From a bacterium CG10_46_32 (GTDB lineage Bacteria; Patescibacteriota; Patescibacteriia; UBA2169), in contig MOEI01000006.1 of the NCBI GenBank assembly GCA_001889965.1, positions 17,494-81,493 of the forward strand: a stretch of DNA of 64,000 nt. The letters are read 5' to 3'. The notes below the pieces were generated by a model. That model did not search any database and was not told the origin of the DNA. It worked only from the letters and a program-made list of their open reading frames with translations. Shown piece by piece: positions 1 to 64,000 of this stretch; the stretch's first letter is position 1, and every line of letters begins with the position of its first letter. Made by a program: the position numbers and the translations under genes.

Positions 1-741
1 GAGTTTATTAATAAGCGAACTTGGTTTTGGAGAAAGACATATGCAAAAATTTATACCAAAGCAGATATAATAATCGCCATTAGTTCGTGGCTTAAGGATC
101 GCGCCAAGAGGTACGGATATGCGGGCGAGGTTGTTATTATTCCCAATGGCGTTGATGTTTCTAGTTTTAGCGGATCACAGCGTAGTGATGAACGCGCGTT
201 TATACGCAAATCATGGGGGCTTTTAGATAGTGATTTTGCCGTAGTTACTGCCTCCCGACTGGTGCACAAGAATGGTGTGGATATCCTTATTGCCAGCCTT
301 ATGCATTTGCCTGAGCACGTAAAGATTGTTATTGCGGGTTCCGGGGAGGACGAAGAAAAATTAAAAGTTCAAAGCGAAGAATTTAACAACAGGGTAGTAT
401 TTTTAGGCCAGATGCGGCACGAGGATCTTCCGCGCGTGCTAAAAGCATGCGATGTGTTTGTACGGCCCTCTCGTTCCGAAGGATTAGGAAATTCGTTTAT
501 AGAGGCAAAGGCTGCGGGTTTGCCGGTTATTGGAACAGCAGTAGGCGGCATTAAAGATTTAATCCAAGTAGGCATTGTTGAGCCCACAGAAGGAACTCCA
601 GAGGCTATTGCAGAAAAAATTAAATTTGTCATGCAGGACCCGAACCATTCATCATCCAGACAAGAAATCATAGTACAGCGCTATTCATGGGATGTGATTG
701 CCCGGCAGTATGACGAGGAATATAAAAAATTAATAGCATAA
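1..741 (+). CDS. Glycosyltransferase family 1 (GT4-like), 5'-truncated by the window edge (C-terminal half)
   Basis: Frame +1 is open from nt 1. The C-terminal GT-B region has an EX7E-like motif (RPSRSEGLGNSFIEAKAAGLPVIGTAVGG). Confidence 0.7.
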   Translation, partial: EFINKRTWFWRKTYAKIYTKADIIIAISSWLKDRAKRYGYAGEVVIIPNGVDVSSFSGSQRSDERAFIRKSWGLLDSDFAVVTASRLVHKNGVDILIASLMHLPEHVKIVIAGSGEDEEKLKVQSEEFNNRVVFLGQMRHEDLPRVLKACDVFVRPSRSEGLGNSFIEAKAAGLPVIGTAVGGIKDLIQVGIVEPTEGTPEAIAEKIKFVMQDPNHSSSRQEIIVQRYSWDVIARQYDEEYKKLIA

Positions 742-744
742 TTC

Positions 745-1230
745 ATGTATCAAACAGTTAAGCAGAGCCTTAAATCTTTTTTTGCAGAAAAAGCCCCTCG
801 TTTTTTAGAATGTGTCCATACACATAAGACGATCATTAAGTATTTTTTATCCGGGGTCACAGCCGTACTTGCTAATTTGTTTGTGTTGTACGTATTAACT
901 GATATTTTTGGCGTGTGGTATGTGGTTTCCGGTATTGCGGCTTTTTTTGTTTCTATTTCGGTCGGTTTTTCATTGCAGAAATTTTGGACGTTTCGCGCCA
1001 CTGGTGTGCGTCACATTAAACGGCAAATGGCCATGTATATGGCTGTGGGAGCGATGAATCTTGCACTGGGTCCGGTGATGCTCTATACAATCGTGGAAAC
1101 GTTTGGCCTATGGTATGTTGTTGCGCAAGTTGTAGTTATGGCTCTATTAGCGGTTGGGAGTTATTTTATTAATCGGTTTATTACGTTTAAACAAGAGGTT
1201 TCCTATGAACGTACTGATGTTATCAACTGA
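745..1230 (+). CDS. GtrA-like small integral membrane protein (polysaccharide synthesis/flippase-associated)
   Basis: 161 aa with four predicted TM helices. Size and hydrophobic pattern are typical of the GtrA family, and it sits next to glycosyltransferases. Confidence 0.55.
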   Translation: MYQTVKQSLKSFFAEKAPRFLECVHTHKTIIKYFLSGVTAVLANLFVLYVLTDIFGVWYVVSGIAAFFVSISVGFSLQKFWTFRATGVRHIKRQMAMYMAVGAMNLALGPVMLYTIVETFGLWYVVAQVVVMALLAVGSYFINRFITFKQEVSYERTDVIN

Positions 1231-2311
1231 TGTTTCTATATTGGCTGTTGGCAGCGAGGCGCAGAATCGAATGAAAGAGTATGGGTCACTTGCTGATCGG
1301 CTTGCTATTGTTGTGTGCACAACCGGCGCGCCACGGCAGGAATTTGAAATTTCTAATATGGTGCGCGCCATTCCCACAAATTCGCGCACAAAAATTTTGT
1401 ACGCGTGGGATATACTGCGTGTTGTTAAGCAGTTGGTTCGTGGAACTATTGACGTGATTACAGCGCAAGATCCTTTTGAAACCGGTTTAGCCGGATGGCT
1501 TATTAGCCGCCGATTAAAATCAAAACTACAACTGCAGGTGCATACGGATTTTCTGAGTCCCTATTTTAGGCGCGAGTCGTTCAAGAATCGCATTCGCGTC
1601 TTGCTCGCGAAATGGCTCCTAGCGAAGGCTGATTCAATTCGCGTGGTAAGTGAGCGCATTAAGCAATCGCTTATTGGTCTGGGATTGCCCGAGGAAAAAA
1701 TTGTTGTGCTGCCTATTTTTGTTGATGTTGAAAAGATTCAGTCAGAACAAGTTGCTGTTCGCGCGCATAAAAAGTATCCCCAGTTTGATGTTGTTATTCT
1801 TATGGTTTCACGGCTTGAGCCGGAAAAAAATATTACTCTCGCGCTTCGTGCTTTTGCGGAAGTTGCGCGAAAGCATTCTAACACAGGGCTTGTTATACTT
1901 GGAGCCGGATCGCAGGAAACATCACTCAAACAACTTGTTGTGAGATATCAGCTCCAAAGCTCGGTTGTGTTTGAGGGAGCAGTTCAGCATACTATTCCCT
2001 ATTATCAGTCTGCTGATATATTTTTAAACACTTCAAATTACGAAGGATATGGACGTACGCTGATTGAAGCGGCTGCATCTGGTTGCCCAATCATCACAAC
2101 GGACGTGGGAGTTGTCGGGGAACGTATCAATAAAGATACGAGCTTGGTTGTTCCGGTAGGCGATTCGGCAGCGGTTGAGGAGGCTATGTCAAAGTTAATT
2201 ACAGATGAAAAAAAACGAAACGACTTGGGCCGTGCCGCTCAAGAGTCTGTGCAAAAGTTAGGCGATGCGCAATCGTATCTGGAGCAGTATAAACAATCAT
2301 GGCAGATATAA
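1205..2311 (+). CDS. Glycosyltransferase family 1
   Basis: GT-B C-terminal motif EGYGRTLIEAAASGCPIITTDVG. I chose the internal ATG at 1205 (MNVLMLSTDV) to avoid overlapping the upstream gene. Confidence 0.75.
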   Translation: MNVLMLSTDVSILAVGSEAQNRMKEYGSLADRLAIVVCTTGAPRQEFEISNMVRAIPTNSRTKILYAWDILRVVKQLVRGTIDVITAQDPFETGLAGWLISRRLKSKLQLQVHTDFLSPYFRRESFKNRIRVLLAKWLLAKADSIRVVSERIKQSLIGLGLPEEKIVVLPIFVDVEKIQSEQVAVRAHKKYPQFDVVILMVSRLEPEKNITLALRAFAEVARKHSNTGLVILGAGSQETSLKQLVVRYQLQSSVVFEGAVQHTIPYYQSADIFLNTSNYEGYGRTLIEAAASGCPIITTDVGVVGERINKDTSLVVPVGDSAAVEEAMSKLITDEKKRNDLGRAAQESVQKLGDAQSYLEQYKQSWQI

Positions 2312-3324
2312 ATCAAAAACCATCAGTCCTATTTATCACTCAAAAAATTCATGAGAATGATGATGATTTAGGATTTGTGATTTTGTGGGTAAAAGAATTT
2401 ATTAAACAGGGTGTAGATGTAAAAGTTATTTGTTTAGAAAAAGGTGATTTTAATAATTCATTTCCTGTATATTCATTAGGCAAGGAAAAAGGGTATGGGA
2501 AAGTGCGCCTTAGTTTAAGATTTTTAAAATTGATTTTGACACTCAAGTACAACCGCGTGTTTGTGCACATGAATCCGGAGTATTTTACTTTGGGCGGATG
2601 GTATTGGTTTTTAAAACGCATCCCCATGTATCTATGGTATACGCATTATACGATGCATGTACATCTGCGTTTGGCGGGTTGGTTGTGCAAGCGCATGTTT
2701 GCGGCAACACCACAAAGTTTACCGCAGTACAATGGAAGCCCCAAAAAAATTATTACTGGTCATGGCATTGATTTGGTTTTTTGGGGAGCTGCCCTATCGG
2801 AAAATCGTCAACCCCCGGAGAAGCTGCTTAGCGTGCATCGGTTGTGCCGATCAAAACGGCTTGAGCTTGGTATTCGCGCGTTGAAGCATTTGCCAGACGA
2901 ATATTCTCTGACTGTATATGGCAGGGATGTGGAAAAGGATTATGTGCAAGAGCTGCATAATTTGGTGAGCACAGAAGGATTGTCGGAACGAGTTGAGTTC
3001 AAAGGTCCTGTTCCTATGCACGAGCTCAAAGCCGTGTATCAAGGGCATCGCATTGTGGTGAATATGGCAAGCGAGACCATTGATAAAACCATGCTGGAGG
3101 CTATGTTGTTCGGCATGTATCCCATCACCACCAAAGCAAATTCACAAGCCATTGGTTTGCCGGTTTCGATTGAACATGATGATCCGAAAGAGATTGCGGA
3201 TTTTATTCTGTCAAAAAAATGGGAACAGTACGATGCCACGTATTTGCAGAATAGTGTGAAAGAGCGACACAGTTTGGCATCATTAATACGGCAGATAAAC
3301 GAGTACATAAAACCGGGAAATTGA
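2299..3324 (+). CDS. Glycosyltransferase family 1
   Basis: GT-B architecture with C-terminal motif (ETIDKTMLEAMLFGMYPITT). Start overlaps the upstream stop. Confidence 0.65.
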   Translation: MADINQKPSVLFITQKIHENDDDLGFVILWVKEFIKQGVDVKVICLEKGDFNNSFPVYSLGKEKGYGKVRLSLRFLKLILTLKYNRVFVHMNPEYFTLGGWYWFLKRIPMYLWYTHYTMHVHLRLAGWLCKRMFAATPQSLPQYNGSPKKIITGHGIDLVFWGAALSENRQPPEKLLSVHRLCRSKRLELGIRALKHLPDEYSLTVYGRDVEKDYVQELHNLVSTEGLSERVEFKGPVPMHELKAVYQGHRIVVNMASETIDKTMLEAMLFGMYPITTKANSQAIGLPVSIEHDDPKEIADFILSKKWEQYDATYLQNSVKERHSLASLIRQINEYIKPGN

Positions 3325-3328
3325 GTAT

Positions 3329-4441
3329 ATGCGAAAAGATTCACGAGATTCTTCGACTCCGCGAGTACGCTCCGCTCAGAATGACGGTGTTGGCAAGATT
3401 GCGATTATTGCAGGCGCGCGGCCGAATTTTATGAAAGTCGCGCCATTGGTGGCTGAGTTAAAAAAACAAAAGCTGCGCTATTTTTTGGTGAACACGGGAC
3501 AGCATTTTAGTAGCTCAATGGCTGGCTTGTTTTTGAAAGAGTTCCGTCTCAAACCCGATTACACGTTCAAACCGTCTCATGTATCAAGTAGACAGCAGGA
3601 GCGCGATATCAAAGTAGGGCTTGAAAAGGTTTTTAAAAAAGAGGATCCCACTATAGTCATGGTGGTTGGTGATGTGAACTCAACGCTGTGGGCTGCAGAA
3701 GTCAGCCACCGGATGCATATTCCGCTTGGGCACATTGAGGCAGGATTGCGGTCATGTAACAAAAAAATGCCGGAAGAGCGCAACCGAATTAAAATCGACC
3801 ATTTATCCGACATGCTGTTTGTGACGCAAGAAGAGGGTATTAAAAATCTTAAACGCGAGGGCATTGTTAAAAACGTTTATTTTGTAGGAAACATCATGAT
3901 TGATACGCTTGTCTTGTTCGCTAAAGGCGCAAAAAAGATTTCCGATAAATATTATTTTTGCACATTGCACCGCGCCGAAAATGTGGATAGTAAAAAAGTT
4001 TTTTTCGAAATTGTTGCGGCGCTTGAGGAAATTTCAAAGGACGCGCCAATCTATTTGCCATTGCATCCGCGCACTAAAAAGATGGCAGAGAAGTTCGGGT
4101 TGATGATTCGGCTTAAAAAAGCGTGCCGCATACTGCCGCCACTTTCGTACTCACAGTCAGTCGTATACCAAAAGGGAGCTAAACTCGTGCTTACGGATTC
4201 CGGCGGCGTGCAGGAAGAGGCAAGCTATTTGGGAGTTCCTTGCCTCACGTTGCGCACGGAAACCGAGCGTCCTGTTACTATTACACATGGAACCAACATC
4301 ATCGGTGGCGTCAGCATGGCGTCGATTATAAAAGCGTATCATTCCATTAAGTTTAAAAAACGAAAATCAGCCATCAAGTACTGGGACGGAAAAACATCTA
4401 AGCGGATCGTATCTATTTTAAAGAAAGAACTGCATGCATAG
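3329..4441 (+). CDS. UDP-N-acetylglucosamine 2-epimerase (WecB/NeuC superfamily)
   Basis: Motifs GARPNFMKVAPL, VNTGQHF, VGDVNSTL, HIEAGLRS and TDSGGVQEEA. Confidence 0.8.
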   Translation: MRKDSRDSSTPRVRSAQNDGVGKIAIIAGARPNFMKVAPLVAELKKQKLRYFLVNTGQHFSSSMAGLFLKEFRLKPDYTFKPSHVSSRQQERDIKVGLEKVFKKEDPTIVMVVGDVNSTLWAAEVSHRMHIPLGHIEAGLRSCNKKMPEERNRIKIDHLSDMLFVTQEEGIKNLKREGIVKNVYFVGNIMIDTLVLFAKGAKKISDKYYFCTLHRAENVDSKKVFFEIVAALEEISKDAPIYLPLHPRTKKMAEKFGLMIRLKKACRILPPLSYSQSVVYQKGAKLVLTDSGGVQEEASYLGVPCLTLRTETERPVTITHGTNIIGGVSMASIIKAYHSIKFKKRKSAIKYWDGKTSKRIVSILKKELHA

Positions 4442-6146
4442 CGTCGCATTTTTGAAAAAATATTGGCTTGTCATTTTAACAACGATAGCGGTATCCGCGT
4501 TCACGGCGCTACCGTCATTTTTCTTTTTTCAGAACGTGGGGGATGATTTTCGAGGTATATATCCGGTATTCAACAGCGACGCGCTGTATTACCAGACGCG
4601 TATACAGGAAATCAGCGACGGGCATGGTGAGCTCAATCACCCCTATTTTTTTGAGCACAAAGACGCAGTCTACCCGCAGGCAATAGGTGCAGAATATTTT
4701 TTGTATGGCATCACCAAGTTGTTCGGCATAGCGGCTCCGGCGCTGCAAATCATCCTTGATATCATTGCGCCAGCGCTCATTTTTTTGTTGACATATCTGC
4801 TATTGAAGCGATTTTCACCAAATGAATACACTGCGGTTCTGCTTCCAAGTTTTTTGTATACAGTCGTAATGGGTGGCTTGTTTAAACCCGTGAATCCACA
4901 AATAACGCTCCCCATACTGCTGTTATTTTTAATTTTTTGGGTCAAACTGATTTTAGATGATAAGAAAAAATTGCGCAACAGCATGATTGCAGGCGTGTTG
5001 TGGGGACTGCTGTTTTTAACGTACTTCTACCACTGGTCTTTTGTGGTTGTTATTGTCGGGCTGTACGGTCTCATACTTCTCGCTAAAAAGTCGTACGCGG
5101 AGCTGAAGTATCATAGCATCATGGTGGGTATTGCGGCGCTCATCGGCATTCCGTACTTTGTCCGTGTGTGTCAGGGGGTGGATGCGCCATTCCACGCGGA
5201 AACTGCGGTACGCGTGGGCTTATACTTTTCTCATTTGCCCGAAAGCTATCCGCGGCTTATGGTTGCGATCGTATGGTTTTTATTTTTTCTTTGGTTCCGC
5301 CATTATTATCGCCTCCAGCATGATACGCGGGCGACTATCGTGGGCGTATTGCTCGCGGGAAACATTATCTACCCGAACCATCAGATTATTACGGGAATGA
5401 TTATAGAAAATGCAGTGCACTGGTCATGGATGCCAATTTTGATTTTTGCGGTAAGCGGCCATTACCTGTTTTCCGTCGTTCGGAAACACCAGCCAACGGT
5501 AAAAAATATCTCTGTTTTTTTCGTCATCGCGGTTCTACTGATACTGCCTGCATGGCGGCTGTACACATTTACGTGGAAGCCATATCTAGGACACTATGCT
5601 GATGGGGCTACCGAACAGCGCCAGTACTATGCGGACGTGTTTAATTGGGTTAACGCGCATACGCAAAAAGACGACACAATACTCTCTGATCCGCGCTTAA
5701 TGCGTTTTATTCCCGCATATACGCATGCTAATGTTTATAATACGGAGTATGCATTTAATTTACCCGCAAGCGATGATGAGGTTGTCGAGCGCTACCTGCT
5801 TGCCCGGTTTTTTGATTCCGACTCCGGCGCCTCGGGCGTGAACGGCCAGGCTCGGATTCTGTGGTCGTTTGCGTATGAATCAGAAAAGAATACGCATACC
5901 ATAGCAGGCACATTAGCTATTCCATATGAGCCGAAGTATAGCCTTGCGCAGGAGCGCGAAAAAATTGAAGGCGTGCGTGCTGGGCTTGTCAAGCAGGGTT
6001 GGGGCATCGCATTGCTTAATAAATATCGGATTGACTACATTGTGTGGGATCGAAACGAAAAACCGGAGTGGAGCCTTGGGCGCTATGCGGAGCTTGAAGA
6101 AGTTGCGCGCATCGGGGATGTGAGTGTCTATCAGTTTAAAAGTTAA
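4434..6146 (+). CDS. Large polytopic membrane protein (about 11-13 TM helices plus a soluble C-terminal domain); possible GT-C-like glycosyltransferase or polymerase
   Basis: 570 aa with many hydrophobic helices and a hydrophilic about 170-aa C-terminus. No recognisable catalytic motif. Confidence 0.3.
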   Translation: MHSVAFLKKYWLVILTTIAVSAFTALPSFFFFQNVGDDFRGIYPVFNSDALYYQTRIQEISDGHGELNHPYFFEHKDAVYPQAIGAEYFLYGITKLFGIAAPALQIILDIIAPALIFLLTYLLLKRFSPNEYTAVLLPSFLYTVVMGGLFKPVNPQITLPILLLFLIFWVKLILDDKKKLRNSMIAGVLWGLLFLTYFYHWSFVVVIVGLYGLILLAKKSYAELKYHSIMVGIAALIGIPYFVRVCQGVDAPFHAETAVRVGLYFSHLPESYPRLMVAIVWFLFFLWFRHYYRLQHDTRATIVGVLLAGNIIYPNHQIITGMIIENAVHWSWMPILIFAVSGHYLFSVVRKHQPTVKNISVFFVIAVLLILPAWRLYTFTWKPYLGHYADGATEQRQYYADVFNWVNAHTQKDDTILSDPRLMRFIPAYTHANVYNTEYAFNLPASDDEVVERYLLARFFDSDSGASGVNGQARILWSFAYESEKNTHTIAGTLAIPYEPKYSLAQEREKIEGVRAGLVKQGWGIALLNKYRIDYIVWDRNEKPEWSLGRYAELEEVARIGDVSVYQFKS

Positions 6147-6149
6147 AGT

Positions 6150-8006
6150 ATGTGTGGCATAAACGGTTTTAATTCAAACAACGAGACGCTGATTCAAAAG
6201 ATGAACACCGCCACAAAGCACCGTGGCCCGGATGATGCGGGAGTGTTTTTGTCGAATGCATGGTCCTTGGGGCACAATCGTTTATCAATTATTGATTTAA
6301 GCGAAAAAGGCCACCAGCCCATGATAACGCCCGACAAAAAATTTGCTATAACCTTTAATGGAGAGATCTATAATTTTTTGGACATCAGAAAAGAGCTTGA
6401 AGTTAAGGGATACAAGTTTTTGTCGCAGACTGACACCGAGGTGGTTCTGTATGCGTACCAAGAGTGGGGACCGGAATGCCTGCAGAAATTCAACGGCATG
6501 TTTGCTTTGGCTATTTTGAATACAGAAACCGAGGAACTGTTTATAGCTCGTGACCGCATCGGCATTAAGCCATTGTATTACTATCACAAAGACAATCAAT
6601 TTATTTTTTCGTCAGAAGTTAAAGCGATTCTTGCGCACGATGTTGATATGTCGTTGGATTACAACAGTTTGAATATCTATTTTAGGCTGTTGTACGTGCC
6701 ATCTCCAAAAACCATGTGGCAGAACATCTATAAGCTCGAGCCTGGGCACTATGCGTTGGTTAGTAAACAGGGGGATGTCAAAAAAACGCGCTATTGGGAA
6801 ATTAAGAACCAACCATTGTTCCACGACAAAGAGGCAATTAAAAAAGATATTTCAGAACTATTGCATGATTCTGTTAAAAAGCGTTTGATGTCTGACCGGC
6901 CGGTTGGAGTATTTTTGAGCGGTGGAATTGATTCCACTATCATCGCGGGAATCATGTCTAAGATGTCAGGTAAGGTGAATACTTTTTCCATTGGATTTGA
7001 AGAAACCGAAGAGGCAGATAAGTATAACAATGATTTTTTAATCGCAAGGCGCACTGCAAAGCACTTTAAGACAAATCATCATGAGTACGTGGTTTCGGCG
7101 CAAGATGTGCTGGATAACCTTGAGTCCGCAATGTACCACATGGATGAGCCGGTCTCGAACCATATCCAGGCAGTAAATCTGCTTTTGGCGCGCCATACAA
7201 GCGAGGAGGTTAAAGTCGTATTAGGGGGCGACGGTGGCGATGAATTATTTGGCGGATACGAGCGGTACTACTATAACGCGGTTGTGGAAGTCATGCGTCG
7301 CTTGCCTGGGACAAAATTTGCTGCCTCTATTCTCGGAAAGTCTTCCTTGCGAGAAAAACTAGAAACAGAGCCTGGTGTTGGGCGGTATGTGAGTTTTTTC
7401 GCGCAAAAAGAGGGTATTGTCTCGTCATTTTTAAAACAGCACAATAATGCCGCAGTGCTGCCGCATTATTTATCAGAACGATTTTTTGGAACGGTTGATA
7501 CAAAAGATTTTACGCGCCAGTTCATGCGTACGGATATTTTAAGCTGGCTTCCGGATGAATCGTTATTGCGCAGCGATAAGATGTCCATGGCATATGGATT
7601 AGAGCAGCGCGTGCCATTTTTAGATCATCGTCTTGTTGCATTGGCGGACCGCATTCCAGTTGCATGGAAGCTGGGTAGCAAAGGGATGGGGTTTATGAAT
7701 ATCGGAAAAAATTATCAAGGCAAAGTGATTTTGCGCGAGGCAATGGCTGAGTATCTTCCTGAGTATGTTTCTAATCAGCCAAAATGGGGGTGGTTTTCGC
7801 CGGCCAGTAAGTGGATGCGCGGGCCGTTCGGGCCATTGATGCGCGAGGTACTGTCTCAATCCTATTGCGCTGGCACTAGTGAGTTATTCGATTTTAATGT
7901 TTTGCGTAAATTGCTGGATGACCACATCAATAAAAAAACATATGCCTTAAACACGCTTTGGTCGGTTATGACGTTCCAGCTGTGGTACAAACGATTTATA
8001 CAATAA
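6150..8006 (+). CDS. asnB: Asparagine synthase (glutamine-hydrolysing) family amidotransferase
   Basis: N-terminal MCGI nucleophile and the PP-loop SGGIDS. Length is 618 aa. Confidence 0.85.
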   Translation: MCGINGFNSNNETLIQKMNTATKHRGPDDAGVFLSNAWSLGHNRLSIIDLSEKGHQPMITPDKKFAITFNGEIYNFLDIRKELEVKGYKFLSQTDTEVVLYAYQEWGPECLQKFNGMFALAILNTETEELFIARDRIGIKPLYYYHKDNQFIFSSEVKAILAHDVDMSLDYNSLNIYFRLLYVPSPKTMWQNIYKLEPGHYALVSKQGDVKKTRYWEIKNQPLFHDKEAIKKDISELLHDSVKKRLMSDRPVGVFLSGGIDSTIIAGIMSKMSGKVNTFSIGFEETEEADKYNNDFLIARRTAKHFKTNHHEYVVSAQDVLDNLESAMYHMDEPVSNHIQAVNLLLARHTSEEVKVVLGGDGGDELFGGYERYYYNAVVEVMRRLPGTKFAASILGKSSLREKLETEPGVGRYVSFFAQKEGIVSSFLKQHNNAAVLPHYLSERFFGTVDTKDFTRQFMRTDILSWLPDESLLRSDKMSMAYGLEQRVPFLDHRLVALADRIPVAWKLGSKGMGFMNIGKNYQGKVILREAMAEYLPEYVSNQPKWGWFSPASKWMRGPFGPLMREVLSQSYCAGTSELFDFNVLRKLLDDHINKKTYALNTLWSVMTFQLWYKRFIQ

Positions 8007-8014
8007 TTTTTTGT

Positions 8015-8145
8015 GTCATTGCGAGGGAGTGTATTCACGACTGTGGCAATCCTAACGTCGCAATGCAGTCAATTGCACACTGGGCTCTCATCAATGATAA
8101 GATTGCCACGTCGCTCACTGAGTACAGCTTACTCCTCGCAATGAC
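8015..8145. repeat. Nested imperfect inverted repeat (long hairpin) in the 150-bp spacer between asnB and the next GT gene
   Basis: Outer arms gtcattgcgagg (8015-8026) and cctcgcaatgac (8134-8145) are a perfect 12-bp match, extendable to about 17 bp with one bulge. Inner arms cgactgtggcaatc (8038-8051) and gattgccacgtcg (8101-8113) pair with one bulge. Confidence 0.5.
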
Positions 8146-8156
8146 AACGAAAACAT

Positions 8157-9344
8157 ATGTCTAAAAAAATACTCATCATCTCACCCAAATTTCCTTTGCC
8201 AACCACGGGCGCCTGCGAACAAGAGCGCATGGCTGGGTTTTTGCAATTGCAACGTTTGGGGTACGAAGTGCGCATCATCTCTAAAATTTTTGATTGGCAG
8301 GACAAGGAGGCAATTCTTGCATGGGGACAAAAGCACGGCATTATAGTGGATCTTATTCCCTATACGCGAAAAAGTTTTTTTCAAAGGCTTGCGCAGGTTA
8401 TTAATCCCATATACTGGGATGGAGCTGCATACGAATACCGGCTTCCTGCAACGTGGCGCACTGTTAAAAAAATAGCAGAAGAATATGCGCCAGATATTGC
8501 TTGGTTTGATTATACGTACTTATACCCGCTGTATAATATATTCCACGAGAAGCGCATTCCTATTATTACCCGTTCGATTAATGTCGAGCCATTACATTTT
8601 TTACAGGAAGATGGCAGAAGCCTGCCAAATCTCATTAAATTTCTTTCCAAGTGGTACTCAGAGCTCACCAGCATCCGCACGAGCGATTATGTGTTTGCAA
8701 TTACTCCCAAGGAGGAGGTTTTGTATCGAACATTAGGCGCAAAGCGAATCGCGACATTGCCGTTGCGCAGTTTACCGGGGTTAGTAAAAAAAGAGCGCAA
8801 AATAAAAGAGCGCGATACTTTGCATCTGTTTTTTATGGGAGCTTCATACAATGTACACCACAACCGTTATGCCGCGGAATTTGTGATTAAAGATATTGCG
8901 CCGGAAGTGGAAAAACGCGCTCCAGGAAAGTTTTTTTTCCATATCCTCGGGAAAAAATTGCCGCAAGATTTATCAAAACTTTGTCATGGCAATATAAAAG
9001 AAGAAGGCTTTGTGGATGATCTAGATGTGTTTTTGCGCGAGGAAGTTGATGGAGCAGTTATTCCATCGCTTATGGGTGCTGGGATGCAGCAAAAGATTTT
9101 TGAGCCATTAGTGTATGGCATTCCATCTGTTGTATCGCCGCGCGGCATTGCAGGGTATCCATATCAGAATGGCGAGCATGCGCTGTTTGCAGAAACAAAA
9201 GATGAGTTTGTAGAGCAGATTTTAAGACTACAAGACATTGGCCTGCGTCAGACACTTTCAAAAAATTCACTGCAACTGAGCCAAGAATTGTTTTCACAAG
9301 AGCGGTTTGATGCTATTGTCACACAAGGAGTAATACTAGTATGA
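8157..9344 (+). CDS. Glycosyltransferase family 1
   Basis: GT-B fold. The C-terminal half has the acidic/Gly-rich region (GAVIPSLMGAGMQQKIFEPLVYGIPSVVS). Confidence 0.6.
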   Translation: MSKKILIISPKFPLPTTGACEQERMAGFLQLQRLGYEVRIISKIFDWQDKEAILAWGQKHGIIVDLIPYTRKSFFQRLAQVINPIYWDGAAYEYRLPATWRTVKKIAEEYAPDIAWFDYTYLYPLYNIFHEKRIPIITRSINVEPLHFLQEDGRSLPNLIKFLSKWYSELTSIRTSDYVFAITPKEEVLYRTLGAKRIATLPLRSLPGLVKKERKIKERDTLHLFFMGASYNVHHNRYAAEFVIKDIAPEVEKRAPGKFFFHILGKKLPQDLSKLCHGNIKEEGFVDDLDVFLREEVDGAVIPSLMGAGMQQKIFEPLVYGIPSVVSPRGIAGYPYQNGEHALFAETKDEFVEQILRLQDIGLRQTLSKNSLQLSQELFSQERFDAIVTQGVILV

Positions 9345-10099
9345 ACAATAAAGAGGCATTGCAAAAAGCATACGAGATATTGTCGCCGTATAGCAATAAA
9401 CAGCGCTGGGAATTAAACAATAATCTTGTGCACTTGCGGTTTATAACCAAGCATATTTCAAAGGAGAGCAGTATTTTAGATGTGGGATGCGGCATTGGAA
9501 TTTTAGATATTGCACTCATACTGCTTGGATATCATGTAGCCGGCGTTGATAAGTATCTCTTTGAATCGAACAATAGTTTTAGTATTAGCGATATTGATGG
9601 ACTGAAACGTATTTGGGAATCACAGGGGCTTTCAATTTTACCAAAGGATATATTGCAGGATGATGTCCTTGAGATGTATGGTGCAGTTATCAGTATCGCA
9701 ACCATAGAGCACCAGAAAGACCCAAAGAGGTTTTTGGAGCGCATACTTGGCGTCATTAGGCCGGGCGGGTTTATCTATATTGCAACACCAAACATCAGCC
9801 ATCTACTGAATCGAATTAGATTTTTGTTTGGCATGTCGCCTATGTCTGGGCATCTACAAAATTTTTTTAATCGCGGAGAATTATACGAAGGCCATTGGCG
9901 CGAGTATACATTGGGCGAATTGCGGCAGATATTTGTGTGGGTTAGTATTTTAGTTGTTTCAAGCCGAAACGTGCAGAGTATGCGGCCTGGATTCAGGGCG
10001 TTGTCTCCGCGTTCGTGGTACGTGAGTCTGTTTCGCGTGTTGTCTTATGTTATTCTTGGAACGCGGGACACGAATATTATTATCGGAAAAAAAGATTAA
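9341..10099 (+). CDS. Class I SAM-dependent methyltransferase
   Basis: Motif I LDVGCGIGILD. The post-I acidic residue is present. Confidence 0.7.
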   Translation: MNNKEALQKAYEILSPYSNKQRWELNNNLVHLRFITKHISKESSILDVGCGIGILDIALILLGYHVAGVDKYLFESNNSFSISDIDGLKRIWESQGLSILPKDILQDDVLEMYGAVISIATIEHQKDPKRFLERILGVIRPGGFIYIATPNISHLLNRIRFLFGMSPMSGHLQNFFNRGELYEGHWREYTLGELRQIFVWVSILVVSSRNVQSMRPGFRALSPRSWYVSLFRVLSYVILGTRDTNIIIGKKD

Positions 10100-10102
10100 T
10101 GT

Positions 10103-10915
10103 ATGGAAAATAAAAAAATACCATGCAGCGTACAAGTGCTTACTTTAAATTCAGGCGAAACTCTTTTGACGTGTTTGAAAAGTGTAAGGGATTTTGCGGA
10201 AATTGTTATTTTGGACGGAAATAGCACGGATAATACTGTTGAAATCGCCAAGGGCTATAGGACTAAGATATATCCGCAGTTCGATTCAAATGAGTCAAAT
10301 ATCCGTATTACAGATTTTGCCGCGGTACGGAACCGTGGATTGAAGATTGCGACTTATGATTGGTGCTTGATTCTTGATAGTGATGAATATTTGTCTCCAC
10401 AAGCGGCAGATGAAATTCGAGAAATTGTTGCGCGCGGCAGAGAGAACGAATATTTTATTTATAATCTTCCTCGCAAGTATGTGCTTGAAGGTAAGGAGGT
10501 GGCGAGCCTTAAGCCCACCTATCAGTTACGATTTTTTTACCGTCCGGCAACACTTGGATTTAGCAAGCGCGTGCACGAACGCATTAAGCCAAAAGAAGGC
10601 TTTGGTGTTGGCACGCTTATGTATCCCGAGTTCGTGCCCTTGGAAGACATTAAAACTTTGCGGATCAAGTGGGCGCACTATTTGGACATTGAACAGGATA
10701 AAATGCGCGATATAACCTTTGGTATGTTTTTGATTAAGGTTCGGGCAAATGTAGTTAAGTTTTTAAAATATATGCTAAAGGCCGCTTATAACACAATGCG
10801 GCATCCTCGAGCTGGGGTTCCATTTAAGTATGAATTCTATAACGCGGTGTACCATTTGCAGATAATCCATCGGCTTTTTATTAATTTAATACACAATACG
10901 CTCAAGAGAAAGTAG
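10103..10915 (+). CDS. Glycosyltransferase family 2 (GT-A)
   Basis: N-terminal VLTLNSGETL...ILDGNSTDNT, with DSDE as the DXD motif. Confidence 0.7.
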   Translation: MENKKIPCSVQVLTLNSGETLLTCLKSVRDFAEIVILDGNSTDNTVEIAKGYRTKIYPQFDSNESNIRITDFAAVRNRGLKIATYDWCLILDSDEYLSPQAADEIREIVARGRENEYFIYNLPRKYVLEGKEVASLKPTYQLRFFYRPATLGFSKRVHERIKPKEGFGVGTLMYPEFVPLEDIKTLRIKWAHYLDIEQDKMRDITFGMFLIKVRANVVKFLKYMLKAAYNTMRHPRAGVPFKYEFYNAVYHLQIIHRLFINLIHNTLKRK

Positions 10916-10928
10916 TACAAATAAAATT

Positions 10929-11888
10929 ATGAATAGCACCAATACATCAACAGATTTAACAGCACTAGAACACTCCAAAGCTATGTATCTTGCTTTTGAA
11001 AATCCTATAACAAAATTTTTCAAAAACTTTCTGCGTGAAAACGCTTTGTTGCGAAAATACCCAAGTTTTTTGTTGCAGTATAAATTTATGGCGTTTTTTC
11101 ATCACATGCTGTTTCCTTTTATGTATATTAAAAAAGGCGACACATGCGTGCAAGTAGGGTGCGCGGAGTGGATGCTTGATTTTGGAGTTTCCATGCCATT
11201 AATAATGTCGGCTATTGTTGGTGAGAGAGGCAGAGTGATTGTGGTTGAGCCGGACCAGCGGAATATCGAGGCACTGCGCTCGTACATGAAAAAAAACTAC
11301 ATACACAACATCACTATTGTTCCAAAAGCGGCATGGAGAGAAAAAACAACCAATCAATTTACCTTTTACGAAGACCGTTCCAGCACGAACATCATTACCG
11401 AGGTGGAGGAATCCGTGCCATGGAAAAACGATCCACAGTACCAAGGCCGCAAAAAGCGTATTGAAACCATTGAAATGGATACCATTGATAATATCATTCA
11501 AGAACTCGGCATTACACCTGATTTTGTGAATTTAACCATTAATTCCGCTGAATTTGATGTTATACATGGAATGACGGAGGTTATCCGGAAAGGTGTTATA
11601 GTGGCATGGCTCTTTGGGGATCGACCGTGGTGGCGGGAGGCGATTGATTATTTTAGAGTCAAGAACTACAGCATTATCGCCTGCGATTCCGCATATTCCC
11701 ACCGCGCTCCCACGGTTAATGGACGGGTGAGGATGTATTCGCATAAAGAGATCAGTGGCTTGTTTGATATCATGCATGCTGTTGCCATGCCGAGCGTTGG
11801 TAGGGTTCCTGACCATAGGGAATTTCCGGCAATATTGTACAAACGTAAGGATTTTGACTTTTTTGTGCAAAAAATTGACACCTTTTGA
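10929..11888 (+). CDS. FkbM-family methyltransferase (putative sugar O-methyltransferase)
   Basis: VQVGCAEW and VVVEPDQRNIEALR resemble FkbM domain motifs. Confidence 0.5.
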   Translation: MNSTNTSTDLTALEHSKAMYLAFENPITKFFKNFLRENALLRKYPSFLLQYKFMAFFHHMLFPFMYIKKGDTCVQVGCAEWMLDFGVSMPLIMSAIVGERGRVIVVEPDQRNIEALRSYMKKNYIHNITIVPKAAWREKTTNQFTFYEDRSSTNIITEVEESVPWKNDPQYQGRKKRIETIEMDTIDNIIQELGITPDFVNLTINSAEFDVIHGMTEVIRKGVIVAWLFGDRPWWREAIDYFRVKNYSIIACDSAYSHRAPTVNGRVRMYSHKEISGLFDIMHAVAMPSVGRVPDHREFPAILYKRKDFDFFVQKIDTF

Positions 11889-11913
11889 CACTTTCTGACA
11901 CTTTTGCTATAGT
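11885..11913 (+). promoter_or_regulatory. Sigma70-type promoter: -35 TTGACA (11885-11890), 17-bp spacer, -10 TATAGT (11908-11913)
   Basis: Both hexamers are read directly from the sequence. The -35 overlaps the upstream stop codon, and the ATG of the HTH gene lies 27 nt downstream of the -10. Confidence 0.6.
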
Positions 11914-11939
11914 AAAGGCATATTATAACTTATCCACAT

Positions 11940-12194
11940 ATGCCTCAAGAAATCAAGGAAAATGCGGTTTATACGACGCATGAAGCACAAGATTTGCTTA
12001 AAATTAGCGATAGTACGGTAAAACGGCTCTTAAAGCGGGGAGTTTTGCGCGCAAATAAGGTTGGGGGTCAGTACCGGATTTTAGGCAAGGAGATATTAAG
12101 GATTATCTCCCCAGAGCTGGAAAAACAGTCAGAAGATGTATACTTAAAAATCAAAAAGCGGGCGGTTGATGTTATCAATAAATGGCCGCAATAA
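11940..12194 (+). CDS. Excisionase-family / MerR-like helix-turn-helix DNA-binding protein
   Basis: 84 aa. YTTHEAQDLLKISDSTVKRLLKRGVLRANKVGGQYRI matches the excisionase-type HTH (TIGR01764-like) pattern. Confidence 0.6.
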   Translation: MPQEIKENAVYTTHEAQDLLKISDSTVKRLLKRGVLRANKVGGQYRILGKEILRIISPELEKQSEDVYLKIKKRAVDVINKWPQ

Positions 12195-12195
12195 T

Positions 12196-13356
12196 ATGCG
12201 TCTGCTTTACATTACTAACGCAAGAATGCCCACTGAAAAAGCGCATGGTTGGCAGATTGTAAAGATGTGCGAGGCATTTGCCAAAGCAGGTGCATATGTT
12301 GAGTTGTTTGTGCCTAAGCGGCGCAATCATATTAAAGAAGACGCGTTTTCCTACTACGGAATTGAAAAAAGATTCAATATACAGTACCTACCGTGCCTTG
12401 ATTTGGTCAGATTCGGAAAGTTGGGTTTTTACGTTCAGGTTTTTACGTTCACCGTATCGGCAGTCTTGGTTTCGCTGTTTAAAAAATCAGATGCAATCTA
12501 CTCCCGTGATGAAGTATTTTCCTGGGCGGAAAGCTTTTTCCGGAAGAACGTTTTTTACGAAATGCATGATTATCCGCGGAGCCATGGTTGGCTCTATAAG
12601 GGGCTGTTTAAAAGGGTTGCAAAGATCGTTTCAACGAACCAGATAAAAAAGAATCAATTAATGAAAGAGTTTGGTGTTCCTGAAGAAAAGATCATTGTTG
12701 CATCAAACGGGATTGATCTTGCTAACTTTACACCGGCATCAAAAGAGAGTTTGAGAAATAAATTTCCATTTCAGACCGCTACTATTCCTCAACATAAAAA
12801 GATTGTTAGTTATATTGGAAATAAAACATTTGGTCAACCTAAAGGTGAGGCTCGTCTGGTTGAGGCTTTTTCTCAATTATCTAAAAAACGAGACGACATT
12901 TTTTTCTTACTGACTGTCATTAATCACCGCGAATTTAAAGAGGTTGAAAGTATTTTTCAGAAGCATAGTGTCCCGCATTCGTCATATTGGATTCAAGCTC
13001 ATGCTCCTCGTCCGGTGGCCCATATGCTAATGCAATTATCTGATGTTCTAGTTATGAATTATCCAAATACAGAGCATTATGCACAGTTTATGAGTCCAAT
13101 CAAAATGTTTGAATACATGGCAAGCGGTACGCCGATTGTATCGTCCGATTTGCCGAGTATTCGCGAGGTGTTGAATGAAAATAATGCGGTATTGGTTGAG
13201 CCAGGTAATACGGAAGCTCTGGCAGCGGGTATCAACAAAGTGTTAAACGATGAAGCATTTGCAAAAAGGATTGCAGCACAAGCACAGGAAGATGTAAAAA
13301 AATATGGTTGGAACAAGCGGGCGAAAGCGTTGATTAGTATGATGCACGCGATATGA
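12196..13356 (+). CDS. Glycosyltransferase family 1 (GT4)
   Basis: N-terminal MRLLYITNARMPTEKAHGW and C-terminal EYMASGTPIVSSDLPSIREV. I chose the ATG at 12196, immediately after the upstream stop. Confidence 0.75.
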   Translation: MRLLYITNARMPTEKAHGWQIVKMCEAFAKAGAYVELFVPKRRNHIKEDAFSYYGIEKRFNIQYLPCLDLVRFGKLGFYVQVFTFTVSAVLVSLFKKSDAIYSRDEVFSWAESFFRKNVFYEMHDYPRSHGWLYKGLFKRVAKIVSTNQIKKNQLMKEFGVPEEKIIVASNGIDLANFTPASKESLRNKFPFQTATIPQHKKIVSYIGNKTFGQPKGEARLVEAFSQLSKKRDDIFFLLTVINHREFKEVESIFQKHSVPHSSYWIQAHAPRPVAHMLMQLSDVLVMNYPNTEHYAQFMSPIKMFEYMASGTPIVSSDLPSIREVLNENNAVLVEPGNTEALAAGINKVLNDEAFAKRIAAQAQEDVKKYGWNKRAKALISMMHAI

Positions 13357-14117
13357 AATACGCTTTAGTAAATATAATCTCTACATTACTTGATGTTCTT
13401 TTTTTTCAAAAGCGTTTGTCGGGTATTCCAGTGCTTATGTATCACGCAATCGGGGATGCTGATTCAAAGGTATATATCCCTGTAAAGGCCTTTAAAGAAC
13501 AGATGGAATTTTTGGCAAAGCAGGGGTATCACAGCATGTTGCCGAATGCACTTGAGAATGTTGCGCCACGGGAAAAGTTTTTTTTAATCACGTTTGACGA
13601 TGGATTCAAATCAGTACGCGACGTTGCACTTCCTATTCTTGAGCAGTACGGATTCAAAGCCACGGTGTTCGTCACAACAGATTATATTGGTAAAACAAGC
13701 GAATACGCGAAATCAGAATCAGATAAACAGTTCGGACTTATGGATGAAAACGATCTACAGATGCTTGCGGAATCTGGGTGGTGCGTTGCGAACCATTTTG
13801 CATCCCATAAAAATCTTACCGAGCTTTCGATGGATGGCGTTCTGGGAGAATATAAAAAAGCATGTGCAGTACTCGAAGCAATGGGGCTTGGTAAGGATAA
13901 GAATATTGTTGCATACCCATTTAATCGGCACAGTCAACATGTTGTAGACGTGTTAAAAAAAGCAGGCGCAGCCATGGGATTCAATGGCAACAATCAGCTT
14001 CATTCTGCATCAGAACATCCGCTCGTAATTTCGCGCATTGAAGCCGATGGGAATATCGTAAAGTTTAAACTTAATTTTTCACCTTCATTCAATCGCATCA
14101 AACAGTATGTCCGATAA
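13353..14117 (+). CDS. Polysaccharide deacetylase (NodB homology domain)
   Basis: FLITFDDGFKSV motif. His-containing motifs lie downstream. Confidence 0.7.
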   Translation: MKYALVNIISTLLDVLFFQKRLSGIPVLMYHAIGDADSKVYIPVKAFKEQMEFLAKQGYHSMLPNALENVAPREKFFLITFDDGFKSVRDVALPILEQYGFKATVFVTTDYIGKTSEYAKSESDKQFGLMDENDLQMLAESGWCVANHFASHKNLTELSMDGVLGEYKKACAVLEAMGLGKDKNIVAYPFNRHSQHVVDVLKKAGAAMGFNGNNQLHSASEHPLVISRIEADGNIVKFKLNFSPSFNRIKQYVR

Positions 14118-14730
14118 CCAGAAAAACAAGTACTACGACTTTCTCTACGAACCCTTGCCAAGGTGGTCGAGTTACTGGTACCAGATACATGAGGTGCTCT
14201 CACGCAATCCGAAGACGGTTTTGGAAGTGGGTGTGGGAAACCATGTGGTAACAGAGTATTTAAAACATGCCGGAGTTTCTGTAACCACGCTGGATGTAGA
14301 AAAAAAGCTCGCGCCGGATGTGGTCGCGTCGGTCACCGCCATACCCCTTGCGGACGCAAGCCATGATGTGGTTCTTGCAGCCGAAGTTCTAGAGCATCTT
14401 CCGTTCGAAGATTTTTCAAAAGCGCTTGCAGAAATCAATCGCGTCACAAAACAGCATGCCGTTATTTCTTTGCCACACTGGGGGTCAGTCATTGCTGGCA
14501 CGCTTAAAGTTCCAATGTTTCCGTGGCTGCGGTTTGTGTGGAAACTTAAGGGGTTTAAGCGCCATATACTGTCCCAAAATGGGCACTATTGGGAAATCGG
14601 AAAAGCCGGATATCCGCTCGGCCGCGTCAAGCGTGAAATGCACAAAGCAGGTTTTGAAATCATTAAAGATTATGTCATTATAGAGTATCCGTACCACCAC
14701 TTTTTTATTTTAAAGAAGCAAGCAGTATGA
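14107..14730 (+). CDS. Class I SAM-dependent methyltransferase
   Basis: VLEVGVGNHVV as motif I and LAAEVLEHLP as motif II/III. Confidence 0.65.
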   Translation: MSDNQKNKYYDFLYEPLPRWSSYWYQIHEVLSRNPKTVLEVGVGNHVVTEYLKHAGVSVTTLDVEKKLAPDVVASVTAIPLADASHDVVLAAEVLEHLPFEDFSKALAEINRVTKQHAVISLPHWGSVIAGTLKVPMFPWLRFVWKLKGFKRHILSQNGHYWEIGKAGYPLGRVKREMHKAGFEIIKDYVIIEYPYHHFFILKKQAV

Positions 14731-16379
14731 ACATAGTAGGTATCAATCAAATTCCAGGCATGCTCTCTTGGACGCACGACAGCTCTTCTGCGCTTGTTGC
14801 GAATGGGAAGATTGTGGCAGCCGCAGAAGAAGAGCGGTTCAGCCGCTTGCGTCACCACAGGGGGTATCCACACCAGTCGTCTGCGTTTTGCCTTACACAA
14901 GGCAAGATTAATCTTAAAGATGTGGATTATATCGGGGTTCCGTACAATCCGTACGCATTTTTAAAGCATCCAAACTTACGACTAGAATCAATCGCCCGTA
15001 ATTTGTTTAATATGGCTGCGTGCTGGCACTATGCGCGGCGTATGCGCAAAGAGGCGGGGGCAAGGACTATATTTGTTCCTCATCATGTAGCCCATGCCGC
15101 AAGCGCATTTTATGGCTCTGGTTTTGAAAAGGCGAATATTTTAACAGTGGATGGATCTGGAGAAACCGAGAGTTTTGCGTTTTTTGTGGGTGATTCAAAC
15201 GGCATTCGTCGAGTATGGGATATTCCGCTTTCTGGATTCTTTAGTGGTGGCAAGTGGCGTTCAATTGGGCTTATTTATACTAGCGTTACTTCACTTTTGA
15301 ATCTTGGGGTAAATGGAGAAGGAAAAACTATGGGCTTAGCAAGCTATGGTAAGCCTGAGTATGATTTTTCAGACATCCTCAATATTCAATCTCATACCAA
15401 CTACCGCATTGACCGAAGGCGGCTGCTTGAGCGGTATGGGCATTTGCAACGCAAAGAAAGTGAGTCGCTCACACAAGAGCATAAGAATCTTGCCGCAAGC
15501 TTGCAGCACGCTTTGGAGCGCTCCATTGTTAATCTCGCACATGAAGCGTTTCAGTATAACGGCATTAAAAACTTTTGTTTGGCCGGAGGTGTTACGTTGA
15601 ATTGCAATACGAACAGTGAAATATTAAAACAGGATTTCTGCGATGCGCTTTTTATTCAGCCCGCGGCAAACGACGGCGGCATCGCGTTGGGCGCGGCGCT
15701 CGAGGTTGCGGCGCGCAAGGGAGAGCCTGCGACAGATGCGCTTGAAAACGCATATCTAGGTCCGGAATTTTCCAACGAAGCAATTGAAGCGGTATTGAGC
15801 GGAGCAAAGGTCAAGTATCACAAGGAGGATACTATTGCCCAGGCGGCGGCTCGCCTCATTAACGAAGGCAAGATTGTGGCCTGGTTCCAAGGCAGGATGG
15901 AAATGGGTCCGCGCGCTTTAGGCAACCGCTCTATTCTTGCGGATCCATCCGTTCTAGGAATGGATGAGAAAATTAATACATTTGTAAAACATCGAGAATC
16001 ATGGCGGCCGTTTGCACCTTCGGTTATCGAAGAAGCTGCGCCTACGTATTTTGAAGGCGTGGAAAAAGCAAGCAAGAAGAGCCCCTACATGCTGCACACA
16101 TTTTACGTTAAAGAAGAATACAGCAGCGCATTTCCAGCGATTACGCATGTGGATGGCTCCAGCCGCATCCAGACTGTACGCAGGGACCAGAACGAACGGT
16201 ATTATGATTTGCTCAAAGCGCTTGAAGCAATCAATGGGCATCCTATGGTGCTTAACACGTCCTTTAATGATAAGGGTGAGCCAATTGTATGCACGCCCCA
16301 GGATGCGTTGCGATGTTTTTTTGCGACTGGTATGGATGCGCTTGCTATTGGAGATTTTATCGTAGAAAAATCATCATAA
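14727..16379 (+). CDS. Carbamoyltransferase (NodU/CmcH/NovN family), probable sugar O-carbamoyltransferase
   Basis: N-terminal IVGINQ...HDSSSALVANGKIVAAAEEERFSRLRHH and the C-terminal YrdC-like half. Length is 550 aa. Confidence 0.8.
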   Translation: MNIVGINQIPGMLSWTHDSSSALVANGKIVAAAEEERFSRLRHHRGYPHQSSAFCLTQGKINLKDVDYIGVPYNPYAFLKHPNLRLESIARNLFNMAACWHYARRMRKEAGARTIFVPHHVAHAASAFYGSGFEKANILTVDGSGETESFAFFVGDSNGIRRVWDIPLSGFFSGGKWRSIGLIYTSVTSLLNLGVNGEGKTMGLASYGKPEYDFSDILNIQSHTNYRIDRRRLLERYGHLQRKESESLTQEHKNLAASLQHALERSIVNLAHEAFQYNGIKNFCLAGGVTLNCNTNSEILKQDFCDALFIQPAANDGGIALGAALEVAARKGEPATDALENAYLGPEFSNEAIEAVLSGAKVKYHKEDTIAQAAARLINEGKIVAWFQGRMEMGPRALGNRSILADPSVLGMDEKINTFVKHRESWRPFAPSVIEEAAPTYFEGVEKASKKSPYMLHTFYVKEEYSSAFPAITHVDGSSRIQTVRRDQNERYYDLLKALEAINGHPMVLNTSFNDKGEPIVCTPQDALRCFFATGMDALAIGDFIVEKSS

Positions 16380-16385
16380 TTATAT

Positions 16386-17132
16386 ATGTCTTCACCTACA
16401 GCATCAAACCAAGAAATTAAGGAATTGTATGAGCGTTCCATCGCGGAAAAATATCAGAACGATTACGAGTTTCGCCGTTGGTTTTTAACTGACCGGTTGC
16501 GTTTGGATTATTTTATGACGCGCACTGCCATTGCGCACCATTTGCAAGGGGTCATGTTTTCTTCGTGTCTTGAGTTTGGGCCGGGTTCGGGCATTTTTAC
16601 GGCAACCGCGTATCGCCGTAACCCAAGCGCGCGTTTTGACCTCATCGATATTTCTGAGGCAATGAAAAAACAGTTTGTACTGGAAATGCGTCCTATTCCT
16701 AATGTGAGTTATATGATTGGGGATATTATGGAGCACGATTTTGGAGACAGCACCTATGATTTGTTTTACAGCGTGCGCGCGGTTGAGTATGTGGACGACC
16801 AAGAAGGATTTTTTAAGAAGGTGCATGGATTGCTCAATGCAGGAGGCCATGGAGTTATTGTAACCAAGAACCCTCATTACGGATCTGCGGAGCGGGGTGA
16901 GAGTACGCGGAGTCAGCATCGCGGCAAATTGGGGGTTAATCAAACAGAGCAGCTTTTGGCTGAGGTCGGCTTTAAGAATATCCAGATCTATCCGGTTATT
17001 ATCCGTTTGCCAATTATTGAGCGGCTCACGCTTCGGTTTACAGAAAAGTATTTCCAGCGCGCGTACCAAAAGCCGTTTAACAAAAATATGTCGCGATTTG
17101 TGGAAAGTTATATTGTCATTTTTGAGAAATAG
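16386..17132 (+). CDS. Class I SAM-dependent methyltransferase
   Basis: LEFGPGSGIFT as motif I. Confidence 0.65.
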   Translation: MSSPTASNQEIKELYERSIAEKYQNDYEFRRWFLTDRLRLDYFMTRTAIAHHLQGVMFSSCLEFGPGSGIFTATAYRRNPSARFDLIDISEAMKKQFVLEMRPIPNVSYMIGDIMEHDFGDSTYDLFYSVRAVEYVDDQEGFFKKVHGLLNAGGHGVIVTKNPHYGSAERGESTRSQHRGKLGVNQTEQLLAEVGFKNIQIYPVIIRLPIIERLTLRFTEKYFQRAYQKPFNKNMSRFVESYIVIFEK

Positions 17133-17133
17133 T

Positions 17134-17709
17134 ATGATACACGAATTTATTGGCCTTCCTGGGGCCGGAAAAAGTTATATGGCGAATCAGATTGCACAAT
17201 CTAAAGGAATTGTAGGAGTTGAGATCAAAAACACTAAAGAACGTTTGGCGCGCTCGTTGTTGTTTTTTATTAGCCATCCTTTTTTTTCGGCACGGCTGTT
17301 GGCGATATTTATACAAGAGAATTATAAAAATTCAAAACTGCTTAAACATAAGTTTGCCACCATTGTGTTAGAAATTATGGCACGCGAACAAAAGGTGAAA
17401 CAAGGGGAGATGATTGAAACAGGATTTTTTCAGCTTTTGCTTTCGATCTACGAAAGAGAAATCAGCGAAAAAGATGTTGCCTCTCTATTTTACTGGCTCA
17501 AAAAGCGGGATTACATGGTATATATTGTTGAAGCGAGTAGGGAAATCCGTGAAAAACGCATACAAGAACGAGGCCGCATTCCGCGCGGTGGAGTGGTTAC
17601 AGATACTTCTAAGCTTGTGGCATGGTTTGGACTGTTGGAGCATAATTTTGAAACCGTCAAACAAGGAATTATAAAAGATTTTTTATATGAACGTATTCAA
17701 AACAATTAA
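17134..17709 (+). CDS. P-loop NTPase, function unknown (small kinase- or ATPase-like)
   Basis: Walker A GLPGAGKSY at the N-terminus of about 191 aa. I chose the ATG at 17134. Confidence 0.45.
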   Translation: MIHEFIGLPGAGKSYMANQIAQSKGIVGVEIKNTKERLARSLLFFISHPFFSARLLAIFIQENYKNSKLLKHKFATIVLEIMAREQKVKQGEMIETGFFQLLLSIYEREISEKDVASLFYWLKKRDYMVYIVEASREIREKRIQERGRIPRGGVVTDTSKLVAWFGLLEHNFETVKQGIIKDFLYERIQNN

Positions 17710-20362
17710 ACATTTGGTATGGCGCAGGGCGTTTTGGGTGGCGCTTTTTGTAGTGATGGTCGCGGTGAATGCCGTGCTGGTGCTTGCGTATATGAGTAAC
17801 AATCGCAATCAACTGATTTACAGCCCCATAGCCAAAGCCGGATTGCCATTCTATCGTTCGGCGCGGGAAGTGATTAATGCAGCCATCGACAGCACCTATG
17901 TGTTTGCCATGCGCAGGGACGTAGGGATTCCGCAGTACCGTTTAGAGATTGCAACCGATGATTTGCGCAAACTCAACAATGCACTCCCCAGCTCGCTTGA
18001 TAACGAGGTGATTGCAGGTAGCATCCTTTTTGACGAGGCTTTAAAAGATACAGTTAAAGGGGTATTGCATTATGGAGACAAAGCCTATGATGTAAAAGTG
18101 CGTTACCGTGGATTAAATCCAAACCATTGGACTCGCCCAAAAAAATCCTGGCAGATTAAATTTAACAAAGACACGCCGTTCCAAGGAATCCGCACGCTTA
18201 AACTTATTATTCCGGTTGACCGCGGGTACTTTGCCGAGGCTCTCAACAACTACCGCGCCAAAAAATTAGGCTTATCCTACCCTGCCGCGGAGTTTGTCCA
18301 GCTGTATGTAAATAATAATTACCAGGGCGTATATTTTAGCGTGGAAGATTTTTCCGCTGCGTTTTTGGAGCGCAGCCAACTTCCGCCGGACGCGAATATC
18401 TACGCGACCGACGAGCCGCTTAGTACGGACCAAGAGGACGCAATAGCGTATGACAGTGTTTCGTTCTGGAACAAGCAGACGAGTGACACACTGTTTAATT
18501 TTGATAATTTTTCAGAATTGGATTTTTTATTGAGCCGCATGCAGCAAGATAATTTTGCAGATGTTGCGCCGGATATTATTGACATGGACAATTTTTATAG
18601 CTGGAACATAGTGGCGCTTTTGGCAGGGAGTAACCATCAGAGCGACTGGGGAAACATGCGTCTGTATTTTAATAATGTAAAAGGAAAATTTGAATTTATC
18701 CCTTGGGACGTGGGGCTCAAAAATACCATGCCGGATCAATTAGCCAATGAGCTCACAGAGAAACTCCTTTCCAATCCCACATTCTACCAGGAACGAAATC
18801 GCCGGTTATGGGAATATGTAAGCAACGAAAAAAATTTGCAGGATGATGTAACGTACTATGACGGATTATACAACCAGCTTAAAGGCGCTTTTTATAGTGA
18901 TTTTAAAAAGCATGAGAACAATCACACGTTTAACGGGCGCGTTGTAGAAATCCGAAACCAGTATGCGGGATTGTTTGGTACGCTCAAAGGATTGTTTGGA
19001 GAAGATATTATTAATCTGACAGTGCGGCATGATGCATCTAAAAAAATACTCGCGCTTTCGTTTGAGGTGGATAGTTTTGCGGGAGTGACTCTTGCGGGCA
19101 TAACCCTTCCCCAAGGATCGCAACTGGTTTCCAATACGGGCCAATACCTGTTTCGACCGAATGAAGATGTTGCAATAACATATTCCGGTGTCCCCATTGG
19201 CGATATTTCCAGTATTATATTCAATCTTATACATGCAGTGACTGGCGAGCCGGTTGGTATCGGTTCTATCCGGTTTATCGACAACTCTACCTTTGCCAAG
19301 TTTGACGATGTGCGCGCCTCTGCGGAATCATTTGTCGCTGCGCATGCGCAGTTTAGGCTGGAGAATAATGAGATTATACTACCTTCTGGAATACATGTTT
19401 TTTTGGAGGACATAGTAGCTCCCAAAGATGTTTTAGTCAGCATCCAACCTGGCACAACCATTTATTTTGCTCCTGGAGTTTCGTTTGTTTCGTATAGTCC
19501 GATTGAGGCGCTGGGAACAGCGGGTAGGCCCATTGTGCTCCGCCGACTTAATCCAAATGAGCCATGGGGAAGTTTCGCAATATTGAACGCTGGGTCAAAT
19601 AAGAGCACAATTGAGTACTTGGATGCTGATGGTGGAGGAAGTGACTACATCAACGGATCGTTTATAAGCGGCATGGTATCTGTATATTATTCGGATATCG
19701 AAGCGCGCAATCTCACCATTTCTCGGTCAGCAAGCGACGATGGCATGAATCTTAAATATTCAAAAGTTTTGGTTATGCAGAGCACCTTTAATAATAATTC
19801 CGCAGACGGATTAGACGGAGATTATATTTCCGGTACTATTGATGGAAGTGTATTTTTAGATAATGGTAATGATGGTATTGATTTAAGCGGCTCACGCATC
19901 ATGATAAGCAATAATCGCCTTGCTGGTTCCGGCGACAAATGCGTCAGCATCGGCGAAGGCACGAATAACACAGTTATTTTTAATACCATACTGGATGGTT
20001 GCCATATTGGCGTGCAGGCAAAGGATGGATCCTATCCGGCAGTCATCAATTCCATTATCATCAATAATGATATCGGTATTGATACATACCGCAAGAAAGA
20101 GTTGTATATAACCGGCGGGCATATAGTAGTGAGCAATTCCATTATTCGCGGCAATGCAGAGGCTGTGCACCAGGATGAATTTTCGGATATTGCGGTTTCT
20201 TTTTCCAATATTCAAGGCGCATATTCCGGCGAAGGAAATTTTGATGAAGATAAAAATTATTTTTTGGTTCAAGATATTGGCAAGGGAGACACACATACAG
20301 TTATCCAGTATGCGGGTATTAATGTAGAGCAGGCGCCGGTTGGTTTGTTTGAAGCATTTTAA
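17687..20362 (+). CDS. CotH-kinase-family protein with N-terminal TM anchor and C-terminal right-handed beta-helix (pectin-lyase-like) repeats
   Basis: CotH core VKVRYRGLNPNHWTRPKKSWQIKFNK...LKLI...LYVNNNYQGVYFSVEDFSAAFLER. C-terminal repeated N/G/D/I-rich beta-helix turns (NNRLAGSGDKCVSIGEGTNNTVIFNTILDGCHIGV...). Confidence 0.7.
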   Translation: MNVFKTIKHLVWRRAFWVALFVVMVAVNAVLVLAYMSNNRNQLIYSPIAKAGLPFYRSAREVINAAIDSTYVFAMRRDVGIPQYRLEIATDDLRKLNNALPSSLDNEVIAGSILFDEALKDTVKGVLHYGDKAYDVKVRYRGLNPNHWTRPKKSWQIKFNKDTPFQGIRTLKLIIPVDRGYFAEALNNYRAKKLGLSYPAAEFVQLYVNNNYQGVYFSVEDFSAAFLERSQLPPDANIYATDEPLSTDQEDAIAYDSVSFWNKQTSDTLFNFDNFSELDFLLSRMQQDNFADVAPDIIDMDNFYSWNIVALLAGSNHQSDWGNMRLYFNNVKGKFEFIPWDVGLKNTMPDQLANELTEKLLSNPTFYQERNRRLWEYVSNEKNLQDDVTYYDGLYNQLKGAFYSDFKKHENNHTFNGRVVEIRNQYAGLFGTLKGLFGEDIINLTVRHDASKKILALSFEVDSFAGVTLAGITLPQGSQLVSNTGQYLFRPNEDVAITYSGVPIGDISSIIFNLIHAVTGEPVGIGSIRFIDNSTFAKFDDVRASAESFVAAHAQFRLENNEIILPSGIHVFLEDIVAPKDVLVSIQPGTTIYFAPGVSFVSYSPIEALGTAGRPIVLRRLNPNEPWGSFAILNAGSNKSTIEYLDADGGGSDYINGSFISGMVSVYYSDIEARNLTISRSASDDGMNLKYSKVLVMQSTFNNNSADGLDGDYISGTIDGSVFLDNGNDGIDLSGSRIMISNNRLAGSGDKCVSIGEGTNNTVIFNTILDGCHIGVQAKDGSYPAVINSIIINNDIGIDTYRKKELYITGGHIVVSNSIIRGNAEAVHQDEFSDIAVSFSNIQGAYSGEGNFDEDKNYFLVQDIGKGDTHTVIQYAGINVEQAPVGLFEAF

Positions 20363-20371
20363 ATAGAAGAC

Positions 20372-21175
20372 ATGCAAGAGACTAAATTACATTTTCAGCG
20401 TTTCGAATTCAAATACCTTTTGAGTTTTCAGGAATGTGCGGAAATAAGAAAACGAATCAGCAGGTATGTTGCTTTGGATGGGTTTGCCAAGGATTCAGCT
20501 CAGGGGTTTTACAAGGTGGTCAGCCTGTATTACGACAGCCCTACCTTTTATTACTACCACCAAAAAATCGATGGCACCCGCAACCGCAAAAAGTTTAGAC
20601 TACGCACCTATTGCGTGGATGGCTCATTTGCAAAGCCGATATTTTTTGAGATTAAACGCAAATTTGATTCAGTAATCCTTAAAGATCGGTTTTTATTGGA
20701 TATGCCTCTCTATGAAGACTTTATTAAGGACGGCAGATTTGCGGGCATGGAATCTCGAGGAGGCAACAGCACGCATGTTGCGGAAGAATACGAGGAAACG
20801 GCGGCTCGGCGCAGTTTGGGGCCCAAAGTGCTTATTACATACCGTAGGGAGCCGTATCTTGGGGCATTTAATAAAAATTTTCGCATTACTTTTGATTATG
20901 ATATTAAAGCGTGCGAAGGCACGAGCTTATTCGAGAAAAAATGCGATACACCAGTGCTTGCGGATGGAGTAATTATGGAGATTAAATTTAACGGCAGGCT
21001 TCCGCATTACATTAAAGAAATTATTGATGGATATAATCTAGAGCGGGTTGCGTATTCAAAATACTGCCACGCAGTGGAAGCATGCTATGCGCTGCCGTAC
21101 ATTGCCGCGCCGCGCAATTATTTTTTCAACATTGATCAACCATTATTAATGCAACCATATGAACGAATTATTTAA
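20372..21175 (+). CDS. VTC-domain (CYTH-like, polyphosphate-polymerase-like) protein
   Basis: LHFQRFEFKYLL...VVSLYYDSP...RNRKKFRLRTY matches the bacterial VTC domain pattern. Confidence 0.65.
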   Translation: MQETKLHFQRFEFKYLLSFQECAEIRKRISRYVALDGFAKDSAQGFYKVVSLYYDSPTFYYYHQKIDGTRNRKKFRLRTYCVDGSFAKPIFFEIKRKFDSVILKDRFLLDMPLYEDFIKDGRFAGMESRGGNSTHVAEEYEETAARRSLGPKVLITYRREPYLGAFNKNFRITFDYDIKACEGTSLFEKKCDTPVLADGVIMEIKFNGRLPHYIKEIIDGYNLERVAYSKYCHAVEACYALPYIAAPRNYFFNIDQPLLMQPYERII

Positions 21176-21839
21176 CGCAACAACCGGAGGAAATTTTACG
21201 CTTTTGAATATCCTCGTAAATCTTGGTCTTACCTTGGTGTTATCCCTGTTTATTGCCTGGATGTACAAAAAGACGCACCGTGGACTCTCGTATTCCCAGA
21301 GTTTTATATTCACGCTGATTTTGATCAGCATGATTACTACCATTGCCATGATGGTGATCGGAAACAGCCTTGCGGTCGCGTTTGGACTTTTGGGCGCGTT
21401 TTCCATTATCCGATTCCGGACGCCAGTCAAGGACACAAAGGATACAGGATACATTTTTTTCAGCCTAGTGGAAGGCATGGCCGTAGGAACAAATAATCAT
21501 TTAATCGCTTTTGTTTCAACACTTGTCGTTTTGGTTGTTATATGGGCGCTGTATAAGAGCAATTTCGGCGCGTTGCACAAGAACGAGTTTTTGCTCATCT
21601 TTAGCGTTGATTACCAAAAACGGGAGAATGATTCATTTGCAGGTATCTTCGAAAAATATCTCAAGAACAGCATGCTCTTGAACATCAACGCAAAAGAGCA
21701 TACGCATAAATCCGAAATGGTATATAGTGTTTCATTCATCGATGAATCCGAAAGCAATGCGCTTATCCAAGGATTAATGGCTGTTGATGGGGTTTCGGAG
21801 GCGCGGGTTATTAGTTCCAAAGCAGACATTGAATACTAG
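21159..21839 (+). CDS. DUF4956-family integral membrane protein
   Basis: GNSLAVAFGLLGAFSIIRFRTPVKDTKDTGYIFFSLVEGMAVG matches the DUF4956 signature. Three to four TM helices. Confidence 0.6.
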   Translation: MNELFNATTGGNFTLLNILVNLGLTLVLSLFIAWMYKKTHRGLSYSQSFIFTLILISMITTIAMMVIGNSLAVAFGLLGAFSIIRFRTPVKDTKDTGYIFFSLVEGMAVGTNNHLIAFVSTLVVLVVIWALYKSNFGALHKNEFLLIFSVDYQKRENDSFAGIFEKYLKNSMLLNINAKEHTHKSEMVYSVSFIDESESNALIQGLMAVDGVSEARVISSKADIEY

Positions 21840-21846
21840 GAGATAT

Positions 21847-23640
21847 ATGGCACTATCGCTTAAAGACAATCGAATTTCCAAAATCCTGTCGCTCTCGCGG
21901 CGCGCGTTTGGACGCTACAAATGGCAGATCGCGACATTGGCGGTTCTTGGACTTGTTACTGGCATTCTGGAGGGCGTTGGCGTTAACGCGTTGATCCCGC
22001 TGTTTTCGTTTGTTATCGGCACCAACGATGCCTCGATTGACCCGATTACGCGAAACATAGAAAGATTTTTTATTTTTATCCATATTCCATTTTCTCTTAA
22101 GTACCTGCTTATGTTCATCGTAGTGCTGTTTGTGCTTAAAGCGGTGATTATTTTGATTTTTAACTACATCAGAATCAAGATCGACACGAATTACGAAGAA
22201 ACTGTCCGGAATGACTTGTTTAAAAGCGTTTTGCTTGCGCAGTGGCCATACCTTCTTACACAAAAGATCGGCTATCTGGAAACAGTGCTAATGACTGATG
22301 TACTGCGTGGTTCTGTAATGTTGCGCCAAATAGGGAATATTATTATGGTAACAACCGGTCTTTTAGTGTATGCGCTGGTGGCAATCAATATTTCTCCAAT
22401 TATCACTATAAGCACGCTTGCGCTGGGTGCGGTTTTATTCCTGTTTTTTAAGCCGCTTCTGTATCGGACGCGTGTATGCGCGGTACGTGCGTCCGAGGCA
22501 AATAAAGAAGTTTCTCATTATGTGAATGAGAGTATTCTGGGGATGAAGACGATTAAGTCTATGCACGCGCATAGATGGGTGATTGCCAAAGGCGGAGAAT
22601 TTTTTGATGAATTAAAACGTTTAAAAATGATCACGCTTATTTTGAGCAGTGTTTCGAGCTCCCTGTTGCAGCCGATTAGTTTGATATTTATTGTTATTGT
22701 GTTTGCTCTAGCGTACAAAATGCCGGGATTTAGCGTTGCCGCGCTCATTGCGATTGTGTACTTGATTCAGAGGATTTTTCAGTACATTCAGCAGTTACAG
22801 TCCAATTTGCATGAGGCAAGCGATGCAGTGCCGTATTTGCAAAATCTCCTCGCATACCAGCAAAAAGCAGATGACCATCGAGAAAAAGATTTAGGGAAGA
22901 GCGAGTATTTATTTAAGCGCACGTTGTCGTTTAACAACGTCAGTTTTTCCTATCAGTTGGATCGGCCGGTATTGGATGGTCTCAGCTTTTCTATGAATAA
23001 GGGTGAAATGGTTGGTTTAATTGGCGAGTCTGGTTCCGGAAAAACCACTATTGTTGATTTGCTTTTACGTTTGTTTGATGCAAGCAAAGGGGAGATATTG
23101 CTTGATGGAAAAGATATTCGCGATGTGCGGCTCGGAGCATGGCGAAAGAACATTGGGTATGTTTCGCAAGATGTGTTTTTAATTAATGATACGATTGCTA
23201 ATAATATCAAGTTTTTTGATTCCGCTGTCTCGGACGCAGACGTTGTTGTTGCCGCAAAAATGGCGAATATTTATGAATTCATACAAAGCTGTCCAGATGG
23301 ATTTAAAACGATGGTGGGGGAGCGGGGGGTTATGCTTTCTGCGGGCCAGCGCCAGCGCGTTGCCATTGCCCGGGTATTGGCGCGCAAGCCAAAGATTTTG
23401 ATACTGGATGAAGCTACTAGTGCGCTTGATAATGAGTCTGAAGCGAAAATTCAGGAGGTTATCGAGAATCTTCGGCACAAGGTTACGGTTTTGGTTGTTG
23501 CGCATCGGCTTTCTACGGTTATGAGCGCGGACAAGCTTATTGTGTTGGAAAAAGGGATTATTATTGAAGAAGGCAAGCCGAAAGATTTGCTTAATGATGC
23601 ACATTCTTATTTTTACAAACTGAGTAATATGGTGAAGTAA
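21847..23640 (+). CDS. ABC transporter, fused permease/ATPase (type IV exporter, MsbA/PglK-like); candidate lipid-linked glycan flippase
   Basis: Six N-terminal TM helices, Walker A GESGSGKTT, signature LSAGQRQR, Walker B ILILDEATSALD. Confidence 0.85.
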   Translation: MALSLKDNRISKILSLSRRAFGRYKWQIATLAVLGLVTGILEGVGVNALIPLFSFVIGTNDASIDPITRNIERFFIFIHIPFSLKYLLMFIVVLFVLKAVIILIFNYIRIKIDTNYEETVRNDLFKSVLLAQWPYLLTQKIGYLETVLMTDVLRGSVMLRQIGNIIMVTTGLLVYALVAINISPIITISTLALGAVLFLFFKPLLYRTRVCAVRASEANKEVSHYVNESILGMKTIKSMHAHRWVIAKGGEFFDELKRLKMITLILSSVSSSLLQPISLIFIVIVFALAYKMPGFSVAALIAIVYLIQRIFQYIQQLQSNLHEASDAVPYLQNLLAYQQKADDHREKDLGKSEYLFKRTLSFNNVSFSYQLDRPVLDGLSFSMNKGEMVGLIGESGSGKTTIVDLLLRLFDASKGEILLDGKDIRDVRLGAWRKNIGYVSQDVFLINDTIANNIKFFDSAVSDADVVVAAKMANIYEFIQSCPDGFKTMVGERGVMLSAGQRQRVAIARVLARKPKILILDEATSALDNESEAKIQEVIENLRHKVTVLVVAHRLSTVMSADKLIVLEKGIIIEEGKPKDLLNDAHSYFYKLSNMVK

Positions 23641-25166
23641 TGAATATGAAAAAAGTTTTTTTAATAAATTTTTCTTCACAAATTCTCATTAACGTCGCTA
23701 ATAATTTAAAGGCGAATGGATCAGAGATTGTGTATTGGCAGGGTTATCGTGATGATTTTGACCATATGGATCGGAGTGAACATCCGGAAACCATATTTCA
23801 TCATGCGTTTGATGCCATTAAGAATATTTCACCCGAAGGAGTTGATGTATCTGAATTTGAACCAGTGAGCCATGAATTGGTCAGCCGGCTCTATGAGAGC
23901 GGCTGGCAGGCTTTAGCCATGATGAGCCGGGCTGATCATGCTGATTCTGTTTTTACTGAAAAACGGAATTATTATTATCAGTATTTAAAATTTTGGCAAG
24001 GCATGCTTAAAAGATTAAAGCCAGATGTGATTGTTTTTTCTGCCATCCCGCATTCAGCAACTAGCCATGTCCTGTATGCACTGGCAAAATTAATGAACAT
24101 CGAGACCATTATGATTAATCAGCTGACTATTGAGACGCGTGCCCTACTTATGACAGATTATCAAACCGATTCCGCAGCATTGCGGGACGAAGTAAAAAAA
24201 CATCGGTCGGCCAAGATCGGTATTGATACCTTGAGTCTGGATTTAAAAACATATTATTTAAACCACCTTGATCCGGCTATTGACTCAACGCCGCAATACA
24301 AAAAAGTTTACGCAAAAAGCAAGATGCCATTTGCTTTTCCGAGCGTGCCAACCATTATAAAACACCTATACCGATTGACTTTTTTTAACGTTGCGCGCTC
24401 GTACTTGACCATGATTTTAACCAAGAGAAAAATGAGTCACATCGGCCCGGTATTACGAGGTCAGTCGTACAAAAGTAAGATAAAAAAATGGAAGAAAGAA
24501 ATCGAGTGCGTTAAAAAAGAGTACGAAGCCCTGCAGCAACAGCCAGATTTGAATAAAAAGTTTGTTTATTTGCCTTTAAGTTTCCAGCCGGAGCAGACAA
24601 CTTGTCCTCGTGGTGATGTTTTTGACGATCAATTGCTTATGATAGATATCATATCTGCGTCGCTTCCAGAGGGATGGGTTTTGTATATTAAAGAACATGC
24701 GCCGCAGTGGTATCCGAAAAGCATTGAGGCATACCAGTACCGATATCAGGGCTACTATGAGAGAATTGCGTGCATGAAAAACACCATGTTGATTCCCGTG
24801 ACTACTTCAACATTTGATTTGATTGAACGAGCACAGGCTATTGCAACGGTTACTGGCACTGCAGGATGGGAGTCGCTGATACGATCCAAGCCAGTGTTGC
24901 TGTTTGGGTATATTTGGTATATGTACTGTGATGGCGTGTTTCAGGTGCAGGATGCGACTTCCTGCGCTAGAGCGTTTGAAGAAATATGCACCGGGTATCG
25001 CGTCGAATCGCAGAAAGTGATTAATTTTTTGGCCGCACTAGACTTGGTAAGCTTAAAAATTAAAAATTATAAAACACGTTTTTTTGTAGAGAGCGATGGC
25101 ATAACATTCGACGATAACGTTCGCGCGCTTACCAATGGTATTAGTAATATGATAAACAATTCGTAA
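23640..25166 (+). CDS. Capsule_synth-like (KpsS/KpsC/LpsZ-type) putative CMP-sugar-dependent GT-B glycosyltransferase
   Basis: C-terminal VYLPLSFQPEQT...WVLYIKEHAPQWYP resembles the HP-motif region of beta-Kdo and sialyl transferases. This is a weak call. Confidence 0.35.
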   Translation: MNMKKVFLINFSSQILINVANNLKANGSEIVYWQGYRDDFDHMDRSEHPETIFHHAFDAIKNISPEGVDVSEFEPVSHELVSRLYESGWQALAMMSRADHADSVFTEKRNYYYQYLKFWQGMLKRLKPDVIVFSAIPHSATSHVLYALAKLMNIETIMINQLTIETRALLMTDYQTDSAALRDEVKKHRSAKIGIDTLSLDLKTYYLNHLDPAIDSTPQYKKVYAKSKMPFAFPSVPTIIKHLYRLTFFNVARSYLTMILTKRKMSHIGPVLRGQSYKSKIKKWKKEIECVKKEYEALQQQPDLNKKFVYLPLSFQPEQTTCPRGDVFDDQLLMIDIISASLPEGWVLYIKEHAPQWYPKSIEAYQYRYQGYYERIACMKNTMLIPVTTSTFDLIERAQAIATVTGTAGWESLIRSKPVLLFGYIWYMYCDGVFQVQDATSCARAFEEICTGYRVESQKVINFLAALDLVSLKIKNYKTRFFVESDGITFDDNVRALTNGISNMINNS

Positions 25167-25169
25167 CCT

Positions 25170-26165
25170 ATGAACACCATGAACACACTCAAAGACAAAA
25201 CCATTTTAATTACCGGCGGCACAGGTTCGTTTGGTAAGAATTTTATACGATTTTTACTGGACCAATCGGAAGTAAAAAAAATTATTGTATTCAGCCGTGA
25301 CGAACTTAAACAGTCGGAAATGCAGCGCGAGATTCAAGATGTCCGATTACGTTTTTTTCTGGGGGATGTTCGTGATTTGGAGCGACTTAGGCGCGCGTTT
25401 TTTGAAGTTGATGTTGTGGTCCATGCCGCTGCGCTCAAACAGGTGCCTACGCTTGAGTATAATCCGTTTGAGGCGGTAAAAACCAACATCATGGGAACCC
25501 AGAACGTTATTGACGCGGCCATTGATTTGGGGGTTGAAAAAGTGGTATTGATTTCAACCGATAAAGCCGCGCAACCCATTAATTTATATGGTTCCACTAA
25601 GCAGTGCGCGGAAAAATTGTTCGTGGCCGGCAATTCGTACGCTGCCGGGCGTACGCGTTTTAGCTGTGTGCGATATGGAAATGTCATTGGAAGTCGAGGC
25701 AGTATTATTGAGATGTTGTTGCGGGAGAAAGATGCGCGCGAGGTGACAGTTACCGACGAGGGCATGACTAGGTTTTGGCTTTCTTTGGACGAAAGTTTCA
25801 AGTTGGTATGTTTCGCGCTTGAGCATATGGTTGGTGGAGAAATTTTTATACCGAAGGATATTCCCAGCATGCGCATGGGTGACGTATTTGCCGCGCTTGC
25901 TCCGAATGCTAAAAAGAAAATTATCGGCATCCGACCCGGAGAAAAGATGCACGAGGTACTATTGACCGAAGAAGAAGCACGCCGCGCTGTGGTGTTGGGA
26001 AAGTATTTTGTTGTGTTGCCCGAATATCATCACGCAGTCAGCATGGAGAAGTTTGAGCCATACAGGGCACAAGGGGAAACATTGCCCGATGGTTTTTCTT
26101 TTCGGAGCGATACAAATACTTTGCAAATGAGCAAGGAAGACCTGTGCGCCGTGGCGCAAAAATAA
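25170..26165 (+). CDS. pseB: UDP-N-acetylglucosamine 4,6-dehydratase (PseB/FlaA1-type short-chain enzyme)
   Basis: ILITGGTGSFGKNF Rossmann motif, YGSTK catalytic motif and about 331 aa. It sits next to a PseC-like transaminase. Confidence 0.75.
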   Translation: MNTMNTLKDKTILITGGTGSFGKNFIRFLLDQSEVKKIIVFSRDELKQSEMQREIQDVRLRFFLGDVRDLERLRRAFFEVDVVVHAAALKQVPTLEYNPFEAVKTNIMGTQNVIDAAIDLGVEKVVLISTDKAAQPINLYGSTKQCAEKLFVAGNSYAAGRTRFSCVRYGNVIGSRGSIIEMLLREKDAREVTVTDEGMTRFWLSLDESFKLVCFALEHMVGGEIFIPKDIPSMRMGDVFAALAPNAKKKIIGIRPGEKMHEVLLTEEEARRAVVLGKYFVVLPEYHHAVSMEKFEPYRAQGETLPDGFSFRSDTNTLQMSKEDLCAVAQK

Positions 26166-26168
26166 TTT

Positions 26169-27278
26169 ATGATACCCTACGCACGACAACATATTAGTCA
26201 GGACGACATTGCGGCGGTTGCTTCCGCACTTCGTTCGGATTGGCTCACCCAAGGTCCTCAAGTTGCTGTGTTTGAAAAGGCTTTGGCTTTGTACTGCGGT
26301 GTCAAGTACGTGGTTGCTGTTTCTAACGGGACGGCCGCGTTGCATATAGCATACCTTGCGGCCGGCATTGTCAGCGGAGATGAGGCTATCACAACTCCAA
26401 ACACGTTTGTCGCAACTACTAATATGCTTTTGGCTGTGGGTGTTAAGCCCGTGTTTTCAGATATCCGTCTAGATACGTATAACCTGAACCAGGAGGAAAT
26501 TGAAAAGCATATTACTAAAAAGACCAAAGTAATCGTGCCGGTGCATTTTGCCGGGCAGTCGTGTGACATGTCCGCCATTAGGTCAATTGCCAAAAAGCAC
26601 AAGCTCTTGGTCATCGAAGATGCCTGCCATGCACTAGGTGGGCAATATAGGCAGAAAAAAATCGGCAGTTGCGCGTATTCGGATATGGCGGTGTTTAGCT
26701 TCCATGCTATTAAATCAATTACCACGGCGGAAGGTGGCGCAGTGCTTACAAATAATAAAAAGTTTTATGAAAAAATGCTGCGCGTGCGGAGCCATGGAAT
26801 CCATAAAGACAAGAGCGGATTTAATGTGATGTCTGAGTTTGGGTACAACTACCGGCTGACAGAGTTACAGGCGGCCCTAGGCTTGTCGCAACTTAAGCAG
26901 TTAAATCGTTTTATTGCGGCTCGACGCAAGGTTGCACGAGCATACCAGGTCGCGCTTGAAGGCATTCCAGGAATCATAGCGCCCACGGAGCTGGATCAGA
27001 ACACTTCTGCATGGCACCTGTACGTTATCCGAACCAAGAAAGCATCCGACCGATTGCCGCTGTATCGGCATTTGCAACAATCCGGGATTGGCATCAATTT
27101 TCATTATCCGGCAGTGTACAGCCATCCCTACTATAAAAAATTGGGTTTTAAAGGGCGTCAGTGTCCTCATATGGAGTTGTACGGCAAGACAGCAATTACT
27201 TTGCCGATGCATGTTTCTGTTTCCGAGCGCGATATTAAAACTATTGCTCAAGCTATCAAATTGTATTTTAACGTATGA
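26169..27278 (+). CDS. pseC: DegT/DnrJ/EryC1/StrS-family PLP aminotransferase (PseC-like)
   Basis: N-terminal pattern typical of sugar aminotransferases and the SFHAIKSITTAEGG Lys motif. Confidence 0.75.
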   Translation: MIPYARQHISQDDIAAVASALRSDWLTQGPQVAVFEKALALYCGVKYVVAVSNGTAALHIAYLAAGIVSGDEAITTPNTFVATTNMLLAVGVKPVFSDIRLDTYNLNQEEIEKHITKKTKVIVPVHFAGQSCDMSAIRSIAKKHKLLVIEDACHALGGQYRQKKIGSCAYSDMAVFSFHAIKSITTAEGGAVLTNNKKFYEKMLRVRSHGIHKDKSGFNVMSEFGYNYRLTELQAALGLSQLKQLNRFIAARRKVARAYQVALEGIPGIIAPTELDQNTSAWHLYVIRTKKASDRLPLYRHLQQSGIGINFHYPAVYSHPYYKKLGFKGRQCPHMELYGKTAITLPMHVSVSERDIKTIAQAIKLYFNV

Positions 27279-28393
27279 GAGTGTGTAAAAAATGCATTCA
27301 GCCGGACACCAGGCCAGGCATACGGTTCGATGAAAAAGGTGTTTGTCCGCCCTGTCGTTTTTCTGAAGTGCACGAAAAAATTAATTGGAAAAAACGACGC
27401 ACAGAACTTGAAAAACTTGCGGATTTTGGCAGGAGCCAGAATGTCTCGGGTTATGATTGTATTGTATCGGTCAGTGGAGGAAAAGACAGCATGCGGCAGG
27501 CTCTGTATATACGTGATGAATTAAGAATGAAGCCGTTGCTAGTATCATGCGCCTATCCTCCTGAGCATGTAACTGAACGGGGCGTGTATAATCTTGCGAA
27601 CCTTATTGAGATTGGTTTTGACTGCATTACCGCGACTCCAAATCCGCAGGCGTGGAAACAAATGGTAAAGGCTGGATTTTATCAGCATGGCAACCTTTTA
27701 AAATCATGTGAAATGGCTCTGTATATTACCGCGCCGAAAGTTGCCATTGCGTATCATATTCCTTTGATTTGTTTGGGCGAGAACCCCGCAATCACTATCG
27801 GCGCTTTAGAGGTTGGTTCCGTAACCGGAGACGCTAACCGCATGAAGCGTTCCAATACTTTGGCGGGCGGCCCGGAATCCGTCAAAACAAAAGACATTAC
27901 TGAACGCGATTTGTATTGGTACCACTACCCTAGTGACGACGAAATGTCCTGGGCGGGCATGAAGATTTTTTATCTTGGATATTATGTTAAGGATTTTAAT
28001 AAATTTAAAAATGCCTCTTTTTCAATCAAGCATGGGCTGGAAGTGCGTAAGGACACGCCGGCGAATACGGGCAACTATTATAATTTTGAATCCCTTGATA
28101 ATGACTTTTCTTTAATCAACCAGATGCTTAAATATTTCAAATATGGGTTTGGCCGAATTACGGATCAACTTTCCGAAGCAATTCGGCTTGGTATGATGAC
28201 CCGAGATCGAGCCATTGTAATCGCAAAAAGATACGATGGTGCATGTTCGGATGTATATATTAAACGTTTCTGCAAGTACATAGGCATTACTCAGAAAGAA
28301 TTTTGGCGGGTCGCTGATTTGTATCGGAATCGCGAGATTTGGGAAAAAGACAAAAAAGGCGCCTGGCATATTAAGCCCGCATATCAGTTATGA
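27275..28393 (+). CDS. N-acetyl sugar amidotransferase (WbpG/PseA-like PP-loop ATP pyrophosphatase)
   Basis: CxxC zinc ribbon (CKKC...CPPC) and the PP-loop SVSGGKDS. HisH/HisF homologues lie downstream. Confidence 0.7.
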   Translation: MRVCKKCIQPDTRPGIRFDEKGVCPPCRFSEVHEKINWKKRRTELEKLADFGRSQNVSGYDCIVSVSGGKDSMRQALYIRDELRMKPLLVSCAYPPEHVTERGVYNLANLIEIGFDCITATPNPQAWKQMVKAGFYQHGNLLKSCEMALYITAPKVAIAYHIPLICLGENPAITIGALEVGSVTGDANRMKRSNTLAGGPESVKTKDITERDLYWYHYPSDDEMSWAGMKIFYLGYYVKDFNKFKNASFSIKHGLEVRKDTPANTGNYYNFESLDNDFSLINQMLKYFKYGFGRITDQLSEAIRLGMMTRDRAIVIAKRYDGACSDVYIKRFCKYIGITQKEFWRVADLYRNREIWEKDKKGAWHIKPAYQL

Positions 28394-29013
28394 AGAATAC
28401 AATTGTTATAATTGATTACGGAGTCGGCAATGTTCGTTCTGTAAAAAATGCACTTTCGTCTTTGGGGTATACTACTGTAATTTCGCAAGAAAAACGGGAT
28501 ATACAGGGGGCGGCATGTGTAGTGTTGCCGGGAGTCGGGGCATTTGCAGAAGGAATGAAAAATTTAAAAGCGTTGGGCCTTTTGCCTATTTTACATGATG
28601 CGGCTATAAAAAATAAAAAGCCTTTTTTGGGGATTTGCCTGGGCATGCAGCTTTTGGCTGAATCGTCGGAAGAGGGTGGGGTGCATGCCGGCCTCGGATA
28701 TATTCCCGGGCACGTGGTTCGGTTTCCAGAAAAGAAAACGCCTCGAATTCCGCATGTAGGCTGGAATACGGTTTCCGTATCAAAAACATACCCCTTGTTT
28801 GGAGATTTTGAAGCAGGAGCGCATTATTATTTTGATCACAGTTTTTATTTTAACGCGCCTAAAAAACATGTCTTGGCAACGTGCGAGTACGGAATCCAAT
28901 TTCCCGCCGCGGTTGGATTTGGCAATATTTACGGCGTGCAGTTCCATCCAGAGAAAAGTCAAGCAAACGGATTAAAGCTGTTTAGAAGTTTTTTTAAGAG
29001 CCACAACCTTTAA
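28390..29013 (+). CDS. hisH: Imidazole glycerol phosphate synthase HisH-like glutamine amidotransferase subunit
   Basis: IDYGVGNVRSV, GVGAF, GICLGMQ and the His/Glu triad region. Confidence 0.8.
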   Translation: MKNTIVIIDYGVGNVRSVKNALSSLGYTTVISQEKRDIQGAACVVLPGVGAFAEGMKNLKALGLLPILHDAAIKNKKPFLGICLGMQLLAESSEEGGVHAGLGYIPGHVVRFPEKKTPRIPHVGWNTVSVSKTYPLFGDFEAGAHYYFDHSFYFNAPKKHVLATCEYGIQFPAAVGFGNIYGVQFHPEKSQANGLKLFRSFFKSHNL

Positions 29014-29017
29014 CCAT

Positions 29018-29887
29018 ATGCTTAAGAAAAGGATAATCGCATGCATGACCGTAAAAGACAACATAGTTGTCCAGAGTATTGGTTTTAAGCAATACTTGCC
29101 GGTTGGAAGACTTGCGGTAGCAATTGAATTCTTAAGCCAGTGGGGAATTGACGAAATTGCGATTCTGGATATTTCTGCCACGGCTGAAAAACGCGGTCCA
29201 AATTTCAAACTAATTGCCCAGGCCGCGAAAAAGTGTTTCACGCCTTTGGCCGTGGGTGGCGGCATTAGGGATATTGCTGACATGAGAAAATTGAACCAAT
29301 TAGGCGCGGAAAAAATTATTATAAATAATTTGGCTTTGAGTCAGGGCGAAATTATTAAAAAAGCTGCAGAGATTTTTGGCAGCCAATTTATAGTGGTTTC
29401 CATTGACGCAAAAAAAGTCGGCGGAACATATGAAGTATTTTCTGATGGCGGGCAAAAGCCAATCGGGCTGGAGGTTGGGGTTTTTGCTAGAAAAGTTGAA
29501 CAACTAGGCGCGGGCGAGATATTTTTGAATTCTATTGATCAAGATGGATCAAAAAAAGGCTTTGACTTGAGGCTCATTGATGCAGTTGTTTCCAAGGTTA
29601 CTGTTCCGGTTATAGCGTGTGGAGGCGCGGGCGAGCCTGATCATTTTAGGGAGGCGATCATCAAAACAAAAGCGTCCGCAATTGCGGCTGGAAACTTTTT
29701 TCATTTTACCGAACACAGCCCCATTGTGCTGAAATCGTTTTTAAAAAGTACGCGCGTTCCCGTGCGTCTCGAAACATATGCGCAGTACAATGACGCAACA
29801 TTCGACAGAAGCGGCCGGCTTCAGAAGCGGCCGGAGCAGTATTTGAATACGTTACGATTTACTTATTTGCCAGAGGAGATTATATGA
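29018..29887 (+). CDS. hisF: Imidazole glycerol phosphate synthase HisF-like cyclase subunit (WbuZ-type)
   Basis: RIIACMTV...GIDEIAILDISA...PLAVGGGIRD (TIM-barrel HisF motifs). Confidence 0.75.
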   Translation: MLKKRIIACMTVKDNIVVQSIGFKQYLPVGRLAVAIEFLSQWGIDEIAILDISATAEKRGPNFKLIAQAAKKCFTPLAVGGGIRDIADMRKLNQLGAEKIIINNLALSQGEIIKKAAEIFGSQFIVVSIDAKKVGGTYEVFSDGGQKPIGLEVGVFARKVEQLGAGEIFLNSIDQDGSKKGFDLRLIDAVVSKVTVPVIACGGAGEPDHFREAIIKTKASAIAAGNFFHFTEHSPIVLKSFLKSTRVPVRLETYAQYNDATFDRSGRLQKRPEQYLNTLRFTYLPEEII

Positions 29888-31140
29888 GATATTGTACTCG
29901 ATGTTTATATCCAGAAAATCATCCGCTCAATATTACATTTGACGAGCATGGCGTGTGCAGTGGCTGCCACGTGCACGAAGAAAAAGATAAGCTCAACTGG
30001 AAGCAGCGGTCAAAAAAACTGGGTGATATTTTGTACAGTTATACTACAAAATCAGGCAAAAGCTACGATTGCATTATTCCAGTTTCAGGTGCGCGCGATT
30101 CTTATTTTATTGTTCATACCATTAAGAATGTATATAAAAAAAATCCATTGCTTGTCACCTATAATAAACAATACAACACTGCTCTGGGTATCAGGAATTT
30201 GGCCTATTTAAAAACGCTTTTTGGGTGCGACATGCTCACGCTCACCGTAAACCCTGATGCTGTGAAAAAAATCACCAGGCGCACGCTACAAAAAATGGGC
30301 AGCATGTACTGGCATTGCCTGGCCGGCACTACGGCGTATCCTGTGCAGACTGCAGTTCGGTTTAAAATTCCCCTTATTATATGGGGAGCGCATCAGGGGT
30401 GCGATCAGGTTGGCATGTTTTCGCATATGGATGAGGTGGAAATGACGCACAAGTACCGTAAAGACCATGATCTTATGGGATATGAGGCTGAAGATTTGAT
30501 TGGCGGCGGCGTCACCAAAGAAGATGTGCGGCCGTTTGTGTACCCTTCGGATAAAGAAATCGAAAAGGTCGGAGTGCGCGGCATCTATCTTTCCAACTAT
30601 ATCCGCTGGGATTCTAAAAAACAGCACGAAGACATGATAGCGCAGTACGGTTACGAAACAGCCTACCAAGAGAGAACGTTTGATACATATAATGACGTGG
30701 ATTGCTTTAACTATTCCAGTGTGCATGATTATATTAAATTTTTAAAGCACGGTTATGGAAAAGTTACTGATCATGCATCCAGGGAAATCCGTCTCAAGCG
30801 TCTTACGCGCGAGCAGGGGATTGATTTGGTCAAAAAGTATCAGAACCTGAAGCCAAGTAAAAAATCGTTATCCTTGTTTCTGAAATGGGTTGGTATGAAT
30901 AAAAAAGATTTTTATAAATCCATTGACGCATTTCGTTCTTCTGTGGTCTGGGAAAAGTCGGGAATGGCCTGGAAACTCAAGGATTCTATAGTGTGCCATG
31001 CTGGCGACGAAGGTGTTGATTCTGTCCGTCTGAGAAAGAAAGGTCGTTGTGAATTTAAATTGACCAAGCCCAAGAAAACATTAAAAGATGATACATATAC
31101 CCTGCTCGGCCGCGGCTGGGCAGATGATTGGAAACAGTAA
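29884..31140 (+). CDS. Second N-acetyl sugar amidotransferase (WbpG/PseA-like), paralog of 27275-28393
   Basis: CTRC...CSGC zinc ribbon and the PP-loop IIPVSGARDS. Same domain order as the upstream paralog. Confidence 0.65.
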   Translation: MRYCTRCLYPENHPLNITFDEHGVCSGCHVHEEKDKLNWKQRSKKLGDILYSYTTKSGKSYDCIIPVSGARDSYFIVHTIKNVYKKNPLLVTYNKQYNTALGIRNLAYLKTLFGCDMLTLTVNPDAVKKITRRTLQKMGSMYWHCLAGTTAYPVQTAVRFKIPLIIWGAHQGCDQVGMFSHMDEVEMTHKYRKDHDLMGYEAEDLIGGGVTKEDVRPFVYPSDKEIEKVGVRGIYLSNYIRWDSKKQHEDMIAQYGYETAYQERTFDTYNDVDCFNYSSVHDYIKFLKHGYGKVTDHASREIRLKRLTREQGIDLVKKYQNLKPSKKSLSLFLKWVGMNKKDFYKSIDAFRSSVVWEKSGMAWKLKDSIVCHAGDEGVDSVRLRKKGRCEFKLTKPKKTLKDDTYTLLGRGWADDWKQ

Positions 31141-31141
31141 T

Positions 31142-32053
31142 ATGAAAAAGATTCGCACAGCAATAATTGGATTAGGAAACATCGCTCATGGATATGACGA
31201 TATCGCGAGCGTAAAAAAACGGTTAACGTATCCGACACACGTAAGTGTGCTTAAGCAGGACAAGCGGTTTGTGCTTGTTGCGGCAAGCGATGCAAGCGCG
31301 CGCCAGAGAGATATTTTTAAGAAAAAAGTTTCCAAAGAAGTGGTGCTCTATGCTGATTATCGTGCCATGCTTAATAAAGAAAAGATCGATTTGATGGTTG
31401 TTGCAGTGCCGACTGATTTACACCTAAAAGTGTGTTCAGTGGCTCTTGCTGCAGGCATTAAGTATATACTTTGCGAAAAGCCTATGGTGAGCACTGTGGC
31501 TGAAGCTAAAAAGTTATTAGCACTCGTAAAGCGCTATGCTGGGCATATTATGGTTAACTATCAGCGATCATACAGTGCGGATACTCAAAAGTTTATGAGC
31601 GTTGTGGAGAAAAAAAAGCGCGGTCGGCTTGTGTTTGCAACGGTACAGTACTCGGGTGGAATTTTTAACACTGCCACGCACATGATTCATTTAGTGGAAA
31701 AAATGTTTGGCCCTATTCAAAAGATTTGTAGCATTGCTGCTTCTGTTTGCGAACAGCGGGATCCGAATATCAGTTTTACGGCATTTGGCCGCGGGTTTGA
31801 AATAGTATTTAAAGGAATTAATAATTCTGTCGGGCAAATTTTTGAAATTGATATGCAGTTTACCAAAAAGAACATTACGCTGCACGGAGATTTTTTTGCT
31901 CAGACCAGTATGCGGGATGTATACGAGAGTGCATATCAATTTATTACGCGGCGCAAAAAACCGGTTGCGGATATGTTTTCGTCTGTCCATGCGCTCGCGG
32001 TTGCCGAAAAAGCGCTTGCATCCGCAAAGAACGGTAAAACAATAATCATATGA
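31142..32053 (+). CDS. Gfo/Idh/MocA-family NAD(P)-dependent oxidoreductase
   Basis: N-terminal Rossmann IRTAIIGLGNIAHGY and the EKP motif (CEKPMVSTVAEA). I chose the ATG at 31142. Confidence 0.75.
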   Translation: MKKIRTAIIGLGNIAHGYDDIASVKKRLTYPTHVSVLKQDKRFVLVAASDASARQRDIFKKKVSKEVVLYADYRAMLNKEKIDLMVVAVPTDLHLKVCSVALAAGIKYILCEKPMVSTVAEAKKLLALVKRYAGHIMVNYQRSYSADTQKFMSVVEKKKRGRLVFATVQYSGGIFNTATHMIHLVEKMFGPIQKICSIAASVCEQRDPNISFTAFGRGFEIVFKGINNSVGQIFEIDMQFTKKNITLHGDFFAQTSMRDVYESAYQFITRRKKPVADMFSSVHALAVAEKALASAKNGKTIII

Positions 32054-33351
32054 CCACAATGCCTATGCTCGCAATAAAAGGAGGTGCTCCAGTGAGAACC
32101 AAGCTGTTCCCCGGCTATAATACCATTGGCCAAGAAGAAAAAGACGCAGTAAACCGCGTGTTAGATTCAGGTGTGCTTTCGCGCTATGTGGGTGCTGCTG
32201 GCCCGGATTTTAACGGCGGCACAGAAGTCCAGGCACTGGAAAAGGAATGGGCTGCGCATTTTGGGGTCAAGTATGCTATTGCGGTTAATTCTTGCACTAC
32301 GGGCCTCCAGGCGGCTGTGGGTGCATGCGGCATTGAGCCGGGGGACGAAGTGATTGTCTCACCCTACACCATGTCTGCTTCCGCGGTCGCACCGCTGTGG
32401 TATGGGGCGGTGCCCGTATTTGCGGATATTGAGGATGAGTATTTTTGCCTGGATCCGAAATCAGTGGCATCTAAAATCACCGAACGCACTAAGGCCATTA
32501 TTGTGGTTGATTTATTTGGGCAGTCCTATGACCGCGATGCAATAAATGCCATTGCTAAAAAGCATAATGTGCTCGTTATAGAGGATTGCGCGCAAGCGCC
32601 TGGGGCGGCATATAAAGATCAATACGCGGGCACGCTCGGCGATGTTGGCGTGTTTTCACTCAACTATCATAAGCATATCCATGCAGGCGAAGGCGGTATA
32701 GTGGTTACCAATAACGATGCTATTGCGGAGCGAGTGCGATTAATCCGCAACCATGCAGAATCAGTTGTTGCGGGCAAGGGGATTACCGATATTGCTAATA
32801 TGGTGGGCAGTAATTTTCGACTTACGGAGATTCAGGCAGCTATTGCGCGGGTTCAGTTATTATCGTTGCAAAAACTCACAGAGGAGCGCATCCGCAATGC
32901 GGGGTATCTTGCCGAAACATTGGGCGCTCTTCCTGGAATTCGTGCTGCATCGGTTCGCACAGGTGCCACGCATGTCTACTATACCCAGGCATTTTTGTAT
33001 GATGAAGATAAGGTTGGTGTTCCTCGCGACGCATTTATAGCTGCAGTGAAAGCAGAGCTTCCTGCGTGCGAGCTTCGGGAGCACGAGGGAGCTCTTATCA
33101 GTACTGGGTATGTAAAGCCTTTGTATATGTTGCCCTTATTTCAAAAAAAGATCGCTATTGGAAAGGCTGGGTATCCATTTAGTGGTTCGGAGAATTATCA
33201 AAAGGGCCTATGTCCGATTGCTGAGCGCATGCACGAAAAAGAATTAATCATTCACGAATTGATGCGGCCTGGCATGCACAAGGGAGATATGGATGATGTG
33301 GTTGCGGCATTTAAGAAAGTGTATGACCACCGAAAGGAGCTGGAGTCATGA
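32050..33351 (+). CDS. DegT/DnrJ/EryC1-family PLP-dependent sugar aminotransferase
   Basis: 433 aa. The fold pattern and the NYHKHIHAGEGG Lys region are typical of the family. Confidence 0.7.
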   Translation: MTTMPMLAIKGGAPVRTKLFPGYNTIGQEEKDAVNRVLDSGVLSRYVGAAGPDFNGGTEVQALEKEWAAHFGVKYAIAVNSCTTGLQAAVGACGIEPGDEVIVSPYTMSASAVAPLWYGAVPVFADIEDEYFCLDPKSVASKITERTKAIIVVDLFGQSYDRDAINAIAKKHNVLVIEDCAQAPGAAYKDQYAGTLGDVGVFSLNYHKHIHAGEGGIVVTNNDAIAERVRLIRNHAESVVAGKGITDIANMVGSNFRLTEIQAAIARVQLLSLQKLTEERIRNAGYLAETLGALPGIRAASVRTGATHVYYTQAFLYDEDKVGVPRDAFIAAVKAELPACELREHEGALISTGYVKPLYMLPLFQKKIAIGKAGYPFSGSENYQKGLCPIAERMHEKELIIHELMRPGMHKGDMDDVVAAFKKVYDHRKELES

Positions 33352-34265
33352 AAAAGTTACTAGTAATATGCCATGATGCCGGCGGGTCGGAGATTGTATC
33401 AGCTTTTATTAAAAAGAATATTTCGCGGTACCATGTTACGTGTTTTGTCGCAGGCCCTGGCGTAAAGATTTTTAAAGGTAAAGGACTTGGCAGGCATCTG
33501 GTGAGTAAGCAAAAAGCATGGATGGCGCTGCGTTCGACGGATATGGTGCTCACTGGCACCAGCTGGGGGTCAGACATTGAGCTTGAGTTTATTTGCGAAG
33601 CAAAAAAACATGGCATTAAAACGGCAAGCTACTTAGACCATTGGGTTAATTATCGAGAACGGTTTGGGTATCCTTCCAAGCAATGGCAACGTAATCTTCC
33701 GGATGAAATATGGACTGGAGATACCTATGCCTCCCGATTGGCTAAAATATTTTTCCCAAAAACACTGCATCGGTTCGTCATAAACCAATATTTTCAAGAA
33801 GTAAAGCGAGCATACAAGCACGGCGTGCGCCGCCAAAAACAGGGAGCGCACATACTGTTTTTAAGCCAGCCTATGTCTTTGGCAAATACAGCACTTAAGA
33901 AACAGCGTTCCGCGTTTGATGAGTATAGTGTTTTAGAAGAGTTATTTCGCGTATTAGAAGGATGCCGCATTCAAAGTAGTGTTATTATTCGGTACCACCC
34001 ATCGGAAAAGCAAGACAAATATAAAACATTGCTTACCCGTTACGGCAGTGTGCTCCAATTTAAAAAACAAAATAAGAGTTTGATGCAAGATTTTCGTGAA
34101 GCGCGCGTCGTGGTTGGTATGACAACTATGGGATTAGTGCTTGCTGTGTTGTGCGGAAAGCAGGCAATCAGTTTTATGCCCCATACTAAAGCACTGTGCC
34201 CAATTCCATTTAAAGAAATTTTAAAGATTCATAGCAGTAAAAAACTACATAACGCACTATGTTAA
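33348..34265 (+). CDS. GT-B-like hypothetical protein; candidate PseG-type UDP-sugar hydrolase / surface carbohydrate biosynthesis protein
   Basis: Two Rossmann-like halves. Its position between the aminotransferase and NeuA/NeuB in a Pse-like gene order fits. No firm motif. Confidence 0.3.
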   Translation: MKKLLVICHDAGGSEIVSAFIKKNISRYHVTCFVAGPGVKIFKGKGLGRHLVSKQKAWMALRSTDMVLTGTSWGSDIELEFICEAKKHGIKTASYLDHWVNYRERFGYPSKQWQRNLPDEIWTGDTYASRLAKIFFPKTLHRFVINQYFQEVKRAYKHGVRRQKQGAHILFLSQPMSLANTALKKQRSAFDEYSVLEELFRVLEGCRIQSSVIIRYHPSEKQDKYKTLLTRYGSVLQFKKQNKSLMQDFREARVVVGMTTMGLVLAVLCGKQAISFMPHTKALCPIPFKEILKIHSSKKLHNALC

Positions 34266-34954
34266 AAACTGGAGAACAGGTATTGGCTATTATTATCGCA
34301 CGCGGAGGCTCTAAATCCATTCCGCGGAAGAACGTGTTGTCATTGCATGGCAAGCCGCTGGTTGCGTGGCCTATTGATTTAGCAACATCGGTTGATCGTG
34401 TTGATCGTATTGTCGTTTCTACAGATGATGATGAAATTATGGATATTGCCAAGCAATATGGTGCAGAGGTTCCATTTAAGCGTCCTGCAAAACTCGCACA
34501 AGATGAAACAGAAACATTGCCGGTAGTGCAGCATTGCTTGAGTTATTTTTTTGAAAAAGAGCACTATAGGCCAGGCATTGTACTCCTTTTATATCCAACG
34601 GCTCCGTTTCTTAAAAAAGCGCGCATAGAGAAGGCTTTAGACTTATTTGAACAGAAGCAGTGTAATAGTGTCATGAGTATCGTTGAGGATTGGGGAAGGT
34701 TTTGGAGGCTAGATGAATTCTCTGGACGGTATGTTCCACTACATCCAGAGAAACGGGTTAATAGGCAGTATTATACACCCCTTTACCGTGAAGATGGCGC
34801 AGTGTATTTTAATCGATATGATGTTATTATGAAGAAAGGTGCTATTATCGATGAGGCGAATGTTGAGTTTTTGGTAATGGAAGAAGGAGAAAATATTGAT
34901 ATTGATGAGCCTCAAGATTTTAAGCAAGCTGAGCGTAAAAAAATTTCCTCATAG
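34259..34954 (+). CDS. Acylneuraminate (nonulosonate) cytidylyltransferase (NeuA/PseF/LegF family)
   Basis: IIIARGGSKSIPRKN motif of CMP-NeuAc synthetases. Length is 231 aa. Confidence 0.8.
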   Translation: MLKTGEQVLAIIIARGGSKSIPRKNVLSLHGKPLVAWPIDLATSVDRVDRIVVSTDDDEIMDIAKQYGAEVPFKRPAKLAQDETETLPVVQHCLSYFFEKEHYRPGIVLLLYPTAPFLKKARIEKALDLFEQKQCNSVMSIVEDWGRFWRLDEFSGRYVPLHPEKRVNRQYYTPLYREDGAVYFNRYDVIMKKGAIIDEANVEFLVMEEGENIDIDEPQDFKQAERKKISS

Positions 34955-34955
34955 T

Positions 34956-36014
34956 ATGAAATATATTACCATTAGAACTCCAAAAGCAGTGCGAAAAATC
35001 GGTCCACACGAACCTGTATTTATTATTGCTGAGCTTTCTGGAAATCATAACCAATCTTACGCCAAGGCTGAAAAATTAATTGATGCAGCGGCCAAGGCGG
35101 GTGTTGATGCCATAAAATTACAAACATACACAGCAGATACGTTAACTATTGATTCGGATAAAAAATATTTTTGCATCACTTCTGGTAAATGGAAAGGGCA
35201 GACGCTTTATCAGTTATATCAAAAGGCATACACCCCATGGGAGTGGCAGCCAAGACTCAAAAAGTATGCAGAAAAAAAGGGTTTGGTTTTATTCTCGACT
35301 CCTTTTGATGTGAGTGCAGTTGATTTTTTGGAAAAAATGCGCGTGTCACTTTATAAAGTTTCGTCGTTTGAGATTGGGGATATTCCATTGCTTAAAAGAA
35401 TCGGAACAACAAAAAAACCTGTTATTATTTCTCGTGGTATGGCTTCGGTTTCAGAAATTACGCTTGCTGTTAAAGCGCTTAAGGCGAGCGGCGCACCTCA
35501 GGTGGCGGTGCTGCACTGCATAAGTTCGTACCCAGCAGAACCAGAAGAAATGAACCTTGCAACCATTCCGGATATTACAAAAAAATTCAATGTTATTTCG
35601 GGGCTTTCAGATCATACGATTGGAACGAGCAGCGCGATTGCAGGTGTTGCTTTAGGTGCATCAATTATCGAAAAGCATATTACTCTCAAGCGGTCTGATG
35701 GAGGTCCTGATGCAGCATTTTCTCTTGAACCTCAAGAGTACACAGAATTAGTTGCCGCAATTCGGGATACGGAAAAAGCCATAGGATTACCATCGTACCA
35801 AATCGGAAAAAAAGAATCTCAAAATTTCGCATTTAGAAAATCAATATTTGTAATTAAAGATATCCCAAAAGGTTCTTTGTTTACTAAAGAAAATATAAAA
35901 ATAATTCGCCCGGGCCAGGGATTGCCTCCAAAGTATTGGGAGCGTATTTTAGGAAAGCAATCCAAGAGGAGTATAAATCGAGGCACTCCGCTTAATAGGC
36001 GCGATGTGGGATAG
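34956..36014 (+). CDS. N-acetylneuraminate synthase family (NeuB/PseI/LegI)
   Basis: PVFIIAELSGNHNQS...AGVDAIKLQTY...LSDHT motifs and a C-terminal SAF domain. ATG at 34956. Confidence 0.85.
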   Translation: MKYITIRTPKAVRKIGPHEPVFIIAELSGNHNQSYAKAEKLIDAAAKAGVDAIKLQTYTADTLTIDSDKKYFCITSGKWKGQTLYQLYQKAYTPWEWQPRLKKYAEKKGLVLFSTPFDVSAVDFLEKMRVSLYKVSSFEIGDIPLLKRIGTTKKPVIISRGMASVSEITLAVKALKASGAPQVAVLHCISSYPAEPEEMNLATIPDITKKFNVISGLSDHTIGTSSAIAGVALGASIIEKHITLKRSDGGPDAAFSLEPQEYTELVAAIRDTEKAIGLPSYQIGKKESQNFAFRKSIFVIKDIPKGSLFTKENIKIIRPGQGLPPKYWERILGKQSKRSINRGTPLNRRDVG

Positions 36015-36487
36015 TGCGCATGCAATATACTCAGCAACACAGTACCATTCGTCCTATAATGCCAGAAGACGCTAAGCGTGTATGGGAAATTCGCAATCAC
36101 CCATCTGCTCGCTCGCATTCGGGAAATCCGGAGGCTATTTCTTATCAGCAGCATGCATCTTGGTTTGCAAATAAGTATTTTAGCGGCCTGGACAATACAG
36201 CGTTTGTGCTCGTCGTTGATGCGGGGCAGGTTGTTGGATATTGTCGGTTTGATTGCAATAAAGAACAGGGCGGTTATATTGTTTCTATTGCTATCGATTC
36301 TGATTTTCAGGGCAAAGGCTTTGGGCATGCATTATTGCGTGGCGCGTTGGATCAATATGCGCAGGGAAAAGTGATTTTTGCAGAAATTCAGAAAGATAAC
36401 ATTGCTTCTGTTCATTTGTTTAAAAAAAATGGATTTTCTATAGAAAGTGAAGATGAAAAAAAATATTATCTTTTGTTGAGAATGTAG
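36014..36487 (+). CDS. GNAT N-acetyltransferase, PseH-like
   Basis: VWEIRNHPSARSHS (PseH-like) and the GNAT motif A QGKGFGHALL. Length is 157 aa. Confidence 0.6.
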   Translation: MRMQYTQQHSTIRPIMPEDAKRVWEIRNHPSARSHSGNPEAISYQQHASWFANKYFSGLDNTAFVLVVDAGQVVGYCRFDCNKEQGGYIVSIAIDSDFQGKGFGHALLRGALDQYAQGKVIFAEIQKDNIASVHLFKKNGFSIESEDEKKYYLLLRM

Positions 36488-36488
36488 T

Positions 36489-37901
36489 ATGTCTAAAGCG
36501 CAAAAAACAATCTTCATCGTCGTGACCCGCGGGTTTATTATCCGAAACATTCTGCGGTCTGGCACTCTTGCATTGCTTAAAAAAGCTGGTTGGCGCGTGG
36601 TGATATTTTTTGATGTCGCAGAAGTTCCTGCGCACTTGCGCCGTGAGTTTGAGGACGAGCAGGTGAGTGTGCACGGGATGCGCGTATCTGTTGCCCGGCC
36701 GCACCGATTATTTTTACGGCTGAGAAAGTATCTTCTCTCAACAAGCTCAACCAAGATTTTGGTGGATTTCCGACAAGGGAGCAAGGATAGACAAAAGTTC
36801 CGCGAAGGATTTTTACCTAAAAAATCTTCGCTTGCAAGCCAGACGCAAAAGCTAAGCATGTCTGTATTGAGCACCATCCCTTTACTTAAGCCTATATACC
36901 GATGGATTGAATATCATATGTTTTCCGAAAAAAATCCCGTGATCCAGCGTTATTTTGACGAATACCAGCCGAACGAAGTGTTTGGCACTTCGGTTGTTTC
37001 TTCTTTGGATATTGCCTTTATGAAAGAGGCTCGCCGCAGAAACATAGTTACCATCGCGATGCCAAAAACCTGGGATAATATTATGAACGGTTATTTCCGT
37101 TTTACCCCGGATTATTTTTTGGTGCATAACGAAATGGCACGTGGCTTAACAGCGCAGTATCAGCATATGCCAAAAGAAAAGATGTTTGTGGTTGGTATGC
37201 CGCAGTTTGACTGGTACCGCAAGGAGGGCGTTCTTAATTCGCGTGCGGAACATTGGAAGAGCAAGGGTCTAGATCCGAATCAAGCGGTCATCTTTTTTGG
37301 TTCAGCGGGTATTTGGGCGGCGCATGACCACGCTATTCCGGAATTAATTTACGGATGGATAGAGCACGGTGAGCTCGCAAAACCGTGCCAGTTATTTTTG
37401 CGTCCGCATTTTAGTAATGTACATGATGACATGTTTAAAAATCTTCGAGGCAAAAAAGGGATTGCTATTGATGATTATAAGATGGTGAATACGTTTAGTG
37501 ATAATTGGGATCCTACAGTTCAGGATACGATTGATTTTACTAATTCCGTTGTATATTGTGATATTATGATAAATATCGGTTCAACGCTTTCTCTGGACGC
37601 ATCCTGCGTTGATCGGCCCATATTAAATCCCGCATTCGGGTGCTCGTTTCAAGGGGGGGAAGATGTGACCTATCCGTACCAGTATGGGGCGGACCACTAT
37701 CAGTGGGTGCTTTCTGAGAACGCAACTAAGCTCTCTTTTAACCCAAAAGAGCTTAAGCAGCAACTGAATGAATATCTTGTGCATCCGGAAGAAGAACAAG
37801 AAGAACGAAAAAATCTTATTAACAAGCTTTGTTATCGCGTAGACGGGCTTGCATCACAGAGGATTGTTGATGCCATTAACAGCAGTGTACGTACTGCGTA
37901 A
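36489..37901 (+). CDS. GT-B-fold transferase with HP-like motif (TagF/CDP-glycerol glycerophosphotransferase-like or sialyl/CMP-sugar transferase-like); paralog of 47997-49400
   Basis: CQLFLRPHFSNVHDD and VGMPQFDWY are shared with the paralog. Length is 470 aa. Confidence 0.4.
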   Translation: MSKAQKTIFIVVTRGFIIRNILRSGTLALLKKAGWRVVIFFDVAEVPAHLRREFEDEQVSVHGMRVSVARPHRLFLRLRKYLLSTSSTKILVDFRQGSKDRQKFREGFLPKKSSLASQTQKLSMSVLSTIPLLKPIYRWIEYHMFSEKNPVIQRYFDEYQPNEVFGTSVVSSLDIAFMKEARRRNIVTIAMPKTWDNIMNGYFRFTPDYFLVHNEMARGLTAQYQHMPKEKMFVVGMPQFDWYRKEGVLNSRAEHWKSKGLDPNQAVIFFGSAGIWAAHDHAIPELIYGWIEHGELAKPCQLFLRPHFSNVHDDMFKNLRGKKGIAIDDYKMVNTFSDNWDPTVQDTIDFTNSVVYCDIMINIGSTLSLDASCVDRPILNPAFGCSFQGGEDVTYPYQYGADHYQWVLSENATKLSFNPKELKQQLNEYLVHPEEEQEERKNLINKLCYRVDGLASQRIVDAINSSVRTA

Positions 37902-38589
37902 TCATATATATAAGAAGAAAAATATTATAGCTATTATTCCGGCGCGGGGTGGATCCAAAACTATCCCCAATAAAAACCTGGCCCCACTCGGCGGCAAGCC
38001 ATTGATGAGTTACAGTATTGCGCAAGCGCAGCAGTCTCGTTATGTGGATATGATTGTTGTGTCGAGTGACAGCGAAGCTATTCTTGCGGAGGCAAAACAG
38101 CTCGGCGCAGAGGCTATTCGCAGGCCTAAGCAGATGAGTGGCGACACTTCCAAAATGGATCTTGCATTAAGGCATGCGTTGCTGCAGCTCGATTCCATTA
38201 AAGGCTATGTGCCGGATTATATTGTGCTTCTGCAACCCACGAGCCCGTTGCGGAGTGTGGCTACTATTGATCGCGCTATTGTCGCTTTTGTGGATAATGC
38301 AAAAAAATTCGATTCGCTTATTGGTTTGTGCGCAATAGAGTCCAAGATCGGGCACATTAAAAATGGCCGCTATATAGCACTCAATAAGATGAATATGCAG
38401 CGTCAGCAACTTAAGCATATGTACCAGGAGTGCGGCACTATTTTTGTGTTTAAGCCGAGTCGAATTTTAAAGAAGCAATCACTCTATGGCGCGCGCGTAA
38501 TGCCATTTATTGTTGAAAAGAGGCACGAAGCTTTAGATATTAATGACAGCCATGATATGAATATGGCGAATTATTTTTTAACCATATGA
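37849..38589 (+). CDS. Second acylneuraminate cytidylyltransferase (NeuA/LegF-like)
   Basis: IIAIIPARGGSKTIPNKN motif. The exact start is uncertain because the ORF's N-terminus overlaps the upstream gene by about 50 nt, and a later or non-ATG start is possible. Confidence 0.75.
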   Translation: MHHRGLLMPLTAVYVLRNHIYKKKNIIAIIPARGGSKTIPNKNLAPLGGKPLMSYSIAQAQQSRYVDMIVVSSDSEAILAEAKQLGAEAIRRPKQMSGDTSKMDLALRHALLQLDSIKGYVPDYIVLLQPTSPLRSVATIDRAIVAFVDNAKKFDSLIGLCAIESKIGHIKNGRYIALNKMNMQRQQLKHMYQECGTIFVFKPSRILKKQSLYGARVMPFIVEKRHEALDINDSHDMNMANYFLTI

Positions 38590-39620
38590 ATGAAATCAAT
38601 ATAGGTAGTAGAAAAATAGGGCCGCGCCATGCGCCGTTCGTTATTGCGGAGATCGGCATTAACCATGAGGGAAGCATGGCAAAAGCAAAGCGCATGATTC
38701 GCGATGCCGCAAAGGCGGGGGCGGAGTGCGTTAAATTCCAAGCGCACGTGATAAGTGATGAAATGGTTCCTGTCGCAAAAAAAGTCATCCCAGGAAATGC
38801 CAAGGAGTCCATTTGGGACATTATGTCGCGGTGCGCGTTTTCCGAAAAGCAAGATCATGAGCTTAAGGCATACACCGAAAAATTAGGCATGCTGTATCTT
38901 TCTACGCCGTTTTCGCGCGCAGGCGCAGATCAACTCCATAAGATGCAAGTGAAAGCCTATAAAATTGGTTCCGGTGAATGCAACAACTATCCGCTTATCG
39001 AACATATTGCACGGTTTAAAAAACCAGTCATCCTTTCCACAGGTATGAATGATATTGCAAGCGTAAAAAAGAGCGTGGCAATTTTACGCACACACAGTGT
39101 TCCGTTTGCACTTTTACATTGCACAAGTATGTACCCAACGCCGTACGACAAAGTGCGTCTTGGTGCGCTTGCGGATTTAGCGAAAGCGTTTCCAGATGCG
39201 GTTGTTGGACTTTCGGATCATTCGTTTGGTAACTATACGTCATTTGGCGCCATTCCTCTTGGCGCATCAATTTTAGAAAAACATTTTACGTCGTATAAAG
39301 AGTGGCCTGGCCCGGATGTGTCTATTTCTATTGATCCGGCAGAGCTTAAAGAATTAATACAGGGCTCTCGAGCTATTCATGCGGCTTTGGGCGGCAAAAA
39401 AGATATTCTAAAAGAGGAGCAGCCTACTATTAATTTTGCCTATGCATGCGTGGTAACAACCAAGCCCATTGCCAAAGGTGAAAAGTTTACTCAGGACAAC
39501 CTCTGGGTAAAGCGTCCGGGTACCGGGGAAATTAAGGCAATTGAGTATAAAAAAATTATTGGGAAAAAAGCAAAACGAGGTATTAAAGCCGATATGCAAC
39601 TTAAACGGAAGGATATATAG
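38586..39620 (+). CDS. Second N-acetylneuraminate synthase family protein (NeuB/LegI-like)
   Basis: PFVIAEIGINHEGS...AGAECVKFQAH...LSDHS and a C-terminal SAF domain. Confidence 0.85.
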   Translation: MNEINIGSRKIGPRHAPFVIAEIGINHEGSMAKAKRMIRDAAKAGAECVKFQAHVISDEMVPVAKKVIPGNAKESIWDIMSRCAFSEKQDHELKAYTEKLGMLYLSTPFSRAGADQLHKMQVKAYKIGSGECNNYPLIEHIARFKKPVILSTGMNDIASVKKSVAILRTHSVPFALLHCTSMYPTPYDKVRLGALADLAKAFPDAVVGLSDHSFGNYTSFGAIPLGASILEKHFTSYKEWPGPDVSISIDPAELKELIQGSRAIHAALGGKKDILKEEQPTINFAYACVVTTKPIAKGEKFTQDNLWVKRPGTGEIKAIEYKKIIGKKAKRGIKADMQLKRKDI

Positions 39621-39624
39621 TACT

Positions 39625-40782
39625 ATGTCAAATAAAAAGCGAACCGTTTTATTTATTAGCGAACGAAGGGCAGACTATAGTCGCTTAAAGCCCATTATGA
39701 AAGCCGTTCAAAAGAGCACAAAGCTTAATTTGAAGCTTGTGGTAACTGGCACGCACCTACTTAAGAATTTTGGAGAAACCAAGCGCGTTGTCGAGAAAGA
39801 TGGATTCTGGATAGATGCGAAAGTTCCTATGTTTAAACCTCGCGGAGCAGACGATGGGGCTGCTATGGTAGAGGCAATGGCGCGAGTACTTGGCGGCCTG
39901 CCAAAGGTGTACAAAAAACTCAAGCCAGACATTGTGTTCTGCGGATTTGATTTAGGTGCGCACCTTGCGGCTGCGATTACGGCAATGCACATGAATATCC
40001 ACGTGGCGCACATACAGGGCGGCGAACGTTCCGGCACTATAGATGAAGTGTTGCGTCATGCGTGCACTAAATTCTCACATATTCATTTTGTCGCAACCGA
40101 GAAAAGCCGAAAGCGTGTTATCAAGCTCGGAGAAGATTCGAAGTATGTATACAATGTAGGGAGCCCAAGTTTGGATACTATCAAATCTATATCTTATCCC
40201 AGTAAAAAAATTATATTTAAAAAATATCATCTTGATCCAGAAAAAAAACTTATTATTTTTCTGCAGCATCCAGTAACCACGGAAGTGGATGAGGTGGTTG
40301 TTCAGATACACCAGACCATAGACGCTGTGCATACTGTTAACCGAAAGTATGGAACTCAAGCGCTGGCCATTTACTCAAATAACGATGCCGGAGGCAAGCG
40401 CATTGTTGCATATCTCAAGAAATCGGGAATTGCAGTCCTGCCGCACGTGGTGTATGAAGATTTTTTGCGACTTTTAAAACATGCGAGCGTGCTGGTTGGA
40501 AATTCCTCAACAGGCATCCACGAGGCTCCTTCGTTTGGATTGCCAACTGTGAATGTTGGTACTCGGCAGCAATTTAGAGAACGCGGGAAAAATGTTATCG
40601 ATACGCCTAATAATAAAGGAAAAATCTTACAGGCAATTGAAAAATCATTATTTGACAAAAAGTATATAAAAATGGTAGAATCTGGTTCTAATCCGTACGA
40701 TAATGGAGATACCGCAAAACAAGTGGTTCACATTCTTGAAAGCGAAACACTGCCCTCAATTCAGAAAGTTATTACCTATTAA
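39625..40782 (+). CDS. UDP-N-acetylglucosamine 2-epimerase, hydrolysing type (NeuC/LegG-like)
   Basis: VLFISERRADYSRLKPI, HIQGGERSGTIDE and VGNSSTGIHEAP motifs. ATG at 39625. Confidence 0.8.
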   Translation: MSNKKRTVLFISERRADYSRLKPIMKAVQKSTKLNLKLVVTGTHLLKNFGETKRVVEKDGFWIDAKVPMFKPRGADDGAAMVEAMARVLGGLPKVYKKLKPDIVFCGFDLGAHLAAAITAMHMNIHVAHIQGGERSGTIDEVLRHACTKFSHIHFVATEKSRKRVIKLGEDSKYVYNVGSPSLDTIKSISYPSKKIIFKKYHLDPEKKLIIFLQHPVTTEVDEVVVQIHQTIDAVHTVNRKYGTQALAIYSNNDAGGKRIVAYLKKSGIAVLPHVVYEDFLRLLKHASVLVGNSSTGIHEAPSFGLPTVNVGTRQQFRERGKNVIDTPNNKGKILQAIEKSLFDKKYIKMVESGSNPYDNGDTAKQVVHILESETLPSIQKVITY

Positions 40783-40793
40783 TTACTACGCAT

Positions 40794-41792
40794 ATGCACG
40801 AGCAATTTAAAGACAAAGTTATTCTTATTACTGGAGGGACAGGAACTATTGGATCTGAATTAGTTCAGCAGCTTTTAAAATGCCACCCAAAACAGGTGCG
40901 TATTTTGTCTCGTGAAGAGGGAAAGCAGTATGAGCTTTTGGAGCGGCTTAAGTACCCTAAAAATTTACGGCTTTTAATTGGTGATATCCGAGATCGTGAC
41001 CGCATTGATTATGCGTTTAAAGACGTGGATATCGTGCTGCATACCGCAGCCATGAAGCAGGTTCCGCTCTGCGAATACAATCCGGCTGAGGCGGTAAAAA
41101 CAAATATTGTTGGCAGCCAAAATGTGATTGACGCAAGCCTCAAGAATCAAGTGGAAAAGGTTATTGCGATTTCCACAGACAAGGCAGTATATCCAACGAA
41201 CGTTATGGGAACTTCCAAGCTCATGATGGAAAAAATGTTTATTAACGCCAATTGGACATCTGGTAAAGCGGTAACCAAATTTGCATGTGTACGTTTCGGA
41301 AATGTGGCATGGGCGCGCGGTAGCGTGCTTCCGCTTTGGAAGAAGCAGGCTGAAAATGAAAGTCGCATTAATATTACTAATCCAAACATGACGCGTTTTA
41401 TGATGTCTATTGAGCAGGCAGTTAATCTTGTGCTGAAAGCCGTAGAGCTTGTGCAGGTTGGAGAAATTTTTGTTCTTAAAATGTCGTCCATCACAATTGG
41501 AGAGCTAGGAAATATGTTTACTGCAAAGTATTATCCGGATAAAAAAATTGCCATTTCAGTAAGCGGCGACCGCGTAGGGGATAAAATGCACGAAGAGTTG
41601 GTAGATGACAACGATCGGACAAGCTATATTCTTGAAGATAAAGATATGTATATTTTTGTTCCTCGTTTTTTAGAGCTTTACGGGGTTGAGCAAGATGTGC
41701 CACAGTATGCCGGATTTACAAAGATTGATACGATTGGGCGGTATTCATCCGATGAGCATATTAATTCAGAAAAAATTAAATCTATTGTGTAA
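40794..41792 (+). CDS. Second UDP-sugar 4,6-dehydratase (PseB/LegB-type short enzyme)
   Basis: ILITGGTGTIGSEL, MGTSK and about 332 aa. Paralog of 25170-26165. Confidence 0.7.
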   Translation: MHEQFKDKVILITGGTGTIGSELVQQLLKCHPKQVRILSREEGKQYELLERLKYPKNLRLLIGDIRDRDRIDYAFKDVDIVLHTAAMKQVPLCEYNPAEAVKTNIVGSQNVIDASLKNQVEKVIAISTDKAVYPTNVMGTSKLMMEKMFINANWTSGKAVTKFACVRFGNVAWARGSVLPLWKKQAENESRINITNPNMTRFMMSIEQAVNLVLKAVELVQVGEIFVLKMSSITIGELGNMFTAKYYPDKKIAISVSGDRVGDKMHEELVDDNDRTSYILEDKDMYIFVPRFLELYGVEQDVPQYAGFTKIDTIGRYSSDEHINSEKIKSIV

Positions 41793-41801
41793 GAGTTTTA
41801 T

Positions 41802-42842
41802 ATGGCAACACACAATGATCTGGCGCGCGCGTATCTCACGCTCGGGTACCATTATATTAGACAGCCGGCTCAAAAAGATCCGTTTCCGCGGGTTAAGGGA
41901 AGCACGTGGAGTGATTTTGGAGCGCATCTGCGGATGATACAAAAATATTTTAATATCATCAGTCTAGATGATGTGTTGCGTTTTCATAGAAATGAGATTG
42001 AATTGTCGCTGACTAAGCCAAATATACTGCTAACTTTTGATGATGGTCTGGAGGAACATTGTAGGGTTGCTCAGATATTGGCTGAGTGTAAAATTCAAGC
42101 GGTGTTTTTTATTCCAACGTGTCTTTTGACAGATAGAGTTCCTATAAATACAACCATTCTGCATTATTCACTAGCTCGGTATGGATTAACTATTTTTTTG
42201 GATGCGTTTCATAAAGCTTTAATAGCGCACGGACTTAAGAACGAAGACTATCCGCTGTATTTTGCTAAAGGAATAGATAATCCTCCCGACAAAATTGTAG
42301 AGATAAAAAAAACCTTTAAGTATGGATTAAGCTACGAGAATTCGCAGGGTATTATTATGCATATTTATCAAGCTTTATTGCTCAAAGACTATCCGAATGC
42401 ATTTGAACTCATGCATATTGACGAAGACAAAGCGAAGAAGATTGTGGATTTTGGTCACAATATAGGAGCGCATACCCATTCACATATATCAGTAGGATCT
42501 ACTGATTTATCAGATGACGCTTTTCAGAAAGAAATTATTCATTCCAAAAATATTTTAGAAAGCAAGCTTGGCGTAAAAGTTGAAAGTATCTCTTATCCTT
42601 TTGGAGAAAAACGAGATTATGACTCTATTGAAGAAAAAATAAGAAAAATGGGGACCTATCAAGCAGGTTTTACGGCCGAGCCGTCTCTTAACACAAAAGA
42701 AACATCACCATTAAAGATTGGGCGATATCTACCTCTTAAAGCTGATACTTCTGATATTTTATTTGATAAATTAAAATCATTACAGATGGGTAAGGAGATA
42801 CTATGGAAATATTGGGAGTTGGCACGGACATCGAAATCATAA
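41802..42842 (+). CDS. Polysaccharide deacetylase (NodB homology domain)
   Basis: ILLTFDDGLEEH motif. Confidence 0.65.
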   Translation: MATHNDLARAYLTLGYHYIRQPAQKDPFPRVKGSTWSDFGAHLRMIQKYFNIISLDDVLRFHRNEIELSLTKPNILLTFDDGLEEHCRVAQILAECKIQAVFFIPTCLLTDRVPINTTILHYSLARYGLTIFLDAFHKALIAHGLKNEDYPLYFAKGIDNPPDKIVEIKKTFKYGLSYENSQGIIMHIYQALLLKDYPNAFELMHIDEDKAKKIVDFGHNIGAHTHSHISVGSTDLSDDAFQKEIIHSKNILESKLGVKVESISYPFGEKRDYDSIEEKIRKMGTYQAGFTAEPSLNTKETSPLKIGRYLPLKADTSDILFDKLKSLQMGKEILWKYWELARTSKS

Positions 42843-43150
42843 ATTCGTTTAGGGCTAAGCCGTATGATGGGCACAAGGTATTGTACAATAAGATTTTTAG
42901 CAAAGCTGAAATTAGTTACTGCTTAAACAAAAATGATAGCTACGCTAGTTTTGCGGGAAAGTTTTGCGCCAAAGAAGCCGTGATAAAAGCGTTTAAGCAT
43001 ACTAATCTTTTTGATATTATATCTGTTGAAATTATAAATAATGCAAACGGCGAACCCGAAGCGTTTACAAACGGAAATAAATTACATTGTTTTTTGTCGA
43101 TTTCACATACCAACGATCAAGCGCTCGCGTTCTGCGTGGCGTATGCGTAA
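42803..43150 (+). CDS. acpS: Holo-[acyl-carrier-protein] synthase (4'-phosphopantetheinyl transferase, AcpS type)
   Basis: GVGTDIEII...FAGKFCAKEAVIKA motifs. Length is 115 aa. Confidence 0.7.
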   Translation: MEILGVGTDIEIINSFRAKPYDGHKVLYNKIFSKAEISYCLNKNDSYASFAGKFCAKEAVIKAFKHTNLFDIISVEIINNANGEPEAFTNGNKLHCFLSISHTNDQALAFCVAYA

Positions 43151-43151
43151 T

Positions 43152-44687
43152 ATGGCTCATCTTGTACAACAATATATTGATCGTAATGCACGACAGAATC
43201 CAAAAAAGACGGCTGTAGTGTTTAACGATGAAAGTATAACGTATAAGGATTTGGAGGAATATACAAACCAGCTTGGCCGCGTGCTTAAAAAAGCTGGTGT
43301 AGGCAAAGGGGATCGAGTTTGTTTTTGCCTATATAAATCAATCAATTCCATTAAAGCCATTTTTGGTATTCTAAAAGCGGATGCAAGCTATGTGCCTTTG
43401 GATGCGTTTTCTCCGGCCGCGCGTTTAAAAAAAATTACACAAGACGCCGAACCCAAGGTGCTGGTCTGCGATACAGATACTATGGCACTGGTTAAATCCA
43501 TTATTCCTGTATCTGTCACTGTAGTGTGCTTAGGGAAGAAACGGGTAGATGACAGTATTCTTGCAGAAAAAAAAATCAGCCCTTCTTGTACAAATACTCC
43601 GGAAGACGTAGCATATATTTTTTACACCTCCGGCTCGACCGGAACCCCCAAAGGTGTTATGATAACTCATCGTAATCTTAATGGATGCGCAGATTGGGCT
43701 GTGCGTGAGTTCGGCATTACCAAAAAGGACACGCTCTCTTCCCACCCACCGTTTCATTTTGACCTATCAACGTTTGATATATATGCATGCTTTAAGGCAG
43801 GCGCAACATTGGTTATTGTTCCTGAAAAATTTTCTGTATTTCCGGGCGCGCTTTTAGACTATATTGAGCACCATAGTATGACCATTTGGAATTCCGTGCC
43901 GTCACTCCTCTCGTATGTGGCGCGTTCCGGAGTTTTAACCAAAGATCGTATCCCGCTCGTTAAAAAGATTTTTTTTAACGGTGAAGTGTTTTCACCAAAA
44001 TATCTTGCCCAATGGATGACAATGTATCCTAAAAAAGAATTCGTAAACATGTATGGGCCAACAGAAGCAACAGTGCAGTGCAGTTTTTATCGAATTAAAA
44101 GAGTGCCGAAAAATTTGAAAAAGCCAGTACCTATTGGAAAATCTTGCAGCAACGCTAAAATTTTTGCGGTTACAGTGGATGGCAAAATCGCACGGCCGGG
44201 TCAGCGCGGCGAATTATACATTGGCGGTAGCGGGGTTGGTCGTGGATATTGGAGGAATAGGGAAAAAACCAAAGAATCCTTTGTGCAAAATCCTTTTGCC
44301 GCACCCAAAGGAATCGTGTATAAAACCGGAGACTTTGTATTATACAATAAAAATAAGGAGTACGAGTTTTTAGGAAGGATCGACCACCAGGTGAAGCATA
44401 TGGGCTACCGCATTGAATTAGGAGAGGTGGAGTCCGCGCTTTTGTCTATCTCATACATAAAAGAAGCAATCGTGGTTGCATACGAGAAAGAAACTGGAAA
44501 TGAACTGGCCGCATTTGTAGTTACATCCGGTAAGCGTTCTGCGGCGAGCATAATAGCAGACCTCCGCACGATTGTCCCTGCGTACATGGTTCCGGGCAAG
44601 GTGCTCATGCTTCCGTCATTACCAAAAACCAGCACTGGAAAAACAGACCGTGTGACATTAAAGGAACAGTATGTCGCAAAAGTATAA
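43152..44687 (+). CDS. Adenylate-forming enzyme (AMP-dependent ligase; DltA / amino-acid-or-acyl carrier protein ligase-like)
   Basis: YTSGSTGTPKGV A3 motif, YGPTEAT, and the YKTGD...GRxDxQVKxxGxRIELGE A8-A10 region. ATG at 43152, right after the acpS stop. Confidence 0.8.
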   Translation: MAHLVQQYIDRNARQNPKKTAVVFNDESITYKDLEEYTNQLGRVLKKAGVGKGDRVCFCLYKSINSIKAIFGILKADASYVPLDAFSPAARLKKITQDAEPKVLVCDTDTMALVKSIIPVSVTVVCLGKKRVDDSILAEKKISPSCTNTPEDVAYIFYTSGSTGTPKGVMITHRNLNGCADWAVREFGITKKDTLSSHPPFHFDLSTFDIYACFKAGATLVIVPEKFSVFPGALLDYIEHHSMTIWNSVPSLLSYVARSGVLTKDRIPLVKKIFFNGEVFSPKYLAQWMTMYPKKEFVNMYGPTEATVQCSFYRIKRVPKNLKKPVPIGKSCSNAKIFAVTVDGKIARPGQRGELYIGGSGVGRGYWRNREKTKESFVQNPFAAPKGIVYKTGDFVLYNKNKEYEFLGRIDHQVKHMGYRIELGEVESALLSISYIKEAIVVAYEKETGNELAAFVVTSGKRSAASIIADLRTIVPAYMVPGKVLMLPSLPKTSTGKTDRVTLKEQYVAKV

Positions 44688-44928
44688 CATTCAAAAAATC
44701 GAATCAAGCCTAAAATCTTTTTTGGAAAAAGAAACCAAGAGTGTTATCGCGAGCCGCGACACTGATTTGGTCAAGAAAGGCATTATCAGCTCCTTGGATA
44801 TGTTTTTACTGATTGAATTTATAGAAAAAAAATTCAAAGTGAGTGTGGACATCACCACGCTTAATCCAGAAAATTTTAATTCACTCCGGTCTATCGCCGC
44901 GCACATCGCACTATGGACATCGATATAA
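44671..44928 (+). CDS. Acyl/peptidyl carrier protein (DltC-like)
   Basis: 85 aa with the GIISSLDMFLLIEFIE phosphopantetheine attachment site. Confidence 0.65.
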   Translation: MSQKYNIQKIESSLKSFLEKETKSVIASRDTDLVKKGIISSLDMFLLIEFIEKKFKVSVDITTLNPENFNSLRSIAAHIALWTSI

Positions 44929-45983
44929 GATACGTCAAAAAAAATGAAGTAAAAAAGCTTGTCGCTTTTAACAAGGCGCAGTATCGTCCAGGCCACATCC
45001 TTACGAATAAGCGATATCTGGACTGGCAGTTCGGCAGCCTGAACGCCCTGCGTTCCGAGTATACAGTCCTTGGGGTTTTTGACGCAAAAGAAAATCTGCT
45101 GGGAACATTTGGATTCACTTTTTTGGATTTTTTGTGTTTTGGGAAAAAGGTTACTGCCACCAGTTGTGCTAATTTGATGGTGAATAGCTCGCTTCGTAAT
45201 ATGGGATTGGGATATGCGCTCTTGCGCAAAGCACAGGAACTGCACCGCATTACGCTGGATCATGGGCTGAATGCAGATGCGCTGCGTCTTTTTTTGGGGA
45301 TGGGTTGGTCTGGTGGAGATTTAAATCGGCATGCGTTTATCGTCAATAGCGCGGGGATTAAAAAAATAATCAAGAAGCAGGGTGCGCTAATCCAAGACTC
45401 AACAGCAGTTCCGGTTAATCCGAATGGGTTGGAGCTGGTTGCCCTTAAAAAGTATGATGTGCGACTTGAGGCCTTATTTAAAAAAACAAAATCAAAATAT
45501 CCCATTACCGTGGCGCGGAGCAAGAAATATCTTAATTGGCGTTATTTTAAACACCCACTTATTACGTACTCTGTTTTTGTCGCTACAAAAAACGGGAAGT
45601 TCGAATCGTTTGTAGTTGTTCGCATGGAGGGATCAAAACAGTTAAAAGCTGGCAGGATTGTTGATTTTATTTCCACAGATAGCGCGGAGGCGTTTTCTTT
45701 TGCGGGTGTTGTAGATTTTTGTCGGATACAGGGCGCACATTTTATTGATTATTATTTTTCTGGGAATTTTCATGTGCGCGGATTAGCGCGTGCAAGGTTT
45801 GTTGATTGTTCATCCGGATCGTTTGTTTTATTGCCAAAGTTTTTAAATCCTGTAGTTGTGACAGAATATAATGCCATTAATATGGTAGTTTGCACAACGA
45901 TGCGTACTATTAGTAAAAAAATTAGGAATATTAATAATTGGTACACTACCAAAGGAGGTGGTGACCAGGATCGTGCGTACTAG
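44913..45983 (+). CDS. GNAT-fold (FemAB/Acetyltransf_6-like) acyltransferase, hypothetical
   Basis: NMGLGYALL GNAT motif A-like. About 356 aa could hold two GNAT-like halves. Its position after the ligase and carrier protein supports the call. Confidence 0.35.
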   Translation: MDIDIRYVKKNEVKKLVAFNKAQYRPGHILTNKRYLDWQFGSLNALRSEYTVLGVFDAKENLLGTFGFTFLDFLCFGKKVTATSCANLMVNSSLRNMGLGYALLRKAQELHRITLDHGLNADALRLFLGMGWSGGDLNRHAFIVNSAGIKKIIKKQGALIQDSTAVPVNPNGLELVALKKYDVRLEALFKKTKSKYPITVARSKKYLNWRYFKHPLITYSVFVATKNGKFESFVVVRMEGSKQLKAGRIVDFISTDSAEAFSFAGVVDFCRIQGAHFIDYYFSGNFHVRGLARARFVDCSSGSFVLLPKFLNPVVVTEYNAINMVVCTTMRTISKKIRNINNWYTTKGGGDQDRAY

Positions 45984-45989
45984 ATAACT

Positions 45990-46835
45990 ATGAATACGAA
46001 TAAAAATTATTTAGAATGGAAAAAACAGTCCGATCCAGATAAGGGCTTTGCGGTACGAGGTACGCTCGTAGAACATGCGGCAAAAAAAGGTTTTAACGCC
46101 ATCATCGATGAGTATGTTTATATTTATCCCGAAAATATAGAACGAACATTTCGGTTGTTGCCTTTGGCGTGGGAATCTTTTAAAGGTGTAGGAGTTGATT
46201 TGGGTGGCGGTGTTGGGTGCGTCGCAGCTACTATAGCCAGAAAACCTGAAGTGGAGAAAATATACTGTGTCGAGTTTACAAAAGAAGTTGTTGAACTGTG
46301 TCAGTCGATTGTAAAACAGGTTGTTTTGCCAGGCAAGGAGGACAAGGTGGTTTCTGTTCTTGGTGATTTTGACAACCTAGAGCTTGCGGATGGCTCTATT
46401 GATTTTGCGATTGATTGGGATTCTCTACATCATTCTTATGATGTAATAAAAACATTGCGCGAGTGTCATCGTGTTTTAAAACCGAGCGGCCGGCTTATTA
46501 TGGTTGATCGAGTACACAACAATAATACGCCGGAGTCTGAACTCGAACGCCGTCGTACTATTGTGTACGATAAAGAATTTTTGCGGAGAAATTATTTGGA
46601 CGAAAATATAGTACTCACTCGAAAGGATTTAGGCGAACATGAATGGCGATTTCGTGAGTGGGAAAGTTTTTTTTCCGCAGCGGGTTTTAAGGTGCTAGAT
46701 ACCATAATTATTAAAACAGATACTGAGGATAATCGGGCAATAAAGAATGACAAAAATTTAGTCGAAATTTTAACAAACTATAATTTAGGCGGTTTTGGAA
46801 GCCGTAAAGTTGGCTATATTCTTGAGGCCCTATAA
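45990..46835 (+). CDS. Class I SAM-dependent methyltransferase
   Basis: VGVDLGGGVGCVA motif I and VLKPSGRLIM. Confidence 0.65.
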   Translation: MNTNKNYLEWKKQSDPDKGFAVRGTLVEHAAKKGFNAIIDEYVYIYPENIERTFRLLPLAWESFKGVGVDLGGGVGCVAATIARKPEVEKIYCVEFTKEVVELCQSIVKQVVLPGKEDKVVSVLGDFDNLELADGSIDFAIDWDSLHHSYDVIKTLRECHRVLKPSGRLIMVDRVHNNNTPESELERRRTIVYDKEFLRRNYLDENIVLTRKDLGEHEWRFREWESFFSAAGFKVLDTIIIKTDTEDNRAIKNDKNLVEILTNYNLGGFGSRKVGYILEAL

Positions 46836-46848
46836 TACGACATTGATT

Positions 46849-47997
46849 ATGCAAAAAAAGAAGATTATTTTTTTAACGGGCACACGAGCCGATTTTGGAA
46901 AAATAAAGCCGTTGATTGATGTGACGATGCGTGCAAATATATTTGAAGTGCATATTTTTGCAACAGGCATGCACTTGAGCAAAAAATACGGATACACAAT
47001 GAACGAAATAAAAAAGTGCGGCTTTGAGAATATCTATCCGTTTGATAATGACGTTGAAAGCGGAAGCCTGAGCAGCGTCCTTGCAAACACGATTAATGGT
47101 TTTGGCGATTATGTACAAGCGTTGCAGCCAAATTTGATTATTGTTCATGGGGATCGAGTTGAAGCGCTCGCCGGCGCATTAGTCGGCTCCCTGAATAATA
47201 TTATTGTTGCACACGTGGAAGGCGGAGAGGTTTCCGGAACCATTGATGAACATATACGGCATGCAATAAGCAAAATGTCACATATTCATTTTGTGGCAAA
47301 TGCGGAAGCCCAGAAACGCCTCGTGCAGATGGGGGAATCAGATGAGGTGATTCATGTTATCGGTTCACCGGATCTAGACATAATGACTTCTTCGGATTTG
47401 CCCAGTATGGAGGAAGCCAAGCAGAAATACAGCATACCTTTTGGTCGCTATGCTATTTTACTCTACCATCCTGTAACTTCGGAGTTGGATAAACTTCAGG
47501 TGCATGCTGATGACTTGGTTTCTGAAGTGTTTGATTCAGGGCTCAATTATATCGTTGTATATCCGAATAGCGATCCGGGTTCGGATTGCATTCTTAAAAG
47601 CTATCAGGAACACTTAGAGGTGAATGATCGTTTTCGAGTTATCCCTTCGGTTCGGTTTGAGCATTTTTTGACGCTCATCAAGCATGCTAAATTTATTATT
47701 GGAAACTCAAGCGTTGGCATTCGGGAGGCGCCTTTTTACGGAGTTCCCAGTATTAATATCGGTACGCGTCAGCATCGACGGCTTAAGCCTGGCACTGCCA
47801 AGAGTATTGTGGATGTGCCAGATGATCGGAGTGAAATAGCGCGCGCTATCCGCGATGCAGCTAAGATCGAAAAACGGTATGAAAAGAATCAGTACTTTGG
47901 AGACGGTAACAGTGCCAAGCGTTTTTATAGCATTATCACTCGGGATGATTTTTGGAACACCAACGCCCAGAAATTTTTTGTTGATTTATACGAGTAA
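46849..47997 (+). CDS. Third UDP-GlcNAc 2-epimerase homologue (NeuC-like, hydrolysing type)
   Basis: IIFLTGTRADFGKIKPL, HVEGGEVSGTIDE and IGNSSVGIREAP motifs. ATG at 46849. Confidence 0.75.
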   Translation: MQKKKIIFLTGTRADFGKIKPLIDVTMRANIFEVHIFATGMHLSKKYGYTMNEIKKCGFENIYPFDNDVESGSLSSVLANTINGFGDYVQALQPNLIIVHGDRVEALAGALVGSLNNIIVAHVEGGEVSGTIDEHIRHAISKMSHIHFVANAEAQKRLVQMGESDEVIHVIGSPDLDIMTSSDLPSMEEAKQKYSIPFGRYAILLYHPVTSELDKLQVHADDLVSEVFDSGLNYIVVYPNSDPGSDCILKSYQEHLEVNDRFRVIPSVRFEHFLTLIKHAKFIIGNSSVGIREAPFYGVPSINIGTRQHRRLKPGTAKSIVDVPDDRSEIARAIRDAAKIEKRYEKNQYFGDGNSAKRFYSIITRDDFWNTNAQKFFVDLYE

Positions 47998-49400
47998 TGA
48001 GAGGCATGACTATTTTTATTACCATTGCCAAAGGATTAATTGCTCGCAACCTCCTGCAGAATGATTTTTATGCACTCGTAAAAAAACATTTCGACAAAGT
48101 GGTTGTATTGAGCACTGCGTGGAGCGATGAACGATTTGTTACTGAGTTTGGCGGCAGTAATGTGGTATTTTTGCCACTACCTCAGGCGCCGGATACGTTT
48201 GCGAGTAAGCTTATTGGCAACCTAAGCCGGTATATTATCTATAACGGCAGGACCGAAATGATGAGTGCGTATAATTTTGATCGCGGCAAGGATGTGCCTG
48301 TTATATGGTGGTACCCAAAATACCTCATTCTTAAGGCGGTGTTTGTACCGCTTTCAAAAATTACTTCTTTGCGAAAATTATTGCGCAAGATTGATGTTGC
48401 ATTTTTACATAAAAAGACCGTGGCAAAGTACCGCGCGCTTATTAAAGAGCATGCTCCAAATGTGGTATTTGTTTCTAATATAGTGGATAATACCGAAGCT
48501 GCTTTGGTAAAAGCAGCACGCCGAGAAAGGGTTCCCAGCGTTGCTATGGTTAAGAGCTGGGATAATTTTTCCAAGCAATATTTTGGCGCATCCGCAGATA
48601 CGTTTGCCGTGTGGAATCAGTTTATGGCGGAACAGGCGCATGCGCTGCAGGATTATAAAAAGGAAGCTATTGCTATTGTGGGCGTTCCTCAGTTTGATTA
48701 CTATGCAGACCATTTCTGTATTGTGCCACGAGAGGTGTTTTGTAAGCGCGCGGGTTTGGATCCGAATAAAAAGATTATTTTTTTCGGGTCAGAGGGCAAG
48801 CTTATGCCTACAGATCCAAATATCGTAGAGGTGATGCGTGATTTTATAAAAAATAACGAACTTGCCGAGGAGTGCCAGGTGTTTGTGCGGCCGCATTTTG
48901 CCTACACACATGACCGCGAAAAATTTAAAGATTTTTTTAGTTCAAAAGAAGTGGTGGTAGATGCATCTCATAAATCCTCTTCGGGTTTTTCGGATGGCTG
49001 GGATTATTCTAGAGAACAAATGGAGTACTTCCTCAATGCCATTCATCATGCTGCTGTGGTTGTCAATACTGCGTCTACGCTTACGGCAGATGCCTTAGCG
49101 CTCAATCGACCTGTTATTTTAATTGCGTTTGAGGGATACGAGAAAAAAACAACTTACGAATCTGTTGCCGGGTGGTATACAAGCGATTATTACCAAAAAA
49201 TTGTTTCGTTTCATGCCGCGCTCATGGCAGATAGCGTTGCGCGCTTGCGTTCTGCGATTAATGAGTGTCTTGCCGATCCCGACATACTCTCCCCGGCGCG
49301 CAAAAAGTTTAAAGATTATTTTTGTTTTAAGGTGGATGGCGGCGCAGGCAAACGTTTATTTAGTGTAGTATATCAAGAAACAAATAGTATTAAAAATTAA
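47997..49400 (+). CDS. GT-B-fold HP-motif transferase, paralog of 36489-37901
   Basis: CQVFVRPHFAYTHDRE and VGVPQFDYY. Length is 467 aa. Confidence 0.4.
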   Translation: MRGMTIFITIAKGLIARNLLQNDFYALVKKHFDKVVVLSTAWSDERFVTEFGGSNVVFLPLPQAPDTFASKLIGNLSRYIIYNGRTEMMSAYNFDRGKDVPVIWWYPKYLILKAVFVPLSKITSLRKLLRKIDVAFLHKKTVAKYRALIKEHAPNVVFVSNIVDNTEAALVKAARRERVPSVAMVKSWDNFSKQYFGASADTFAVWNQFMAEQAHALQDYKKEAIAIVGVPQFDYYADHFCIVPREVFCKRAGLDPNKKIIFFGSEGKLMPTDPNIVEVMRDFIKNNELAEECQVFVRPHFAYTHDREKFKDFFSSKEVVVDASHKSSSGFSDGWDYSREQMEYFLNAIHHAAVVVNTASTLTADALALNRPVILIAFEGYEKKTTYESVAGWYTSDYYQKIVSFHAALMADSVARLRSAINECLADPDILSPARKKFKDYFCFKVDGGAGKRLFSVVYQETNSIKN

Positions 49401-49428
49401 TCTAATTTATTAGTTGTAAAATTTATGT

Positions 49429-50109
49429 ATGAAGCTTAGCATAATAGTTCCGGCACATAATGAATCAGCAAATTTAAAACTTCTCGTGCCGCAGATTGAC
49501 ACTATCTTATCAACACTTAATGAGGAATATGAAATTATTGTGGTTGATAATGCATCAACCGATGATACGTTGGAAATACTGAATATACTTAAGCGACAGT
49601 TTTCTTCGGTTATTAGTGTTTTTGAGCCCAAAAAAGGATTTGGAAGTGCGATACTTGCCGGATTAGCGCGTTCACAAGGGGATGTTATTGGATACATTCA
49701 TGCAGACAACCAGATGGAGGCAATGGACATTGTTCGAATATACCAGAAGCTTAAGTTGGAGAATTTGGACATATGCAAAGCTACGCGCGCGGATCGGTAT
49801 GATGGTATTATGAGATGGGTTATCAGTAGGGTGTATAATTTGCTTTTTCGCGCCATGTTTCATGTTCGCTTGCGTGATATTAATGGCAGTCCGAAACTGT
49901 TTACCAGGAATTTTTTTTACGCCGCACATATAACTTCGCGTGATTGGTTTATTGATCCGGAAATTATCATTAAAGCGCAGCGCCGAGGCGCGCGAATGGG
50001 AGAGGTTATGATACACACTAAACCACGCGAACACGGTTCATCACAGGTTCGTGCAACTACTGTTTTAGAATTTTTAAAAAATATGTTTTACTACTGGAGG
50101 CAAAAATAA
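49429..50109 (+). CDS. Glycosyltransferase family 2, polyprenyl-phosphate sugar transferase type (ArnC/GtrB/DPM1-like)
   Basis: LSIIVPAHNESANL...VVDNASTDDT and 226 aa. Confidence 0.65.
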   Translation: MKLSIIVPAHNESANLKLLVPQIDTILSTLNEEYEIIVVDNASTDDTLEILNILKRQFSSVISVFEPKKGFGSAILAGLARSQGDVIGYIHADNQMEAMDIVRIYQKLKLENLDICKATRADRYDGIMRWVISRVYNLLFRAMFHVRLRDINGSPKLFTRNFFYAAHITSRDWFIDPEIIIKAQRRGARMGEVMIHTKPREHGSSQVRATTVLEFLKNMFYYWRQK

Positions 50110-50110
50110 T

Positions 50111-51097
50111 ATGCAAAATTTTTGGAAAAATCGAAGGGTGCTTATTACCGGCGCTAACGGATTTTTGGCTGGTTGGCTGGCCAAGGACTTGGTTGGACGT
50201 GGCGCGAATTTAACCGCGCTCATATATAAAAAAAATCCGGTTTCCGTGTTTGAAACAGAAAAGATTAATAGGAAATCAGATGTGATATACGCGGATATAC
50301 TGGATTTGCGTTCCATGAAACGGATTATGAAAGAGCACCGGATTCAAACGGTTTTCCATCTCGGCGCGCAAGCTATTTGCCAAGTGGCTATTAAGGATCC
50401 TGTGGGAACCTTGGATGCGAACATTCGCGGCACCATGAACGTTTTGGAAGCGGTGCGCGCGGTAAATGCCAACATACATGTTGTGGTCGCCTCTTCTGAC
50501 AAAGCCTATGGGATCCATAAAAAACTTCCCTATCTGGAGACGTATGCGCTTCATGGAGAATTTCCGTACGAAGTGTCAAAGAGCTGCGCTGATTTAATCA
50601 GCCAGATGTATTATGCTACGTACAATATACCTATATGCGTCATTAGAAGCGGCAACCTATATGGAGGCGGGGATTCTCATTTTTCACGTATTTATCCTAA
50701 AACAATTTATCGCCTTTCCCGGGGCTTACGGCCGCAACTCCGGGACAATAGCATTAGAGATTATGTGTATGTTGAAGATGCGGCTCGCGCGTACCGTATG
50801 GTTGCCGAAAAAATGAAACATGGTTTGGTTGGAGAAGTGTTTAATCTTGGCTGGAACCGCCCTGTGTCGGTTTTACGCGTGCTGCGTTTAATAGCCAAGA
50901 CAATGAAAAAGCCTCATTTAAAGCCAGAAACTTCAAACAGAAGCAGTTCTCATATTCCAAAACAGTACCTTTCGGCAGCCAAAATAAAAAAGATGGTTGG
51001 CTGGAAGGCGGAAATTTCATTAGAAGAGGGAACAAAAAGAACCGTGGCTTGGTATATTGATTTTTTAAAAACTCACAAGTTCCGTTTGCACGATTAG
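50111..51097 (+). CDS. NDP-sugar 4,6-dehydratase, CDP-glucose 4,6-dehydratase-like (extended SDR)
   Basis: N-terminal FWKNRRVLITGANGFLAGWL resembles the RfbG/DdhB N-terminus. Downstream YEVSK catalytic motif. Confidence 0.5.
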   Translation: MQNFWKNRRVLITGANGFLAGWLAKDLVGRGANLTALIYKKNPVSVFETEKINRKSDVIYADILDLRSMKRIMKEHRIQTVFHLGAQAICQVAIKDPVGTLDANIRGTMNVLEAVRAVNANIHVVVASSDKAYGIHKKLPYLETYALHGEFPYEVSKSCADLISQMYYATYNIPICVIRSGNLYGGGDSHFSRIYPKTIYRLSRGLRPQLRDNSIRDYVYVEDAARAYRMVAEKMKHGLVGEVFNLGWNRPVSVLRVLRLIAKTMKKPHLKPETSNRSSSHIPKQYLSAAKIKKMVGWKAEISLEEGTKRTVAWYIDFLKTHKFRLHD

Positions 51098-51100
51098 TGT

Positions 51101-52066
51101 ATGAGAAATTTTTTTACCGACAAACAAGTGGTGGTTACTGGAGGGGGTGGATTTATTGGTTCGTATTTGGTGCGGGAATTAATTCGGTTGGGAGCTTCGG
51201 TGCATGCTTTAGTTGACGAGGGCGGATCCACGAATCGCCTTGATTCTTTTGCGCTTCGTGCGCATATTCACCGCGTTTCAGTATGGAACAGAGATGCACT
51301 TAAGCCTATGCTTCAACGCATTAAGCCGCAAATTATTTTTCATTTGCGCGCAGCCATTCATCAGGCATCCAACCAAGAAAGGAAAGAGTATTTTTTTAAG
51401 ACCAATGTAGGCGACACCAAGGAACTGGCAAACGCGGCATTGGCACTTGAATTAGAATCGTTTGTTAACGCTGGAACCATTGCTGAATATGGAGGCGCGC
51501 CAGCTCCTTTTGAGGAAGACGAAATAGCCGCGCCAATATCAGAATATGGCGAGAGTAAGCTGGCGGCAACCATATGGTTGAAATCTTTGCACAAAACACA
51601 TGGATTCCCAGCCATACTGGTGCGGTCATCTGTGGTGTATGGGCCAGGCCAACATCCGCATTCATATTTAATCCCTAATGTTATTATGAGTTGTTTGCAA
51701 AAAAAAGATTTTCAAATCAAATCATCAGGATTGCAAACGCGCGATCCATTGTATATCAGCGATGATGTGGCGGGTTTGCTTATGGCCGCCGCTAACACTC
51801 AAAAAACCCAGGGAGAAATTATCAACCTTGGTCTGGGTAGGGAATATACTGTATTTGAGATTGCTCAACTTATTAATCAAAAGCTAGGCAATCTAGTTAA
51901 TATCAGCACTGGTTCAGATGACGACAGGCCAGGAGAGAATAAAAATTATTGGCAGAATATCAGCAAAGCGGAGAAATTATTTGGTTGGACGCCAAAAATA
52001 TCTCTGGAAAAAGGGATTAACGAAACAGTTACTTGGTATAAAGAACATTATAAAGATGGTATATGA
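51101..52066 (+). CDS. NAD-dependent epimerase/dehydratase or reductase (extended SDR)
   Basis: VVVTGGGGFIGSYL and YGESK. Confidence 0.6.
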   Translation: MRNFFTDKQVVVTGGGGFIGSYLVRELIRLGASVHALVDEGGSTNRLDSFALRAHIHRVSVWNRDALKPMLQRIKPQIIFHLRAAIHQASNQERKEYFFKTNVGDTKELANAALALELESFVNAGTIAEYGGAPAPFEEDEIAAPISEYGESKLAATIWLKSLHKTHGFPAILVRSSVVYGPGQHPHSYLIPNVIMSCLQKKDFQIKSSGLQTRDPLYISDDVAGLLMAAANTQKTQGEIINLGLGREYTVFEIAQLINQKLGNLVNISTGSDDDRPGENKNYWQNISKAEKLFGWTPKISLEKGINETVTWYKEHYKDGI

Positions 52067-53277
52067 CAAAAAAGAAACAGAGCAACATACGGGTTCCATA
52101 TGCGCTGGCGGTTTTTGGCAAAGAAGAGCGCGAGGCAGTCCAAAAAGTTTTATCCACTCCCATGATTGTTCCGGGTCCATATGCGCGAACATTTGAACAG
52201 AAAATATCCCATTTGTTTAAGAAGCGTTATGGTGTTTTGGTTAATTCTGGTTCGTCCGCTAATTTGCTCGCTTTTGAAATTCTAGACTTACCTAAAGGAT
52301 CGGAGGTTATTACCCCTGTGTTGACATTTAGCACCACGTTAGCGCCTATTATCCAAAAAGGACTTGTTCCTGTATTTGTGGATGTGGTCTTGGGCGAATA
52401 TACTATTGATATAAAACAAGTTGAAGCGTTAATCACTAAAAAAACAAAAGCTCTGATGATTCCTTCGCTCATCGGAAATATTCCTGATTACCGCGCATTG
52501 TCTCGGTTGGCAAAAAAGTATAAGTTGTATTTAATTGAAGATTCTTGTGATACACTTGGGAGTCGGATATATGGCAAGCCAACAGGTTGCTATACCGACA
52601 TATCCACGACCAGTTTTTATGCTTCGCATATTATTACAGCGGCTGGAAATGGCGGTATGATTTGCGTTAATAATCCTGAATGGCATAGGCGCGCAAAAAT
52701 GTTGGCTGGCTGGGGCAGATCTTCGGCTATACATGAATCAGAAAAAGCAGAGTACCGATTTGGGGTTGCGGTCGACGGCATTCCGTATGATAGAAAATTT
52801 CTTTTTACGGAGATTGGATATAATTTTCAATCGACCGACATTGCGGCCGCTTTTGGTTTAGCGCAGTTGACGAAGTTTAAAGATTTTTTCCGCGCCCGCG
52901 AGCTTAATTTTAGGGCGTTGGCAAATTTTTTTAAAGCATATGAACAGTTTTTTGTTTTGCCGCATCAAAATAAAAACGTTATAACTGCTTGGTTAGCTTT
53001 TCCGTTGGTTGTGCGTCCTAATGCGCCATTTACGCGCCAGGTGCTTGTAAAATTTTTAGAGGAGAGCAATATACAAACCAGACCTATGTTTACCGGCAAT
53101 GTTTTACGCCAAAGTGCGTTTAAGAAAATTAAAGCCAGGCGGCGCGCCGGCGGCTATCCGAACGCGGACTTGGTCATGAGGGGGTCACTGCTTATTGGGT
53201 GCCATCAGGGAATTAAGCGCGAGCATTTGACATACATGAAAAATATTTTTACCGAATTTTTAAGCAATTATAAATAA
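52063..53277 (+). CDS. DegT/DnrJ/EryC1-family PLP enzyme (sugar aminotransferase or RfbH-like 3-dehydratase)
   Basis: 404 aa. The fold pattern and the SFYASHIITAAGNGG Lys/His region are typical of the family. Confidence 0.65.
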   Translation: MTKKKQSNIRVPYALAVFGKEEREAVQKVLSTPMIVPGPYARTFEQKISHLFKKRYGVLVNSGSSANLLAFEILDLPKGSEVITPVLTFSTTLAPIIQKGLVPVFVDVVLGEYTIDIKQVEALITKKTKALMIPSLIGNIPDYRALSRLAKKYKLYLIEDSCDTLGSRIYGKPTGCYTDISTTSFYASHIITAAGNGGMICVNNPEWHRRAKMLAGWGRSSAIHESEKAEYRFGVAVDGIPYDRKFLFTEIGYNFQSTDIAAAFGLAQLTKFKDFFRARELNFRALANFFKAYEQFFVLPHQNKNVITAWLAFPLVVRPNAPFTRQVLVKFLEESNIQTRPMFTGNVLRQSAFKKIKARRRAGGYPNADLVMRGSLLIGCHQGIKREHLTYMKNIFTEFLSNYK

Positions 53278-53283
53278 TCCATA

Positions 53284-54510
53284 ATGGAAAAAGCTAGAGA
53301 AAAAAGACCGATATTTATTGTCGGATGCACTCGCAGCGGCACCAAGCTCGTATCCCGCATTGTGGGCGGGCATCTTGATAATTTTTTAATTACCGAGCAC
53401 CGCGAAAAATTCCACATTCCCGAGGACCGTTCCGGCGTGTGCGAAGAGCACTTGTGGTTTAATAATTTTGAATTTAAGCATTGGGGAAAAAACGGGGATC
53501 CTTTAGTACGGACACCTATCTACAATAAAGCAGATATTGCCCGCATGAAAGAGATATTATTGTCTCTTTCTGGAGCCAAGCGGTTGGTGGTTAAAAATCC
53601 GCAGGATATTTTACGAATCCGTTTTATTAAAAAAATGTTCCCAGATGCCTTGTTTGTTTTTTGCGTGCGGAACCCATGGCATGGTTTGCAGTCTCGAATT
53701 ATTGGTGGCGAGGCAAAGTATTTAATCCCATCGGAGAAGAATTTTGAATTGCCGGATGATCTGTTGCTTAAGTCCGTGTATTCATGGAAAGAGAGTATTG
53801 ATATTTACCAGAACGAGCATGATGAAAACTGGTGCGCAATCCGGTATGAGGATGTTGTGTTTAGCACCAAGGATACACTTGCTAAGTTGTTTGAGTTTTT
53901 AGGAATGGATTCGCATTCTGAATACTTCAATAGGGCGTGCTCCTTGCCGCGGGATTTAGAACATCAGTATTATCCGGTTAAAAAAGCATTTAAGAAGAGT
54001 GCATTTAAAAAAGAAATAATGGATATTGTTCATGACGGATGTGCCGTATTTCCGTATGAGACATCTATTGATTTGGTTCCCGGAAGCGCGTGGCACTACT
54101 ATTTATTAGAGAAGGATATCATTAACATCAAGTGGCTTAAAGCGCGTTTTATTGGAATCACTAAGTGCATGTCTAAAAGCATTTTGCGGATTGTTTTTTA
54201 CGTAGTGGGTGGTGTCCGTAAAACCATAGTGAGCCACATTATGTTTGCCGCTCTTTCCGAAGGGGCAAGCGCGTTTGTTTCCACGGAGGATGCCAAAATC
54301 GCGGATGTTGCTGGGCATAGTAAAAAAGATGAAACAGCATCATTTATTGTTTCGCAAATGCAGTATCAGCGCCTTAGGCATTTTAATCGTGTGATTGTTT
54401 TAGATAGCACAGGATCTTCGTGGCTATTGCTTAAGAATATTGACTTTTTTCCGGAAAAACAGTATAATTATATACTTAATGGAAAGGTAGAATACATAAA
54501 ACATGCTTGA
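53284..54510 (+). CDS. Sulfotransferase-domain protein (PAPS-dependent) with a C-terminal extension
   Basis: 5'-PSB-like PIFIVGCTRSGTKLV and 3'-PB-like FVFCVRNPWHGLQS. Confidence 0.5.
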   Translation: MEKAREKRPIFIVGCTRSGTKLVSRIVGGHLDNFLITEHREKFHIPEDRSGVCEEHLWFNNFEFKHWGKNGDPLVRTPIYNKADIARMKEILLSLSGAKRLVVKNPQDILRIRFIKKMFPDALFVFCVRNPWHGLQSRIIGGEAKYLIPSEKNFELPDDLLLKSVYSWKESIDIYQNEHDENWCAIRYEDVVFSTKDTLAKLFEFLGMDSHSEYFNRACSLPRDLEHQYYPVKKAFKKSAFKKEIMDIVHDGCAVFPYETSIDLVPGSAWHYYLLEKDIINIKWLKARFIGITKCMSKSILRIVFYVVGGVRKTIVSHIMFAALSEGASAFVSTEDAKIADVAGHSKKDETASFIVSQMQYQRLRHFNRVIVLDSTGSSWLLLKNIDFFPEKQYNYILNGKVEYIKHA

Positions 54511-57295
54511 TATGGCGCAAAAAACTAAGCTCATTGTGACGCTCGGCCCGGCAACGCGGACTCTTGAAGATTTGTGTCTTTTAAAAGATCGAGACGTTGA
54601 TTTTGTGCGCATCAACATGTCGCATTCCACTTTAGAAGATTTAGAATATTTTATTGCGCTTGCAAAAAAGGTTGGCATTCCGTTTGTGCTGGATACCGAA
54701 GGCTCGCAGATACGCACTGGAGAGCTAGCTGAAAACTCTGCACACATTAAAGAGGGCGCATCTGTAAAAATTTATCGCGATGCGATTATTGGAGATAGTG
54801 AGCGCATCAACCTGCGCCCTTCAATTGCGGTCGAGCAGCTTGTTTCCGGGGACATTATTCACATTGATTTTAATTCTCTCATTTTGCGCGTTTCCGAAAC
54901 TGCGCTGCTCGCAACCGAAGGCTATATCATGGCAACCGCAATTACGAGCGGCACGCTCGGTCGAAATAAGGCGGTGGTGGTTGATAGCGCTTTGGAAACT
55001 ATGTTCCGCTTGCCAGTTTTGTCCGAAAAAGATTACCAAGCAATTGAGATCGGATTACGGGAGGGCGTTGAATATATTGCCGCCTCGTTTATGCGCAACG
55101 AGCAGTTTGTAGACGAAGTACGTAAGGCAACAAACAACAAAATGAAAATTATTTCCAAAATAGAGTGCAAAGACGCGCTCCAGAATCTCGAACCTATTAT
55201 CAATGCATCTGATTTTATTCTTATTGATCGTGGAGATTTAAGCAAAGAGATAGCAATCGAAAAAATCCCTTTGGTACAAAAAACCATTATGAGCCTTGCA
55301 CGCAAACAGCAGAAGGGTGTGTTTGTCGCCACAAACCTTTTGGAGAGCATGATAGAGAAAAAACAGCCCACGCGTGCAGAAGCGCACGATGTGATTGCAA
55401 CTATTTTGGATGGAGCGTATGGATTGGCTTTATCCGCAGAAACCGCCATCGGGAAAAACCCAATTGCGTGTGTGAATATGATGAACCGCTTGTGCCGCCA
55501 AACAGCGCTTGTGCACGAGGATACTCATTACCAAAAAGCAAATGACGGAATTGCGGAGGACATGTTGGATATGAACTATCTGCTTTCGGATGACGACTCT
55601 TCGATTCTTATTAAGCCTCATGGCGGAACATTAGTTGATTGCGTTTTGCGGGAGGTGCCTGATGCTAGTTATCTGGAGTCGCTCCCTCGCATTGTGCTGG
55701 ACCAAGAGCGGCAAATGGATGTTGAGCAGATTGCAATTGGAACATTTAGCCCGATTGAGGGGTTTATGGGCAAAAAGGATTTTGACGGCGTGCTCAATGA
55801 TATGCGCCTTGTGAACGGTTCGGCGTGGACTATTCCTATTATATTAGATGTTTCAGAACATACAGCCAATAACCTTAAAGAGGGTTCAGACGTGGTTTTG
55901 TGTGATAGCGAAGGCCCAATGGCTATTTTACATTTGGAGGAAAAGTTTAATTTTAATAAGAGTGAAACTAACCAAAAACTGTATGGCACCGAGAGCATAG
56001 AACATCCAGGTGTGCGCTGGATTAATTCTTTGAACCCAATTCTACTTGGCGGAAAAATCAGCCTTATCCGCAGACGCGTGTCCGAACAGAAGGAGTACGA
56101 ACTTACTCCGCGCCAGGTGCGCAGGATGTTCGAAGAGCGCGGTTGGTCGCGTGTGGTTGGATTCCATACGCGCAATGTAATTCACCGCAGCCATGAATTC
56201 ATTCAATTAGAGGCTATGCGTCGTGCGAACGCGGACGGCTTGTTTATTCATCCGGTTATCGGTAAAAAGAAGCCTGGAGATTTTCATGCTAAGTACATTA
56301 TTGGCGCGTACGAGCAGATGGTAAAGCATTTTTATCCGCGGGACAAAGTGGTATTTGCGACATATGCCACGTTTTCCCGTTATGCGGGTCCGCGCGAGGC
56401 TATTTTTACGGCGCTCTGCCGAAAGAATTTCGGATGCAGCCATTTTGTTGTGGGCCGTGATCATACTGGAGTCGGGGATTTTTACTATCCTAAAGCATCC
56501 CATGAAATTTTTAATCAATTCAAAGATTTAGGTATTGAGCCGATTCGGTTTGATCAAGTATTCTATTCAAAAAAACTCAATGCGCATGTGCATGAAACTG
56601 ATGATACAGAACATTCCGAGGAAGAAAAAATGCATATCAGCGGCACGCAAGCCAGGCAGATGATAGAGCAGGGTCAGCAGCCGCCAGAATGGTTTATGCG
56701 TCCGGAGATTTCCGCAATGATTCTTGAGGCCATCGCGTCCGGAGAAGAGGTGTTTGTGTCGGAACAGGCAGCGCCGCAGCGTGGAGTTGTGCTGTGGTTT
56801 ACGGGTCTTTCTGGAAGCGGCAAGACTACTATTGCAAGTAGGATTGCGTGTACTTTGGGAGAACGTGGCGCGCGTGTTACCATGCTCGACGGGGATACGG
56901 TTCGCGAACAGTTTAAAGTCCAACTTGGGTTCTCCAGAGAAGACATAAGAGAAAATAACCGCCGTATCGCCGAACTCGCAAAGGAAGAGTCAGCGCGCTT
57001 TAATGTGGTGATTGTGTCTATTATTTCTCCATATGCCGAGGACCGAACAATGGCGCGTTCCATTATTGGCAAGGGATTTGTTGAGGTATTTATCAACGCG
57101 TCTCTTGAGGCGTGTATGGCTCGGGATACTAAAGGATTATATGGTCGCGCTCAACGGGGCGAGATGGACAACCTTATCGGATTCAGTCCGTCCAACCCAT
57201 ACGAGGCGCCGATTAATCCGGATATAGAGATAAAAACGGACGAACTATCTATAGAGCAGGCTATCATTCAAATTATCAATAGCTTACCAAACTAA
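54503..57295 (+). CDS. Tri-domain fusion: pyruvate-kinase-like barrel domain + sulfate adenylyltransferase (ATP sulfurylase) + adenylylsulfate (APS) kinase
   Basis: PK-like region (aa 1-330): KLIVTLGPAT, RINMSHS, LDTEGSQIRTG, ISKIECKD, IDRGDLSKEI, ATNLLESM...PTRAE, LSAETAIGKNP. ATP sulfurylase region: PUA-like IKPHGGTLVD...GTFSPIEGFMG and catalytic GFHTRNVIHRSHE. APS kinase region: VLWFTGLSGSGKTTIA. Confidence 0.75.
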   Translation: MLDMAQKTKLIVTLGPATRTLEDLCLLKDRDVDFVRINMSHSTLEDLEYFIALAKKVGIPFVLDTEGSQIRTGELAENSAHIKEGASVKIYRDAIIGDSERINLRPSIAVEQLVSGDIIHIDFNSLILRVSETALLATEGYIMATAITSGTLGRNKAVVVDSALETMFRLPVLSEKDYQAIEIGLREGVEYIAASFMRNEQFVDEVRKATNNKMKIISKIECKDALQNLEPIINASDFILIDRGDLSKEIAIEKIPLVQKTIMSLARKQQKGVFVATNLLESMIEKKQPTRAEAHDVIATILDGAYGLALSAETAIGKNPIACVNMMNRLCRQTALVHEDTHYQKANDGIAEDMLDMNYLLSDDDSSILIKPHGGTLVDCVLREVPDASYLESLPRIVLDQERQMDVEQIAIGTFSPIEGFMGKKDFDGVLNDMRLVNGSAWTIPIILDVSEHTANNLKEGSDVVLCDSEGPMAILHLEEKFNFNKSETNQKLYGTESIEHPGVRWINSLNPILLGGKISLIRRRVSEQKEYELTPRQVRRMFEERGWSRVVGFHTRNVIHRSHEFIQLEAMRRANADGLFIHPVIGKKKPGDFHAKYIIGAYEQMVKHFYPRDKVVFATYATFSRYAGPREAIFTALCRKNFGCSHFVVGRDHTGVGDFYYPKASHEIFNQFKDLGIEPIRFDQVFYSKKLNAHVHETDDTEHSEEEKMHISGTQARQMIEQGQQPPEWFMRPEISAMILEAIASGEEVFVSEQAAPQRGVVLWFTGLSGSGKTTIASRIACTLGERGARVTMLDGDTVREQFKVQLGFSREDIRENNRRIAELAKEESARFNVVIVSIISPYAEDRTMARSIIGKGFVEVFINASLEACMARDTKGLYGRAQRGEMDNLIGFSPSNPYEAPINPDIEIKTDELSIEQAIIQIINSLPN

Positions 57296-57304
57296 AATAA
57301 AAAT

Positions 57305-57604
57305 ATGAATATTGATATTACCCAGATCCTCGGTTGGATAGCCACGTTTCTTTTTTCAGTAATGCTCATACCACAGATGATTAAAACTATTAAAGTCAAA
57401 GACACAAGTGGGGTGAGTTTGTTTTTGTTTATAATTTACTTCGTTGCAAATATTGTGGCACTCGCATATGCTTTATTAATCGACCAAATGCCGCTCATCA
57501 TAAAATATTCAATAGCAATCGGAACTGCGGCAGCATACTTGTCCATATTTGCGTATTATTATCAAAAGCAGCAAAAGAAAAGCCATGAATCTTCCGAAAA
57601 ATGA
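57305..57604 (+). CDS. PQ-loop / SemiSWEET-like 3-TM membrane protein
   Basis: 99 aa, three TM helices, LIPQMIKTIK PQ motif after TM1. Confidence 0.45.
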   Translation: MNIDITQILGWIATFLFSVMLIPQMIKTIKVKDTSGVSLFLFIIYFVANIVALAYALLIDQMPLIIKYSIAIGTAAAYLSIFAYYYQKQQKKSHESSEK

Positions 57605-58391
57605 TTTTTTACCCGAGCTTTTTTTGGCAGTAGAAGCCGCGAAAACAGCCGGGGACGCAGTGCTTGTAATTTACAAAACGGATTTTGACGTGGCCGAAAA
57701 AGAGCCGGGCCAACTCATAACGCTTGCGGATACAGATGCTGACGCGGTTATTCATGCGATGCTTAGAAAAACAGGGTATCCCATTCTTTCGGAAGAGAGC
57801 GCGGACGATTTTGTTCGTTTGCAAGCGGAGCGCGTGTGGATTATTGATCCCTTGGACGGAACTGCGGATTTTGTGGAAAAGACCGGCGAATTTTCTATAA
57901 TGATTGCGCTCATAGAAAATCATGAGCCAATTATAGGAGTAGTGTACGCTCCAGCAACTGACACTCTGTATGTTGCAGAAAAAGGGAAGGGTGCCTTCTG
58001 TTGCACTCATGGCGGATGGAATCAGATTTATGTGAGCAACACCGCGCAGATGCCATCTGCAAAAGCAGTCACCAGCAGGCATCATTTTACCGAAGAAGAG
58101 CATAATATACTTGATGCACTTGAGGTTGGAGAATTTATTCAAAAAGGGAGCGCGGGATTGAAAATTGCAGACATAGCGCAAGGGAGTGCAGATTTTTATT
58201 TTACACTGACTAACCAAATTAAGCAGTGGGATACTGCAGCTGGTTATTGCATTCTTGCAGAGGCAGGGGGCTGTATGACTGACATGCAAGGCAATGCGCT
58301 TATATACAATACCGAGGACGTCTACCATAAAAATGGAATTTTAGTTACCAATAGTGTACTACATAGCGTTGTTTTGCAATCATATGCCTGA
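57585..58391 (+). CDS. cysQ: Inositol monophosphatase family; probable 3'(2'),5'-bisphosphate nucleotidase (CysQ-like PAP phosphatase)
   Basis: LSEES...WIIDPLDGTADFV metal-binding motifs and the WDTAAG motif. ATG at 57585. Confidence 0.6.
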   Translation: MNLPKNDFLPELFLAVEAAKTAGDAVLVIYKTDFDVAEKEPGQLITLADTDADAVIHAMLRKTGYPILSEESADDFVRLQAERVWIIDPLDGTADFVEKTGEFSIMIALIENHEPIIGVVYAPATDTLYVAEKGKGAFCCTHGGWNQIYVSNTAQMPSAKAVTSRHHFTEEEHNILDALEVGEFIQKGSAGLKIADIAQGSADFYFTLTNQIKQWDTAAGYCILAEAGGCMTDMQGNALIYNTEDVYHKNGILVTNSVLHSVVLQSYA

Positions 58392-60252
58392 TATTTTTTT
58401 TCCGAGCGATGCAATAAAAAATCAAGCGCATATAACCGAAGATGAATACAATCGGTTGTATGCAGAATCTCTGGGCGATCCAGAGGCTTTTTGGGATAGG
58501 GTTGCGCGCACCGAGCTTGAATGGTTTTCCCCATGGGAAATGGTTTTGGATTGGCAGTATCCACAGTACAAATGGTTCGTCGGCGGCAAGCTTAATATTA
58601 CGCATAACTGCCTTGATCGCCATGTTAACGGAATCAATAAGTACAAAAAAGCCTTTATCCATATTGATGAAGAAGGTGTGGAGACTTCGGTGACGTATAT
58701 GGAGCTCTTGGAGCGTGTAAATAGATGTGCAAATGCGTTACGTTCTTTGGGGGTAGCAAAAGGCGATCGCGTGGTTTTATATATGCCGCTGGTTATAGAG
58801 CAGGTTGTGGTAATGCTCGCCTGTGCGCGCATTGGTGCTGTTCATTCTGTGGTGTTTGCAGGTTTGAGCGATAAAGCCTTGCGCGAGAGAATTGTAGACT
58901 CAGAAGCGAAGGTTGTTATTACTGCAAATTGGACTAAGCGGCGTGGCAAAAAAATAGACCTCAAGGGTGTTGTTGGGCGTGCAACCGAGGGCTTAGACAC
59001 TGTTCAGAGCATTGTGGTGCTTGTGCGGGATGGCGATGCGTGCGAACTGCACACAAAAGAAGTTAATTTTGATGATATTGTAGCAAAACAATCCGCAGTA
59101 TGCGTACCCGTGCCCATGGATTCGGAGGATCCGCTTTTTGTGCTGTATACATCTGGATCTACCGGTAAACCAAAAGGCATCGTGCATACTACAGGCGGGT
59201 ACAGCGTGTATACGCATTACACCACTAAAATTGTTTTTGATTTAAAAGATAACGATACGTACTGGTGCACTGCCGATCCGGGATGGATTACCGGACATAG
59301 TTATGTGGTGTATGGCCCGCTTTCTATAGGCGCCACATCTCTCTTAGTTGAGGGTGCTCCTGATTACCCTAAGCCAGACCGATGGTGGGAGATTATTGCA
59401 AAGTATCATGTGAATATTTTTTATACATCGCCGACAGCTATTCGTCTCTTGCGCAAGCATGGTGAGCAGTATGTGTCGCCCCATGATCTTAGTTCGTTAC
59501 GTGTTCTTGGAACCGTTGGAGAGCCAATTAGCGAAGAGGTATGGGGGTGGTTTTATGAGCGCATTGGAAAAGGCAGGTGTGTGCTTATTGATACCTGGTG
59601 GCAGACTGAAACAGGCGGGCATATGATTGTTTCTTTGCCTTCGTTGCCGCAAAAGCCAGGTATTGCAGGCAGGCCGTTTTTTGGTATTGAGGCGGATGTT
59701 GTCGATGTTCAAGGTACGCGCCTGCGTGATGGTGAAAAAGGGCTTTTAGTAATACGTAAGCCATGGCCTTCGGCGTTGCGCACCTGTTGGAATGATGAAG
59801 AGCGGTTCGAGCAGTATTGGAGCGAGATTAAAGGTGTGTATTGTGCCGGTGATTTAGCTATTAGAGATTCGGACGGATATATTAAAATCATCGGCCGCAG
59901 CGATGATGTGATTAATATTTCTGGGCACCGGATTGGCACTGCGGAGGCAGAGAGCGCAATTGGAACGCACCCGGCGGTTGCGGAAGTTGCGGTTATCGCA
60001 AAATCGCACGAAATAAAAGGGCAGGCTATTAAGGCGTTTGTGGTGCTAAAATCAGGCCACAGCGAGTCCGACCAATTACGTAATGAGATTAAGCTCCAAG
60101 TGAAGAGTGAAATAGGTTCGTACGCGGTTCCAGAGGAGGTTGTGTTTGTTCCGACATTGCCTAAAACGAGAAGCGGGAAAATAATGCGCCGCGTTTTGCG
60201 CGCACAAGAATCTGGAGAAGATGTTGGGGATTTGTCTACGATCGAGGACTAG
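58384..60252 (+). CDS. acs: Acetyl-coenzyme A synthetase (acetate--CoA ligase)
   Basis: N-terminal FWDRVARTELEWFSPWEMVLDW...KWFVGGKLNITHNCLDRHV, YTSGSTGKPKG, and the C-terminal PKTRSGKIMRRVLR. Confidence 0.85.
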   Translation: MPDIFFPSDAIKNQAHITEDEYNRLYAESLGDPEAFWDRVARTELEWFSPWEMVLDWQYPQYKWFVGGKLNITHNCLDRHVNGINKYKKAFIHIDEEGVETSVTYMELLERVNRCANALRSLGVAKGDRVVLYMPLVIEQVVVMLACARIGAVHSVVFAGLSDKALRERIVDSEAKVVITANWTKRRGKKIDLKGVVGRATEGLDTVQSIVVLVRDGDACELHTKEVNFDDIVAKQSAVCVPVPMDSEDPLFVLYTSGSTGKPKGIVHTTGGYSVYTHYTTKIVFDLKDNDTYWCTADPGWITGHSYVVYGPLSIGATSLLVEGAPDYPKPDRWWEIIAKYHVNIFYTSPTAIRLLRKHGEQYVSPHDLSSLRVLGTVGEPISEEVWGWFYERIGKGRCVLIDTWWQTETGGHMIVSLPSLPQKPGIAGRPFFGIEADVVDVQGTRLRDGEKGLLVIRKPWPSALRTCWNDEERFEQYWSEIKGVYCAGDLAIRDSDGYIKIIGRSDDVINISGHRIGTAEAESAIGTHPAVAEVAVIAKSHEIKGQAIKAFVVLKSGHSESDQLRNEIKLQVKSEIGSYAVPEEVVFVPTLPKTRSGKIMRRVLRAQESGEDVGDLSTIED

Positions 60253-61199
60253 ACGTTGTAGTACTCCTTATACCAATCCACAAATTTTTTAATTCCCTCA
60301 TCCAAACGCGTCTTGGGTAGAAACCCTAAGTCGCGTTTTGCCTTATCTATATCTGCAAAGTTTTCTAAAAAGTCTCCCGCTTGCATAGGGAGAAGATTTT
60401 TTTGCGCTTTTTTGCCGAGACCTTCTTCAATCAAGCTAATCATGGTTCCAAGCTCTTCACTTTGATGGTTGCCGAGATTGTAGATTTCGTAGGTGTGTGG
60501 ATTATCAATCGCTGCGAGCGTGCCTGCTACAATATCATCCACAAACGTAAAATCCCGTTTCATATTGCCGTTGTTGTATACATCAATAGGCTTGCCTTGG
60601 GTGATAGCATGTGCCCATTTAAAGTACGCCATATCCGGCCTGCCCCAAGGGCCGTACACCGTAAAAAATCGCAATGCAATCATATTAAGTCCATACAGTT
60701 TATGGTAGGTGTATGCAAATAGTTCAGTAGCTTTTTTTGATGCACCATAGGGATTAATCTGCTCATTCGTTTCTTGGGATTCGCTCCAAGGAACGGGGTT
60801 TGCGCCGTATACGGAAGAGCTGGACGCGAACACAATATTTTTCACGTCGTGGCTGCGTGCTGCTTCAAAAATGTTTATTGTGCCTTTCACGTTTGTTTCT
60901 ATGTATTCATCCGGGTGGTCAATGGAGTAGCGTGCGCCTGCCTGTGCCGCAAGGTGGCAGATAGTGTCAATTTTTTCTTTGTCACATACATCATTGAGTG
61001 CCTTTTGATCAGTTATGTCTGTGCGGTAGATTTTGAAGTGTTCGTATTTCTCCAGAATCGCATTACGGTCTTCTTTGAGTTTGGGATCGTAATACGAATT
61101 AAAATTATCAATGCCAATCACAACATCGCCGCGCTCAAGCAGTGCGCGGGATACATGGAATCCGATAAATCCGGCAGGGCCGGTTACTAGTATAGTCAT
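60249..61199 (-). CDS. UDP-glucuronate 4-epimerase-like NAD-dependent epimerase (CapI/Cap1J/LpsL family)
   Basis: ILVTGPAGFIGFHV, YYDPKLK, YGASK, RFFTVYGPWGRPDMA. I took the ATG at 61199 as the start because the ORF track's first codon at 61220 is TTG. Confidence 0.65.
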   Translation of the reverse strand: MTILVTGPAGFIGFHVSRALLERGDVVIGIDNFNSYYDPKLKEDRNAILEKYEHFKIYRTDITDQKALNDVCDKEKIDTICHLAAQAGARYSIDHPDEYIETNVKGTINIFEAARSHDVKNIVFASSSSVYGANPVPWSESQETNEQINPYGASKKATELFAYTYHKLYGLNMIALRFFTVYGPWGRPDMAYFKWAHAITQGKPIDVYNNGNMKRDFTFVDDIVAGTLAAIDNPHTYEIYNLGNHQSEELGTMISLIEEGLGKKAQKNLLPMQAGDFLENFADIDKAKRDLGFLPKTRLDEGIKKFVDWYKEYYNV

Positions 61200-61299
61200 A
61201 AAAATAATGTCAAATATCAAAATTAAAAGTTCAAATGAATACTAAATGACAAATGATTTAACATTTTGATTTTGGATTTGATTTGGTATTTGAGCTTTG

Positions 61300-62232
61300 T
61301 CATTTGGATTTAAAATATTCAATGGTTTTTTGTAATCCAGCCTCAAGATCAATACTCGGCTGCCATGTTAGTTTTTCTTGGGCGAGCGAGATGTCTGGCT
61401 TTCGGCGATGCGGATCATCCGAAGGCAGGGGCTTACATGTCAATTCTGATTTTGAGTTCGTCAGACGAATGATGGTTTCAGCCAAAGATCGCATAGTAAT
61501 TTCAGCAGGGTTGCCAAGGTTCACCGGACCGGTAAATTTTGCATCATTATTGATCATGGTAATTAAGCCGGAAACCATATCATCAACATAGCAGAAACTA
61601 CGCGTTTGGTCACCAGTGCCGTAGATTGTAATTGGTTCATTAGCAAGGGATTGGAGTACGAAGTTTGGAACGACCCGACCATCATTTTTTGCCATTCTTG
61701 GGCCATAGGTGTTAAAGATGCGCACCACGCGGATAGCCACGTTTTCTTGCCTATGGTAGGCGAATGAGAGCGCCTCTGCCGCGCGCTTGCCCTCGTCGTA
61801 ACAGCTTCGCTCTCCAATGGGGTTTACATTGCCCCAGTATTTTTCGTTCTGCGGATGCTCCAGTGGGTCGCCATAGATTTCCGAGGTTGATGTGTACAGG
61901 ATTGTTGCGTTTTTTCGCATTGCCAAATCAAGAAGATTTTTTGTGCCAATGAACGCGGTACTCAGCGTTTTGATTGGATTTTTTTGGTAGTGGACCGGCG
62001 CGGCAGGGCAGGCAAGATGATATATCTGATCAAGCGCATCCCCGACTTTTATAGGCTCTTCAATATCCTGTTTAACAAATACAAAATTTTCGTTATCAAT
62101 AAACGAGAGCATGTTTTTCATGGCACCGGTTTGGAAATTGTCTATGCCGAGCACGCGATGGCCTTCGTTTAAAAGCTTTTCAGTTAAGTGGCTGCCGATA
62201 AATCCGGCACAGCCGGTAACAAGTATGGTCAT
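61300..62232 (-). CDS. uxs: UDP-glucuronate decarboxylase (UDP-xylose synthase, UXS/ArnA-C-like)
   Basis: ILVTGCAGFIGSHL, TSTSEIYGDP, YDEGKRAAE, RIFNTYGPRM. Confidence 0.8.
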   Translation of the reverse strand: MTILVTGCAGFIGSHLTEKLLNEGHRVLGIDNFQTGAMKNMLSFIDNENFVFVKQDIEEPIKVGDALDQIYHLACPAAPVHYQKNPIKTLSTAFIGTKNLLDLAMRKNATILYTSTSEIYGDPLEHPQNEKYWGNVNPIGERSCYDEGKRAAEALSFAYHRQENVAIRVVRIFNTYGPRMAKNDGRVVPNFVLQSLANEPITIYGTGDQTRSFCYVDDMVSGLITMINNDAKFTGPVNLGNPAEITMRSLAETIIRLTNSKSELTCKPLPSDDPHRRKPDISLAQEKLTWQPSIDLEAGLQKTIEYFKSK

Positions 62233-63419
62233 AAGGTCTTTGATTGGGGTGTTCGGGGTTGCACATCTTTCAAAATTGAAACATTTTTATTAACAAAATC
62301 TTCAAGCGTGAATTGTGTAACAGTTTGCCGTGCGTTTTCGCCTAGTTGTTGTCGCAGCTCCGAATCATCCAAAAGTTTTGTTATAGCCGCTGCAATCTGC
62401 TCTTTGTTGTTGTAGTGCACCAGTATACCATTTTTGTTATTCACTAATTCCGGATTACCGCCTGCTCTGGTGGTTACAACCGGCAGACCTGCTGCCATTG
62501 CCTCAAGCAAAACATTAGACATGCTCTCGTAGAACGTGTTGAGGCTGAACACATCAGCTACTGCATAGAGCTTTTGCTTTTCTCGCGGGTCAGTAACGTT
62601 ACCTAGGAATATGACTGAATCGTTTAGGTTTTGGCCAATAGTCAGTTTTTTAAGCTCTTGTTCACTTGGACCTGTGCCTGCAATCGCTAGGCTCGTATCC
62701 GGATGCTCGCGTAGCACATCATGCATGCTCTCAATCAATAGGGAGACGCCTTTCCATGGAACCAGGCGCGCCATGGTCATAATTACATTTGTTTTAAGCC
62801 CATTTTTTTTCTTGAAATCTTCTTTGTCAAAATCTGTATGCTCAAGAGCAGAAATTGGGTTTCTGATAACCCTAACTTTGTTTGCATCGCTATTGATATT
62901 GTTGAGAAAGTTTTTAAGAAATTCACTGTCCGTGATAATTTGTTGGCTGGTTTTTAGAATGAAGTTTCTGCGCCATAGTAAAAGCCGAGTCCATAAGCCA
63001 TGGGGCTTGTTTTGAAAGTCCGTAATATTATCCGAAGTTTTTTCTGCGTTGAACGCGCTTTCCCATACTGAATCCCCACTGAACCTTTGGATCATTGGCT
63101 TGCGTAATAGGTGTGCGGCAATTGCAGCACCAAATCCACTGGAGTAGGTATCAAGGGAATAGATGATATCAGATTTGCGGGCTAGGTTGATTGTTTTAAC
63201 AATCATTACCAATAGCCGCAGGGGCTGGGGAATGCTAAAAGATACGCGCGCAACAGAAAATGGCCGATTGATTGTATCATCCCCACCAAATGTTAGTACG
63301 ATAGATTTGTACCCATTGTTGCTAAGCGCGGTTGCAAGTTGTTCAACAATTTTCCCAGGCCCGCCAATAGCAGGAGGAAACACGCCCGTGCAGAATAAAA
63401 TTCGCGGCTGTCCGGCCAT
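62229..63419 (-). CDS. Glycosyltransferase family 1 (GT4)
   Basis: C-terminal ESMSNVLLEAMAAGLPVVTTRAGGNPELV. Confidence 0.75.
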   Translation of the reverse strand: MAGQPRILFCTGVFPPAIGGPGKIVEQLATALSNNGYKSIVLTFGGDDTINRPFSVARVSFSIPQPLRLLVMIVKTINLARKSDIIYSLDTYSSGFGAAIAAHLLRKPMIQRFSGDSVWESAFNAEKTSDNITDFQNKPHGLWTRLLLWRRNFILKTSQQIITDSEFLKNFLNNINSDANKVRVIRNPISALEHTDFDKEDFKKKNGLKTNVIMTMARLVPWKGVSLLIESMHDVLREHPDTSLAIAGTGPSEQELKKLTIGQNLNDSVIFLGNVTDPREKQKLYAVADVFSLNTFYESMSNVLLEAMAAGLPVVTTRAGGNPELVNNKNGILVHYNNKEQIAAAITKLLDDSELRQQLGENARQTVTQFTLEDFVNKNVSILKDVQPRTPQSKTL

Positions 63420-63422
63420 ACG

Positions 63423-63977
63423 TTATCTTCCTGCTCCCGAGAGCACGGTTTTAATGGTTTTGAGGATGATGGTTAAATCCAAAAACAAGGATCGGTTTTT
63501 AATGTAGTACAAATCATACTGCAGTTTTTTAAGGGAATCCTGTTTGCTCGCGGAGTGATATTCCCCGGAAATTTGATCCCAGCCAGTAAGTCCTGGCTTT
63601 ACGAGCAGGCGTTCGCGGTAGAAGGGCACGTCCTGTTCTAGTTGTTCCACAAATTCAGGACGTTCTGGCCTGGGGCCTACAAAGCTCATTTCTCCGCGGA
63701 AGATGTTCCATAGTTGAGGGATTTCATCAAGCCTGGTTTTCCGCAGGAATCTGCCTACCGGGGTTATGCGGATATCGTCTTTTTTTGCCCACTGAGGGCC
63801 ATGTTTTTCCGCATCAGCAACCATTGTTCGGAATTTAATGGCAGTAAATGATTTTCCATTTTTTCCGAGGCGCAACTGTTTAAAGAATATTGGCGTTCCG
63901 GATGTTGTAAGAATCAGGAGCCCAATGGGCGGAATTAAGAGCAGGAACACAGCGCCTGCTAAAAAAGCCACTATCAC
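63423..63977 (-). CDS. Small polyprenyl-phosphate sugar phosphotransferase (PglC/WbaP C-terminal-domain type initiating PGT)
   Basis: N-terminal TM hairpin, then KFRTM...DEIPQLWNIFRGEMSFVGPRPERPEF. Length is 184 aa. Confidence 0.85.
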   Translation of the reverse strand: MIVAFLAGAVFLLLIPPIGLLILTTSGTPIFFKQLRLGKNGKSFTAIKFRTMVADAEKHGPQWAKKDDIRITPVGRFLRKTRLDEIPQLWNIFRGEMSFVGPRPERPEFVEQLEQDVPFYRERLLVKPGLTGWDQISGEYHSASKQDSLKKLQYDLYYIKNRSLFLDLTIILKTIKTVLSGAGR

Positions 63978-64000
63978 GTCTGTGAGGCGTTTTCCGAGGT

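Follow-up and report, generated by a model that had tools for sequence, protein, structure and literature searches.

The analysed window, a stretch of 64,000 nucleotides from contig MOEI01000006.1 of bacterium CG10_46_32, contains at 53284-58391 a PAPS-dependent sulfation module bringing together a sulfotransferase, a PAPS synthase and a PAP phosphatase. Four genes of the forward strand are arranged in the order sulfotransferase, fusion, PQ-loop protein and CysQ, with ends that overlap or nearly abut. The first (53284..54510) codes for a sulfotransferase of 408 aa (Sulfotransfer_3, E 4e-23; Sulfotransfer_1, E 3e-8), the presumed consumer of PAPS; its 3' end, with the stop, runs into the beginning of the second, a fusion gene (54503..57295) that joins a pyruvate kinase (PK), a PUA_2 domain, an ATP sulfurylase (Sat) and an APS kinase (CysC). 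These are followed by a PQ-loop/SemiSWEET-like membrane protein of 99 aa (57305..57604; PF04193, E 2.5e-12) and by a CysQ-like 3'(2'),5'-bisphosphate nucleotidase for PAP removal (57549..58391; Inositol_P, E 2e-56). The latter likely starts at 57585 (the JGI call has 268 aa), and its best NCBIfam match is TIGR01331 CysQ, with 194 bits, below the 229-bit cut-off.

The fusion gene appears in the ORF listing of the window as an uninterrupted frame of 930 aa. JGI places the start three codons downstream, at 54512, which may be the true one and gives 927 aa. Pfam and NCBIfam profiles confirm the combination of PK, ATP sulfurylase and APS kinase proposed by the initial annotation: the PK barrel profile (PF00224) matches aa 6-324 over its positions 2-328 of 328 (E 1.1e-63; 215.7 bits, gathering cut-off 30), and is followed by PUA_2 (PF14306; aa 370-523, E 1e-44), ATP-sulfurylase (PF01747; aa 531-742, E 4e-78) and APS_kinase (PF01583; aa 760-911, E 1e-49). 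An AlphaFold2 model of the protein is confident along its entire length (mean pLDDT 90.4, pTM 0.78), and a JGI protein (P0001) is 100% identical to it. This is a genuine single gene, and the chance that an assembly or frameshift artefact has falsely joined a separate pyk gene to sat-cysC is practically nil, as the same protein occurs letter for letter in two independent assemblies from two samples, the same domain layout in more than 120 homologues (90%-identity clusters), and PK and Sat within one ORF at 79 of 80 genome loci, which span many phyla and include the RefSeq genome of a cultured strain, while about 110 representatives align over the PK-Sat junction in a single stretch.

The PK module (54518..55537, aa 6-345) comprises a (beta/alpha)8 A domain with an inserted B lid (54704-54997, aa ~68-165), a fold supported by the AlphaFold2 model and by Foldseek (rmsd of 2.4-3.2 A to PykF over ~346 columns). 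In alignments to solved PKs (5wrp, 2e28 and PykF; E 4e-53 to 1e-47), the catalytic set R36, N38, S40, D64, T65, R71 and K156 is kept, together with K219-I-E221, G244-D245, T277, PTRAE and E313. The catalytic Lys-Ile-Glu and Asp reported initially are thus retained, and the PK-like reading survives careful alignment, with all residues for PEP and the ADP phosphates present. In rabbit numbering, R72, N74, S76, D112, T113, R119, K206, K269, E271, G294, D295, T327 and E363 are found in the window protein and in 75/75 family members, in which the ligands of PEP, Mg, the K site and the nucleotide phosphates are invariant. The absence of the PK C-terminal domain is equally clear, with no Pfam match to PK_C (PF02887) at E <= 0.01 in the window protein. 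The score for TIGR01064 (pyruvate kinase), 276.2 bits, lies below the cut-off of 306.4 because the matched span covers profile positions 1-346 of 476. PKs consisting of A and B domains without a C domain are a recognised family (NF005234/PRK06739, a 352-position profile), but these are stand-alone, whereas the window PK is fused and lies far below the family cut-off (E 1e-46, 160 bits versus 564). We predict the module to be a complete A+B pyruvate kinase lacking the C domain, and ordinary PK chemistry would be the simplest reading because the canonical PEP, Mg2+ and ADP-phosphate residues are unchanged.

Canonical PKs (PykF and those of G. stearothermophilus and M. tuberculosis, as well as PKM) share the A and B domains and the full catalytic set with the window PK, but they have a C-terminal allosteric/tetramer domain, and they are not covalently joined to a sulfurylase. 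A further difference lies next to the monovalent-cation/nucleotide-phosphate site, where the family has the invariant signature DT[E/Q]G[S/A]Q[I/V]R (DTEGSQIR in the window) instead of the canonical DTKGPEIR, corresponding to the changes K114E, P116S and E117Q in rabbit numbering, and where ATN replaces the canonical ATQ (Q328N). Position 117 is Gln in all members, and position 114 is Glu or Gln. Nearly all PKs carry either Glu117, and are K+-dependent, or Lys117, and are K+-independent (PMC4374775), a rule with covariation at position 114 from which the fusion family departs. Active K+-independent archaeal PKs with Gln or other residues at position 117 have been described (PMC4374775).

A variable linker (55538..55609, aa 346-369), modelled by AlphaFold2 as a helix and then a coil, leads from the PK module to the PUA-like domain; in the family alignment it has a mean pairwise identity of 0.31 and zero conserved columns. 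The corresponding identities are 62-67% for the PK barrel, 69% for the Sat catalytic domain and 54% for CysC. On this alignment, conservation of the PK barrel matches that of the Sat catalytic domain, and PK is under purifying selection throughout the family.

The PUA-like N-terminal domain of ATP sulfurylase (55610..56071) and the catalytic domain (56093..56728) are followed by the APS kinase module (56780..57286, aa 760-928). The initial annotation had described a complete ATP sulfurylase and an APS kinase P-loop domain, in agreement with scores above cut-off for TIGR00339 (sulfate adenylyltransferase; 364.3 versus 322.95), NF003166 (430 versus 387 bits) and TIGR00455 (APS kinase; 185.9 versus 138.7). 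The sulfurylase motifs HTRNVIHRSHE, PVIGKKKPGD and GRDHTG are conserved in the family and retain the R, N, both His and RDH of the active-site pattern QxRN...HxxH / GRDHAG, HTRN (Q to H) and GRDHTG being family variants; the HRSHE part of the motif first reported is therefore correct, but its QTRN part is not. The APS kinase carries the P-loop GLSGSGKT and the motif LDGDTVR, and aligns to the SAT/APS kinase of Aquifex aeolicus. Both modules are complete, and intact by these motifs. The best PDB sequence matches of the sulfurylase domain are 2gks and 8a8d. The A. aeolicus enzyme (2gks), truly bifunctional and intact in its two active sites, ranks first among PDB entries both by sequence (E 3e-104) and by Foldseek, and is the closest solved relative of the Sat and CysC modules. 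It shares with the bacterial Sat-CysC proteins (NF004040) the order PUA-like, sulfurylase and APS kinase seen in the window, but these have QTRN instead of HTRN and lack an N-terminal PK. The score for the bifunctional Sat/CysC equivalog NF004040 is 449.3 bits, below its cut-off of 669. The fusion is predicted to work like a Sat-CysC enzyme, but it forms a separate lineage that carries an additional module.

Concerning distribution, the PK-Sat architecture is common: the family comprises some 100 or more clusters at 50% identity in many phyla, with carriers among CPR bacteria, DPANN archaea, Chloroflexota, Acidobacteriota and others, many of them uncultured. The fusion is therefore not rare, as the word 'unusual' in the initial annotation implied, although we found no characterised enzyme or solved structure with the PK-Sat-CysC layout, and a literature search retrieved no publication describing a PK-Sat fusion. 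Most members are two-domain PK-Sat proteins, and throughout the family the Sat fold replaces the PK C domain. PK-Sat is the conserved core; what stays constant beside PK is the sulfurylase fold, while APS kinase is part of the fusion, encoded by an adjacent gene, or lacking in the vicinity. At 26 of 79 loci no APS kinase lies within 10 kb, and strict PK-CysC coupling is therefore not universal.

The sulfation context recurs as well. Sulfotransferases are the commonest neighbour family of the fusion at ~50 other loci, and the arrangement of the window module is repeated in many other loci, among them L079, where an orthologue of the window sulfotransferase lies upstream of the PK-Sat gene. The PQ-loop protein is found near PAPS genes in ~10 of 79 loci and is fused to APS kinase in two (L027 and L048). 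In [Flexibacter] sp. ATCC 35103, a cultured carrier and reported producer of an N-sulfonated monobactam, the fusion lies downstream of an SbnA-family gene and an NRPS.

The two core modules differ in how often they decay. The sulfurylase catalytic motifs are lost in about a third of the divergent representatives (23/70), while the family PK motifs are kept in 67 of the same 70; judging from these motifs, Sat was lost independently many times and PK essentially never. Members with a live PK and a dead Sat still adjoin sulfotransferases or APS kinase, and some lie beside sulfotransferases without a nearby APS kinase. Such forms are not predicted if PK is a mere add-on to a tri-functional enzyme. 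In Chloroflexota, neighbouring Sat*-CysC proteins also have an inactive sulfurylase (L042, L045 and L046).

Biological sulfation universally begins with PAPS synthesis, a process held back by the unfavourable equilibrium of the sulfurylase step and by ADP/APS inhibition. Three natural remedies are known: the sulfurylase may be fused with APS kinase, fused with pyrophosphatase, or coupled to a GTPase. We favour, with a probability of a little under 0.6, the reading that the window gene codes for a self-contained PAPS-making enzyme with built-in PEP-driven ADP scavenging and ATP regeneration. The sulfurylase module would convert ATP and sulfate into APS, the APS kinase module would turn APS into PAPS with release of ADP, and the N-terminal PK, without its allosteric C domain, would transfer phosphate from PEP to ADP, raising ATP and lowering ADP locally; CysQ would then remove the by-product PAP. 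The fusion would supply the adjacent sulfotransferase within a cell-surface glycan cluster, PEP probably keeping ATP high and ADP low during sulfation of sugars or antibiotics. In vitro, human PAPSS1 needed PK/PEP regeneration to accumulate PAPS because of ADP/APS dead-end inhibition, in which ADP traps APS kinase, and ADP binding to ATP sulfurylase is nearly identical to that of APS. Regeneration of ATP fits this in vitro requirement and the invariant PK residues. The domain identities, the intact catalytic residues of the three modules, purifying selection on PK and the sulfation context are direct results; that PK turns over, that it is coupled to the sulfurylase and the kinase, and that this brings a kinetic benefit is inferred. 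However, PK uses up neither APS nor PPi, the products of the thermodynamically limiting sulfurylase step, and could therefore help only kinetically or via the kinase step. Moreover, it is not obvious how ATP regeneration serving a fused synthase would account for dead-Sat/live-PK members beside sulfotransferases, the invariant family-specific residues beside the K+/nucleotide site also speak against it, and an unregulated PK lacking its C domain could drain PEP unless gated.

A rival reading is altered chemistry, in which the PK-like module would perform a different phosphoryl transfer or use a different nucleotide, for example by restoring the GTP of a CysDN-type sulfurylase, or would have the ADP analogue APS as its substrate or gate, with the Sat fold as a substrate-presenting or allosteric substitute for the C domain. 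The non-canonical signature and ATN, the Gln at position 117, where other PKs almost always have Glu or Lys, the constant replacement of the C domain by the Sat fold, and the persistence of dead-Sat/live-PK members by sulfotransferases with APS kinase not nearby all point in this direction. Dead domains serving as scaffolds are also known, in the Chloroflexota Sat*-CysC proteins and in Thiobacillus denitrificans 3cr8, a two-domain hexameric APS kinase with an inactive sulfurylase-like domain (3cr8 has no PK, and the Sat domain of the window protein is live by its motifs). Similarly, fungal ATP sulfurylase has an inactive APS-kinase-like domain that acts as an allosteric sensor. We nevertheless consider altered chemistry unlikely, since the canonical residues for PEP, Mg2+ and ADP phosphates are unchanged, the active archaeal PKs mentioned above show that residue 117 may vary, and an alternative substrate has no direct pointer.

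The repeated loss of Sat catalysis, the near-absence of PK loss and the sulfotransferase link kept in dead-Sat forms suggest a bolder and likewise unlikely possibility, that PK is no generic ATP recycler but the obligatory catalytic heart of a sulfation machinery coupled to PEP and so far unrecognised. Whether live or dead, the Sat fold would then be a docking or allosteric replacement of the C domain, and phosphoryl transfer would be channelled or gated by APS, PAPS or ADP, as an analogue of CysDN, or have a new nucleotide specificity. In CysDN(C), sulfate adenylyltransferase is conformationally coupled to GTP hydrolysis; sulfate activation is there tied to a second high-energy phosphate compound, as it might be to PEP here, although the CysD/CysN folds are unrelated to those of the window protein.

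That the PK module is non-catalytic, either a structural or oligomerisation scaffold or a PEP/energy sensor regulating or stabilising the sulfate-activating enzyme, would accord with the loss of its allosteric and tetramerisation domain and with the frequent 'death' of domains in the sulfate-activation pathway. It is improbable given the metal ligands, catalytic Lys and proton-donor Thr that are invariant in the 75 members and kept in 67 of 70 divergent representatives, the conservation of PK at the level of the Sat catalytic domain, and the clear asymmetry between often dead Sat and essentially never dead PK.

Very improbable is a housekeeping glycolytic pyruvate kinase of a reduced genome, joined to sat-cysC without functional coupling. 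Many carriers are CPR and DPANN with small genomes, and JGI pipelines name some members 'pyruvate kinase', but Acidobacteriota and Ardenticatenaceae also have the fusion, on contigs as long as 5.8 and 10.4 Mb (L050, L045), and genomes of this size are expected to carry a canonical PK as well. Furthermore, it lies everywhere inside clusters of sulfotransferase, glycan or NRPS genes, bears a signature of its own that looks monophyletic, and lacks the regulatory domain expected for control of glycolytic flux.

If PEP-driven regeneration is correct, the PK fusion adds a fourth remedy, nucleotide recycling, to those listed above. Stramenopiles and haptophytes follow the same logic with their fusions of ATP sulfurylase and inorganic pyrophosphatase (Patron et al. 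2008, PMC2275785), where a helper enzyme that shifts or drives sulfate activation is likewise joined to the sulfurylase. These are eukaryotic, however, their helper domain is unrelated to PK, and it removes PPi, providing a thermodynamic pull, whereas the window PK would remove ADP and supply ATP. Metazoan PAPSS1/2 also combine sulfurylase and APS kinase on one polypeptide, but in reversed order, with the kinase first, and without a PK module. PEP-driven regeneration is directly testable because the cultured monobactam producer carries the fusion gene. An enzyme that turns sulfate, PEP and catalytic adenylate into PAPS on one polypeptide would be attractive for making heparin, chondroitin sulfate or sulfonated antibiotics chemoenzymatically; syntheses of this kind already have PK/PEP added to them by hand. 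The live-PK/dead-Sat subfamily poses a separate puzzle, namely the role of PK for sulfotransferases. Finally, metabolic reconstructions of CPR and DPANN may count the fusion as a glycolytic pyruvate kinase. Automated annotation masks it under the label 'sulfate adenylyltransferase' or 'pyruvate kinase'.

The fusion is encoded by a single unbroken open reading frame that spans 54503-57295 (+) exactly, and its product has 930 aa. By Pfam, it comprises a pyruvate kinase (PK) barrel (aa 6-324, E 1e-63, entire profile covered), a PUA_2 domain (aa 370-523), an ATP sulfurylase (Sat) domain (aa 531-742, E 4e-78) and an APS kinase (CysC) domain (aa 760-911, E 1e-49), and no PK C-terminal domain was detected in the protein. 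The NCBIfam models for the sulfurylase and APS kinase domains exceed their curated cut-offs, and the pyruvate kinase equivalog falls slightly under its own (276 vs 306 bits) because only profile positions 1-346 of 476 are matched. In alignments to the solved enzymes of M. tuberculosis (5wrp) and G. stearothermophilus (2e28) and to E. coli PykF, only the A and B domains are matched. The domain order and the lack of a PK C domain proposed in the initial annotation are thus borne out. Alignment to solved PKs also shows that R36, N38, S40, D64, T65, R71, K156, K219-I-E221, G244-D245, T277, the PTRAE motif and E313 are kept, which confirms the claimed catalytic Lys-Ile-Glu (K219-I-E221) and Asp. 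The sulfurylase domain is complete, as had been stated, but its motif reads HTRNVIHRSHE and not the QTRN version assigned to it.

The Sat-CysC portion comes closest to 2gks, a bifunctional enzyme from A. aeolicus (E 3e-104). An AlphaFold2 model made from a 75-sequence alignment has high confidence over its full length (pLDDT 90.4, pTM 0.78). By Foldseek, its PK part superposes on PykF with an rmsd of 2.4-3.2 Å over ~346 columns, its C-terminal part matches 2gks, 1i2d and 8a8d, and no PDB entry covers both the PK and the Sat-CysC parts. Superposition on 2gks across Sat and CysC gives an rmsd of ~10 Å, and the domain placement in this monomer model therefore says nothing about the oligomer.

Scanning the GTDB species, each represented by a single genome, gave at least 599 matches to the PK-Sat pattern, and PK and Sat share one ORF in 79 of the best 80 loci, which we analyzed. 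A frameshift or assembly artefact is ruled out by these one-ORF loci in many phyla, by the independent assembly of an identical protein in two JGI samples (on an 82-kb and a 7.9-kb contig), and by homologues that cross the PK-to-Sat junction: a query with this junction retrieved 220 representatives from 1.84 billion proteins (E <= 1e-30), and ~110 of the best 150 span it as one alignment, at identities down to ~35%. Nor is the architecture rare, although it had been considered unusual. A search of 5.8 billion proteins yielded more than 120 clusters with PK, PUA_2 and ATP-sulfurylase domains, APS_kinase being present or absent, and most of them derive from CPR groups, among these Parcubacteria and Paceibacterota. 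Their source names are 'sulfate adenylyltransferase', 'pyruvate kinase' or 'hypothetical'; the databases already contain many members of the family under generic automatic names. Carriers belong to CPR, DPANN archaea, Chloroflexota, Acidobacteriota, Gemmatimonadota, Planctomycetota, Omnitrophota, Myxococcota and Bacteroidota, with one cultured carrier of the fusion, [Flexibacter] sp. ATCC 35103; some MAG loci bear labels (e.g. 'uncultured Gammaproteobacteria', 'Methanosarcinales') that we did not rely on for taxonomy. The fusion is also present in the complete genomes CP070780 (Omnitrophota) and CP070763 (Latescibacterota). We found no published description of the PK-Sat architecture in a literature search that was thin on subscription-journal papers, so that this absence is not proof, and the papers retrieved employ PK merely as a coupling enzyme.

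PK-Sat is the invariant core across 79 loci, in which the APS kinase is fused (22 loci), encoded by a separate and usually adjacent gene (31), or missing from the 10-kb flanks (26). Moreover, 70 of 72 divergent representatives have the two-domain form. The three-domain protein of the window therefore represents only a subset. The family has its own signatures: DT[E/Q]G[S/A]Q[I/V]R replaces DTKGPEIR in PK, with an invariant Gln at rabbit-PK position 117, and there are also ATN for ATQ, HTRN for QTRN, and GRDHTG. These sequence features suggest a single origin of the family followed by spread. PKs that depend on K+ have Glu at position 117 and those that do not have Lys, and K+-independent crenarchaeal PKs carry other residues there, Gln included (PMC4374775); no cation dependence can be predicted for the PK-Sat family.

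Other architectures also occur. PK-Sat-CysC-CysQ is present as one ORF at L006:99-3230, whose 5' end is cut by the contig edge, and CysC is fused to the PAP-clearing phosphatase CysQ, in either order, at L031:15057-16379 and L058:12246-13580. The protein P0146 (859 aa) joins a Lys117-type PK (DLPGPKIR) to a live Sat and is possibly a separate fusion event. An additional N-terminal nucleotidyltransferase is found in P0078 (1019 aa), and P0017 (1341 aa) and P0264 (1051 aa) are far longer outliers.

All 75 aligned members share every canonical PEP, Mg, K-site and nucleotide-phosphate ligand of PK, so that the PEP/ADP-binding residues, which the PK region might have lacked, are present on careful alignment. 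Mean pairwise identity is 0.62-0.67 for the PK barrel, 0.69 for the Sat catalytic domain, 0.54 for CysC, 0.52 for PUA_2 and 0.31 for the linker. This residue invariance, together with the level of conservation per module, rules out that the PK is a decayed relic. The family PK motif set is absent in only three of 70 divergent representatives (one truncation and two outliers with another PK type), and in 23 of the 70 all three sulfurylase motifs are gone and the PK motifs retained. On a neighbour-joining tree of the PK domain, these dead-Sat forms are dispersed as sisters of live forms, with at least eight independent losses of the Sat motifs. Members with a live PK and a dead Sat (loci L083-L088) are P0122, P0126, P0128, P0134, P0142, P0151, P0154, P0169, P0190, P0201, P0208, P0209, P0214, P0220, P0228, P0234 and P0237; among them, P0128 directly adjoins an APS kinase, and P0151, P0169 and P0209 directly adjoin sulfotransferases. 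In Chloroflexota (L042:2828-4519, L045:14084-15778, L046:4494-6251), a second gene adjoining PK-Sat is 'Sat-CysC'-like, lacks both sulfurylase motifs in resemblance to T. denitrificans 3cr8, and keeps the APS kinase P-loop and DGD motif. Judging from these sequences, the repeated loss of Sat motifs with PK retained suggests that PK is the catalytic constant under selection, and that the Sat fold can act as either catalyst or scaffold.

The fusion adds a PK module to a sulfate-activating enzyme; it is widespread and strongly selected, and it lends itself to experiment. The evidence best supports a PAPS synthase whose own PK module uses PEP to remove ADP and regenerate ATP; catalytic turnover, coupling and any channelling are what we infer. 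With human PAPSS1, PAPS is 'practically missing' without PK/PEP regeneration and accumulates with it (PMC9885120). ADP occupies ATP sulfurylase almost exactly like the product APS (PMC3734648), which provides a rationale for tying PK to the Sat fold and not just to CysC. The ATP-regeneration role put forward in the initial annotation is now better motivated and plausible. A conceptual parallel in nature is the ATP sulfurylase-pyrophosphatase fusion of stramenopiles and haptophytes, in whose description pyruvate kinase goes unmentioned (PMC2275785). Because a dead-Sat subfamily exists and invariant changes lie near the cation/nucleotide site, both of which leave room for it, a more specialised role of PK is conceivable: either the Sat fold may be an allosteric substitute for the PK C domain, or the nucleotide specificity of PK may be altered. 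If PK were mechanistically coupled, and not merely co-located, the fusion would be of greater interest.

Over ~50 other loci, sulfotransferases are the commonest neighbour family, the remainder being polysaccharide biosynthesis, and CysH, sulfite reductase and Apr genes are absent from the top 25 neighbour families. This dominance of sulfotransferase and glycan genes, with sulfate-reduction genes missing from the top 25, rules out that the fusion serves sulfate reduction, whether assimilatory or dissimilatory. The cultured carrier, [Flexibacter] sp. ATCC 35103, has been described as producing SQ 28,332, an N-sulfonated monobactam (PMC9248904). Its locus L053 (NZ_MTQF01000013.1, 818-12772) encodes an SbnA-family diaminopropionate synthase, a bimodular NRPS (C-A-T-C-A-T-TE), a small 290-aa ORF and then PK-Sat-CysC (9995-12772), a gene set that fits a monobactam cluster and is very probably that of SQ 28,332, with the fusion providing PAPS for N-sulfonation. 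The 290-aa ORF has only a marginal match to a sulfotransferase (heparan sulfate 2-O-sulfotransferase, E 0.066), and a 280-aa ORF in the dead-Sat locus L085 has none. From the sulfotransferase, glycan and monobactam contexts, the family therefore provides PAPS to sulfotransfer rather than to sulfur assimilation, and ATCC 35103 gives a cultured, testable system for the fusion. We also observed a PEP-utilising-enzyme mobile domain (PF00391) in three neighbours of two-domain PK-Sat genes, at loci without a nearby cysC, which hints at more PEP-linked chemistry nearby.

The window consists of a ~60-kb cluster of co-directional genes for surface glycans, whose products include NeuB, two UDP-GlcNAc 2-epimerases, sugar dehydratases and aminotransferases, glycosyltransferases, a priming sugar transferase and an ABC exporter. 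Within it, five genes that overlap or almost touch form the tight run to which the fusion belongs (sulfotransferase, PK-Sat-CysC, PQ-loop protein, CysQ-like phosphatase, acetyl-CoA synthetase), and the same order is found at L079, with PK-Sat and CysC as separate genes. In the upstream sulfotransferase (53284-54510 (+)), Sulfotransfer_3 is confined to aa 9-209, and the C-terminal ~190 aa have no family match. The PQ-loop protein (57305-57604 (+)) is SemiSWEET-like. Such proteins, of ~95 aa and with three TM segments, adjoin PAPS genes in ~10 of 79 loci (e.g. L012, L030, L055, L058, L061, L063, L073, L079) and are fused to the N-terminus of the APS kinase in two genomes (L027:2391-3311, L048:12258-13058). 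This suggests a membrane component functionally linked to sulfate activation, perhaps in sulfate uptake or PAPS/PAP handling; we know of no such role for SemiSWEET-like proteins.

The glycan cluster also encodes two AMP-forming enzymes (43041-44928 (+) and 58354-60252 (+)): the first is an AMP-binding enzyme, after which an overlapping ORF of 85 aa may encode a carrier protein, and the second is the acetyl-CoA synthetase immediately after CysQ, a position kept in L079. An 891-aa protein (17687-20362 (+)) combines a CotH kinase domain and a right-handed beta-helix. Among named relatives, CPR bacteria come closest (Komeilibacteria 73%, Parcubacteria 71%), which makes a Patescibacteria genome the probable origin of the window; the source is JGI sample 3300004210. 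We found no tRNA genes in the 64-kb window; over its first 60.2 kb, nearly all genes lie on the + strand, and GC skew is positive across all 2-kb bins of 1-64000.
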